Shown here: positions 1-64,000 of the stretch, piece after piece
How positions within the stretch are numbered: the first letter of the stretch is position 1
Layout of the letters: every line of letters starts with the position of its first letter
From: Phoronis australis
Lineage: Eukaryota; Animalia; Phoronida
Direction: 5' to 3'
Length of the DNA stretch: 64,000 nt
Assembly: GCA_002633005.1 (NCBI GenBank)
Contig: NMRA01000285.1
Span: forward strand, 62,001-126,000
Notes under the pieces: model-generated
Told to the model about the DNA's origin: nothing
Seen by the model: only the letters and a program-made list of their open reading frames with translations
Databases searched by the model: none
Position numbers and translations under genes: made by a program

Positions 1-103
1 GGCGACAAGGCAGCCAGAAACTTTTATTGACCAGGAGTTGTCAGTGTTTTTGATGATATTCTGTAGATCATTTGGTATCTGTCAGTGAACAGTTCTAAAG
101 GAT

Positions 104-370
104 ATGATCTCTAGTGTGCTTTTGGGTAAGGTGGGCCTCATGAAAGAACAGTTTCAGCGTTTCGCTTTTAATGTGATAGGCCCTGTATCATCAATCAAAA
201 ACACAGACAACCGATACATCATCATCATCGACTGTGCCACAAGGCACATGTTCCCAGAGGCAGTACCTCTACCCAGGAAAGAAGCAGAAAGAGCTGCAAG
301 CGCACTTTTTACAATTTTTGCACCTTTTTGGCTTTTATATGAGATATGTTGTGGGACTCAGTTTACCTAA
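104..370 (+). mobile_element. Degenerate Ty3/Gypsy LTR-retrotransposon integrase fragment
   Basis: Translation FQRFAFNVIGPV...NRYIIIIDCATRHMFPEAVPL...CGTQFT resembles the Gypsy integrase core (F.R.A.D..GP..GNRYIL..VD.ATR.PEA.PL...D.G.QF). It is truncated and the catalytic Asp positions are degenerate. Confidence 0.7.
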
Positions 371-573
371 AGTGCATTGAATTATTGGGGACAAATAAAA
401 CAACAACAATAATATATATTTTAGGTTGTATTGGGAATTTCAAGGTCACAGGTCTACAAATGAATATTTCACATAAGGAACCAGATGGGTTCCTTAATTA
501 CAAGAGTTAACACACACATTTACGACACCCAATGTGTAAGTGAGTATCGGATACTAAGTCGCAGGTTAGCATA

Positions 574-720
574 GTACCAAATGAGTACATAATACCAAAT
601 GGGTATTGGCCGATTGCCTACCAACTGGGACGAGCAAAACGGCAAATTCAATAACAAGTACCAAATGGGTACAACTGCCAAATGGGCAAATATCATATAA
701 TAAAGTACCAAGTGGTACAT
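574..720. repeat. Cluster of short TACCAAATG(A/G)GTA motifs, probable transposon subterminal remnant
   Basis: The motif recurs near 574, 593, 658 and, degenerate, near 706. Confidence 0.4.
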
Positions 721-1166
721 CAAACAGCCAACTGCGCTATAACAACCTGCAAAGCAGGTTCCGGACAAGCTGAGTGAGCAGACCAGCCGGAGTGATAAAA
801 ACAGATATTGTAAGGAACATGGTGTTGTGGCTCAGTATGTGCCACATGGGCAGGGTTGTTCATGGATGAACAATCCTGTCCACCGCCAAATAACCAACAG
901 CAGATTTTGTTCGACAAAAGGTAGGGAGGGTGGGAAAGATATAAATCTGTTGAAGTGAGATTTTGTGGAACCCAGGGTAGGAAGGGAGGGAGAGGTATCA
1001 AATGGTCTAATTGGGAAAACTTACGAGTGAATGTACTGTTGCCTGATGCTGGGCCAACAGAAAGCTGGAGAGGAAGAACAAAAAGCGCTACCATCGGATT
1101 TGGTAGGAACTAACTAGGAGTTGGATATGAAGGATGAAGGGCTTTAGAATGTTATTTGCCCAAATA

Positions 1167-1987
1167 CACATAGTGTACCTAATTATCGGACGGAACCTAA
1201 ATATCGGATATTTCATAGAATCTTACTTGAAGCATAATCTGAGAATTAAATGACACCAATTTTTGTTCCGTTGTAATGCATTCAATGTCCGGCACCGTCT
1301 CGTTTTTTACAGCGTTGCCTCGTTTTGATTTCACCGAGAGAGGGTGCAATTTAGACCCCCAAGTCGGCCTAAAATGGACGATCGCATAAATCGGTTATAA
1401 AAGTTGAAAATAAAATCTTTTTCCACAATGAAACCATCTCATTGAACTGACAATATGTCACTGTTCCATTTTTTCGTTTGTTTTTAAACTCAAGTCAAAC
1501 CCCGACCGCGCACGTGCGGGTGTCATATCAAGAAGCCTAAGTGATACTAAAAACTGCAGTGAGTTTGCACGTGCTTTAGTCGTCTGCACTAATTCATCGA
1601 AACGACTTGGCGCCGTCATCAGATTTCATTTTATGGATAATTTTGTTGCGAATGGACCTGGGTTCTAGCAGCATATATGTCAAAACACTCGAGCTGAAAT
1701 TTGGCGACAAGGTGCCCGCGGCCATTACATGGTTAGTCAGTTTTCCGCGGTGTGGCGTATGGAGAAACATGGTGTCCGATATTTAGGTTCTCCGAAGGTT
1801 TGGTTGTTGTGTTTTTTGAAGATCAGTCGGAACATAAATGTGGCTTTCAGTGACAAGATATAGTAACAGAACAATTCTGTGAAGGTAAATCTTTATTTCA
1901 GCAAAGAATTTACAACAATCCGTAGTATTTTCATTTAAATATAATGCAAAATGTGCCAAAACGTCCGATAATTAGGTCACTTGACTG
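1167..1987. mobile_element. Non-autonomous Tc1/mariner-pogo-like element (MITE)
   Basis: Left end ACCTAATTATCGGACG (~1177-1192) is the reverse complement of CGTCCGATAATTAGGT (1962-1977). A second inverted pair is GAACCTAAATATCGGA / TCCGATATTTAGGTTC (~1193 / ~1775). TA lies on both flanks and the right end reads CTG|TA. Confidence 0.7.
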
Positions 1988-2501
1988 TAATAGGATTTAT
2001 GTCAGAGTGCCGTCGATAAAGCAACTATTCACCGAACTCCATACAATCCAAAATGCAATGGATTATGTCAGCGACTCAATGGTATCTTACTAAAAGCCAT
2101 GCTCGAAAAAATGTCTCAAGAACGTCGCCAATGCTGGTACAGGTACTTGCCTGCAGCGCTGTTTGCCTACGGAGAGGTGCCACAAGTGAGCATGGGTTTT
2201 TGCTATTTGGACAGCTGTGTAAGGAACCGTGTGTGGGCCTTTGCAGGTATTGGATAAATTCTAGCAAAATAGGAAAAATTAGTATGTCCTCGACTTTCAT
2301 CATTCTCTGGAAGAGGCATGCAAGTTGATGTGGAAGAATCTACGAAGTACTGTTGAACCATACAAGCACCGTCAAGACAGAAGACACGATGTTGTAGCCT
2401 GAAAGTGGAAGAGCAAACTTTCATTTTAACAACTTACTATTTTAAATGATTTATTTCCCTTATAAGCAAGAACATCAACTTCGGGCCTGAGGAGTCGGCT
2501 T

Positions 2502-3483
2502 TCTATATTAATGTAGTGGGCCAGATTTTTGGTCGTTTGCAAGCGGGGCCGCTATATTAATATAAAAGAACCCTACCAGAAGTTGACCGTAGACCAGGGT
2601 TCCTATAATAATAATAATATAGGGGAATCCACGCTTTGATTGCCTTTGGGCAGGGTTCCTTTTATCAACAGAGGGGGCTTGGACTTCAGTCACGTTCGGA
2701 CAGTGACGTATTAATGTTGAGAGTCTCTCTCGTTGGTTGCCTTCGGACGGGAGCACTTTTATGAACATAGAAGGCAACACTTTTCTGTTGCTTTCGGGCA
2801 GGGCTTCCCGTATAGGAGACCCTAAACTTCAGTCGCTTTCGGCCGGGGCCATCAGTATTAAATATAGGTGCCCGCTCGTTGGTCACTTATATTAAGATAG
2901 GGCGTCCCGCTCTTCGATTATCTTTCATTGGACGAGGCCCATAGAAAGCACCAGGGCAACAAGTTTTTAAGACTGTAGCGCTCCTTACTGGCAGTTTTGA
3001 TTTGTAGCTCCTAAGCCCCTTGTAGGATCGTTGTGAAATATGATAAGTTTTACTGTTCTCTCTATATCCTCGCATTTCCTGGGCATATTTTCATGAAATT
3101 TGGCAAATGGGTTTCTATTACGGTGACGAAGATCCATTTGCTCTCATTTTCGGACGGGTTTTACATACTGTGCACTATCTAAGGGACATCTTTGTTACTA
3201 ATCAAGACCACGAGAGCATACCGTTTGCGCTGTAGTCGTGGGCAAATTTCTGCGCTTTGTGAGGCTCTTCTTGCGTTTCTTTGTTCAGTTTGATGCATCA
3301 TGTGCATAAGAGAATACTCGAATGTTCGTCAAGTGGTTCGAGAGATATAAATATTTACATCTTATGCTAATCAGAACATAACTGTGCAATTTACAGAATA
3401 TTATAAATCTAACACTCCGTTTTGCCCTATTTAGCTGGCTTTAAACGGAAATCGAGTTAAGCGCTTTATCCTCATAAAACTAG
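2502..3483 (+). mobile_element. Probable non-autonomous Helitron
   Basis: Starts TCTATATTAAT (Helitron-type 5' TC end). Ends with the imperfect palindrome GAGTTAAGCGCTTTATCCTC (3454-3473), then CTAG|T at 3480-3484. No TSD and no ORF. Confidence 0.45.
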
Positions 3484-3783
3484 TTTCATTATATTACTTA
3501 CTGTGATAGAATTTTATTTCCGTTACCAACGATAACATCGAGACCATAAGCAACATAAGAAAAAGCTACAGAGTTAGTTTATTGATGCTGACCAATGCTA
3601 AAGTTGCTAATTCGAAAATGCCAATTGTGGACATTTGTGTGAGTTGAGTTGCTAAAGCAAAACAATCCTAGCACTGTAAAGAATATTGTGACACGGAATT
3701 TGATGAGAGTGAAAGGCCTCGTTTGATTTTCATTTTAGCCAGCAAAACCGGACAAAATGCTGCTTTGTCTTCCACATATGGTC

Positions 3784-4198
3784 GCATCAACAGATCACAC
3801 GATCGTTTGGACAACAGACTATATTACGCAAAAGGAAGTTGAAAGGCGAGCCGCGCGGAGTTGTTGTCAAAATCAGTGTTTCTTTAAATCCAGCATTCTC
3901 CTTGTCTTTGTCGCTTTGCATGTGGGTATATCGTACATTACATCAGAAAGATTTGAAACCAGTATTACTGATGATTTTAGCCAGTTAAACAGGACGAAAT
4001 GCAACTTGACGTGTGGTAGCATCAAAAGATCACAAGATCGCTTTGACAAGAGACTATATTACACAACTAAAAGGAAGGTCAAACGCGAGCTGTGCGCTGT
4101 TGTTGTCAAAATCAATGTTTCTTTAAATCCAACATTCCCCTTCATTGTGGCTTTGCATGTGGGTACATCGTACATCAGACAGAATTGGAACCAGTATA
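3784..4198. repeat. Diverged direct duplication (~185-bp copies, period ~235 bp) upstream of the VDE-like gene
   Basis: GCATCAACAGATCACACGATCG...GCTTTGCATGTGGGTATATCGTACA...GAAACCAGTAT (~3784-3965) is repeated as GCATCAAAAGATCACAAGATCG...GCTTTGCATGTGGGTACATCGTACA...GGAACCAGTAT (~4019-4198). Confidence 0.85.
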
Positions 4199-4245
4199 TA
4201 TAACGAGTGTGCTTGTTGAATGAAATTTCAGTTGATACACTGAGA

Positions 4246-6687
4246 ATGACGCGTTCGCTGATCTTTGTTCTCTCGTTCGTTTCGATTGTCTTCAGCGTTG
4301 ACGTGAACAAGGAGTTTGACTGTCTCGCGTCCAAATGTCCAGACAAGTTCTTGACATGCAAAAACGGCGACAATTGCATTCCAGGCATGTCTTGTATTGA
4401 ACAGTCAAATGGCAATATGACACAGTTTTTTGGCTGTTATGCTACTTTTTATAGCATTGCCCTCAGCGACTTGATCAACTGTGGCCTTTCATGTAAGTGA
4501 TTTTTACTGACTCCCAGGTTTGCCGTGCTAACGTCCACGGTAAAAATAAAAAAATAATTATGTTTTAGTGCTTCAAAATTATAGATTTGGTCAAAAATGA
4601 TGTTGTTCAACTTGTGTGCTGTTTTCTTGCATTTTCGAAAGCAACATTTGTCAATTCAAGCTCAATGATATTTTGCAGAAATAATCTTGCTATGTCGCAC
4701 GAATTCATTTTAAACTTTTATCTTCATTTTCGCAGACACTATATTGAAGTATTTTAAAACTTTAAAGTAGATGAATCTTAATTTTTATCATTTTTGATTA
4801 CTTTTGAATTGTTTGGAATTGAAAGTAGCTAGGCTTTGCGAGTTGCAAGAAAGTTCTGATTTCTTAATCAACAAAATCAGCTTGGACACATTAAGGTAAC
4901 TTTAAGTAATTATGTGACATCTGCTCATGCATAACCCTTGGGAGGGATCGCTTCTTGAAAGGTGTGTACAAGAGGCGACAAATTCTTCAACACCAGTGAA
5001 GTTCTCGGAATGCACTTTTCCCGATGCTTTCCCACTTGGTCAGGGGTCTGGAATAGTTTAGTCCGAAATTAGTGAAGTGCCTGGCATGTATTTTACCCGC
5101 TGCTTCCCTCACTTGTTGAGAGCCTGGTTTGTACTTTGCCCTACATTTCTCCAGCTACACCCAGCTTTTCGCCACCCCCCNAAAAGATAATGACCAGATT
5201 GTAATCATGACCACCCACCTCGACTAGTCGCCGTCTCTCTCTCTCTCTCTCTCTGATCGTCAACAGCCACCTCGCCAATCGTCATCACGACCATCTGATC
5301 ACTTGATCAGTATACAGATAACGCGATAAACATAAAAATATAACCAGATTAAGTGGTTTCTTGCTTTTTTGCGCGTGACTATGTGAATCTCTTTTTGTCT
5401 TCAGGTTTCGATAGCTACAGACTACCCGAGGCTGTGCCGACAGAGTGTAGAAAACCAGCTACTGAGTCGCTGCAGCCAAACTTCGATTTGAAATATCTGA
5501 CTGGAAAGTTCTATAATATTTACGGCCTGAACAGACTGTACGAGTGTGACGACAACACGCACCATTTCTTCATGAGGAAAAATGCCAACACTTTGATTGT
5601 TGTTGAATGGTATGATCTCCGCATGCTCAATGGAACCCCTCGCCATTTGGCGGACGAAGTGGTAAGTGATAAGTTTTGGACTGTGATTGGCAAAAATGGA
5701 AGCTATTAACAATTTTTGCTGATCAGCTGATGGACTCACAGGCCTGCAAACCAGCCCTGGGTCCAGGGTCTAATCTCCAAACTCCACCCACACTGGCTGA
5801 AACTGGGAACGTAACTAAAAGGACGCTCCGTGTTTTGAGGTGTCATATATGTAAGTTTACTCAAAGCTTGCCATGCAATTTGTCAATTTTCGAGTCCGAG
5901 TACAAAGATTAGTCCCCAGTCCCAGGTGAACCAGCAAAATTGGAAAATTCGATACTTTTTGGAAACAATCTGATTTCCCATTCAGGAATATTCTAATGCT
6001 GGTACCGAGTCCCCGTCCGTATTCAACGTAAACACCATCGGATCAGGATGGATTAAGCATGATGAATACAGAGTGATGTCATTTGGGGATAACTACGTAT
6101 TCCTTTACTACTGTGGAAAGTCTTCTAACATCACGTGAGTACTACCACTTCCGTTGAGCTCTAAGGATGGGCGTGGGGTACCTTCGTCAGCTGCTGTGGT
6201 GCTGTTGATCGCCCATCGTCAAGTCTCTTGCACATTTTTGTAATTGTCTTGTATGCTTTGCATTTCCACTGTAACTGTTTACAATTCATAGTCATAATAG
6301 CCATGTGTCGCCTACGTGCCTCTTGTTTTAATATCTTGGAACGTAGCTCCGTGGACGCACCTGGGATCCCTGCTTTTCTATAACACGTGAATTTCGAAAG
6401 GAGTAGGATGTTATCGTGCTTTGATGTAACTAGAATTCTTTGCCGGTCCTTCCTGTGAATTGTAAATTTATATTAGTATGCGTCTTATTAAGTGATCCTT
6501 TTTCTTTTTATTGAGCTTCACTCCTGATTGAAGATGTCCACCTTGCAGGTATGAAGGCGCTTTTGTGCTCTCGCGAAAACCAACAATCTCGGAGGCCGAT
6601 AAACAGGCCGCCATGAAGGAGGCAGCCAAGAGAGGCTGGGATCTTGAGAAGGACTTCTGTCGTAACAAGCAAGATTTTGATGAATAA
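4246..6687 (+). CDS. Secreted violaxanthin de-epoxidase-like (VDE/VDL-type) lipocalin-domain protein, 263 aa, 4 coding exons
   Basis: Exons 4246-4492, 5405-5661, 5986-6134 and 6549-6687; all GT-AG with matching phases (1,0,2), total 792 nt. Hydrophobic signal peptide MTRSLIFVLSFVSIVFS. Cys pattern C-x4-C-x6-C-x5-C-x5-C...C-x14-C. Lipocalin motifs FDLKYLTGKFYNIYGLN, HDEYRVMS and DNYVFLYYCG...YEGAFVLSR. AATAAA at 6717-6722. Confidence 0.85.
5235..5254. repeat. (CT)n microsatellite
   Basis: Direct inspection. Confidence 0.9.
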
Positions 6688-8539
6688 AAAATCAAGAACA
6701 GCTACAATTTGTGAAGAATAAAGAGATCAGTTACCTCCCTTGTAACAAGTAACATCGGGTTTTAAATTTCATGCCATATAAAACCGGTTCCATTAGTCGT
6801 ACAGGCTATGAAATTGGGCACTACAGACACAAAAATTATCACTTTGTATTGATTCTATGGTAAAATTGTAAGCTTATAACATATTTTCCAATTTTATCGG
6901 TTTTAACTTTGAAATTTGAACATCCATAAGACAGACGATTTCAGAGGCTATATAAGGACTCTCGAAATGTCGCAGAATTGACGACATGGAGTTCCCCGTT
7001 GTTATGATATAGATTTGCCCGAGTTCCAGCAAGCTTCGCCAAAGCACACCGAAATATCAAGTGTCTTCAGATTGATAAAAATCATTTACAAACTTTGCTG
7101 TGTGAGGTCGAATGATAGAGATTTCACCGTTTCTAATCTGCGTCAAACTTATCTGCGACGACGATTTCTTTCAGTATCTGTTTATAACTGGCATATAACT
7201 ATGAAATTTCAGCGAATTTCGCAGACGTATAAACAAGTAAGTCAGAAAGAAATAAACACTTAACATTTTTAAACATTTCGTATACCAAACAGCAACTAAT
7301 ATAAAGTCTACGCGCGTTTCGAGTTTCTTAGTGTTGAGATTTTGTCAAAAATATGTGTTTTTCACTAAACAATATTTCCGGGTGAGTATGCAAAGCACAC
7401 TCATAAATACTTGACCGAGGGCATGCTGGTAGAGCATGGAAGTCTTCGTATGTCAAAGGTGTTTTCGCGCTCCGCAAAAGGTCAGAATTTACGCGTGTTA
7501 ATATGAATTTTGCACCAGTGGTCAACCTACTTTTGTCCGTTTACGTACTGGGTCGACCCAGGTTTGACTGTCTTCAACCTGTCGTGACAGTAAATACAGT
7601 ATGAGTTGCGGACATATTGATCAGACAGTGTGGATAGTACAATGGCAGTAACTACCCAACGCAGAGACTAGCAGCTGCAGTGAGTTGCAGTTGCGTTGCA
7701 GACAAGTCACAGAGTATGTACTGACCTTCGGGAAGCATGTATTCAGAATTTCTCCCCTTGGTAATTCAGACATTAACACTTCATCAATAAACAGTGCAGG
7801 TACTTTTAATGTCAGCTTTTCATGTCCAGTAACAAGGTGAGTACTTAAACAATACTTAGTCTATACATTACATGTAGACAATCGTTATAGTTATACAATA
7901 GACCTGTATATTTTGACAATTAAAATAACTAACAGGCACTCGTAAGCCTATAGTATTCCTGCAACGATAAAACTGAGTCTAATTAGTAAACGCACACACA
8001 CACAGACACGCGTGTTCATGACATCCCATGTGGAACTGCAAAACTGCGACATCGGATCAGTATCGCGTTGTCGAGTCGCACTGTTTTCCTAATCCAGGTC
8101 TCTATACCTCTATGGCGTCTCTATGTTCATCATGGTTTGTGTGATTTTGGCTAGGGGGACTCATTTTTTCCAAATGTTCTATCTACAACAACCACACTGG
8201 ATTTTTTATTGTGTTAAACCGCACAGGAAGCCAGTGTCTGCCGATAATATAATGTGGCGCCACGTGTAGCTCCTATTAGATATTTTCACACGGCTTTATG
8301 TTTTTCTATTACAAGCACTATCACTTCATTTATTTACAACATATCATTTCGATGACGTATCTGCCACTAATATGGCTTGATTTGGACCCACAAATAGGAA
8401 TAGAAATGCACAATCACATCACATTTTCAAAAATTTTACAAGTCTTGGCTATTTTGCGATTCAAAGTAAGCGCGGGAGCAATTTATGAATTGAAATTGTT
8501 AAAACAATGAATTAATCGGTGTACCCGACAACGGTTGAA

Positions 8540-8672
8540 CCTACAGTAGTGTATGCTCCTGGGGGTTGAGAAGGCTGACGATTGACCAGGTCCATGGCCA
8601 TGAAATAATTACATTTTGAAGTGCTTAGTTATTTCTAGCGATACATAAATCTCACCTAGTTATCATTATTGT
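8540..8672 (+). mobile_element. Possible 3' part of a SINE / L2-type tail
   Basis: TGTATGCTCCTGGGGGTTGAG...GAAGTGCTTAG...ATAAAT...TTATCATTATTG resembles recalled invertebrate SINE tails that end in (ATT)n. Confidence 0.3.
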
Positions 8673-9716
8673 TTTAACTTTGTCATTTTAATTCTATTAG
8701 ATTAGGTCCAAAACGTCAAAATGACGTCACACTGAACAAGAAAGGACCCAATACAATGTACACAGTACTACATGCAACAAAGTTGTTCTAAGATTGTGTC
8801 AACGATAATAATACTAACAACAACGATAAAAATAATTCTAAATTCATTTTGTTTTGTAAAATCTATAATTAATCTAAACGGGTCATTTCCTCCCTGTTCA
8901 CAACAATCTTGGTAGAGACCTAATTCACGAGGCGGACAATAAAATCCAAAGCGAGGCTCACTGCGATAAACAAAGCGGAAGTTGACATTGCGTTCGTTTT
9001 TTAATTGGCCGGTCTTTTGAGTCCAACCTGGATATTAAATCTTAAAACTGTGTCGATAATTATTCACAGAGACGTAGAAAAATACATTAGAGAACAAACC
9101 AGTGCACAAATAAGTTGTCTGACGAAAGGGTATTGGCTAAATCACAATCAAGGTCCGTATTCGAGAGTTGACTTTGTTACGGTCTAATACTAATTTTTGG
9201 TCACTTACCAAATGCCAACTGAATCTCATATGCAAAGAGTTATTTAGCTGTGCAAATTAAAAAAGAATCATCAAAATCGGACAATGTTTGAGAAATTTAT
9301 GCATGTTTTTGTCTATGAATTTCATGCATTTTAGGGATACGAGTGGCCATTTTAAAAATTACAATTTTCAACTGTCAACTGTAGAAAAGAAGTTTATTTT
9401 ATTAAGTAAGCAATTGCTTAGATACGACTGGGAATAACTTGGGTCACTTTCAGAATCACTACGATGAGGTTGCGCTTAATGGTAGGGTTCCTCATAAAAC
9501 AGGCACTCGTTTCGAAATTTGTAAATTCTGTGCTTCTAGCCCTCACCTACTGTAAAGAAGGTTAAAAACTAAAGTTCACACTCTGTAATAAAAGAACTGC
9601 AGAATAAGTTAGCCTAGGCAACACAGCAAATAATTCAATATCTAAACAAACCAAGAGTTTGGATAGTGACTGGGTTCTGCTATGTTGAAAATGGGCCAAA
9701 AACGCTAACAAAATGT

Positions 9717-10570
9717 AATGTACGTACCCCCATGTGGAATTCAGTAACACAAACGGTCATTTTAAATGAAATTATTGCCTTTTAAGTAACAACATGGTGC
9801 TTATTATAATCAAAGGAAAATAAGTGGCCATGCAACATTATGTTACCATGTGATGCAGAAACAGTGATGTAGTGTACGTACCCCATTTTGTAGTGTACGT
9901 ACCCCAATGTTTATAAATGTCATGAAATTAAAATATCACTTGGTAAGTGAGCAACATTTGTCATAGACAGTTTCCTCCTTTAAAAATCTTAGTTTAAAAG
10001 GGTGTTTATTGAAAATACATTTGTTTTGAGTGAAATATTAGCATTTGTGTAGTGTACGTATCCCTATATTATATTTGTGCCTATTTTCAAAGTATGGCAG
10101 ATATGCACATGAATGCTGCGCTTTTTATTTTTTCTCTTTGAATTGATTTAGTAAATTAACTTAGTATTTAGTTAAAAAACTGACATGTCATTGAAGTGCA
10201 GTGTACGTACCCCTGTGTAGTGTACGTACCTTCAACATCTGTGCTATAAAGTATTGCCCTTAAGTATTTTTACATACTACTGTTCTCATGAACAATACTG
10301 ATATTTCCAATATGAATCCAGTCTGACAAAAAACATTGGAAATTATCAAATTTGTGGGCAATAAAATGCCACACAGGACTTGGCTAGTACTTAACATTCT
10401 ATAAGACACATCATGTGACAACTGATCTTGCAGAGGCAGGTTCCCTATCTCTCAAGACAACTTGCAATAAACCAACAAGTAGAGGCGGCACAAAATTCGA
10501 GACCATCCCATACATTTGTAACTTGGCCAAAATTTGACGTTGGTTGACTGTGCGTAGTGCACGTACCCTC
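9717..10570. repeat. Dispersed array of GTAGTGTACGTACCCC motifs, probable non-autonomous DNA transposon interior
   Basis: About 7 same-orientation copies near 9717, 9869, 9889, 10049, 10197, 10218 and 10555. Confidence 0.65.
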
Positions 10571-11656
10571 AACCAGTACCATTTTTATTGTTTAAAAGTT
10601 GAACACTTGGCCCAGCATTGCTTTAACTATTTTGTCCAACTGGTGAATATATTGAAAACTAGGCAAATAGCACCGATAAAGTTTTTGAAGAAAGTAGTTA
10701 CTTGTCGTTTTCTTTTTGTAAGAATCATATTGCAAGAGAAGAAGTTCTCATTATACCGTGTTAAGATAAGCAATGTAATGGTCATCTAGAACAACTTGAT
10801 CAGCACTGTAATGACTTTTCTTACTTTAGTATTGATACTTCTTCAGTTTGATCAAGAACTTATTAAATTATCAGCTACCTTATGAATTTTTGCTTGAAAA
10901 AAGTGGGCTGTGACTACAAGTTGTTGTGTGCTTACCCTTTTATACGACTGTGACGCATTGAGCCATAAAATTTTATTCGGTGGTTCTTGTCCAAAAATAT
11001 TTTAGATAACAAACCTGGAATGATGGTACTTTAAAATAACCCAGCTTTTACAGTTACATGACAACCTTCATTTTTCACCAAAAGTGGCGGCCACCGAATA
11101 TGGACCTTGATTGTGATTTTCCGTATATTTTTTGCGGAAAACTAGGTTCGAAACATGAAAAGTAAATACGACCAAACTGCGGCGATCGTAGTGTTACGGA
11201 TTAGGTATTGTGATGAATGCAAGTTTACGTAAACTGTAAATTGTTGAAAATGCTTTCTACACGAACCAGGTCATCTGCTCGTTTTGTTGGCGAGTTGAAG
11301 ATAATTCGACAGTGGTGGCTCATCGCATTTTGGGTGATGTGCAATTAGTCATATCTGGTTTGATTTGTTGATCAAGCATAGCCTAGGTCCTGGTGAAGTA
11401 AGGACTACCGGGGCTAACAGTTGATTTGTCATTGATCTGAAAATAAATAATTATATCTTTATTCAAATAAATAACCAGGCTCGTAATTGAAAATATTTGA
11501 CCATCAATTCTTCTTTCTTGGTTTTAATAATTCTTACGTCTATTTCAAGTTGAATTTTAAAATTAAAGCAACTAACTCGTTCGTCCAAAGCATAACATCG
11601 TTTTAGAGCTCAATTTCATAAAACTGGACAGAGCAAGTATAGTTATTATGTTTCTT

Positions 11657-11958
11657 CAGGAGCCTCGTGTATACGAGGGGAATGGTGCCTGTGCTTCCGA
11701 GAGGGGAATTTTTTCGCCAGTGAGGGGAAAATCTACCAATAGCACCCCGCCCTGTTGCAAGTTCTCATGGGCTCTGTCTCAAATAGCGGCATTTTGTGCT
11801 CTTTCAAATTGTCACCTGTGTGGTTAAGTGATTTGAACTTCGAAGAGAAATTTTTAATTTTTAGGCCTCGTGGGAGGAATTTCGCGTAATTTTTCAATAT
11901 TTTTAAGAGGGGAATAGGGCCGATATTCGGCCCCAAAATCGAGGGATTGAGGGCCCTG
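11657..11958. mobile_element. Possible hAT-like MITE remnant
   Basis: Imperfect ends CAGGAGCCTC / GAGGGCCCTG with repeated GAGGGGAA motifs inside. No TSD found. Confidence 0.3.
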
Positions 11959-13936
11959 TCATTTTTGGAAAGAAAAATGCATCATGTTTCAACCCGTATT
12001 GTCATGAAAACACAGCCTGGGTGGCCGAAGATTCTCCGGTTGTTGCTATGCTTGACAACCGCGATGCTACAAAATATGATCTAACTTTTCGAAAACATTT
12101 ATAAATTTTACACTGACACATTTTCTTTCGTCGCCGCGTTAGCAACGACCCAACGCTTCCGAATCTCAACGTCCTGGGATTGTAAAACGGACAGTTGAAT
12201 GTCCGTATTTTTTCTAGCAGTTCGAGCAACGCGGAACTAACTTAAGCCGATAAGCCAACAGCGAGCCTGGTTTTGGAACGCGCCTGCTGTCGGCGTGAAT
12301 TAAGTCTATAGGCCAAACTTATCCCACAATCTTTTTTTCCAGCACATCATTTGGTTTCTAAATGTGAGTTCACCAGCAATCGATGTGAATCAAAACAGAC
12401 AAATTTTGCTAGGGCAGGCCAACCTGGTAATTATGGGTGGCTTTTTGACTTGTTAGGGAATAGAAAGTCATTTCCTATTACGCTATGGGAAGGTTTGAAA
12501 CATTTGAGTTTCAGGAAATGTTGTGTGAAGAAAATGTTAATGGTTTTTACCGGGGTCATTATTACATTTTTTGGAGTCTGAAAAACACAATTAGGATCCA
12601 GGGTCCATTTCAGTGAAATACCGAAGCTGAAGACTTCACAAGAGCACCTTAGGGGCAACTTCGGCGGATAAATTAATGTTTCGGGAGGTATTTCGTATTC
12701 ACAAAAGTCCCGAGAGGCTTTTTAAGAAACTAAGCGGTGGACCTCTTCCGAAATATTGCCGACGACAGCGCCCTGGTCGGCCATGGACTTGAAATACCGA
12801 CCAGGTTCACTTCGGTTGAGCTACTAAAAGAAGTCCGAATAAGTGTTCAGCTTTAGATATTTTAACGTATAACCAAGCATTACGAAATTAGAAACTATTG
12901 ACATCTTGTCCACACAATTTTACATACAGATATATGCCCCTTTCCAGGCATTTAAAACAGAAGGGCCCCAGTGGGCAGCAATTTCCCCACATATTATGAA
13001 ATATGTGGCTCAATTTAGAGACCTGTTGTGCCCAGCCTGCACAATGGGACACAAATTTTTTTTAATGCGTCGATGGTGCGAGAAACGTATGAAATTAAAT
13101 CACTGACAACAAGAGAAGACAATTATTTTGACTGACGGTAAACTAGTGACAACTTCGAAAACAGGAAGCAATCTGAAGGTTGCTTTTAGGTTTATGCGAA
13201 ACAATAGCGGTGCCTGAGATGCAAATTTCTTCTCTAATGGTACATGTACGGAATGAATGTTGTTGAACTGTCTGGTTTATAATTTGCAGCGTTAGTATTT
13301 TTGGTGAAAGGGTTTTTGAATATAAAGTTTCCCATTGTTCGTGTTGCACAGGTTTTTAAAACGAACTTGTCATATGCAGGTATTTTTGCTTAGAATGGCG
13401 TATAGCGAATTAAATAATTTATGAGTCAAGGAGTAGCCGAATATAGCCCTTATATGCATGTGCACAAACATGAGAACTAATCGTATTCCCAGCAGCTATG
13501 TACACGGGGACAGTGCGCATTCATAGAAGTTAAAAGCGTCTATTTGCCGCGATCCTTCTGGTTGAGTTGCCCCTAAAATAAAACCATGTATTAAGAGCGG
13601 AAATTTTTGCTGAGGACGTAAATGGTAAGACATTACCACGCAATTCCTGCGAAAACCTTTGCTGATAGAACACGCAAACAGTGAACTCAATCCCACAATC
13701 CAACGCTCCAACCACACTGACCAATCACTGCAGTGGTCGACATTTTGCTAGGTATGGGCTAGTAAGCAGTCCGAGCCTACTCGCGAAACACTTGCATTTC
13801 ACTCGCCGGATTTTGCAAGAAATTAGTTCTACCTCTCGCAAAATCCGGCGTTCCACTCTCCAGTTCTCGTCTCGTGAAATAAGGTTTTGATTCTGTTGTC
13901 CGTTTTAGAGAATATAACATGAAATCCAGTCCAGTC

Positions 13937-16900
13937 TTACAGGGCTTCGTCAACCATAGATGTATCTGGGGTTAAGTTGTCCTCATCCCTCGTACCATTT
14001 TTGTGTTTTTCTAGTTCAAAATTAGCTTTTAACGACGCCTGTCGCGTGATTGAAGATGTTGTTCTTGCTGACGCGTACTGTGGCTTCTTAGACTTTTTAT
14101 TGCACGCGGTACAACATCGCAACGACTGCTTAAAACTTTCTCGAAAGTTCTTCGACATCAGTCCGTAAACGATAGGATTTATGCAGGAGTTAAAGTAAGC
14201 CATTAAGTAAAAGGCTTGTCGCATGGGCCGCATATCGTCATCTTTCTCGATCCTGTATCGTTCTTCAACATCTCGCACAGCCCCCACCAAGTTGGTGCAG
14301 AGGTATGGTCCCCAACAGATAGCGTACAATACGATGACGGCAACCAGCATTTTAATCACCTAAAACAATAGGTAATGACACCATTAAAGATCAAGTGCTT
14401 GGTAAGTTCTCATTCGGTACTTATTAGCTCTAACTTCCTGTATCGTATAAAAATGTTGCATGTGTGGATCGATTTAAAGGAGGGCCAGGGGGCCTGGGCT
14501 CTCCTTCGACCGGTTCACCATCAATAAACGGCACCTGGATACTGTTTCAGGGCTGTCAAGAACTTTATTCATTCTGAATAGTAGTTGTAACTTTTTTGTT
14601 GCTTTCGACCACGTGTAACGGTGAGTGATTGACCTTGTGGAAAGGCATTTAGGCCTACCTGTTTCCGCGTGTTTTCGTCGTCTTTGTTGCTTTGTCTTAC
14701 AAGGGGACGACCAGCTACGTGACCGTTAAGCGAGACACCCGTGTTCTCTTTTCCTTTTCCATCATCTCTGAGACAGCTGCCGGCATTATTACTTGTACTG
14801 AAAGACAGTACAATCGTTCATTGCTGACCTATGAAACAGGGTTACAAAAAATACTAGCAAAGCCCCTGCGGCAGAAAAATCTTCGTCAAGTCTCCCCCAT
14901 AATGCAACGTTCTAACCTCACAGACCAATCACCTCAGCAGCCGACATTTTGCAAGGGTATACTGATATGGTCCAAAGCCTACACGTGAAACACTAGCTTT
15001 TATTTGCGTGATTTTGCGTGGTGTATGTGATCTCCGTCTACGGAGCGCATCTCGGGACTGTTGAAATATTAAGCTGTTGGTTACCTCTGAAAAACATTTC
15101 TGTTGTGGCAAGATCTTGTCAAGGTTTTGTTTTTATTTTAAATTTATATTTAATAGACTTAGTGTTACTGAAATGAGACATTGAAATTGTACAGGGATAT
15201 CAAGAAATCTCTAATGCAAGGAGCAACGGAAACTTTAGTGGTAACAAGTGCGGTTTTTGACGTCCCAAATCACACATATATGTCGTGCTTTTATACATTT
15301 TTAGAAAAAAAATCCTGTTGTGTCGAGTCCTCTTTTATGGAATAGAATTCACAATGACTAGTTTTGGTAAAAATCTGAGAACTGGACCATGGTGTAAAAA
15401 GACTAATTTACCAGCCAAATAACTAATAGTGAAGCAGTATAATAACCAAACCAATCACAACGAGAATGATAAAACAAGCATGACATTCAATATCGTGCAT
15501 TTCATCAGTCTGGTCTGATTTGACTAAAAACAGGAGGCGGTTACGTAAAAATCATATCGAATACGAATGAAGACCACTTTGTCATCAAAATTGACCAGTC
15601 GGACTTTACATTTTCCTCATGTTATTCTTTTACATTTGAATAAAGTTACGTTCTGGCCGGCCTCCACTGTGACACAAGTCTTCAGTATTATACTTAGGTT
15701 CTGTATACAGTTACACTGCCCTCTTTAAGCGACACGTTCCTCGTTCTATTTCAAAGGACTCGCGCTCTTTCACAGTAAACAAGAGACTGTTGACCGTCTG
15801 TTGACTATTGACACGCCTCTACAAACAATCCAATACCCCTTCTATATTGCGCAGCGTAGGTGGTTGAACTTCTAGCGCAATGAAATTTAGGCATTGGTTC
15901 TTGGGCAATGGGCCTTCACCTTACGTGCGGTTGGAAAATTGTAGGATATACACGTACATGTAGCCACCCATCCAGCCTCTAATAGCACTTGGGGTGTGGG
16001 GGAACAACTCGAAAATGAAACCATTTGGTTTTCACCAGACACAATAATCCATGATCTAGTTTGTAAACGTATTTCAACATTTCAATTTGTTTCTTATTTC
16101 TCTTATATTCAGTAATATTTATGAGACTAAAAATAATTCAATTGCTGTTCAATGATTTCGTGTGCCGGTTGTTTATTTTTGCATATTAACCTTTATGAGA
16201 TAAGACAATAGAAGCACATGCTAAGGTTGCAAATACATGTTCTTACTTATGTCCACTTGATTTTAATACACCGGTTTACCTCACCCTTGAGTGACCTACA
16301 ACGGATCGGGTGTCAAAACTGTACGGCACACTCTATAAATAGAGGCTAGATTTCAGCAAGACTAATATTGATACACTCACACGCACGCACGCACGCACGC
16401 AGCACGCACACACACACACACGCACACAAACACACACACACATATTATGAAAAATATAATGTGCAATAATTGACGTTAATCCCAGAAAGCATTTGGGCGT
16501 AAAAAGGGTATTCGCGTTTATCACCAAGGCACGCCCTTGCAACAAAAGTGTTATAGAATCGAGACGAGGTTTTCTACTTGAACGTAGCTGTGACACTTCC
16601 TAGCGTTTAGTCACGTGATCAGCCATCAAATCTGACTAAACTCTTCGTAAAGATCAAAGCAACTATTTCATGTCACCTTACAGATTTTTATCGTTGACAT
16701 GTGTATGCTCTCCATGCAACAACGGAAAGTGAGTTTGTCAAACACTACAGCAAATGGCCAGCATCTGGGTTCAGTATTCATTTCCGTTGAGACTGTCTAC
16801 AATAGTGCACAATGGAGGAGAGTGCAGACTCTAGATGGCGGCGTAACTTTTCACTGTTGCATGAGCATTCAAATCACGCCAGGGAAACAACAATTAACGC

Positions 16901-19900
16901 TTAAAAATTTCTCTCCAAAGTAACAAGGGATCTGCAGGAATTTCCATTTTAAAGGATCGGAAAGCTTTTTCATGTCTCACCTTGTTTGCGCACGCAGGCT
17001 GGCGCGCCTCCATGTCATATGATGTAGCTCTAGACAAATGTTAGAGTAAGCAAAGACCATGATACCCAGAGGAAGGATGTAAAGGATCACCATCATATAA
17101 CATTCATAAACTATTGACCAAGACTTGCTGCTCCAGATCTTTTTGCACCAATGAGCTTCCAACTTAATATGGTGCCCTTGTAGCGTCTGAATATTCTGAA
17201 AGAAAAGAACATTTGTTTTGATCAGCTACACTCAAGCCACTCTGACACCAACACAATAGCTGTCCCATAAAAGTACATGCAACTTCAGACTTAAGACAGA
17301 AATTTGGTCTTGCGCTCCAACTCCACGATTACAGAAAAAAAGGTTTAGTCAAGTAATTTATAAGCGCGTTACAGTCTATAAAAAGAACTATCCCAGTAAC
17401 CAGCAGTGATGGTGTACATTCTCAGAGATTTTAAACTTTTGCTCGTGTGAGATTTATTTTTTCTGAAATAATTGTATGGAGCGCAAGATCAAATTTCTGA
17501 CGGACACGTGACTTTTCATGACACAGGTATCAGAGCAAGCCACATAACTGATGTACAGTGTATTAACTTAAGGAAAGTCAATAAATTGTAATTGGAACTC
17601 GACGACCTGGGTACTCTCACGGAGGATGTGCTGTTCAGAAGGGTGATTTTTCTGTGGCAAGTTTCCTTTCGAAAAGGTGCGTTTTCTATCATAATTACCC
17701 AAGAAAAGATACCTCTCCCTCCAAAAGGGTTTATTATGGATGTTCAATACTTTGTAAAAGGTTCCTTTTATATAACACATATTGACAAAAGGGTTTAACA
17801 TCATCTATATTTTTAAAACTTTGATTGCCAGGATGTACTCAGTTTCGACAAAATGACGTCCCGTCTTGTGCCGTCTCAGTCTTAATAGGTTAAACTTCGG
17901 CTGTGCAAGAATCCCTTTCAAATAGTTAATGTAATTATTCCTCACAAAAGGGTTACGTTTCCGGAAAAATTCTACAAAAGAGTTACTGTTACATTGAAAC
18001 TCCCTATACGATATTCTCATTTTCTGATTCCTCTCTCTAAATGGCTGCGTATCCTAATTTCACGATGCACCTCGTTAAAATACATTCGAGTACCCCCGGG
18101 GCAGAAGTACAAGTATCCGCCGACAGTTCCCCCACTGGTGTCCATCGGCCTTTGAAGTGGTTAATACAGCCATTGGACAACCCTTTCAATGTCACGAAGA
18201 CTTTACAAGATACCACAAATGCATTCAGCAAGTATCTATTCACGAATTGGTCAACTTTAAAATAAGTCTTGTACCTGGGGACATGGAGAAATGTGGTAGG
18301 CCTACACAGAAATCTGACCTTAAGCTGAGATAACTATTTCAAACGCGAAAGGTACCACTCTCTTCGACCAAAGGCATTTCATAGGTCGACTTCGTGTTCT
18401 TCATAACGCATATACAGTACAAGCTAGGATATGTCTACGTGAAACAACTGTCGAAGTTTTCTCACTTAGGTTAGAGATTCAAGATCTTGGAATGCCTAAT
18501 TCAACAAAATCTTGGAAACGCCAACATATCAAGTTTGTACATAGCTTTGTACCGACATTGGTGACATTTCAATAAACAAGAAGACGTCTGCTCATCAAGT
18601 TAAAGACGACTACGTCAACTACATGGGCCGCAGCTGTGCCAACAGTGCTAATACTGACGCTGCCACGTCTGTACATTTCAGTAGTTAAACAGCGAGTATT
18701 CACGGAATGCCTGCCGCGGACGAAATGCGTTCTCTTGGCACCTGCTCAATGGCCAATTAAATTGGTTTGAGCCACGTGTATTTGTTGCAACTCTGCAGGT
18801 AACATAGGTAGGCCTAGGGCTGATTGCTGTTGCCAGTTGAGAAGCTGAGGAATTACTGTAGCTTTTACTTTAAACATTGAAGGAAGTTCAATGCGAAAAC
18901 ATTACTTGGCAAATTAACCAGGATTAAGGGTAACTGTAGAGTTTTTTCGACTCCATAACATCATGCGCGCACCCAGGGGGGCTCGGGGGGCTCGAAGGAG
19001 CCCCCCCCCCCATTTAGCGAAGTGGGCAAAAAGGTCCGCCTCTGACAGACAAAAAGTCCGAGAAAATGAATTCATTAAACACGCGCAAACGCGTAATTCA
19101 CAATGGTGCTCCCTCTTTTATTTATTTTTTTAGTCCGCCCACTTTTTTGTTGCCAAGAGGTCCACAAAGTCAGGAATTCGAGCCCCCCCCCCCATATTGA
19201 AGGCTGGTTGCGCGCATGAACATGGACTTCGTGTATGAGAAACTGTTTCCTTACAGGAAACTAAAGTGAGCAAGACTCTCAATAGACGCTGTCGTCGCGT
19301 TTCTCAGATTGGAACTTCAGCGAAGCCCTAAAATAGCCGCCTGATCACCGTGCGTCGGAATTTTCATCGGTAAATATTTTCTGTTTTTATAGCAGTAAAA
19401 CTGCTTTTTCAGGAACGACGCATTGGATTAATGATTTAGGTAACGAATGCCAAATGAACGAGCTCAATCAAATTTGGCGTTGCAGACGCGAATTTACCCA
19501 CATGGAGACCGCTCACCAACCGTGAAATACGGCTTCTGCCATTGTATACGGCTTCTACCATGGTATACTGATTGGCTCTACTTTCCCATATATAACAGTT
19601 GATTAAGTGACGTATACAACATCCATATTTCCACATATCGGATAAGATCATGTATTCGCATTTTGATGTGTCGTGCGTTGCACTTTTCCCACCAATAGGG
19701 GATATTTTTTGGATTTTGGAGCCTTTCGGAAAATGTTTAGACCAAAAATGACTTCATAGATAACTAGCTGCTCCTTTTTGAAAAACATCAAACAGTCGGA
19801 AGTTGATGTCACTCTCATTCATCACCACTGTTTACTATGTCTTCGTAATCTTCGCCTGTTGAAATAATTTTTCGCCCTTTCTTGTATGGTAGGCCTATCC

Positions 19901-22900
19901 AGATATCTGTCATTTTTCATTCAAAATTTGTCGAAACCTCAATTTTTTCTTTTCATTCTCTGCAACTGTTACTTACTTGGCCAATCAGTATAGGTACTGC
20001 CAACACCAGCGAGCCAAACCAAACGCCAACGACCACGGCTCGAGCGTGTGCTATGGTGCACATGTACTTCGCCTGTATAGGCCACAAAATTGCGTAATAT
20101 CTGAAAATTTAGTATATAGTTTATTAAATATCAACTCGCTACGTTGACCATGACTTTTGTTATTTCAGCACCAAACAGTTTTATATATCATGACATGACC
20201 AGAATCTGGTTTAATGAATGATTTCTGTGATTAGAATCCAATGCACTCAGTTGGAGCCCTAGCGACCAGTCCTGGCAGCTTCAAGCAAAAGGAATCAACA
20301 TTAACTACGTCTGTCAACACCAGTTTGCACTCGCCAAATGTTTTCTTGTGGGTATAAATACGGTAAGCAGCCAATCAAAATGAGAGATAGAGGGAGAGGT
20401 TGAGGCAGAGGGAGGGGTAAGCGAGAAGGAGATGGAAGGTGAGTGGGTTAGGGGGGAGGGGCAGGAGAGAAAGTTACAGGGAGAGACAGAGGCAATGGCA
20501 ATGGAATTGGGGCGGGTAGGGAAGAAGAAGGGATGGGGAGAGAGAGGGGGAGAGGTAGAAGGGCACAGAGCGTATAAACAAAATTACAGCACTGGTGGTT
20601 CTTCGTGGCCCCCGGAAGGTATAAAACCGTTACATTCAGAGACCATTGAATCAAATTGAAATTAGTATGGTGAAAGTTTGTAACATCATTAGTTCAAAAT
20701 TTATACCACGAAACTATGGCTTATTGACGACCACGCCCAAATAGAGCAGGGGCCCGTTCCAACAAAACTGACTTAGTTAAGATAAATCCTAAATTTTAGT
20801 AAATTTTAATATAAAAGTTAAATTTGTTTCAAAACCAATTCAAGAAAGAGATCTTAAGTTTGAATTAACTGTGTGAAGTAAGTTTTGTCTTAAATTTCAC
20901 TAACTAACAGCACGTGGAAGTTTCAAAGTTCGGAATTTAAAACAAATCTTAAACTTAAGTCAAAAATGAACTCAAGTCAGTTTCTTGGAACAGGCCCCAG
21001 ATCTTTTTTTTTCTTTGTCTGGTCAATCGAAGACTTCAGTTATAGTGAGCGTAAATATTTTACATGAAATAATAGAAAAAAATGACATTACTGTACGCGT
21101 TTGATTGATTTGTGGGTAAATGCGACACGTGCCCTCCACTTGGGTGACTCGGTTGACGTGTGCACAAATGAGTTAATGGATGTGCTAGGGAGGTAGTGTG
21201 GCGCTGGATAGTAGAGATACATACCCTATGGGAGGTACTAGAGATACATACCCTATGGGAGGTACTAGAGATACATACCCTATGGGAGGTACTAGAGATA
21301 CATACCCTATGGGAGGTACTAGAGATACATACCCTATGGGAGGTACTAGAGATACATACCCTATGGGAGGTTTTTCGTTGAATGAAGGTTGTCACCAAGA
21401 AAACATGACACCAGTCAAACGTTTCTTTTTCTGAAACCTATGTTTCGTGCTGGGTTTTCGGGAAATGTACTGCGTGTTATTTGACTTAAAATAGATTCCG
21501 TTCTTGTTTTAAAGCTGCTAAAAACATGTCTTATGCCAAGAAAGTGCTAACGTTTGTTTTTGACAGTCTATCTCTGTGATATTTTTCACAACAGGTTCTT
21601 TACTCGGATTAGAAGTGATTTATTGTTTTGCAAAGAACTGGCAGCTCGGGCGTTAAGTGACCCGCCGGGTTAAACCAACTTATTGAATTGAGTATCGAGT
21701 AAAAACGAATTTTCTTTCCTTCCAGTCATCCAAAAAATTACTTCTAATCTGGGTGAGGAACAATTTAGACCAACTTTATAACGATATATGGCCTAAACAA
21801 CAAGTAAAGTTTTAACAGAACTTGAGCTTATTGGTATAGAACCTTTAAAGAAATAATTTTAGCAGTATGCCTACATCCCTGTATACCCTGGCATTGTGGT
21901 CGCCCGTGGAAGGTTTAAACTAAATACTGCTACCCTGATTGCAAAGACCTAATTCTAGTCCACGAGTCTCCCTCTTTTGTGAAAAACGGCTTTGAAAATG
22001 ACATTCGTTCAACATGACATCAATATTCAAAATAAACAGAACACAGCGCAGATAATTAAAGGTTGAATTCATACTCTTGTGGCCGTAGTACAACGAAATA
22101 TTAGCCACAGTATAGAATACCACTAAATGAAAAACACAATACATACGGGGTTGTAATTTACGAAACTTTCCTAAAATGTTAGTGGGTGATAACACTTAAA
22201 ATTGATGGAAACAAAAGAAAGAGTCTCTTCGAACGAATGACGTCCAAAGGGACTACTGTAAATGACGTCACAAGGGACTACTGTGAATACCGTCATAAGG
22301 GACTAGTGTGGTTACCTTTCTAAACTCATGACTGTCAGCGTCGATACAGAGCAGATCATAGACACGTTCTGGAGGTAATGAACAAGCTTGCACAGGAATT
22401 CTCCCAGTTCCCACGAGAAAGATAAGAATGACGCGAACTGGTAATTAAAGTTAAAACAATTAAAAAATCAGCTTCGGTGCCATGTTTCCCTTTCAAATGA
22501 ATACATGCACCTTTACAAATGAAAAATAAAAAGCGCTATTTGAAAAAGTATATCGATGTATATTAAAACATTGCAGGAAAAACAAGACAGGGATGGAAAG
22601 TCTTGAACTTAAGGAACAGCTATTTGTTGTTAATTCCAAGTGAAAAAGAAAACTTTGCAAAGTGTAACTAAAACAACTAAGATTTTTGCTGATCATCAAT
22701 TAGTCATAAAGAGTTAAAATGTCATTTACTTAATTCGTTCAGTTCCACACTATAATGATAGCCACTAGGAACAGTCAAAAAGATACTAGACATTCAAATT
22801 AACCTGTACAAATCATAGCGTTAATAACCTCGCTGTAAAGTCGACCAAACGATGCTACATATATTTCAAATGTCCACTGGCATTTATAAACAACAGTTTT

Positions 22901-23365
22901 TGGTTGTAATTTTTTATGTTAAGTGACAAGAGCGGGATAATTGTTTATTTCATGTCTCGGCAACGGAGGTTCTTTCTATGGATTTATGGTAAAAACTGAC
23001 AAAATTCGTGATTTCTAAATACCTATAAATAAAAGTTAGCATGTGGGTCTTACCTTGACAGGCACGCAGATGAGAATCAGAAGTAGGTCCGCACAAGACA
23101 ATGATATTAAAAACACGTTGGTCACATTTCTCAAGCGTTTATAGCGGACCACTGAAAATATAACCAAACTGTTGCCGGAAAGCCCCAGCAATAGCGTAAG
23201 TCCGTATACTATGGCATTGGGAATAAAATCGTTCAGGGGAGCCATGCTGTGGATCGTGTGACCTTCCGGGTACTCATAGGTTCCATTATAATCGTCGTAA
23301 TCAGCCTGATAATAGTGCGGGGAATGTTCCCCACCCGCCATGTCATAAGTCATGTCGGTATCCAT
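13937..23365 (-). CDS. Class A (rhodopsin-like) neuropeptide GPCR, CCK/QRFP/orexin-receptor-like, 444 aa, 6 coding exons
   Basis: Exons (-) 23365-23054, 22437-22316, 20100-19977, 17195-16981, 14797-14659 and 14359-13937; all GT-AG with phases 0,2,0,2,0, total 1335 nt. Motifs: TM1 GNSLV, TM2 NVFLISLSCADL, ECL1 WELGEFLCK, TM3 LERY, TM5 ILPL...AY, TM6 ICWGP, TM7 NSCINPIVY, helix 8 NFRESF. Confidence 0.93.
16372..16442. repeat. (CA)n/(CACG)n microsatellite
   Basis: Direct inspection. Confidence 0.9.
17297..17499. mobile_element. MITE with ~23-bp terminal inverted repeats (related copy near 39010-39180)
   Basis: CAGAAATTTGGTCTTGCGCTCCA (17297-17319) versus TGGAGCGCAAGATCAAATTTCTG (17477-17499). 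The same end motif occurs at ~39018. Confidence 0.7.
18962..19218. mobile_element. MITE with 15-bp TIRs and 5-bp TSD (AACAT)
   Basis: CATGCGCGCACCCAG / CTGGTTGCGCGCATG. AACAT at 18957-18961 and 19219-19223. Internal GAGCCCCCCC repeats. Confidence 0.85.
20385..20562. repeat. Purine-rich (GA/GGA) low-complexity tract
   Basis: Direct inspection. Confidence 0.7.
20750..20997. mobile_element. PIF/Harbinger-type (Tourist-like) MITE
   Basis: TIRs GGGCCCGTTCCAACAAAACTGACTT / AAGTCAGTTTCTTGGAACAGGCCC. 3-bp TSD CAG at 20747-20749 and 20998-21000. Confidence 0.85.
21212..21371. repeat. 27-bp minisatellite, ~6 identical copies
   Basis: Unit TAGAGATACATACCCTATGGGAGGTAC. Confidence 0.95.
22236..22310. 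repeat. 25-bp tandem repeat x3 next to the GPCR exon-2 donor
   Basis: AATGACGTCCAAAGGGACTACTGTA / AATGACGTCACAAGGGACTACTGTG / AATACCGTCATAAGGGACTAGTGTG. Confidence 0.85.
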
Positions 23366-24494
23366 GATGTCGATGGTCCACTTTTCTTGATTGGTTAAAT
23401 TTGTTAGCCGGCTTACAGAAATTTCACCTAGACATGATTCGTAGTTGTTTGTGTATAACGCCACCAACCACAACACAGTCTGTAGTGCAGACACCTGCTG
23501 TGGCGTTTTTTATGCTTGACTGGAAAACATGCGAATATTTTCAAGAAGTGTAAACTAGCGTTATCCACTTGAAGAATGCCCACCAGATTACTTAGCACTG
23601 AGAGAACACTCCCGTTTTCGTTGGCCGTTGTCTTTCAGATCTCGTTCGTCAGTAGTTTACTATGGTAAATCTATGGAGGGAATACGACGTAGAATCAGTT
23701 AAGGAATTTCAAAGTGTCTATAAATAATGTAAAGTTAATCATCACTTTAAGAAGCAAGGCCGAACCTTTAATTTAACAACTTTCCTCTGTAAAATTGGCC
23801 TCGAATTGTCCCCTACTAAGACGAAGAAAGATTTTTGGGTTTGGCAAGAACTGACAGTTCGTTATTCCTCAAGACTGTGTTCACGCCGTGACAAGTTAAC
23901 TTCTAGAGCTTGGTCTCAATCAATAACAACCTGTCATTTCTTTGAAGCCCTGAAGTTGTCTTTTAATTTAACAACAATTTCCGATCAGTTTCATAACGGC
24001 AAGTGTTCTAAATCAGAAGTTGTTTTTTGTGATAGAAGACGGTTTTATTGCCGCTCTAAGTATTTCTAAAACATTTTCCTTGAAAAGAATTCTTCTCTAA
24101 ATTGCCACCTGTGTCAACGTTTAAATCTCGATTGCCAGAGTGAATGGAAGAAAAACATTAAGAAAATCCGTGAATCAAATGTCAATAATACAACGCTCAA
24201 AGTCAGGTTCAGCTTACCTGTATGAATCAATGGCTTCGAACACAACAATTGTCAATTAAGAATCAGCCCTTAGCCTTTTCAACGTTCGTCGCAAAAAGCT
24301 AATGCGTGTGTATGAAGCCAAAATCGTTCATGGCTTTATAAGCGGAGAATAGTTAGCGTCAGATGGTCCGTAAACCACAATGTTATTTTGTTGATGTTTG
24401 CTTCAACAGCGCACAGCCATCTGAGTCTCTTCAAATTGATAAGACAGACTATAACAACAGATTTCTATCAAAGAGTGTCAATTAAGGAATAAAT

Positions 24495-24581
24495 TAACTT
24501 CACGTAAGACAATCCAACTACCCGACAGTTAACATATTTTAACTTCGCGTAAGACAATCCGCTTACCTACCAGCTAACATC
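24495..24581. repeat. ~45-bp tandem duplication
   Basis: TTAACTTC(A/G)CGTAAGACAATCC...CAG(T/C)TAACAT occurs twice. Confidence 0.8.
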
Positions 24582-27500
24582 CTCTCTCTGTTATCATTTG
24601 CTGCTTAGAACGCACTTGTATGAAAGCCCACGTACTTAGAAAAAGCGGCTCTTAAAAAGAACCAATCTCTTGGGGCGCTTTCTTGCTATTATTACGCTGG
24701 CGAGTATATTTTGATAAACTTGAGGCGGTGTTTTAGATCTCAATCTGGCGAAAGTGAGCATTATAATCACCGGCTTTTATATATCATATGAAAAATAAAT
24801 ACCTTATAATTTTTGGTCACTTAAAAGATACAAACACCTTCTTTGTGGCTCATTTATGAAGTGTTTTCAGAGTAAACGTCCCTAGGCAGAAAGTTATAAA
24901 CTCGATAAATAAAAAACAAATCCATCTGGAGAGAAAATGACTGTGTGCAAATTTCGCTTTATCAGTCAGTGTTCGCGGATATGAACGACTTCCCTTATTA
25001 TGAAGTACAGTTATTTGGTAAAGCATGTTAGCGAACAGTTTTCGTTTCAATGCTCTGTCTGAAGAACCAGGTGTTCGCCGTCAGGAAGGAGACTTCTCAG
25101 GTTTAACTTTTTGTTATGAAATATCACTGTGATCTAGCGGCCATTCTATGGTAATTGTTATTGTTTTGTAAAGGAATCTAGACGAGTCTGCCGTTCCCAC
25201 CGCCAAGGATTCTGACTCGGTTGGAACTCGTCTTCAAAAACAATATTGTACGCGCAAAATGTAATCGGAGAAACCCAGTCGGTGACTTTTCACAGGAAGA
25301 ATTGACGAAAGGCACGAAGCGAAACTATTTGTGCCCTTGTTAGTATATATACTTTAGACGAAATAGATTTTAGAAATCACCTGTCAACTAGCAAGATCTT
25401 TAACAAAAAATATGCGTTTGATATAAATAATTTAACGTTTTCACAATAAACGTGTAGTCATCAAAAATGTTCTTTTCGTGATTTTGTCTACCGAAACGTT
25501 ATCCAATATGCGATGCAAAGGAGCAAAATGACATCGAACTTGGTAAAAGTGTTTTGATCAAAAATGAAACGCGAAGGAAATTTCACACCCAAAATTAGAA
25601 GACACTGCTTGTAAAGGTTGCTTAGAAACAAAGATTTATCAGTATAGAATTCAGATTGTCCACTAGTTCGCCGATAACATGTTCAGAGACTAGGAAGTTT
25701 TAATTTTTGACGTTATACGAAATTTGAAGACTGCTTAATTTTTTTCCAAATAACTTTTCGAAGCAAAAGGACTGTTTTAGTCTGGTGTACAAAGGAAAAT
25801 AACGAACACGTCTATAATAAAAGTTGACATGTTTATATTTGGCACTCTCGATGATGACTCATAGATTCCTAAATTCAGAGTTTGTGTTTGGTGTAACAGA
25901 TTTTCATACACGTGACCAATTCTAATCCTGTCACTTGTTTACGCGTACGGTTTACACGTTAACGCGTTAATCGGGCCACCCGTGCATTAATTAACCCGTT
26001 AATTGTGGTGCCACGATTTCCGACAACGGGTTGATCTCTAGGACTTGTACAGTAATAAAACCGACCACTTGACCCTGTCACTTATGCTGCGTGAACTTGA
26101 TTCAGATTCTGGCAGACTCAGCGGAATCTGCTAGTTACTGTTGATGTTTTGCTGACGTACTATAATGGTGTATGGTTTGACTTCAGAAATGATCCCAGAG
26201 ACGAACACCTGTCGACTGAGTGGGACCGACTGACAACATTTTAGTGTTGTGTTGAGGCTATAGTTTCAGAAATAAATCACCACAGGGGACAAAGGCTGCC
26301 TTTAATGTGTATGGCATGCATTACCTCTTGTGGACCAATTAAGAAAATATGAAGCCCCAAACATATTCAGCTGGCTGGGATGAAATCGTAATTGATAGTC
26401 ATTACGTAACTTTGTAAGTTCACTATCATTGATTGATTTTGACCTGGTTATTGGATTCTGAATTTAATTATTGATTTGGACATTTCCAACTTAGATATAC
26501 AAATTAAGAACAACGAAAAAAATGGCATGTAGAACGTCAGAATCTCTGTGTGGTGAAGTCAAATGTTTAGAGCGTTGCAAATTGCCATAACTCTATAGGC
26601 CAGGCAAGCGACATGTTACACTTCTAGTACAAACTGAATGCGAGTTAGCACCGTATGCAGGACTCGATTAACGCACTGACGTGCATAACCCGTACGCGTT
26701 AGCAACTGGAAATCTGAAAAATAGTGTGAAGTTTATGATTCTATGCTGCAGGGTATACGGTAGCGACTCGTTGCTGTTACCCCAGACGTACATCAAGCCG
26801 CACGGTTTCCGAAGTGAGGTCATGTTAAAGAGCCTTAATGGATTTTACGGCCGAAAAATTATGTTGGGGATTAGTGTTGGGTGGGATAAGCTTCTTGACG
26901 TCCCAGACTCACGAAACAACAAAATTTGTGATTTTGTTACAAATCATAAATTCTCGTCGTGTTCTGCAAGGCATTCGCTAAATCGATTAATACGCTTGGA
27001 GTACTCTGCCATTTATCGACTATGTCTTAGTTCAGCCAACAAAGTATTGTACTGTGGCTGATCTTAGAAAAAAAACACGTTACTCGTCAATAACGCCACT
27101 GTTAAACACAAAATACTGTCACACTTCATATTTGCAGTGGTTGTAATTCGGCATTCAAGGACACATGGAAGAAATTTGTTTGTAATTTTGCTGAAAATAA
27201 TCAATATCCTTGAACATACAGTACAAGTACTGTACCTTTTTCACAAATCATGGCATACATCCAATTCAGTGACTATTGAAGAAAATAATGTGCAACCGTT
27301 AGAAAATATAATCCTGTTTCTTAAACTAAACCCTCCCGTACTCATAAGTAGGTCTATTTTTAGAAGTTCTCGGAAAATGACCAACCTTGAAAAACAGTGT
27401 ACTTAGGTTAAATAATTTTACAATGGGCATGGTATCAACAAGAAATATTTACCGTAATCCCTGTGAAGCAAAACTTCGCTCTTTTTCATTTTCTCCATCC

Positions 27501-29661
27501 GCGTTGTGTCTTTTAAAAGCATGACACCTTACATGATTTCATAAGCGTTTCGTTTGACAGTGATGTTTAACGGATGAAAAGTTAACGACACTTGCATTAC
27601 TTCTCATATTTCTGCTCGTCACGGTCGTTCACAAACTTAATTAACTCCCGTTATCTGAACAAAACAAGTCACACTCGTTTTAATTAACGTCGGAAATGTA
27701 TTATTTAGATTTGTATGGTTAAAACACACCTAATACATAGATAATAACCGTTATTAACTTTTCTGTCGTCATATACATCAACTCGTACACAGGTCATAAT
27801 TTTACCTGTTGTTCTTTAACAGCCCGCTTGTGCTGTCCGTGATCTCTGAAGAGGTGCATCTGCAGTGTATATCAGAATTTAGGCACACAACACATTCACG
27901 TTAAGCCAAACAAATGTTGAAATACCATGCGATTGAAAATTGGGTTGCTTAATGATTGCTATAATTGCAATTTAAGTTAAAATTACATTAAAAATTATCA
28001 ATGGATAAGAAATACAATAAAACCCCGTTTTAAGTGGCATAGACAGACTAAATTGTATCATTCAAACTGTTCGTCAGTTATTTTCAATGTTTGTACGTAA
28101 AGATATTGAATTTCTATTGATGTTTAAGAATTTTAAGCATTTTTCCTTTAGTTTCAAATTTCAAAAAGCGATCTGTCAACTGCTGGTCTCTTCGTCGTCT
28201 TTTCTCTCACACGGCAAAGCACCTCTCCTTAGTTTATGGCTATAGAATGACGTGGGCTATTTCCCTAATATGGAAAATGTGACCTTTCACCTCTTGTGTG
28301 AACAAAGCAATGGTGACTTCAAGAAGCAGTCAGTCCGACGTTTTGAGCCCATATGTTATTAGTAGCTGATAATTTGAAAACTGCATTGAGATGAAAGAGT
28401 TTTTATGTCGCCTGTGTTTCAAAAATAGTGAATCTCGTGATTTTTCAATAAATTCTTGCAACATGAAAATGAATGCCTCTAAGGTAAGCATCCCCAAGAA
28501 GTAGATTCGCCACTATCTGTTTACAAGGAGTTTTCGTGTTCCATACCTCTCTAAAATATTCACCTCTACAAGAGACATCCAACTGCGTCTTCCAGGAAAG
28601 TTTAGGGGTTGGTACTTGTGTGCAGAGCATTTGAACAAGAAATGTCGCGAAAAAACACTATTTCGGATATCGTATAGGCGCACGGATCTAAAGACGGGCG
28701 TATTAGGTGCCATAAGAGGCGATCGTTGGTAATCTGTTTTCCGTTACCTTATATCATATGTAGTACTGATACGATTGAACGTTTTAAATTGCGATAAAAT
28801 AATTCACATCATTTATAATTGCGCACTTAATGATCAGGAAATTTGCAGTCCTACGAGAAGTTTGTGGGGTTGAAAATACGGCCTGCTTCATGATAAGGGA
28901 TTTTTAAAACAAGTCAGAAATTTTATCTTAAGCTCCACAAAACCACTTACGAAAAATAATCAAATCTTACTTCAGTCCAAAGTATCTGAAAATACACCCA
29001 TAACTCCTAATTTCTGAGGTAATTTCTTGATTGTGGTGCACTCATAATTATTTCAGCAACTGAGAAATGGGAGAGTAAGGCGACATTTCTATTTCACTTC
29101 TGAGGGTCACTTTCATGAAAAGAACCCCAGAGTGTAATTTTCACCCAGAGAAGACTGTGAAAATAGATATGAAAACCGTGCACAAGTCACACTAGCATGG
29201 TCTCTACAGGCGCAGTCATACATCATATCTGGACACTAGGCTGATGAATTTTTGAACCAACAGTTAAAACTGTTTACGCCTCTCAGCGGTTTGTGAAACT
29301 TGCCTGGTGCTGGAAATGAATAACACCTCACACGAAGATTTATCCGACATGTTGATCTATTCAAGTAAACTGTAACTTTCCAAATCATACTAAATGTTTC
29401 AATTATCTCGTAGGGTTCATAGCTTAAAAAACATGATGTCGGGTAGCGAATTTCTCGTGAAATCCGGCTTTTATGGCTGTTTGGAATAGCAAAGTTTCAA
29501 GGCATGACACAACTGAGTGTTAGTGGATTGTTAGACATATCTTTGGACTAAGTGAGGAGGAATTTCTCGGATTATTTGTATATGTAATACCCATGTTTTG
29601 CTGGTTGGATGTCGACTCTTTCACAGACCAATGAACACATGTGGTAAGTGAGGCTATATTC

Positions 29662-29759
29662 ATGTGCGGGTTGAAAATCATCGGTCACTACTTTAACTGC
29701 ATCCAGGAGGCCATTGTGCGGGCTAGGAAATCATTGGCCACTGCCTTAACTACACCCGG
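29662..29759. repeat. ~52-bp diverged tandem duplication
   Basis: TGTGCGGG..(G)AAATCAT(C/T)GG(T/C)CACT(A/G)C(T/C)TTAACT occurs twice. Confidence 0.65.
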
Positions 29760-31753
29760 GGCGGGCTTCACGAAAATCTTCCAAAATCAAAGGTAGATTT
29801 TAGCTATCAGTACAAGCAGAAGTTCTTGGAAACGGATATCTGCGTAATGAAGAATGTTCGGAACTACTGGTTACAAAGTTATCAACTTTCCAAGCCTGCC
29901 CACAGATAGCTCTGTCTATGCAAATCTGTTTCAGTAAATATCCATTCAAATTTTACGAGTACAACAATTATATGGGAATTCGTGATCAAATATTCTGAAT
30001 GTGGGACTTTGACCAATGTAATATGCGGCTTGCTTGTGTTAGATTTAACAAATATCCATCTGGCGCAGAGGCTTGAGATTCGATTTCAATAAAATTTCCA
30101 GATTTTTGCTTACAAAGCCTTTCAAAGGCAGTAGAATCGTTAGCCTTGACATCGAATACAGGTAAGAAGCAAGCTGTCAGTATGTAACCATGATTGATCG
30201 CGATGAGAAAAATGACATGTGACATACTGTTGTTTACCAGCCCCTGGTATTTATTGAGCTTGTACACTGAATATCAGGCAAGGCGTCTGGTATGGCAATT
30301 TACTTATTAGGTGCTGCGATGAAATGAAAATCTATTCAGGTTAAATGTGTTTCGGTCCAATTAGTAGTTCTGAAACTCAAACAGCTGTTACTATAAGAAG
30401 CAAACGGCAAGGTAAAATATTACAAATCGTGCTCGTGTTTTATAAGGAATTTCTGATTACGAAAGATTTTGAAAAGCTTTTCAGGGTTGTTCTGGCCCAC
30501 GGAAGGTACCAGCCCGCTTATTCTCCTGTAGAGTTTTCTTACGTCATGGAAAATGGTGCTCGTCAGACCCGGTGCGCGCTCTCACCCTGCGGTGGTGAGA
30601 CGAACACATCTGCATAGCTACTGGCGTTATAAATTACGCATAAGAAAGGCAACATCTATTTGTTTGTGCTTTTGTAGAAACCAAAACTGATAATAAATCG
30701 AACTTGACAAGGAATATTTTTATTTTTTTCAATTTGTTTCTTATGCAGGTATCAAAGGTCGTATTTCCGCCATAATGTGTCCAGAATTAAAGTCTGCATT
30801 TCTTATTATTGTCCTGTCCGAAAAAAGCTAGAACACGTACTCCAAAAAGTCGGTCTTGGATTTTTCATATTTTTTACGATAAGGAACATTTCTGGCTTTC
30901 CCAAATCAAACAACGTTTTATAATCCGGATTACTAGTACTTCCAAATTTCAAGACAATCGTAGATTATCTCTCAATTCTAACCAATATATGAAGGAGACG
31001 TTTTAAGCCACTATATTCTAATCAGTATCGAAAATAACTTTCTTCACACGTTTTTTTCATCTTCCAACGCAATGGCGTCGTGTGTTTATCCTCTACTAGA
31101 GTTGAAATTGGTTGCAAACATCAAAACACATGGAATATTCCCGACTGTCCTGGCTTCACTGCTACGATGGATGAAACTAGCGTGCCGTGACATGCAATAA
31201 AGAAGTGCCCGTTGTTCTCAAGCCTCTAAATCATATATAATCTGACGGAGGAATAGCAACCGATGTTATAACATTGAGCCGGTCATGAGACCGCCTTCCG
31301 TTACAAAAAAATGATTTAGACCATTCACAGTTACGTAATTGACCACAAACTGTTCCTTAGTCAAAACATACTTGTGATTTCGGTTAGTCCGTTTATTTGC
31401 CTGAAACTAGAGTCTAGAAGTTGACTTGTCTTGGCGTCAAAATGTTATTCGTCGAGAATTGTCTCGAGCAATAACTTAATTAGTGGTTTAAACCAAAAGT
31501 TGTTTTTGTGACTGAAGGCCCAATTTGATGTACTGACATATTTTTATTAAAGTTCAATGCAGTAAATGAAAGGAAGTGGGGGTTTAAATTAATTTCCGTT
31601 TCTTTTTGTGAAAACGTACATTCCTATGTAAGAATATGTTTGATTTGGTCTACATAATTCTTTTTGTACCACAATATTAGCCTCGAATGGCAGATACAAT
31701 CGTGTAATAACCCATAAAGTTGTCTCACTAGTGAGATAGCATTTCGGCGGGAA

Positions 31754-31822
31754 ACCGAGGCCGGATTCGAACCCGGGCTTCAACAGTTGCGAGTCGCCGA
31801 CTTTACCACTAAACCACTCAGC
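31754..31822 (-). mobile_element. tRNA-derived SINE head or tRNA pseudogene
   Basis: Minus strand GCTGAGTGGTTTAGTGGTAAAG...CTCGCAA...CCGGGTTCGAATCCGGCCTCGGT. It has an A-box (TGGTTTAGTGG), a B-box (GGTTCGAATCC) and an intact T arm, but a poorly paired anticodon stem. Confidence 0.7.
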
Positions 31823-32260
31823 GGCAGACGTCATAAAAACGATATTTTAATTCAGTGAAATTTTTCTCTCGTGTTCTCTCACTTATAAATCACCGATCAC
31901 CAATTTGAATGCAGGTGTCGTGTGGTCGAGATCCTTTGAGTTGAGCATTATAGTCAGTTACTAGTGGTAACCTACTTTAGCAGACGATATATTCCAGGTC
32001 GAAGCCTAGTGTGATGAAATGTGTAGTAAGCTATAACAGTTGCTAAACCTTAATTTATAGATTCACTTTATTTCTATTTTGTTTTATTTTTCAATTGGTT
32101 TTGAGTAAAAGCATTATTTTACAAAAATATCTCGGCTTTTCTTAAAAGGTCACGACCTCCGACTCCGGGCCTCTGACACAGAAAGTAGTTACAAAGCCGA
32201 GGCGAGTCGAGAAAGGTAGATCGATTCATTGCAATGTTTCTCGCTCAGTATGTGGTATAA

Positions 32261-32396
32261 ATAGATTATTACATGTTCTCAGTCGTTATCCCCCTTATCT
32301 AGAGCCCTCGGGCTAACGCCCCTCGGGCGATAATTCTCCAAAATCCACTCGGGCTCTAGATAACGGGGATAACTACTTCGCCATGTAATAATCTAT
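32261..32396. mobile_element. Short palindromic MITE with long TIRs
   Basis: ATAGATTATTACATG...GTTATCCCCTTATCTAGAGCCC versus GGGCTCTAGATAACGGGGATAAC...CATGTAATAATCTAT. Internal CTCGGGC repeats. Confidence 0.8.
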
Positions 32397-35300
32397 ATGT
32401 ATTGGGTGGTTATCCCCCGACCGTATTTCCCATGGCATCACCTTTGTTGTTGTTTGCACGTGCGTGAATAAACGTTTGTCAGCACAAGTCTAGTCTCAAA
32501 AAACGTTCGACACTACTTTCAATACACTTACAAAGCGCATTCACTCTCTTTCACGCACTGCAGCTAAATTTCCTTCCTTCTTATTGTCTACGTATCAAAA
32601 TACTTAAGTAGGTTAATTTTTTTTAAATACATGTAGGTTAATTAATGCCATCAAACTAGGTTCAAAATTAACAACAGCGGCCCACGTTTGGAAAAGCTAA
32701 CCAAACCATTCAAATGATGCATTTTGACACTTTTTACATGCTGATTAGCGATGTAGTTAAGAGAGTACTAGGGAGTACGTCGTCCCCTTACTTTTTCAGA
32801 CACGCGATGCGTTCCCTAAAGCTCCAGTCACACAGAAAATACGACCAGGTTACGACCGACTTGCAATCCAAATTTTGGGAAACCGCAGGACAACCGCTTG
32901 AAGAACAAATGAGCTCTGGATACAGTGATCAGTCGCACGAACGGTTATTGGTCACTTACTTTGATCTCACCACCAATAATGATCGCTTCCACCGCAAAAT
33001 TGTCTGCGGTCGATCGCAATATCGATCATGCGACCTGTTATGCGATCCAAGTCAAAGAAATTTCGAGGAGATTGGTTGTTCCACCACCAGATCGCGATTC
33101 GGTGTAATCGGAGTTTCTGTTTTCCTCTGTGATCTCAGTTTAGTTCACTTGCCGTAACGGTTCATTTCAGCAAAACATCCTGTAGCACATTTCTTTGGCA
33201 TTACGTCTTTATTTTTTGTGACTAGGCGTCCTCTCATCATCATTTCAGATCTCCTCTGATTTTGGTAACCCGGATGATCTTCTTGGGTCGTAGTTTGTGT
33301 TCTATTATCGTACGTAAACTTCTGTTACATATTTTATGCTAATGAAAAATCTATTGATAATCTGCAATTAGGAAGTGACTGGGATGAAAATGTGTTTAAT
33401 GTTATGTTGGACCTTAGAAAAATAATGGACTTTCGGAACATCTTATCTCAGAAACAGCTGATCGGATTCATATGCCATGCTTTAGGCACTGTTCTCGGGA
33501 ATTGTTTTTAAATTATTCCACTTTTGCGTGAGGGCTTTCAAATACAGGATTTTTAACAATTTTTCATAAAAAAATCTTTTTTAAGTTGCTTAAAACAAAA
33601 CGAAACGATATTAGAAAAAAATGTAGCAGTGTTTTTGATATCTCGTATTGAACATTTGTATTAAAAAAGATTTCATCATGATATTGCTATCAATGTACTT
33701 TTCTTTTTATTTTACAATTTGTACTAAAAAGGCTTGGTCACGTGACCAACTTAGAAACAGATTGGTAAAATATAAGAAATCCAATTCTACACGCTTTCTA
33801 CTGTCATGCATATTTTGCTAAAGGCACAGATTTGCCGATAATGTTCTACGCAATCTTACGCACGAGAACAAACAAGGCAAGAGACACTGAATGCAATGCT
33901 CGTAGTAGGCTGTCAGCGAGCAGAAGATTTGCAGTCCGGCCTAGTAGCTGTTTGTCTAGAGCCCCGAACCGATGCGCTCAACTGTCTACCTATTTATCGA
34001 TCTGCTGCGATTCAATTTACAGCAAGATCAGTTCCAATGTGCACAACTGTAATCAGATGCAGAACGAGGAGACACTAATTAATTTTTTTATATGCACTGA
34101 AGTAAATGGATTCGAAATAGATTATTTTATAAGAAAAGGAGATTGCCGCAAATATTTGAAATTGTTCACGGGGCTTTTGTGGTTCTTTTAAGATGGGACG
34201 AAGCTAAGTGGGACAAATAAACGTGTCTAAAATAGACGACTACGAATGATTAAGTGGAGACATAGAGGCTACAATCCCGTCTTAAGTCACACAAAACAAA
34301 TTTTGCATTAGACCACTTACCGTTATCAACTTGGTTTCAAATTGTTCTGCAGTCAAAATACATGAGATTTCTGGCATTATTTCTGGCGTTGCTGCTTGAG
34401 ACTTGCTCCACAAATTCTTGTAAAAGTTCCACTGATTTTTCACAAAATGGTTTTTGGTTGCCGCAAACTTGATTTTTTTCCATTATTGATTAGATTTCGC
34501 TTTGGGATAGATAGATAAAGTTTGTTAAAATCCAAAACTTTTTCGTCGCTAAAAACTTGCGTTTGACTTAATAATATTCACTTTTGTTTGTAACCATTAA
34601 CAATGTCAAAAAAGAGGGTTAAAGTATTATTGCGTTAATTGTATTGCGGTGTTTCAATCACTTCAAACTGCACTTGAGACCTATATTTACAATCGTACTT
34701 ACCAGCACGCTGATAGTTGGCCTCATCGATGCGAACTCGCCAGGATTCGCACAGAAACTGACGTATGCCTTTGTATTCCAGTCTCTATCTAATTGACATT
34801 GATGGAGACGAGCATGAGGGAAAAGTAAACACCCCATTTTATTTATCCAGCCGTGTGTAAATACATTTCTTCTCTAACAAATTTAGCTTAGCATGTTTAT
34901 GAATTATGTATACATCGCTTCAAGATATTTTTTATGACGATCAGAAGTGAGACACAGTCAACTGGAATAGGTTTGTACAAACCAAACCTTGGCAGATGCC
35001 TTGAAATTTTAACCCGAAGATTTATGTGCTTAGTTATCGATTTCCTTGCATATGTTGCGTCTATGTCTCTCCGTTACCCCGTTCTTATTCGGGCGAAATC
35101 TAGTACATCGCAAATAGGGCTGTACACTATTTAATCTTGTCGAAGCCATCCGATAACATATTTCAATAATTTAGAAGCGATGCGGTTAATACTTCTCGAA
35201 ACTTGCTCGTGTAACGGGATTTATCAATGCTATGAAAGTTATGTCGAAAATTTTGGTTAATCTTTCGTCTATGTCGAACATACATCTTTCTGGCCGAACT

Positions 35301-38300
35301 TGAATCCCAAGGCATCTTCGGCTGATTTACAGCAGTACGCCCAACTGTTCTCAGGTTTAATATCACTTACGAAGTTTATTCATTCAGTTGTACATTCACG
35401 TTCACGACCCAAAACATTCCCAGACAGAAGCAATAAGAAAACATGACGGGGCCGATTTTTCCTTTGGTTTTTGCATTTAAAGACAATCTTTTGTATTTTC
35501 ACCAGCTTAGAATACATAACTAATATCAACAACAGGCGCCACTAAAGAAGGAACATTTCAAAATTGCGCCTTTATTTGTGTTTTTTCTTTCTGGCAACCC
35601 ATGAACATTTCAATGCTATTTAGCTGTGGCGACCATTTAATGAAAAATGAAATATTGATATTTTGTGAATATTCGACATCGATTCCTAATTGTTCAGAGA
35701 GAACATTTGATTACGTGTTGAAAGGGCGTCATTTGGGAATAAGTTTAAACTAGATTATTGAGTATTTGTATTTGTGTATGATTATCTAACGTTTCAAAAA
35801 AGTTTAAACTAGATGGTTTGCCGTCAGATTCCTTTTTAAAGTTTTAACAGAAAAGAGTCCGAAAGAGTATCTATCTTCAATTACTTGTTGGTATATGAGC
35901 CAAGGTTTGCAGCTCCAGTCGTGCATAACCTGAACGGTTTCAAAGATAAGTTTGAGATGAGGGTTGTTTAAAACTGGTTTAACCCGCCTCTGAGAAATTT
36001 CTGAAAGTACCCTGCGAACCCGCAGTGCCACACCAAAAAACCCGGTGCTGCGTTCCCGACCCGGCCAAGACATTTGTGAAGCACTTGCAATGAAAAATCT
36101 TAGCTTGGAACGAAAGCAGCCGGGTGAAGTCTATTCCTTAATTTAACACTCTCGCCTGGGCACTCACTTTTCACTCTCGTGATTTTCCGTGGTTTCATAT
36201 GATCTTGCTTCATCGATATCATCTTACATCTTCGTAACGCACCCCAGGCACTGCCAAAGCCGAACAAAATCCATGCCGTTGAGGGGCGAGTGATCATAAA
36301 GATACTCGAAATACAAACTTTTATGTGTAATACATAGAAAAATATATACTGAAAACACCATGATTCGAACTGTGATTGGCTAAACGGCACCAGTTAGCAG
36401 TAAAGAGGAATCTTTTTAATATTTGAGTTTTTGTGCAGGCTCTACGTACATGCTGGGTTGCTAACTCTAGTAGGTACGAATGGTTGTTTCATCTGTCGAC
36501 ACCAGAGGGCAGTGAGATAAGGAACTCGTGTTTTGGGTATTTGCGAGATGGTGAAATACTTCACTTTGACTGACGTGTTCCAGTTTGAGAAAGACAACGT
36601 CGCGGATTACTATTGGATGGGATAGACTTTTTAAAGTTATTAGCTTTGTACAGCGGTCTGTTTCATGACAGTGACGTAAGATTTAAGACCGACTTGGTTT
36701 TACACTCTCACTTCACAATTGGTAAAAAAGGTTCAGCTAAGTAGTTTTCAGCGCATTAGTCTAAAAATAATAGTTGTCTCAGTAAACACCAGCTATGTGT
36801 ATGTTCACAGAGACACTGGACTTTTGCACATTGGTTAGATTTTTTTCAGAAATAGTTGTGTAAAGTGCAAGGCCAAATTTCTGACTTAAAATTCTTAAAT
36901 CACTTTTCATGAAACATATGTACGTACTGTAGTAATGCGACTGTGCACTGTTGCATTACAAGTTAGATATAGAATATAAATGATGGCACATTTGCGCATC
37001 ACTTTAATTCCTATAGCAAGTGGTTTTACGTCATACGGTCTGTCTCGGAAAACAAAGAATAATAATTTCTTTTGTAGTAGTCATTTCATTTGTGATCTAC
37101 TGAATGGAATGATGAACGTAACAAGTTACAGTGAGTATTGTAGCAGCTTATCTCAGCATGCAAATCGCTGTAGTTTTGAAATACCTTAAGTTTACAGTGG
37201 GATTTTTAAGAACTTTTATGTCTGAAAATGTGATAAAAAAGTCAAAACTCCATCTCTTCACATACAATTACCAGAAAGCCAGGATTTTTGCATTTACCAG
37301 ATTAATGGCTTCTTTGACTACATTAACCCGAAACAACAAATCCCTGTATTCATGGGCTCTAATTAACCGTTTGATTAATGAATAGTGGAATCAATTATTT
37401 AAATCAATGGCATAATTACGTTGACATTTACATGCAACAAACAGTCTGGTTTAAAGAAACTACATGTTCAGCGTCAGCTGCTCCCAGGTACATGTATACG
37501 CGTTTCGTAATTTCGTTGTGACGTAAAAGGTCACGTTACTTGTATTTTGCTTGCACTTCGGGAACACGGAATTTCAACCGATGTCTGAAATATTTGCAAG
37601 TAAATGCCAATGACTTCAACTTCTTTGTGGAAAATGTTCAAATATTTATTAAAAACTCGTAAAATGTTGCCTGGTTTCAATTCCACATGCTTGAAAACAA
37701 CCAAAAATGGTGAAAACAGGAGTTCAGCAACTTTTTACTGTAGTTAGACCCAGTGTTTCTGTAGTTTTCATAGATTTTACGTTGCTTGTATTGCATTGTA
37801 CTACACTGTGGTATTTTGTATCAGGGCTACTGTAGAAGTCACAGTTCTTCAGTCTTTTACTCAGTCACGTGCTCAGTCATTTTTGTAATACTGCAGTCAA
37901 GAAATATGATCAGACGTTTGCCTGTTTTCAATGTAACACGACAAGATGTGTAGAAGATCATTAGTTAACCCTCATGTTATATCTTGATGTTGGAACCAAA
38001 ACTGTAACCGTGTCCTGTTCAGAGACGGGGTGACACAAGCAGACTTCGGCCATTTACGCCGTCTTGTGTTCTGACACGGCTCCATCCTGATACACGTGAT
38101 AAATTCATTATTTTGCCGTCTTTGCACGGCTACTGTAGCTGTTCACGATTACGTCTGTCTTCTTTTTAGCCAACCTGAAAAGCAGAAAACAACAGGTGCA
38201 GCTTCCAAGAACTAGCTTCGTTAGAAGCTCGTGCGCTATGACATGAGAAGGACATTTGAAGGCAAGAGACACACAGACAGACACAGAATTCAGAATTTGT

Positions 38301-39009
38301 GCAAAAGGTTACACCTCAAGTTAGGCCTAGCGGAAATTTCCGAATAAGTGCTTCCCCAAGACAGAAGGCATACGGCCACTTTGTCAAAAGGTTGTCAACA
38401 TGCTCCCATAAGATCTACTTTCAAAGATGCGAACATCATCAGGTCGTATTGTAAATAACTTGACTGGCTTTTGGAAATTGGGTGGCCTACACAAAAATAC
38501 AGTCAAACCAGACCATAAGCGCAGGTGTCGCACCAAGTACCAAAATACTCTCGACCATTGCACGTAATTTTAATAGTTTTTTCGCAAGAATGCCCTTAGT
38601 ACCGGCTGAGAAACGTTCATGAAATGAACATTTCTTCGAATCCGCATTTTGGAGAAAAATGGTGTTATGAAACAGCGCTCTTGAGAGCTTACTCGAAACT
38701 TCCAGACTAGAGTTACGGAAGAAATGTGGTCTTTGAAGCAAAAGACAACAGTGTTTCAGAACTCACCTTCTTTCGATTATTATATACCAGTTGTGCAAAT
38801 GTTGTGCGTTTACGTGACTAATCTGGCAAGTGCAGTGTCTACTTGAAAAGAAAAGATGGTGAAGAAATGCCTTCACACAACATAGAGACTTTCCATCTAT
38901 CTATCTTAAGGACGGGTAACGTGTCAGGTTCGCTGTAAAGAAGAAGACACAGATGCACACTTGTGTACGCACATAGACCGACCGTCTGTTCTCTGAAGAG
39001 TGACTTCAA

Positions 39010-39178
39010 ACTTAACTCAGAAATTTGGGTCTTGCGCTCCACACAACTATTCCTGAAAACTAGTGAAATCTCACTAGTTACTGAGAAATTTCAATCAATA
39101 AATTATGGATTGTGGTGCACTCATAATTACTTGAGAAGTGGGACAGTAACATCAAATTTCTTTGTTAGGTCTTAAGTC
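39010..39178. mobile_element. Degenerate second copy of the 17297-17499 MITE family
   Basis: CAGAAATTTGGGTCTTGCGCTCCA at ~39018. Degenerate right end ATCAAATTTCT at ~39151. Confidence 0.55.
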
Positions 39179-39240
39179 ACTTTTTGAGACGTAGACCGCA
39201 AGTGTTACAGGTGATTACAGTTTCCAGAAGGACAGACATG

Positions 39241-39292
39241 TCAGCAATGAGGAACCAGTGATGTCATCAGCAATGAGGAACCATTGATGTCA
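39241..39292. repeat. 26-bp tandem duplication
   Basis: TCAGCAATGAGGAACCA(G/T)TGATGTCA x2. Confidence 0.9.
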
Positions 39293-40459
39293 AGGGGCGC
39301 AAGTACGGTAGTTGCTAAGGCGGTCGTGGACACGCTACTGCAAACGCAACGATGGGTTTTCAGTAAAGCGAAAATGTTGAAATTGTTTTAAAAATTCTTA
39401 ATTTTTCTTATCATACCTGATGATGATACGGCGTTAAATAACTGTGCTATCACACCGTGAAATACGTCTGAACTACTTTTCCGTATTTTCTCTAGAGAAT
39501 ATAACCGTTATCATCTCTAGAGAGAATAGCCGTAGCAATACCGTTAGAATTACGGTATTTGGAGGGCTAAAACCATAAGAATTACGGTAGTAGTTTAAAT
39601 TTATCTCGTTACATAGTATCATTCACGGCTTGAATTCTGAACAGGTGTAAGTGTCACCTAATAATTGAAAACCCCTTACAAATGAAAATTGAATAAAGTA
39701 TTTTGCACAAATCATAAACATATCCGTCAAATATCATCTAAACTTTTTTCCAACAAAGTTGATGATAATCAAGGCGAAAACAGTGTTTCATTGGGGCTAT
39801 TCGGAAAATTTACATTAACTAGAGGGCGCGCGTGTACTAGTGGTGATAGATTAACAGCCTCGATTTCGCGAGCCCTTTAAATACATGGTGAAATGGCTTG
39901 TAGGTGTGCAAACTGAATCTGAGATTGCGTGAAAAGGGTGCTTCTATGAGAGAAAGTAAGCACGACCTTATACAAAGGTAAGGTTTGTGATTATTTTAAC
40001 GATTATTCCATGTTTATTCTACTGATGCCAGTTAACTGAGATACTCGCCGATGTCGACTTCGCGACAGTCGCCAGTCGGGTTAATCTTTGTTGTGATACG
40101 TTACGATACTTGACGTAGCACTCGAGATCTTTTCATACATCAAAGCCGTATTATTGTTTGGAATGATTTCAAACAGGTTTATCAGTGACAGTTACATCAA
40201 AGAATGCTGAATGTTTAACTCGATATGGGTTAGTGAGATTACAATCAAAGCCCAATGCCATGGCAAAGGGTACGTAAATATCCATTAGACTATTTGTTTA
40301 CTCCCTATCCTATGTCTTCCGGAAATTTATTACACGTTGAAATGAAATTCTATCATGTCTGTTTTCACGTGACCTTTGGTTTTTAAGTTTGAGGGATTGT
40401 ACCGTTCAGAGGAGATATGCATCGCTTCTGCATCGACCCTGAATGGACAAAAATTGGTT

Positions 40460-41100
40460 NNNNNNNNNNNNNNNNNNNNNNNNNNNNNNNNNNNNNNNNN
40501 NNNNNNNNNNNNNNNNNNNNNNNNNNNNNNNNNNNNNNNNNNNNNNNNNNNNNNNNNNNNNNNNNNNNNNNNNNNNNNNNNNNNNNNNNNNNNNNNNNNN
40601 NNNNNNNNNNNNNNNNNNNNNNNNNNNNNNNNNNNNNNNNNNNNNNNNNNNNNNNNNNNNNNNNNNNNNNNNNNNNNNNNNNNNNNNNNNNNNNNNNNNN
40701 NNNNNNNNNNNNNNNNNNNNNNNNNNNNNNNNNNNNNNNNNNNNNNNNNNNNNNNNNNNNNNNNNNNNNNNNNNNNNNNNNNNNNNNNNNNNNNNNNNNN
40801 NNNNNNNNNNNNNNNNNNNNNNNNNNNNNNNNNNNNNNNNNNNNNNNNNNNNNNNNNNNNNNNNNNNNNNNNNNNNNNNNNNNNNNNNNNNNNNNNNNNN
40901 NNNNNNNNNNNNNNNNNNNNNNNNNNNNNNNNNNNNNNNNNNNNNNNNNNNNNNNNNNNNNNNNNNNNNNNNNNNNNNNNNNNNNNNNNNNNNNNNNNNN
41001 NNNNNNNNNNNNNNNNNNNNNNNNNNNNNNNNNNNNNNNNNNNNNNNNNNNNNNNNNNNNNNNNNNNNNNNNNNNNNNNNNNNNNNNNNNNNNNNNNNNN
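40460..41100. other. Assembly gap (N run)
   Basis: Continuous Ns. Confidence 1.
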
Positions 41101-41941
41101 GTATGTGCTGCTAGCCTACCCGGCATCCGAATCCTGGGTGAGTTTCCGAAAAGAAACACTTAGTTCCATTCAATAAACCCGTTATTCAGTGGGTAACTGG
41201 TGGGGATAACATCACCGAACGATGTCGATAGAAACTTGATTGCTAAAAACTTACCAAGTAACCTTATGTAGTCTCCCAAAGGGGCTTCGGCATCCACACA
41301 CTTTTTCTCAGTTGGTTGACCCTTTTGACCGCAATGCTCCACGGATGTAGTAACCTTAGGTCTTTTGGTAATTTGTGACCACCTGTCGAAGACTTGCACC
41401 AAGGAAAATAGTAAGGCTTTGCACGACGACGTATTTTGCTAACAAGTCTTTTTCCCAGATGTTTACATGCAGACAGCGACGCATGCGCAATTCAATCACT
41501 ACAAGTACAGCAGCGACACCGCGAGGAGAATTCTCCGAATAGCCCCATTGGGCAAACACGCGCAACCTAAACGATACAGCGGCCTCATTTGGCCAACTAG
41601 TCGTGAATGAGTCGTTGCTACGGTAAACATATAACCACGTCAAACACGGAAATCATAACCACCGTGTTCTAACCGTGTTGTATTTGGTCAACTATATAAC
41701 ACACACACACGCACGCACGCACGCGCACACACATCATTCTTAATAATACATCTCTAGCAGGAGAATTTGGCAGAAACAAAGAATGGGATATAGTTGAAAT
41801 GAAAATTTAAAGATTTTCTAAAATGATGAGCAGGGTCTTAAGAAAAGGGAAGCATAAACCACTTTTAACGGCATTGCAATTATTCTCAAGAAGATGATGG
41901 AAGTTTAAATGACTGGTAGACTGATGATAAATAACACACTA

Positions 41942-44900
41942 TTACCCAAACGATGACAACCCCTCTTCATTTGCTTTGTTAGACTTTGGCGTTGTTCTGC
42001 TATGAGGAGAGGCAGAGGCCCACCTTGTCTTGATGGCATCGGCGTCACGTGGTACACTACCGGCCCCAAACAGTCGTTTGTGTGTATTTTCCCGAGCTCT
42101 CTGTAGCGGTGTTCTTCCGGTATTTCCTCTAAAACCTTTGCTTCCACAAATTACCTGAATCAAAAATAACGGTACATATGTTGGGTAAGATATTAGCAAC
42201 TATAACGATATGTACTTGTGCGGTAAATGTAGGCCGTAGGTTACTGGTATACAGGCGTTCTTCCTGGCGAGTTTGAACATTGTGTCTGGGCCTTCAGGAA
42301 CAATGGTGGACACTAGTGAATGAAGTAAACACGTGCTCCTTGGCGAAAGCTCGCACGAACTTCTGTGATCCTGCCAAACTCCAAATGAATGCGTTTGAGC
42401 AACTTACCCAGCATCAACAATTTTACAATAAAATAGGAGCTGACAGAGCTCCTGGCTTTACATATTATTCTCTAGCCTTGTAAAATACACTCTGTTTCAA
42501 AACGTTCCCTCTGTATTCTTCTCTTTGTTGTTCTTTAAGCGCAAGGCATAATAATGAGAGTTAAGATTTCGAGCGTGTTCATTAAAACTCAAAGGTTGCA
42601 TACTTCATGAGCTAAAATTTGGTTGTTATCGGCTACATAGAGGAACACTTATGACGTAAAGCACCTGCAGTGGACAACAGACATGATAAAAAAGTTAAAA
42701 CGCGGCATTCAAGTTAGGCTCTATCTTTCTGACGGCAGCGAGGAATGAAGCACAGTACATGTACACTGACGTCTCAATGAAAGATAGCACTGTGTAAGTG
42801 CATGCGCTCAGTATGTTCAAGTAAAGCCGTCTAATGTCGACTACTTGCCAGAGATGCCGACACAGATAAAACTAAACGTCATCCAATCTGGTAACGGGCC
42901 TTTTAGAGTTCTCCTTTTGCGCTGACGTGTTTCCCGCCAACTAGTGATATTCCTTATCTTTTCAATGCTGCTTAATGTCACTGATAAAATGTAATCATGA
43001 CAGCTATTCTGGTATATATTTACACAACACTAAACTCAAATGAAACCGGAAACCTGTTTGGTCTGCTAAGCAGCGAATGAATTATTAATGAATGATTTTT
43101 GACTTTTGCAATTCGATAAGTCAACTTCCTCCAAGTTGTATTTGATAGCAAACGTCGATAGGTCGGCCATTTGGAATTTCTGAATATTTTGTCTCATTGA
43201 TTCGCAAATCTTTAGCATTAATCTATAATTTTTTCAAGACCGGTCAACTGTCAAATTTTATGAACTGGGGTGTGAATTGTATGATTATTTACAAAATTCA
43301 GACATGGTGCGGTCACCCTAGTCAAACGTTCATTATAATAGATTGTTGAAAATTGACGCACGTCATCACAGCTATCGTGCTAGCAACTGGCCTATGATTA
43401 GACACAGTTCACGAGTGATCAAACCAACTTTTGTTGGAGAAAATGGTGATCACCCGATAAAATGTCACAAACAAGTCCAATGTAACCACCTCTTAGGTTA
43501 GATCTATATAAATCTCAGAAACGTAGACAACTGATTGTGCCTGATTCCTTTCAGTGGTCAAACTTCGAGTCGCCAGTTTCATGCCAGTGTAGTCAAAATA
43601 TATCAAGAATTGATCACCGGATACTACTGCGACAGTATCAGATGTCAGAACGTTTAAACTTGCATTGTTATCTTTTTGTCGCGGAGTCTGAATATGAAAG
43701 ACAAAGTAAACTGCTCCAAGCTCTTGTTTACTACCGATTATTTACGAAGTCCGAAACTAGTAAGTCAATTTTTTGGTTCATTTATTTTCATACGAGCTGA
43801 AACGTGCCGGTTTGCGTGCCATCGTATACAATCTTATGGTAGTTAAGGTTACTGCCATTTACAAGAATTCCAAAAAATATCGTTTTACAAGCAACGTCAT
43901 GTCAAGAACTGTTTTGCTTTCATGTTAATGGTTTGTAGGTAAGTTGATTGAAACGACTTTCAAATATCCTGGAACATACTATCAAGGTCAGGAATACCGA
44001 TTCAACGAAGTTTCAGAATCGTTACGAAAACAACAGAGTACATTTCAGGATATAAGGCCAGAATGTAAGCCGAAAATTGTCTAAAAGCACACACCGAGCT
44101 ACATATTCGTAGGAAATGTTCGTGGTTGAAGCGTAGAAATTTCACGTTTAAAATTTCAATCGCAAATTCCTTACGAAAAATGCTTATCAAACATATAGTT
44201 TCCGTATCGCTTCACGGGCGGCGCAGCAATGAAAAAAGGGGGGCTTAAGCCCCGTCAGGACCCTTGTGGTGCATCGCCTATAGACCAGTGGTGGATCTAG
44301 GATACTGTAAGGGGGGGCCAACATGTTGCCTCGGAGAATTGGGCAAAGCGCGATTGTAAGCGCAGGCGGCCCGAAACTTGCGGGCGCTGGCGATGAGGAC
44401 CTGGTGTTGCCAAATTCTATCAGAGGACTAAAAAAAACGGGAACNCCCCCCCCTGAATCCGCCTATGTAGACCATGTGCGGCGTAGCACTGAAAAAAGTG
44501 GAGGCTATAGCCCTCCCAGCCCCCTATGGTACGCCGCCCGTGCGCTTTACTTATGAGGATAATGGAAACCGTTCATGAAAGACTTTTTGTGGATTTTTTT
44601 ACAGAATGTTGACAATATATAGAAAGATGGCAAAAACTGCGGAGTTTTTAACTGTGTTCATTTTTTAGCAGAAGGTTCCACAGAAAGACTTGCATGCTTC
44701 TCAAATTTTTCGACTGATGCACCCGAGCGTATTTTTGGCACTGCCAATGTACAAGAGGATTTTACAATTTCAAAACTTAAAGTTCTTAAACTATAATTTT
44801 TACTTTGGTTTCGAAAATGACTGCTGCCGAAGGGCTTAAACTGACCGTCTCTGGAACTTAAATTTTTCCAAGTGTCCTTGATTGGGATTTCTCTGTCATT

Positions 44901-47900
44901 TATTGAAATTATTCATGGGATTCAAAAACCCTAAAAATGAATTCAGACAAAAAATGTTCATAGGTGGCGTATGCGGTTTTAAAAAAATATTTACACAAGC
45001 TATACTTACAGGTTCAGCCTTGCTCTGAGTTGCAGCTGATTCATCGTGTTTTTTGATTGCTTGGGTGCTGTCGTTAAGCGATATCTGGTTGTGGCCATTC
45101 GTAAAGCTCACCACGTCCACCGTATTGGACAACGACGTGAGACCCGCGTGTTGTTTGTAACTTTGTATATTACTGTCAACAGCTGGTAATAAATAGCCAA
45201 TAGGAAAATAGTCAATGTTTTGTTCTCGACACATCTCCATTAAAGTGGCGATGTCCAAACGAGACTGCGCTTTTGCCTGTCTTTGAAAACCTCCATATAT
45301 TCTATTGCCGTCACAAGGTTTTGCCTCGTGCGTTAACTCTGGTGTCCTGCTAATAGGTCGAAAGTCATCAGATACACGTAAACTGTTGAGTAAACTTTTG
45401 GAGTCGCTTATAGAAGTTTTAGCGGTCTGTAGTTTTGGATTTTCAACAGTCTGCCGGCCAGCACCGTCGCACTTTATCACCACGCTAGTATATTGTTTTT
45501 TACTATTTCTCATGATCGACTTAGCGATTTTGTCAGTTGAAATCTTTCCGCCTTTAAATCCAACACAGTTCTGTCCATACTTAGAGTTTTCAACTTGGTT
45601 CAAAATGTTACTTATACCAGCATCATCTTGAGTTTTAAGAATAGTTTTAACGGTGGATGCACCTGCGGTCCACTGCGGTGCACATTTCCGGAACATAGGT
45701 TCTTGGGTTTTTTCTGCGGATCCGTCAGAGGAAACTTGTTGAATGGATATTTTCTTAAGGGACACGGAATTTTCGGTTTTAGCCTGAGTTTTTTCTTTTG
45801 CGGATTTGGAAGTGTCTGAATCTGAGCGTCCACAGTCGTTTTTACTTAAGATTTGATCTAATTCGCGGGCATCATCACCCTTGTTCAAAGATTTTCTGCT
45901 GTTCACAGTCCTTTCATTTATGCTTTCTTCGTTATTTGTGCTCTCCTCGTGTTCTCCTCCCGCTTGCCTCATGTTGGCGTATACTCCTGCATAATGCGAT
46001 ATTGCTGTAAATGCTTTGCTAGATTTGTTGATTTCCGTTTTCTTTGAAGTACTCTGAAAGTCAGTATGGTGGTGACTCGTGCCTCCATCTGGCGGTGCAC
46101 TTTTAATCTGTCTCGAAGATTGTGTAATTTGTTTTGTAGGAGTAAGACTTTTTGTTTGATGCTGCTTGATGACGTCTTTGTAAACACTAAACTCGGGTGT
46201 ATTACTGTTAAGCCCAGAAGTGTTGTGAGTTGTCCAGGTTTGTACGACTGTTGATTGCCGCAAGTTGTCTTTTTCACTACTACAAATCTTAGAGGCGTCG
46301 GCATCGGCCGACACTATCTCCCCACCAGAAGAATGAACGCAGGCGTCTTTGTGAAAAGTGGCAGACGGAGGAAATCGGGTATAATAACTGCCATTGGATG
46401 TTGCAATTTCGAGTTGTTTTTGACACTGACGCTCCATGGAATGTCTCCGTTCACCTCTTAAGGCGGGACTCTGAATGACAAAATCAGTAGGTGGCTTCAC
46501 GTAACTTAGTTTTCGTGGCTTGACGTCATCTTTAATAAGGCCATTATCCTCGCTGACATCACCGGCGTTTGATTGCTCCAGCACTTCGCAGCGATCTGTT
46601 GGGTATATTTCTAAGAAATATTTTCCGCTTTCTTTGTTCTTAGATCGCCCTAAAATAAAACACAAACAGTTGTTTATTGTCGCCACTACATCCTACATAA
46701 ATTTAATAACGATTAATCTTTCTGTTTAGTTTTCAACTTTGTTGTATGAAGTTTAATGAATGGATACATTATAGAAATACTCTTTTAATTTCAGTACATA
46801 ACGTAAGGGTGAAAAGTTGTGACCATTAAAATTATGGCCAATTGTTAAGTTACATGTAATTATTTACAAGAATGCTACCTTACCAAGGTACTGTTCAGTT
46901 GGACTCATACGTCTTCTAGTCCATTCTTCCAAACCTGCAATAACAAAGATTCATTCACTGATTAACACATTGCTGACTTACGACTGTGACAAGTACAGAA
47001 AATTCATGGTAACTAGTTTCATGCTGTCCCCATACCTGATAAACTATAAGGCGGTATCGCAGCTAATACACAGTCTCTAACTATTCGGCTGAGTTTAAGA
47101 ATGACTGAACAGAAAATCATACGTTTTCTAAAACGGGTAGTAATGTCCACAATTTTTCATGTTCTTTTGAGAACGACGTCCAGATTCGTCTTACAGGCCG
47201 CCCTCACGAACTCCCTTTCAATCAGGAGAGAGGCGATGCCGTAACACACAAAAACATACCAGCAACATGGATTGGAAGTATTGAGTATGCTTTTAACTCG
47301 ACCGTAAATAATCAAGCCTGCAAACTCCAGGACAGTACTTACTCTGTATCCTCAGACATCATAACGGGAGATAGATATAAAATTCACAGAACTCCAATAA
47401 TGGTTTGAAATGTTCTGTTTTGAAACTGCTTGTTTTCCGGGATATATATTTCGTCTTCCTTACCTGGCGAGTCTTCATCGTTTTCGTATGGTGCCCATTG
47501 CCAAGCGCTGAGTTCGCCCCATCTGTCGGATCTTCTAAAAGAGATCACGCAATTATGCTTTTTCATTATTAAAAGAAAAAAGACAAACTTAATAAATTCA
47601 TTAGGGCTATAAAACCCAGATTAGTGACACCGCTGTTCTTCTCGGGTTCACAACGCTAAGCAGCCCAATTAAGGCACAAGGTACATGCATAAATGTTTAA
47701 AAAATAAATACAACTACTTAAAATTTCTTTTAAAAGATAAAACTTCACCTCTTTATAGTTGACCACTTAGGGGGATATACATCAAAGTGCGGGCAAAGAA
47801 AAAGGTTCTTTCGTCGAAGATTGTCGTGATACCTTTAATAAATAGATCAGTTTTACGTACCCAAACTATCGTATCGAAGGCATATAGAAAAAAGCCCTAA

Positions 47901-49713
47901 AGTACATTTTCTATGCAAAAACACTATTGACCCCCAGTCGGTCACAAACTTTTCCCCGCCCTAGTAACTCGTGCATGAGTCCAGACATCGTATGAAGAAC
48001 CTGTAATCTATACAGCCGATGTCTTTGACAGCGTTCGGATCACGACCAAGCAACATCACAGTAATCCTTGAGGAAGATATCGTGTCTTAGCATTGTATTT
48101 CCTAATTTACTCGACACCTAACTACACTATTTGAGATTAGAGTGTCTCGGGACCCTATAAGCTATGACAAGTTCGTCACCCCTAGTTATCTGTCCCCACG
48201 GTTGCCACGGTGGTATGCACCTCCCCAGGTCGACGCAGTTGTTCTCTTCCCCGATAGTGGCCACAGCTTTGCAGATACACCCTCGTACCCAGAACTTTCA
48301 TTCCCCACAAGTCGCCACGAGTTCTTGTCCAAACTTTTTTAAGAGGTGTTGTCGTTAAATTTGTGGGACCTAAGTAATTAGTTTAATAGATGATACGAGA
48401 ACTCGACAAAACAGGATAGCCTCCGGGTACCGACCAAATTCCGCTATAACCGTTTTGATCGGACATAAATACTTGTCCTTCATCTATGATCACGTATTTT
48501 TGCATGTACTTGTAAATGGGCTCGTTCTGAAAGTGTGGACACAAACAAATTAACCTAAGGGTGAGGTTGTATTGGCTGTTAAATTGATACATTGATTGTC
48601 GAATGTATACAAAAATGGAAAGCTGAAATACAAATATTTGTCAAACATTATCATTTTACTCTGCAGTGAATAAAAATGAAATAGTATAAATTAGGAACCA
48701 ACAGCCACACATAAAAACATGCCGCGCGTGCATTTAGTGTTGGGTTGTAAATAAATGGACTACAGCACAAAACCTTTGTAGGCGTTATGTAACTGAGTCA
48801 TTCAACAATTTTAACTAATAAACAGAGCTGGTGAATAGATTGTGTACAAAGTGGTTCGCCTTTCGTGACCCGCTATTGATTCTTAAACAGTTATGTCGTC
48901 ATTTAAATATCAGTTAATGTAACTGTAATTGTTAATGCTTGTAGCAAATTGATACTACAGCTTGAAAACTTTGTCAACATGTCTAAAATTAAGCTTAATT
49001 GTCTTGTCTTTCTATGGCGGTATTCAAGGAAATATGCTATGAACAGTGTTGAAGAGTGATTTCGTGAATATATAGAAGAAATGGTTTATAAACTTAAAAC
49101 ACATCGTAGTTTTCTGATTTGCCGGAGTTCAGATTCAAGAGACTAAAATGTTCGATTTGCCTACTTTCTCCATTGATCTGTGCTCTGAATATGGAACTAT
49201 GTTCAACTAAAGCACAACACTTCATAAATTTCGGGTTCCAGAATCTCGTAATAAGGCAGAACCGGTTTGATTACGACTCAGAAATCGATAATTCTTGAAA
49301 GCAAAAGTGCATTTACAACATTCATCGAATCAATATTAAAAATCTAACGCTGTAGAAGCAATCCTGTTCCTTAATTTCCCGAGTAAAATTTTGCATCATA
49401 AAATTTTTCAGGTAAACTGTGGACTGCTTGTTTAACTTAGGGCCAATTCGGAACTACTCCTCAATTTGAGATATTTTAAATGCTCAAGTTAACATTTAAC
49501 GATGGCAGTTTTTAAATTTACATAACTGCACATTCTTTAGTGTGAGTAGGTAAGGAGATCAAACAAAAAATGAACGTCATATTCAGCCGTACCTGGACTG
49601 TGGAGGTGTTACCACTGGTTTTGCGGGTCTATCAAGCCGGGTTGATGGTCGACCAAATGACATGCTGGGAGGCGTTCTAGTGTTGTCCGCAACTGCCCAA
49701 GTGGAGATGCAAA
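41942..49713 (-). CDS. Uncharacterised, largely low-complexity (S/K/T/Q-rich) protein, multi-exon; ends uncertain
   Basis: Phase-consistent GT-AG chain 49713-49593, 47534-47464, 46934-46884, 46649-45010 (1640-nt open exon) and 42154-41942, reading ...MSFGRPSTRLDRPAKPVVTPPQSRRSDRWGELSAWQWAPYENDEDSPGLEEWTRRRMSPTEQYLGRSKNKESG... The start is either the MSFGRP ATG or the phase-1 mini-exon ATGGCACCCG|GTAAG at 55872-55863. A further 3' exon near 41618-41356 is possible. No domain recognised. Confidence 0.7.
44213..44542. mobile_element. Compound/nested MITEs with 5-bp TSDs
   Basis: Outer ends CACGGGCGGCG / CGCCGCCCGTG flanked by CGCTT (44208-44212, 44543-44547). Inner element 44286-44467 (CAGTGGTGGATCTAG...CTGAATCCGCCTATG) flanked by TAGAC. 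Confidence 0.8.
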
Positions 49714-49869
49714 CTGAATTAAGAAAACAATTATTATTTATTATATGATGCAGAGCCCAGAATTAAAAGTGTGACAATCAATACAGTTAGTCCCAAAGAG
49801 TGACTTGTCAGGAAAATGTACCAAATCACTTGAAATTGGATGTAATGTATACATTTCTAAATGCATGCA

Positions 49870-50140
49870 ATTATATGTATATGTATGTTTGAATGTGTGT
49901 ATTGATGTATTTATGTATGTATGTGTGTATATGTACGTATGTATGCATGTATGAATATACGTATGTAAGTATGCACTACGCATGTGTGCAAGTACGTATG
50001 TATTTGTGTATGTATGTACGTAAATATGCTTGTAAGAATGAATGTATATAAGCAGTGATGTGTGTATGTATGTATGTATGTATGCTTGAAGGAATGAATG
50101 TATATATGTATGTATATATGTAGCCTACATGTATGCATGT
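49870..50140. repeat. Degenerate (TATG)n microsatellite
   Basis: Direct inspection. Confidence 0.9.
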
Positions 50141-52898
50141 TTAAAAGTTTACAGTGACAAATAATATTTATCCTCTGTATTTAACTCATCAGAGCTCACT
50201 CAGTACTGCTTTCCAGTGAGGGGTTTCCACTCAAACACACACTCAAGGCCAAAAACACTGCGAAGTTTGCCAGCGTGCACTGAAATTGTCGCCCATTGGA
50301 TTCCGCTTACGAGGCTTCAGAGAGACCGCGGCCAACTGAAATGGGTAACTGCGCCACTGGATCAAATCAACCGATCGTGCCCGGCCATTTCTCACCGTCT
50401 GTTACTCCATTAATTGTAATTCACATTAAACCGATTGGGTATATCGAATAGGACATGAAACTAATGCTATCACAGTACTCACCTATGCCACTCCATCCCT
50501 CTCCAGTTTATAAACGTACTACGTCTCAACAGTCATCGCATTCATTTGTTCGAGTCTCTGTTGACATTCTCGACTACCGTTGGCCGACGGTGATAACGGA
50601 CTGTAATATTAGCAAGACGATAAGTTATCAAAAGGACACGAGTCAGTTAACCGCAATAGTAGATCTACCTGTCTCTACCCAGACACAACGTAACATTTCT
50701 TACTCGATTACAGGTGTTAGTAACGAGGACCAGCGTGACCCGTAAATTTCTCTCTGTATTACAGGGTCACGTCCACACGAACCGTTGAGTAAACCTACAC
50801 ATTAGTGTTAGCATATAAAGCCTCATTATAATTGATACAATAGCCAATAAAAGAGTTTCATACTGGCAGTTTTCACTGCAACGTATTCCTGTGTACATAA
50901 GCATTTCACAGGGCTCACGCTTGAAATAAATATACACGCTCAACGATTTTGATTGTTAAAAAGATTAAGGAATAAAGTTGAACCTATTGATCATGCCCGC
51001 CACTTTCCGTTTAATTATCCAGACAACGCGAAAATAAAAAATTGGGGAAATGAGGTAAAAATGCAGTGTAAGTACCTAATTGACATTATACGGTGAAAAA
51101 GTGTGGGACATATTAGTTAATATGTGTTTTATTTTTATATTATTCACGAGGCTTGAGGCCCCGATTCGTGAGTCCTCACAAAGAGGCGGAGCATTTTCTG
51201 AAACCGCCACTCCAGACGATCTTCGAATTGTAGCAGCAGTTGTAGTGGTGAACGCAAAAACGGTTTTTGAATCAGTGCAGCTTTCAAAAGTTTGACTAGA
51301 AGCTGAAATGGGCGCAATATCACATAAACAGGGACGACATGTTAATTTTCATGAGCTTATAGAATTGAAACAGGCTTGCTCGAAAACAAACCAGAGACTA
51401 CATAACTCTTATACGTTGAGCTTGTTGCCTAAAAAACACGCACAGCTTCAGGTCTAGGGACGCGTCTCCGGCCTGACGGAATTTTAAGATAGAAAACAAA
51501 ACTCTGCATGCTCTATTCGACACAAAGTTTTATGGAAATAATATCAACATCATTGATTGTATAACTTGAAGGAGGAACTGAATGAACTGAACATTTTACC
51601 TGGGAGTAATATATTTGATATTGGTCCTAGATTTTACATATGTCGGAGGACTGCGTGGACAAGTCTGCCACTGATCATGTCCACAAAATTGCAGAATTTA
51701 TGTGTTTTCTCAAGAAGAGAGTCAACGGATTTTTTTTTACTGTTTACCAGTCTGCCATTTACTGAACCACATGCATGTCGGTCGGTGTTTTTAGTAAACT
51801 TTACCAACAATTAAAGTAAGACACATTGATAGCAAAACAGATGACCAAATTTCTTATTTTAAAGAGCACACATGCAAAAGTAGAACACGTTAAAAACGAT
51901 ATCTAACATAGTTTCAGGGTACATTGCATTAAGTACAGCTATCTAGAAGTTTCACTTGAATCTGAACAGCCTATTTTAAGATATGATGTTCCGAAATTTA
52001 TGTGGAAAATTTCTTGCTTACACTGGTCACCGCTCAGATTCCGTTAGCCCCAGACAGCTTTTACGATGCCTATTCAACACGCCCTTTGTATTAATGTAGA
52101 TCTGAGCTAATGAAGTGGAAAGGTAGCTAGCACTACTGTCTCAACAATGATGGTTGTTAGTACACCCAATTTGATTTCCTCTGACATTTGCAGAGTTACA
52201 GCCTGCAACTCTGGAGAGTAGTTTTAACTTGGTACATTATAAATATTACAAAATGACTAAAAAGGTTAACTTGTGTTTATCTTCACAAAGGGTCACTTCT
52301 CAAAGGAACGACACGTTTCCTATTGGTTTCGGTTATTTAATTTTTAATGCTTCTGCCCACTTGTTATTTTTTACCGGGAACGGGTTGATAACTTTTTATC
52401 GAAGTTTTAAACTTGAAGTACCAAAACAGTTGTAGATTTTGATCGGCAGCGAAACTTAATAAGTTAAGTTTATTGTGAGCCCATCCCTGAACTTTCCACC
52501 TCACAGGTACAATAAACATTTCATTAAAGTTTAATCTCTATTAGAACTCAAATCATAAAAAAAACAAAAGTGCAAATATGGTAATAACCAAACTGAAGAC
52601 TTGGAATCTCTGGACAATTTTGGTGGCACTGACTATATAACTAATCTAGCTCTTTGTCAGTAGGCCGAATAAAAAAATAAAAGTGGGCACAAGTTAAGTG
52701 CAACTGTTTCCTGATCAAAATCTGGTTAAACGAGATTGAAAGAATATTAAAAAATGATTCCATGTTATATTGTTAACTCTGATCAGCGTTTGTACATCCA
52801 CCGAGTTTATCTTCAATCGTATCAATGGTTGTAGTTTTTAGATAATTAGTTCATCGATTTTTAAAATTCGAAAATCGTACTTGTTTTTTTTTTTTCAG

Positions 52899-55043
52899 CT
52901 GAATGCCGCCGTGGTGTTCGTTTTTAACGAAAATTAGTGGTTAATGCATTTTGAAAATTCGCCATTATGTACAGTCAGAGATGTTTAATAGAGTTTATGG
53001 TCGGGTAATTACACTTAATTGGGTCTACCTTGCATCGGCAATGCGGTCATCACAACTGTACCCGACTGCGGCGCCGCGCTCTCTTTGATCCTGGTAAAAG
53101 CCGCTCATAAGGACGAGCGGTGAAAATTCCCGCATATCTTTAGAAATGTGATTTCCTTGTAAGCCTATTATTCACGGTATGTTTGACATTTTAAACGGCC
53201 CAGTGAGGGTCCGGGAAATTATAACTGAACCGTCGAAGTCAACGGCAAGTGTATCCACCTGACTGTCGTGAATGGAAGAGTACTGGGGTGATTTATCATT
53301 TAGTGTGATTAGGGAGACTGTGTTCCTGATGCGTGCAAATATAGTGCCGTTTTCAATCTCTCAAACGTTATTAAGCCTTTTTCTAGACTGAGGTGGAGTT
53401 TTTTCCCATTTCCCTTCAGTGACGTCATAAAGGTAATCTATTACCACACAGCTCGGAATTCGTCTGAGGTTTTAACTCTTTGCGCTGGTTGTACACGGCT
53501 ACGGGCCACACGGCGAGATTAGGCTGACGACATGACGAGTTTGTCTCAATTGATCTTCTGCTAAGCTTGTAAATCCGCAAGCCATGGTATCCCGGAATAG
53601 GTGACCAAGGTGAGTGCGCACTGCCATGTGGCATATGCGCAAAACACCTGAGTAATCCGAGGACCTAAACTAACTAGCGCTAGTACTACCCTATGAGCAT
53701 TTATGATAGCGAGGGATGGGCCCCAGGAGAAGCTCCTCATCCCATAGAAGGGGTCAGCAGCGAGGGGGGTGTGCTGCCCACTCTGGTGGGTAGCCTATAC
53801 TTGTTTCGGTCCCGGCCGGCTCTCAGTCCCACGTCTCGGCCGGGTTGGTAATTTGGATTGAGGTCACTTTCTCGAGTGGTTATATCTTGGAGGCTCCCTA
53901 TAGGAGAGACTATAGGTGACTCTGCTGTATCGCTACTGCGCCCCCGGAGCTCGTACACCCGGCGTACTAAGGCAGCACTTTCTGGGAATCATTTTCTATA
54001 AAAATAAAGGCACTTCTTAACCGTTGAGGTGTTGTCCGCCGGTACTATTCAAAACGTTGGTATTGTCTTGCCGGGGAAGGTACTTTAATCTTGGCCACGG
54101 ATATTTCAGGGAGTTGTCGTCTGCCGCGGCACCCGGTGAGCCCGCCAGACTCCGGTTGGAAAGAACCCCCCCCCCCATCCCGCGATGAGGCTGCCGGTCA
54201 GTGCCCGGAACCGTGTTGGACCTATACTTGCTTTTCGTTTGTGGAAAATGTAGAATTGAATAGAACCGACCAGTAAAATAAATTTAACTTCCAAAAACTG
54301 CTAGCGGCCGCGGCTATTAAGCCATAAAGTTGAAAACAGCCGAAGCGTAAGGCATACGCGGGGTCTGTTTTAAAATTGACGTGAAGAGTAGGCTTAGCTG
54401 ATGAGTGTGCCGTGTAGGCCTAATTCTATACTGGGTCTGTATTAAAGATCATCGGTCCCGATCGGGCTGAAAAAACCCTTACAGCCCTTTGACTCGTAAC
54501 GGTCTTCCTGGTCGTTAGTGAACCGTTCTTCCTCTTCAGTCCTTGACTTCACGGTCCCCGTGGGCTCATTCAGTTTGCCTGAACCGGCCTTTTAGTTATT
54601 TACCCGGGAGTAGCCTCCCCGATAAAGGTTTTACTGAATACCGCATCATGCAGTACAGTCAGTGACACTAATTGTTCAACACGACAACAAAATGGAACCT
54701 GGCAGTTCGTGCGCGCTTGTCACATGGACGATCGGCGACGGAAAATGGCCAGACCCCCGGCCGCCGGGTCCCCGGCCTCTTGCCAGCCGGGCGGTCGGTC
54801 GATCACAGCGCGCGGTAGTCGTGGCTGCCGGCGCCGCCGCAACGATCGGGGGCTTGAATGCTCTTTAGTTGAAATGTTGGAGCAATTGTCAGCATAGGTA
54901 TTATCTCATTTGTGCACGGACTTATTCAAAAGATTGCCGCTCTGTTGCGTCAGACGCACTTGGCTCAGCGAGAACTATAGCCGGGCAGCAATGAGCTGCC
55001 GGTCACTTCGTGTCGTCGGTGTATTTCAAATTCTTCAAATAAA
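52899..55043 (+). ncRNA. Candidate ~2.1-kb highly structured non-coding RNA (terminal exon of a putative Pol II lncRNA, or a structured mobile/viral remnant)
   Basis: No ORF over ~75 aa. Dense local and nested long-range complementarity, with G-U pairs that favour the + strand. Acceptor T12-CAG ending at 52898. AATAAA at 55038-55043, just after the last hairpins. Confidence 0.5.
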
Positions 55044-55872
55044 CTTCTTTGTAGTAAGAAATATTAACACGTAGAAATCAGCGCATGGTCTCAGGTTTGA
55101 GTTTCAAAAGTGCCGGCAGTTTTAAAGCATTTCATATTCGAATCTTTTTTCGAAGCTGCCACTTACGTAGGCCTTACGTGGAGTTCTGAACCCGGCTGCC
55201 ACTCCACGCTGCTGTCAACTGTCATTCAAGTTCTAGTCTCGTAACCAGCAGGTAGAATTCGGTTTAGAGGCTATAGGCTTTAGCGCAATCTGTTGACGGA
55301 TGCACAGATTTGAACGATGACTGAGACAGGTAGGAAGTGTTTACGATGAGTAATATGATCAAAGCTACCATAGTTACTGCGTTAAGTATTGACGATTTGT
55401 ACAAGGGAATACGTCGTTCCACCGACGATTCCTATTACCTGAACTATGAATATGTCTAGCTAGACAATAACACTAGCTGACTGAAACAGGTATATGCACA
55501 CACACTTGACACTGTGACTGTCACTGTGACCAGACCACCCTCTCTACGACTCTCTACTCTCTAGTCTAGCCACTGTGGTCTAGCTGGCCAGTAGAGACGG
55601 TGAAGCTCTTATAGTAGGCAATTACATCGCCCTGGATGCCGCAGGCATACAGGGACGATAGTAAATTCCCACGAAAAGCTACTCATTTCAAAATACAGGA
55701 AATAAAGTCAAATGAACCATACTATATATAATAATAATATATATAATAATATAGGAACATGGAGTTATAATTAACACATACCATAATTCTGGATACAATT
55801 TAGTCAGCAAAACTTGAACAAGTCGATGAACATCTGTCGCGGTTTGCTCGAGTTACTCTTACCGGGTGCCAT

Positions 55873-56170
55873 TTTGAGGAAGTTACGTGAACCCATGCAG
55901 GTTGACGAATAAAAAGTCCATGGGGCACAAATCTTACAAATTTCAACTGATACCTTCTCATGCTATTTTGCAAGTGTCACGCGCTTCACTCAGTCTCGCG
56001 CTGGGCTTTGACTAAATCACATGACTCAGTTGACCTACTTAAGGTTATCGCGCGCGTGGTGAAAAAGTTAACGGCAACCAAAAAAGTGGAGTTGGAATTC
56101 TTCGCCAAAGTCACCTTAATTCTCACAACTAAACTTCATCAAAGATATGTATAGAAGTAAAAAGGACCAA
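55873..56170. promoter_or_regulatory. Probable bidirectional promoter
   Basis: A minus-strand CAAAATGGCACCCG|GTAAGA exon end at 55872-55863 faces a plus-strand donor AAA|GTAAGT at 56178/56179, which precedes the AHI1 ATG exon. Locally CpG-rich (TCGCGC, TCGCGCGCG). Confidence 0.45.
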
Positions 56171-57012
56171 TGAAGAAAGTAAGTGCTTTTTTAAGTGATA
56201 GTTTTAAGTGTGGAATGTATTTTTGACGAGGTGAAAACTCAAAATCGGTGACCGGATTTGGGTTACCGCCCGTTTAAAATACATGTACCAAAATGCGTAC
56301 AGAAAGTGAATGGAAGTATTGTAGCCCCTAAATGGCCAACCGAGGGGCTACTTGTTGCCTACTCTTATTGGAGCTTCATACACTGGAAGCTTTTCAGCGA
56401 CTTATGCCTCACACTAATTAAAACATCAAAATCACGTTGTTATCAATACATTTTGTGCATACAGGGACACCTTAGGAGGCTGTCGGTGTCTAAGTTAATT
56501 CCTTCCAACTCGAACAAATACCCCTGTCCTGTGATCAAATTTTTCTTCGAGCAGTCCTTCGTTCAAAATCGGAAACTGGCTGGAAAGCATGTAATTGTTG
56601 TTTTCATCATTAACATAATGTTTTCAAAGGTGTTTGTTTCCCTACATCCTGGCCTGAAAGAAAGTAAAGCAAGTTCACCTATTTGGGAGTTGTATATGGG
56701 AAAGTTTGGAGAGATTGTTTTGCAGTAGATTTTTGGAGTTCATGTTTCACTGTGTTAAATTTACTCTGACTCTTTCCAACAACCTGACCAAGACAATGGA
56801 CTTGGGAGTGATGGGTAGCATTTTCTGTTACAAGTAAGGTGGGGGAGATGGGGGCATTTACATCGTGGCCCATTGATTCAGTCAAATGGTTTGGTTACTT
56901 GGCTGAAAAGTTGTGGGCTCAAGTCTCATTGGTTTATACTGTGTATTTCAGCCTGCTTATTGTTTTTGTTTCAGAAGGAAAAAAAGTCCGTAAAGGCAAC
57001 AAGAAAGAAAAA

Positions 57013-60000
57013 ATGGTATTAAATAATGAAGCTGATGAGAAGTTATCTCCAGGTTAGAGCTTAATATAGGTTGAAGGAAGGAGTTGGCTTAAATAGCTTT
57101 TCATTATTGTGTACTGTAAACGCTCAGGAACTTGGACTAAAATAATTGCCAAATTTGCCATTTTTCAGTTTGAAGGGGCTTCTAACATCATTGTAAGTGC
57201 CTTTAATTTTTCAAAAGAAACTTAAATATGGAAAAGCATTTCACTAGGTGGTGCAAATATTCTATGGGAGACTTGAGAAAATAAATGTTCACTTGTCCAC
57301 TATATTGGTTCCTAAGTTGGTGAGATTTTGATGTAATGGTTTTTGTAGACATGGAATTTCAATGAAATAACAATGTATTTCATAGCCAATGTTACAGTGC
57401 TAGTTCAAAGGAATGTTAAGGCACTAGATGGAAGAACTAGATGGCTATGAATTACATAGATGAGCTAACAAGTTTTTGTCTCTCACAGATGTCATTCATA
57501 ACACTCACACCTGTCATAAAATGCAGGTGTTGAAGTTGAGCATTATGAAAAATAAAAGTGTCTAGTTGATGTAGTGCAATGTTCTTTAAGTGTCCTGGCT
57601 TTGTCTTTCAAATGCAACCTAGGTAACTTAAGTGTTGTTTGTTGTCACATCTGTAATTACTATCTGACTGTACTGTTTTGATTTACTTACTGAGTCTTGT
57701 AGTAGTCCGTAGGTGGCACACATTCAAAGTTTCACACCAAGCTTGCGTAACCGTGCCAGCAATGTGACAGACATTCTTGTTTTATCATACATCAGTCTAC
57801 TGCACTTAAGCTACTTTTGTCGTGTGCAAACAGGACGTGACTTAAGTTTGTTTTGACCAATGGTCAGTAAGAAAACAAGTTTCCCTTGATGAAGAATTTC
57901 TCTCTAAAGATAGTAAGCTTGATTTTTATGACTGACCAGCAGTCCTGTTCAAGCTTGCGCAGCAATGGTTGCCAAGAACCAAGATTTTCCAGCCTTGTAA
58001 CTTTTGAAAAAAGTGTCTGACTCACTGTATTCACCAGTAGGCGGGTTCACTGTACTCACCAGTAGGTATTTTCAAGCTAACTGAGCAATGGTTAGAAAGG
58101 AAGGAGGGTTGGAGAAAAATATGAAATGAGCTGACGTACTATTCTGCTCTATCCAGCTTTGTCAGATTTAGCCAAGTACAGGGCTTGACATAAGTGGGTA
58201 AATGCTCAAAAATACAAGTGGAAAAAGCACAGTACAAGCTCAAAATGTTATTCACTCGTACAGGTGCCAGACATTTTTATTTTTATTGGTCACCACTCAA
58301 AATTCAGAAATACAGGCGCAAATTTGTCATCACTGATATTTACATGTGGACATTTTCCCCTTGTTGTGTTTGGGCGCTGGACTTTTTTTCTTTGGTCACT
58401 AACTCTTTACACGCCCCGATTTGGAAATACATGTGCAAGTTTTCCGTGACTTGTATTTTCGAGGAGACATTTTCGCCCGAGTCAAGCACTGAAGTTGTTG
58501 TGTTATGAGCATTTATTGTAAGATAATTTGTGACGCACATGGGAGGAAAGAGCAACCACATTACAAATGCTTCTGCAGTTTGTACTAAATGAGGGATATT
58601 TGGATGAGGTTGCATTCTCATTAATTTGTTGTTCAGTCACCCTTTTAGCTGAAAAAACCTGAAGAAATTTCAACTTCAAGAAACTTAAGGGATCTTAAGA
58701 CCTTAATCGAACTTTAAATCTGTAATTTGGTGTTTGCTTTTTATTTCAGACATAACAGACAAGACAAGATCAAGATTTGATCAATTGTATCAGCAAGCGA
58801 TTTCTGAAGTAGATAAAGCCCCACTTTCAAAGAAAAAGAAGAGGAAAACTGAATCAGTGGTAATTAGTCATTCCATTTTGTTTCACTAAATACTGCTGCA
58901 GTGTTGTTCTTTCTACACACAGTTCATTATTGTGCTGTTGATACTTGAAAAGCCCTGTGCGATGTTTAGAACTATAATTCTGCCCTGTTATTATCTGAGA
59001 TTTGCAAGCTACATTGTAAATCTCCATACGTCCTGTGAAGAATTGTAATTTTTCAAATCATATTTCAACTCTGCACGAGTGACAATCACCATCAAAATGT
59101 TTAAAGATCTAAAATCATATTTCAAAAGAATTGAGTCTTGTTTGAAGCGCTCATTTTTTCATAGGATTTTATGGAAATACAAATGGTTGAAAAAGTGCTG
59201 TATTGGTGGCACTTGTTTTTACTTTTTTGTTGAAAAAGTAGTAGTGACATGCTCAGCAAGTGTGTTTCACAGTTGTTCCTGTCATGTAGAAACATAGTAC
59301 ACGTCTTGTTTGAATTTTTCGCCGGGAGAACCTTTCTGTAGTATAGCATTCTTTATGCTGATTTTGCTGATTGTATGGTTTGAACAACTCAAGGCTCTAC
59401 GTGTATGGTGTACTTATTTTGTCAGAAGGGTTAAAACCTCCTGTGCATCGAGTAAAGGTTGGAGCCATCTCAACAAAGTTCACCCTCTTCTAGTCATGAC
59501 ACAGTTTTGCCGAGTGCATAATTTTGTGCTTGCACTTTCTGTGTAAATGTACACCCCTTATTCTACATTGGTTAGTCCGAGACTTAATTCTTGCCTGCAA
59601 TGTCTTTAGCTGGATAACCTACGCAAAGGGGATGGGTTAGCAAAGACAGAGGATTTTACGTTGAAGGCGAACATATTTGACCCCGATGACCATCCTAAAA
59701 GTGCAAAGAGTAACAAACGTAGGCAGAGATTGAAAGATGTGGAAGGTTTGTAATTTGAATAGTATTTTTATCTGCTTCAGTTTCAGTAAAAGATCTTCAA
59801 TTTGGAACAAAATGCTAAAATAGATATTTTTCATCGGCTTACTACGTCGCTGCAAATCCTCAAAATTTTAAGAAACATTATTTTGCGGCAGCTATACCAT
59901 GCTAAGCATGAAAAAAAACAAAGTAAACTTTCCGTAAAGTTGTTGAGAAATTTGACAAAATTATTCAACTTCTTCCTCGTGTTGTGTCCCAAACTGAAGA

Positions 60001-63000
60001 GTGTGGATATTGATGCTCATCCCCAAAATGCACTGACTTTACAGGTCAGGAGAATGAAGCATTTGAAGACCAGGAATCTCAAGGCAAGCCTGGTGCAAGG
60101 AAAGCAAAGTCTGCACCACCTGAGAAGTGAGTTAGTTATTTTTTAAGAATTTGAAAAATGTACAATATCACGGGTCAACAGGTTGTATTTAAAAAGATAT
60201 TAGAACAAAGAGCAAACATATGATGTAATTATTTAATCAAAGGTAAGCAGTGATCTAACATCATTTACAGCTTGTTCCATGTTAAGTGGTTTGCATATTT
60301 GTAAGCGTTTAATATTTGTGCTACACCCTAGGACAATCACCATGGAAATGACTGTGCCTCTCACACAAATAACTGGCAAAAAGAAAAAGCGGAAGAAAAA
60401 GAAAGAAGACCAGCCTGCTGCCTCCCCTTCTCAGAGTGTGAGTATGTCTGATACCATGACTCTTCAATAGTGTTAGTCGTGCTTGGTTACTATGTTTCCA
60501 AGATATGCTTCTGGTCATGTGACTTTCTTATAAATCTCTGTCTTCCTAACACTTGTCCCATTATCAAAAAACATGTTAAGCCCACCCACTGACTACATTG
60601 TGACCTCTCTATGTATTTGAATCAATCCTTTTAATCTAATGTGAAATACAGTTGCCACAACTTTAGCTATTATTGTGTTTGTCTAAAATTGAAGAGTCAC
60701 ATTATCATTAAACTGAGCCTGAATTTTGGTAGAACGTCGTGGCACTATCGTGGGTTGCATTGCCATTATGAAACTATGTATTCAATGTTAAATATCTGTT
60801 AGATTTATCCAGCAGACATCTACTTATAATTTTTATAATTTTGTGCAACTCAGCCCCGATGAAATAAAATTCAGTTTGTGAAATGCCTTCATGTAAAATT
60901 ATTTGCCCACAAATAATTTGCGTATTACTGCACTTACAATATCCATTCATTATCTTACTGGTTGGTACTTGTTTCATTGTTAGGATAGTGTCTCTTTGCC
61001 ATCATTTTTGGAACAGTTACGTAATACTTTAAATTGGTCCTGCAGTTGATCTCTTCTTAACAATATCTTGTGGTATCTGTTATAGCAGGAGGTTATTGAT
61101 GATGTTACCCAGACAGCAGATATACAGCAAAGTGAAGGGTCCACACAAACTGCCAGGGAAACAAAGGCAAGGAAGGATGCCAGTACTGTACCAGGTAAAC
61201 TTAGTGCATCAACTGCAAAATGTTTGCACTAAAACAATGTTTTAGAAGCACAACATGTTTCTCTAGAATCCTCTTTCTCAAACTTTGCTGTTAACTTTCA
61301 GTGCATCATTTGCATAGCAGTTCTGCATGGGGAGAGGTTTTCAGTGATTCTGGTTTTGTCATCACTATGGCAAGACCAGCTCCAAATGGCTGAAACAGTC
61401 TACTCTTTCACATCAAGCACTAAATTTCTTAATTCACTGGTTCAGTAAGAGAAGTCTGAAAATTCAATTTGCACTGATCCAATGCTGTGTTTCTGTATCA
61501 CTGTGTTATATGTAACACCGCATTCCTCTTTCATATACAACTTTACGTAGCACCTTATTTACTTTAAAGTGTTATTTTTTGTACAAACATTACAGTCAGA
61601 CAAACTTTTCTTATTATTGGTATCTGCTGCATAGATCATTTAGAAGATCATGCGTATTTCATTCAGAATTCGTGTGTATTGGTTGCTACTAAAGGCAGCC
61701 AGATTTTACCCAAAATAAACAAGTACTTCATTTGATCAATGCAGGCAAATTTGTGAGAGTAACCTTTAATTTCATAAAAACTGGTAAGGCCAACAATTGT
61801 AGCAGTTTTTATACAAATACTATGTGATGTTTAAGGTGTTGCATTGAAAGACCGGAATTCCCCTCCTGAGTTTGAAGTGTATAATCTGTCATGTTCTCAC
61901 ACAACTCGCCTATGGTTCGTTTGACAAATTATAATATTTCAGATAATTTTTTTAAACAGACTGTGTGAGTGACAAATGTTAGTCTCATGTTTCCATGTGT
62001 GCCAGTGTCTAGTCCTTGTTTCCACACGCAGCGAGTCCTGACGAGGGGGTGGAGGTGGACAATGAGGCGGAGGAGGAACTCAATGAGTCTCCTGACTATT
62101 CACACATACCTGATGACGGCCGTATCCTCACTATTACTCTACACAAGACGGACAAGTTGAAGACCAACCATCATATGTCTCATCCTATGGTCAGACTGCA
62201 TATTGTTGACCAAGATACTGGACATTATTTAAAAAAACAGACCAGGTAATGTATTCCTGAGTCAATATGGAAGGCTACAAGTAAATGCAAATGTAATGTA
62301 AGAACTCTTTATATATCCGATTTTTGTCAGTGTTGTGGAGCAGGCTAGGTGGTGTATATCTTGACTATTATGGAAATCTTGAAAGACCAGGCGAAATATA
62401 ACTGGTCTTAATGTGTTATATATTCTTGTGAAACAGTACAGTTGTCTATGATTTATGATCAAACTACACATGTGAGCATCTTCCAGAGAACATCGCAGCA
62501 TGGATATCGCTTTTCCCCGCCAAATTTTTTTCTAACACGCATTAGGTAACTCTTTGGGTTATTTCACAGTCTGCAGTTATCAGTTGTTTCACTCCTTGGT
62601 ATAAACAGTAACAGAAATCGTCTCTGTCGTTACAGACAGAGGCAAGTGACATTTTACTATGAGAACCAGAACGACACTGTTGACTTCATCATGCCTGTCA
62701 TAAGTCAACCGTTTGACTTCAAAAAGAACAGATCTATTGTGCCATGCTGGGAGGAGCAGATTATACTTAATGAGAATTTCAACTACTTTACCCAAGAGAA
62801 ACCTAGAGTTATTATATTTTTTGAAGTAAGTATGTTCATTTATCAAAAATTAAAGACGTTTACTTTAATTTCTGTTTTTTTTTCGTAGAGTTATCTCCTG
62901 TAAGATCGATTACACAGTATTCAGTTGTGGTCTGAGTTTTTCTAATTGTTTTTTAATACCTACGAAAGATGGCGTTGTTGTAATGTGGCAGTTTCATAAA

Positions 63001-63600
63001 TAGCATTCTGAGCATCTGACAATTCAACTACATTTTTGTCAGTACTGGAGTGCAGGATTTAGTGTTAAGAATGCACAGTTTTGGTTTGAGATGAACACCT
63101 GTGTCCTGTCAGTCACGGGGGTTCTGGTATTTGGTACCAAACAGGCTCCATAGGATTGAGGTTATGTAAAACGAAATTCTGCAGCTTACACCTTTCAGAA
63201 ATGCATTTATTAGAGTAATGTTACATTATTGTGTATCGTGTTGTGGTGTGTAAAGTAATTTTTTGTTAACAATTAGTTTTGGATTATCAACTGGCAACAC
63301 CTATTCCATTATAGATCATATTTTTGCTGCCATGAATCGTAGGACTGCAGGGTATCAGTAGTAGTAGGATTGAGACAGTTTTGGAAAATCTCTCCCATTT
63401 GCTCTTACATTTTTTTTCAATTGGTATCAATTTATTTACAAAAAAATGATGTTTCGTTTATCATTGGGGTGTGGTATGTCAAAACCTGCTTCCTGTTTTT
63501 GCAGGTACTGGACTTTGTAAGCATGAGTCAAGCAAGTTCACAGTTCAGGCTAAAGAAGGAAGACAGTGGTTGGCACAAAGTAGCCTGGGGCTTCCTTAAA
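57013..63600 (+). CDS. AHI1: Jouberin (Abelson helper integration site 1), 5' part; gene continues beyond the window
   Basis: Phase-consistent exons 57013-57052, 58750-58859, 59610-59745, 60045-60126, 60332-60437, 61086-61194, 62032-62245, 62636-62825 and 63505-63600. KTRSRFDQL, LHKTDKLK..MSHPMVRLHIVDQDTGHYLKK, YYEN..VDFIMPVISQPFDFK..WEEQIILNENF, VIIFFEVLDF and WHKVAWGFLK match the recalled vertebrate AHI1 N-terminus and C2-like region. Confidence 0.92.
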
Positions 63601-63769
63601 GTAATGTACTTCATATTGTGCACTAGTTGATTAGATTTGCCATTCTTGGTCGTTTTAGGTGCAAGTTATTTTTCATAATTGCCGATTTTATTTGTGGCAT
63701 TCCAATAGCCCGATTTTTGCACTATTTACCCACAATGCTGTTCTCCCGTTCTGTCTCTCTCCCTCGCCC

Positions 63770-63826
63770 TCTCCCTCTCTCGCTCCCCCCTCTCTCTCAC
63801 TCCCCCTCTCTCTCTCTCTGTCTCTC
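63770..63826. repeat. CT-rich microsatellite
   Basis: Direct inspection. Confidence 0.85.
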
Positions 63827-64000
63827 GTGCTTTTATGATCATAGCACTAATTTATTGTGATGCATATCTCTGGTAGGTTTCATGCAGAATGCAAAACAAG
63901 AAAAACATGTTGGATCACCGTTTGCAAAAGATTTATTGTGTTTTTTTGGAAAAGATCAGTTGCCTTCAAAATTTTACAAAGTCTTACCCAGTATGCTCTG

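Follow-up and report, generated by a model that had tools for sequence, protein, structure and literature searches.

Violaxanthin de-epoxidase (VDE) and its closest relatives, VDL and VDR, combine a Cys-rich N-terminal domain with a lipocalin barrel, and in the available part of a 2026 review the family is treated as one of photosynthetic eukaryotes, with no animal member mentioned there (PMC13181403). The best-described member is the Arabidopsis VDE (structures 3CQN/3CQR, Pfam family PF07137), in which Asp177 and Tyr198 are essential, mutation of either abolishing activity according to the same part of that review. VDL1 and VDL2, from chromalveolate algae, act as violaxanthin-neoxanthin tautomerases and convert diadinoxanthin to allenoxanthin; the tautomerization of violaxanthin by VDL1 is described, in the sections available of the original report, as needing no ascorbate (PMC7056318). 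VDR proteins are found in plants, green algae, and diatoms. Two VDE-family sequences from non-photosynthetic eukaryotes have been reported, to which the gene presented here can be likened by their published descriptions. The first, a VDL-like EST from the oyster Crassostrea virginica, was described by Coesel and coworkers in 2008 as the sole sequence of its kind in non-photosynthetic eukaryotes, and they suspected it of being algal contamination (PMC2483416). The second is a gene of the protist MAST-4, the product of which lacks an N-terminal extension as far as the available text describes it (PMC3998028). As for the chemistry, marine invertebrates hydrolyze or open, cyclize, and rearrange dietary carotenoid epoxides, and as of 2011 the enzymes and genes for these epoxide steps were unidentified in these animals, according to the sections available of a review of that year (PMC3093257).

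We have analyzed a 64-kb stretch of the Phoronis australis genome assembly, hereafter the window, which contains a gene of this family. As the first-pass annotation had proposed from the letters of the DNA, this is an intact four-exon gene encoding a protein of 263 aa. On the + strand, exon 1 (4246-4492) encodes a likely signal peptide (aa 1-17) and a VDE-type Cys-rich domain with eight Cys (aa 26-83); exon 2 (5405-5661) encodes a linker and then the first half of a lipocalin barrel, including motif I; exon 3 (5986-6134) encodes Asp194 (6061-6063), Tyr196, Tyr210 (6109-6111), and Cys211; and exon 4 (6549-6687) encodes the last barrel strand (motif III), a C-terminal helix, Cys255, and the stop. 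The intervening introns, all with GT..AG borders, measure 912 nt (intron 1, 4493-5404, phase 1, with a single N at 5181), 324 nt (intron 2, 5662-5985, phase 0), and 414 nt (intron 3, 6135-6548, phase 2). When joined, the four exons read as a single open frame, with 263 codons before the stop. In a tblastn search of the window with P0001, a full-length relative described below, the matching segments correspond, in order, to these four exons (E 1e-24 to 3e-7, the next match having an E of 0.5), and there is no second copy of the gene within the 64 kb. Upstream, also on the + strand, lies a likely core promoter (4195-4233) consisting of a TATA box (4195/4197-4203) and an initiator, TCAGTT (4228-4233), whose A+1 at 4230 is 16 nt ahead of the ATG. 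A TATA-initiator pair at such spacing is unique on the + strand of the window and occurs once more on the - strand, the motif having been picked post hoc with the site already in view. A candidate poly(A) signal, AATAAA, is found downstream on the + strand (6717-6722), and a second AATAAA overlaps the stop at 6683.

The predicted protein has a hydrophobic N terminus (hydropathy peak of 3.0), in which the signal peptide was called from hydropathy and by eye. The first Cys is preceded by 25 residues, most of which belong to a single hydrophobic stretch, and just 8 residues separate it from the likely signal cleavage site. There are 12 Cys in total, that is, the eight at aa 26-83 and four in the barrel region, together with three N-glycosylation sequons. 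The protein has no Glu-rich tail, and ends 8 residues beyond its last Cys.

Transcription of the gene was assessed in three raw RNA runs (X1-X3) and one contig set (X4), all with the same species label. In both X1 and X2, exons 2-4 are covered on the sense strand by letters equivalent to ~8 reads, and 9/13 and 9/12 reads, respectively, are at least 99% identical to the gene. Intron 2 is spliced out in three X1 and two X2 reads, and intron 3 in three X1 reads and one X2 read. The exon junctions, which the first-pass annotation had proposed to confirm by RNA-seq, are thus supported for introns 2 and 3, so that spliced transcripts, the lack of which it would have held against the gene, do exist; the junction of intron 1, in contrast, is absent from the reads. 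Expression is low: X1 and X2 have ~1-2 reads per kb per million records, and X3 and X4 provide no clear exonic cover of the gene at 92% identity. Exon 1 received zero RNA letters in X1-X4, although the 5' edge of exon 2 is reached by ~4 X2 reads. Of the 12 X2 reads, 4 continue into unlike sequence, in two cases probably at the upstream repeat. If coverage is assumed to be uniform, an empty exon 1 has a P of ~0.003-0.007 if nine independent fragments are counted, and of 0.04-0.11 per run. These missing reads are a result against the gene model. Duplicate molecules, joints below threshold, or an alternative 5' end are possible explanations, and exon 1 is still backed by its predicted promoter, by the order of the Pfam matches, and by a gap-free alignment of P0001 across intron 1.

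Homology to the VDE family, which had been suggested from plant VDE sequences, was confirmed by profile comparisons on single exons and on the full-length relative P0001. Matches to PF07137 follow one another in order along the gene, at positions 3-63 for exon 1 (E 0.0058), 77-131 for exon 2, and 201-240 for exon 4. By itself, exon 2 scores 28.4 bits, which is over the curated cut-off of 25.7, whereas exon 4 by itself scores higher for Lipocalin_2 (E 5e-5) than for VDE (E 0.0025), and exon 3 by itself has no Pfam match. P0001 was retrieved when exon 2 was searched against 1.84 billion representatives, which returned three matches. It is a singleton of 260 aa from a 981-base Logan contig, 44% identical to the window protein over 259 aa (E 5e-79), with a global score of 572 vs. 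no more than 30 in any of 500 shuffles; identity is higher in the barrel (73/129) than in the Cys domain (22/70). P0001 matches PF07137 along almost its entire length (positions 2-240 of 242) with 124 bits and an E of 8e-36, but Lipocalin_2 (PF08212) with only 14 bits (E 0.05), and it does not match PF00061. Its best PDB match is Arabidopsis VDE (3CQN, E 2.6e-5), residues 100-250 aligning with residues 9-166 of 3CQN (151 vs. 158 residues). With a profile, 3CQN is matched at an E of 1.6e-7 vs. 3e-3 for bacterial Blc and crustacyanin. These two proteins and ApoD resemble the window protein in their barrel and C-terminal helix and, probably, in being secreted, but they have no Cys-rich N-domain. 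Instead of placing the protein among ordinary lipocalins devoid of a VDE score, which would have spoken against the original proposal, the full-length comparisons give VDE scores exceeding those of generic lipocalins. The gene is very probably a real animal member of the VDE superfamily.

The two other proteins returned by the exon 2 search were discarded as non-VDE, P0002 because it consists of three ordinary lipocalin units and P0003 because it is a repeat protein. Word-based protein searches yielded no relative among 83 candidates for exon 2 and five for exon 1, and a profile search returned P0001 as the sole hit among 1,378 candidates. A contig motif scan for VDE relatives produced 10 matches, all 10 by chance; viral, plasmid, and phage scans produced no real VDE-family match; and three metagenome matches of 11-14 residues were judged to be chance. 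PF07137 was absent in samples of 5, 401, 401, 86, and 401 prokaryote genomes, from four phyla, in a scan run without positive control. An AlphaFold model of P0001 had a pLDDT of 42, and a fold search with it returned lipocalins in its top rows but with weak scores (Foldseek E of at least 0.014, VIA Z of at most 5.1), 3CQN being tied near the top of the VIA list (Z of 4.9, rmsd of 4.2, 79 residues aligned). Since this model is of low confidence, these fold matches were left out of the support.

The Cys-rich domain strengthens the assignment. The spacing C-x4-C-x6-C-x5-C-x5-C followed by a later C-x14-C, which the first-pass annotation had quoted for VDE, is present in the window protein, where the spacers are 4,6,5,5,13,14,3. 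The three motifs that it had picked out in the window protein are also present, and the plant VDE motifs that it had given as their counterparts agree with the deposited 3CQN chain. In P0001, the spacers are 4,6,5,5,3,5,3,14,6, which is identical at eight of nine places to the 4,6,5,5,3,8,3,14,6 of Arabidopsis VDE (N-domain Cys numbered according to PMC13181403). All 10 N-domain Cys are kept in P0001 and 8/10 in the window protein, where the last is shifted by three residues, and C26 of the window protein would be residue 9 of the mature form, as is C9 in VDE. In contrast to VDE, one disulfide pair is gone from the N-domain of the window protein, since both Cys of the predicted disulfide C37-C46 are missing. 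Their loss as a pair fits a domain that would still be folded.

We next to this compared pocket residues, for which the position in the 3CQN chain plus 76 was taken as the mature VDE numbering, an offset consistent for T112, D114, D117, Q119, H121, F123, R138, D177, W179, and Y198; residues of the window protein were mapped through P0001. The two residues essential in VDE are kept both in the window protein and in P0001, D177 as Asp194 and Y198 as Tyr210, a conservation that rests on two sequences because one relative was found. E129, C130, and D132 of the window protein occupy the positions of D114, A115, and D117. An acid at 114 and D117 itself are also kept, as are F123 and the aromatic character of position 155. 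Other VDE residues have changed. The Q119 position is Thr134 in the window protein and Ser in P0001, the R138 position is Asp in both (Asp153 in the window protein), the W179 position is Tyr in both (Tyr196 in the window protein), the C118 position is Asn/Tyr in the two proteins, and the Q153 position is Val in the window protein and Gln in P0001. The H121 position is His136 in the window protein but Lys in P0001, while the Y214 position is Leu225 in the window protein but Tyr in P0001, so that the His-Tyr pH trigger is incomplete in each of the two. Unlike VDE, both proteins have gained a Cys where VDE has A115 and R199 (C130 and Cys211 in the window protein). A disulfide between these new Cys is plausible because D114 bonds Y198 in closed VDE, as described in the part of the review available (PMC13181403).

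Judging from these diagnostic features, the predicted protein falls within the VDE superfamily but outside VDE, VDL, and VDR proper, since it has no Gln at position 119, no complete His-Tyr pH switch, and neither an acidic tail nor a plastid leader. It resembles VDE in its Cys-rich N-domain and same-sized lipocalin barrel, but VDE has a thylakoid leader and a Glu-rich domain of ~100 aa where the window protein has a simple signal peptide and no such tail. VDL1 and VDL2 likewise have no acidic tail and keep Y198. However, VDL is plastid-targeted, and the available descriptions give it a larger barrel and, at position 177, a Glu (PMC13181403, PMC2483416), in contrast to the likely signal peptide, the Asp, and the VDE-sized barrel found here. 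VDR shares the Cys domain and the lipocalin, but it is described in the available part of the review as having a Glu at 177 (PMC13181403), where the window protein has Asp194; moreover, VDR was reported in 2008 to be without the PF07137 signature (PMC2483416), whereas P0001 reaches 124 bits against today's PF07137.

What might such a protein do? The reading that we prefer, and to which we assign a probability of roughly 45%, is that this is a secreted animal protein of the VDE superfamily that opens or rearranges the epoxide of a dietary xanthophyll without ascorbate. The signal peptide would route the protein to the secretory path, and hence to the gut lumen, a lysosome, or a body fluid, and its disulfide-bonded N-domain would pack onto the barrel as in VDE. 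Asp194 would protonate the 5,6-epoxide of the carotenoid, the role played by Asp177 in VDE, and Tyr210 would be its polar partner; the new Cys pair, C130-C211, would tie a lid beside the equivalents of D114 and Y198. Given the loss of the Gln119 position, of the His121-Tyr214 pH trigger, and of the acidic tail, one would expect a redox-neutral reaction that is not switched by light, possibly a hydrolysis, an allene tautomerization, or a pinacol-type rearrangement. The chemistry would then be akin to that of the ascorbate-independent algal VDL1 rather than to that of VDE. Several observations run against an epoxide enzyme, namely, the Tyr at W179, the Val at Q153, and the Asp at R138, as well as the low expression and the exon 1 without reads.

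Alternatively, the protein may be a secreted, non-catalytic carrier of carotenoids or lipids, a VDE-derived lipocalin that has reverted to binding in the manner of ApoD or of crustacyanin, which binds a carotenoid. We regard this as somewhat unlikely. The signal peptide and the sequons would suit a circulating protein, the residues for the VDE cofactor and pH switch are gone, and most lipocalins bind only, as stated in the available part of PMC13181403. However, both sequences have retained Asp194, a buried acid, as well as Tyr210, despite the changes at Q119, C118, and W179, and polar pocket residues of this kind are taken, in that same text, as a sign of catalysis (PMC13181403). Low expression is also atypical for bulk carriers, the right tissue being possibly unsampled.

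It is less probable still that the same chemistry is applied to a non-carotenoid substrate, such as an epoxy fatty acid, an oxylipin, or a terpenoid or sterol epoxide, which would be an ancestral role of the family. The carotenoid contact W179 is replaced by Tyr in both sequences, and the MAST-4 gene, in the available account, represents a family member outside phototrophs (PMC3998028). Yet F123 and an aromatic residue at the F155 position are kept, and the assayed members named in the literature examined, including the sections available of PMC13181403 and PMC7056318, all use xanthophylls.

A true ascorbate-dependent de-epoxidase, converting violaxanthin to zeaxanthin or diadinoxanthin to diatoxanthin in an acidic compartment, is in our view very improbable. 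Such an activity would agree with the VDE-sized barrel, with the Asp at 177, as in VDE rather than the Glu of VDL and VDR, with the acids kept at 114 and 117, and with the His that the window protein has at 121. It is at odds with the replacement of Q119 by Thr or Ser, of R138 by Asp, of Y214 by Leu in the window protein, and of H121 by Lys in P0001, as well as with the missing Glu-rich tail.

The surroundings of the gene are those of an animal genome. A neighboring gene, ~7 kb downstream and on the opposite strand, encodes a class A peptide-type GPCR (7tm_1; 13940-23509, - strand, first and last coding exons seen), with the CCK-A, NPY, melatonin, and somatostatin receptors as its best PDB matches, and the same RNA runs contain its reads in the opposite mate orientation. 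The first-pass annotation had placed both genes on one gap-free stretch, which holds from exon 2 to the GPCR, where there is no N, but not for intron 1 with its single N; the first long gap of the window is at 40460-41100. The DNA between the two genes is rich in high-copy host repeats, which draw thousands of diverged reads. Third-position GC is 0.54 in the gene vs. 0.50-0.54 in the GPCR exons, and the tetranucleotide divergence of the locus is 0.037, the 16 bins of the window ranging between 0.024 and 0.089. We found no sign of the chimera that the first-pass annotation had considered, and contamination is unlikely because of the GPCR ~7 kb away, the host repeats, and the host-like composition. 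The gene has host-type introns and sits at a definite place between genes that are truly animal, as the available methods of PMC4729200 require, among other criteria, of a gene acquired by HGT. These points of context would fit a long-resident gene. That the gene stems from an algal or protist contaminant, the origin assumed for the oyster EST (PMC2483416), or from an assembly chimera would be in line with that precedent, with the single relative, and with gene introns that have no repeat in common with the rest of the window (blastn), but it is extremely improbable in the face of the N-free path from exon 2 to the GPCR, a composition and third-position GC that match the host, spliced 99%-identical reads in two of three same-species raw RNA runs that also cover the GPCR, a repeat just upstream of the gene that is matched in all four RNA datasets, and the 8 residues between likely signal cleavage and the first Cys, which leave no room for a plastid transit peptide.

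How an animal came by this gene can be explained in three equally plausible ways, by transfer from an alga, by transfer from a non-algal (e.g., bacterial) donor, or by ancient retention with many losses. The latter two are as plausible as the first because of the VDE-like gene of MAST-4, among others, as it is described in the text available (PMC3998028). In the literature examined, mostly from non-subscription journals, we found no description of a genomic VDE-family gene in an animal, and a term search of the main text of PMC8420045, PMC3494510, and PMC4729200, and of two supplement files of the last, detected no mention of VDE. The view that the family is unrecognized in animals consequently stands for genomic genes but not for animal sequences altogether, since the oyster VDL-like EST was published in 2008 (PMC2483416). 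That EST is without genomic context, unlike the gene in the window. The gene extends a known family to a kingdom in which it was not expected.

These findings have implications for both the VDE family and the biology of marine invertebrates. Since an animal chromosome carries an expressed copy with introns, the VDE family can be truly animal-encoded. It also provides a concrete candidate for animal carotenoid epoxide metabolism, a field in which, in the available sections of the 2011 review, the chemistry was known but the enzymes were lacking (PMC3093257). Together with its relative in MAST-4, the gene bears on a question that has been stated before, the source of the xanthophyll-cycle enzyme. 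More tentatively, and from the sequences considered here, this gene may represent a fourth, secreted, animal branch of the VDE family that would be the missing enzyme for opening and rearranging dietary epoxides, and of which the oyster EST would be a real member; we consider this possible, although the odds are against it. If true, this fourth branch would handle the conversion of fucoxanthin, diadinoxanthin, and peridinin into the own pigments of marine invertebrates.

The three introns of the VDE-family gene, which lie within 4493-6548, measure 912, 324 and 414 nt, and each length is divisible by 3, so that all four exons share a single genomic frame. Three introns would all be multiples of 3 by chance in about 1 case in 27; the 4493-6548 span contains 32 stops.

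As for the RNA, no letters were placed on exon 1 (4246-4492), despite several reads of the raw run X2 touching the 5' edge of exon 2 (5405), and the transcript may have an alternative 5' end. At the other end of the gene, sense-strand reads of another raw run, X3, appear at 6092-6755 only at 90-92% likeness, and these may stem from a repeat in intron 3, or else from a diverged allele or a paralogue. Just upstream of the gene, a tandem duplication with a unit of ~240 bases (3732-3965 and 3974-4197, copies 79% identical) reaches as far as the TATA box. Partial reads from all four runs (X1-X3 and the contig set X4) fall at 3975-4007, which therefore likely includes a dispersed repeat.

P0002 (526 aa, ENA), a match to the exon 2 protein search set aside as non-VDE, carries three ordinary lipocalin domains in tandem and is likely secreted.

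Elsewhere in the window, high-copy host repeats are dense at 8100-12700, where the copies around 9100 and 11125 are related to each other, and at 16700-21400, and a perfect tandem array of a 27-base unit occupies 21212-21371. The neighboring class A GPCR, of the CCK/NPY/QRFP-like peptide-receptor type, spans 13940-23509 on the minus strand, its first and last coding exons having been mapped. Also on the minus strand, a Ser/Thr/Lys/Gln-rich open frame of 598 codons (44899-46692), with no Pfam match and no credible NCBIfam match, is likely a single large exon. Finally, a plus-strand open frame at 62550-62885, matched by neither Pfam nor NCBIfam, looks similar to a stretch of the ciliary protein AHI1/jouberin.
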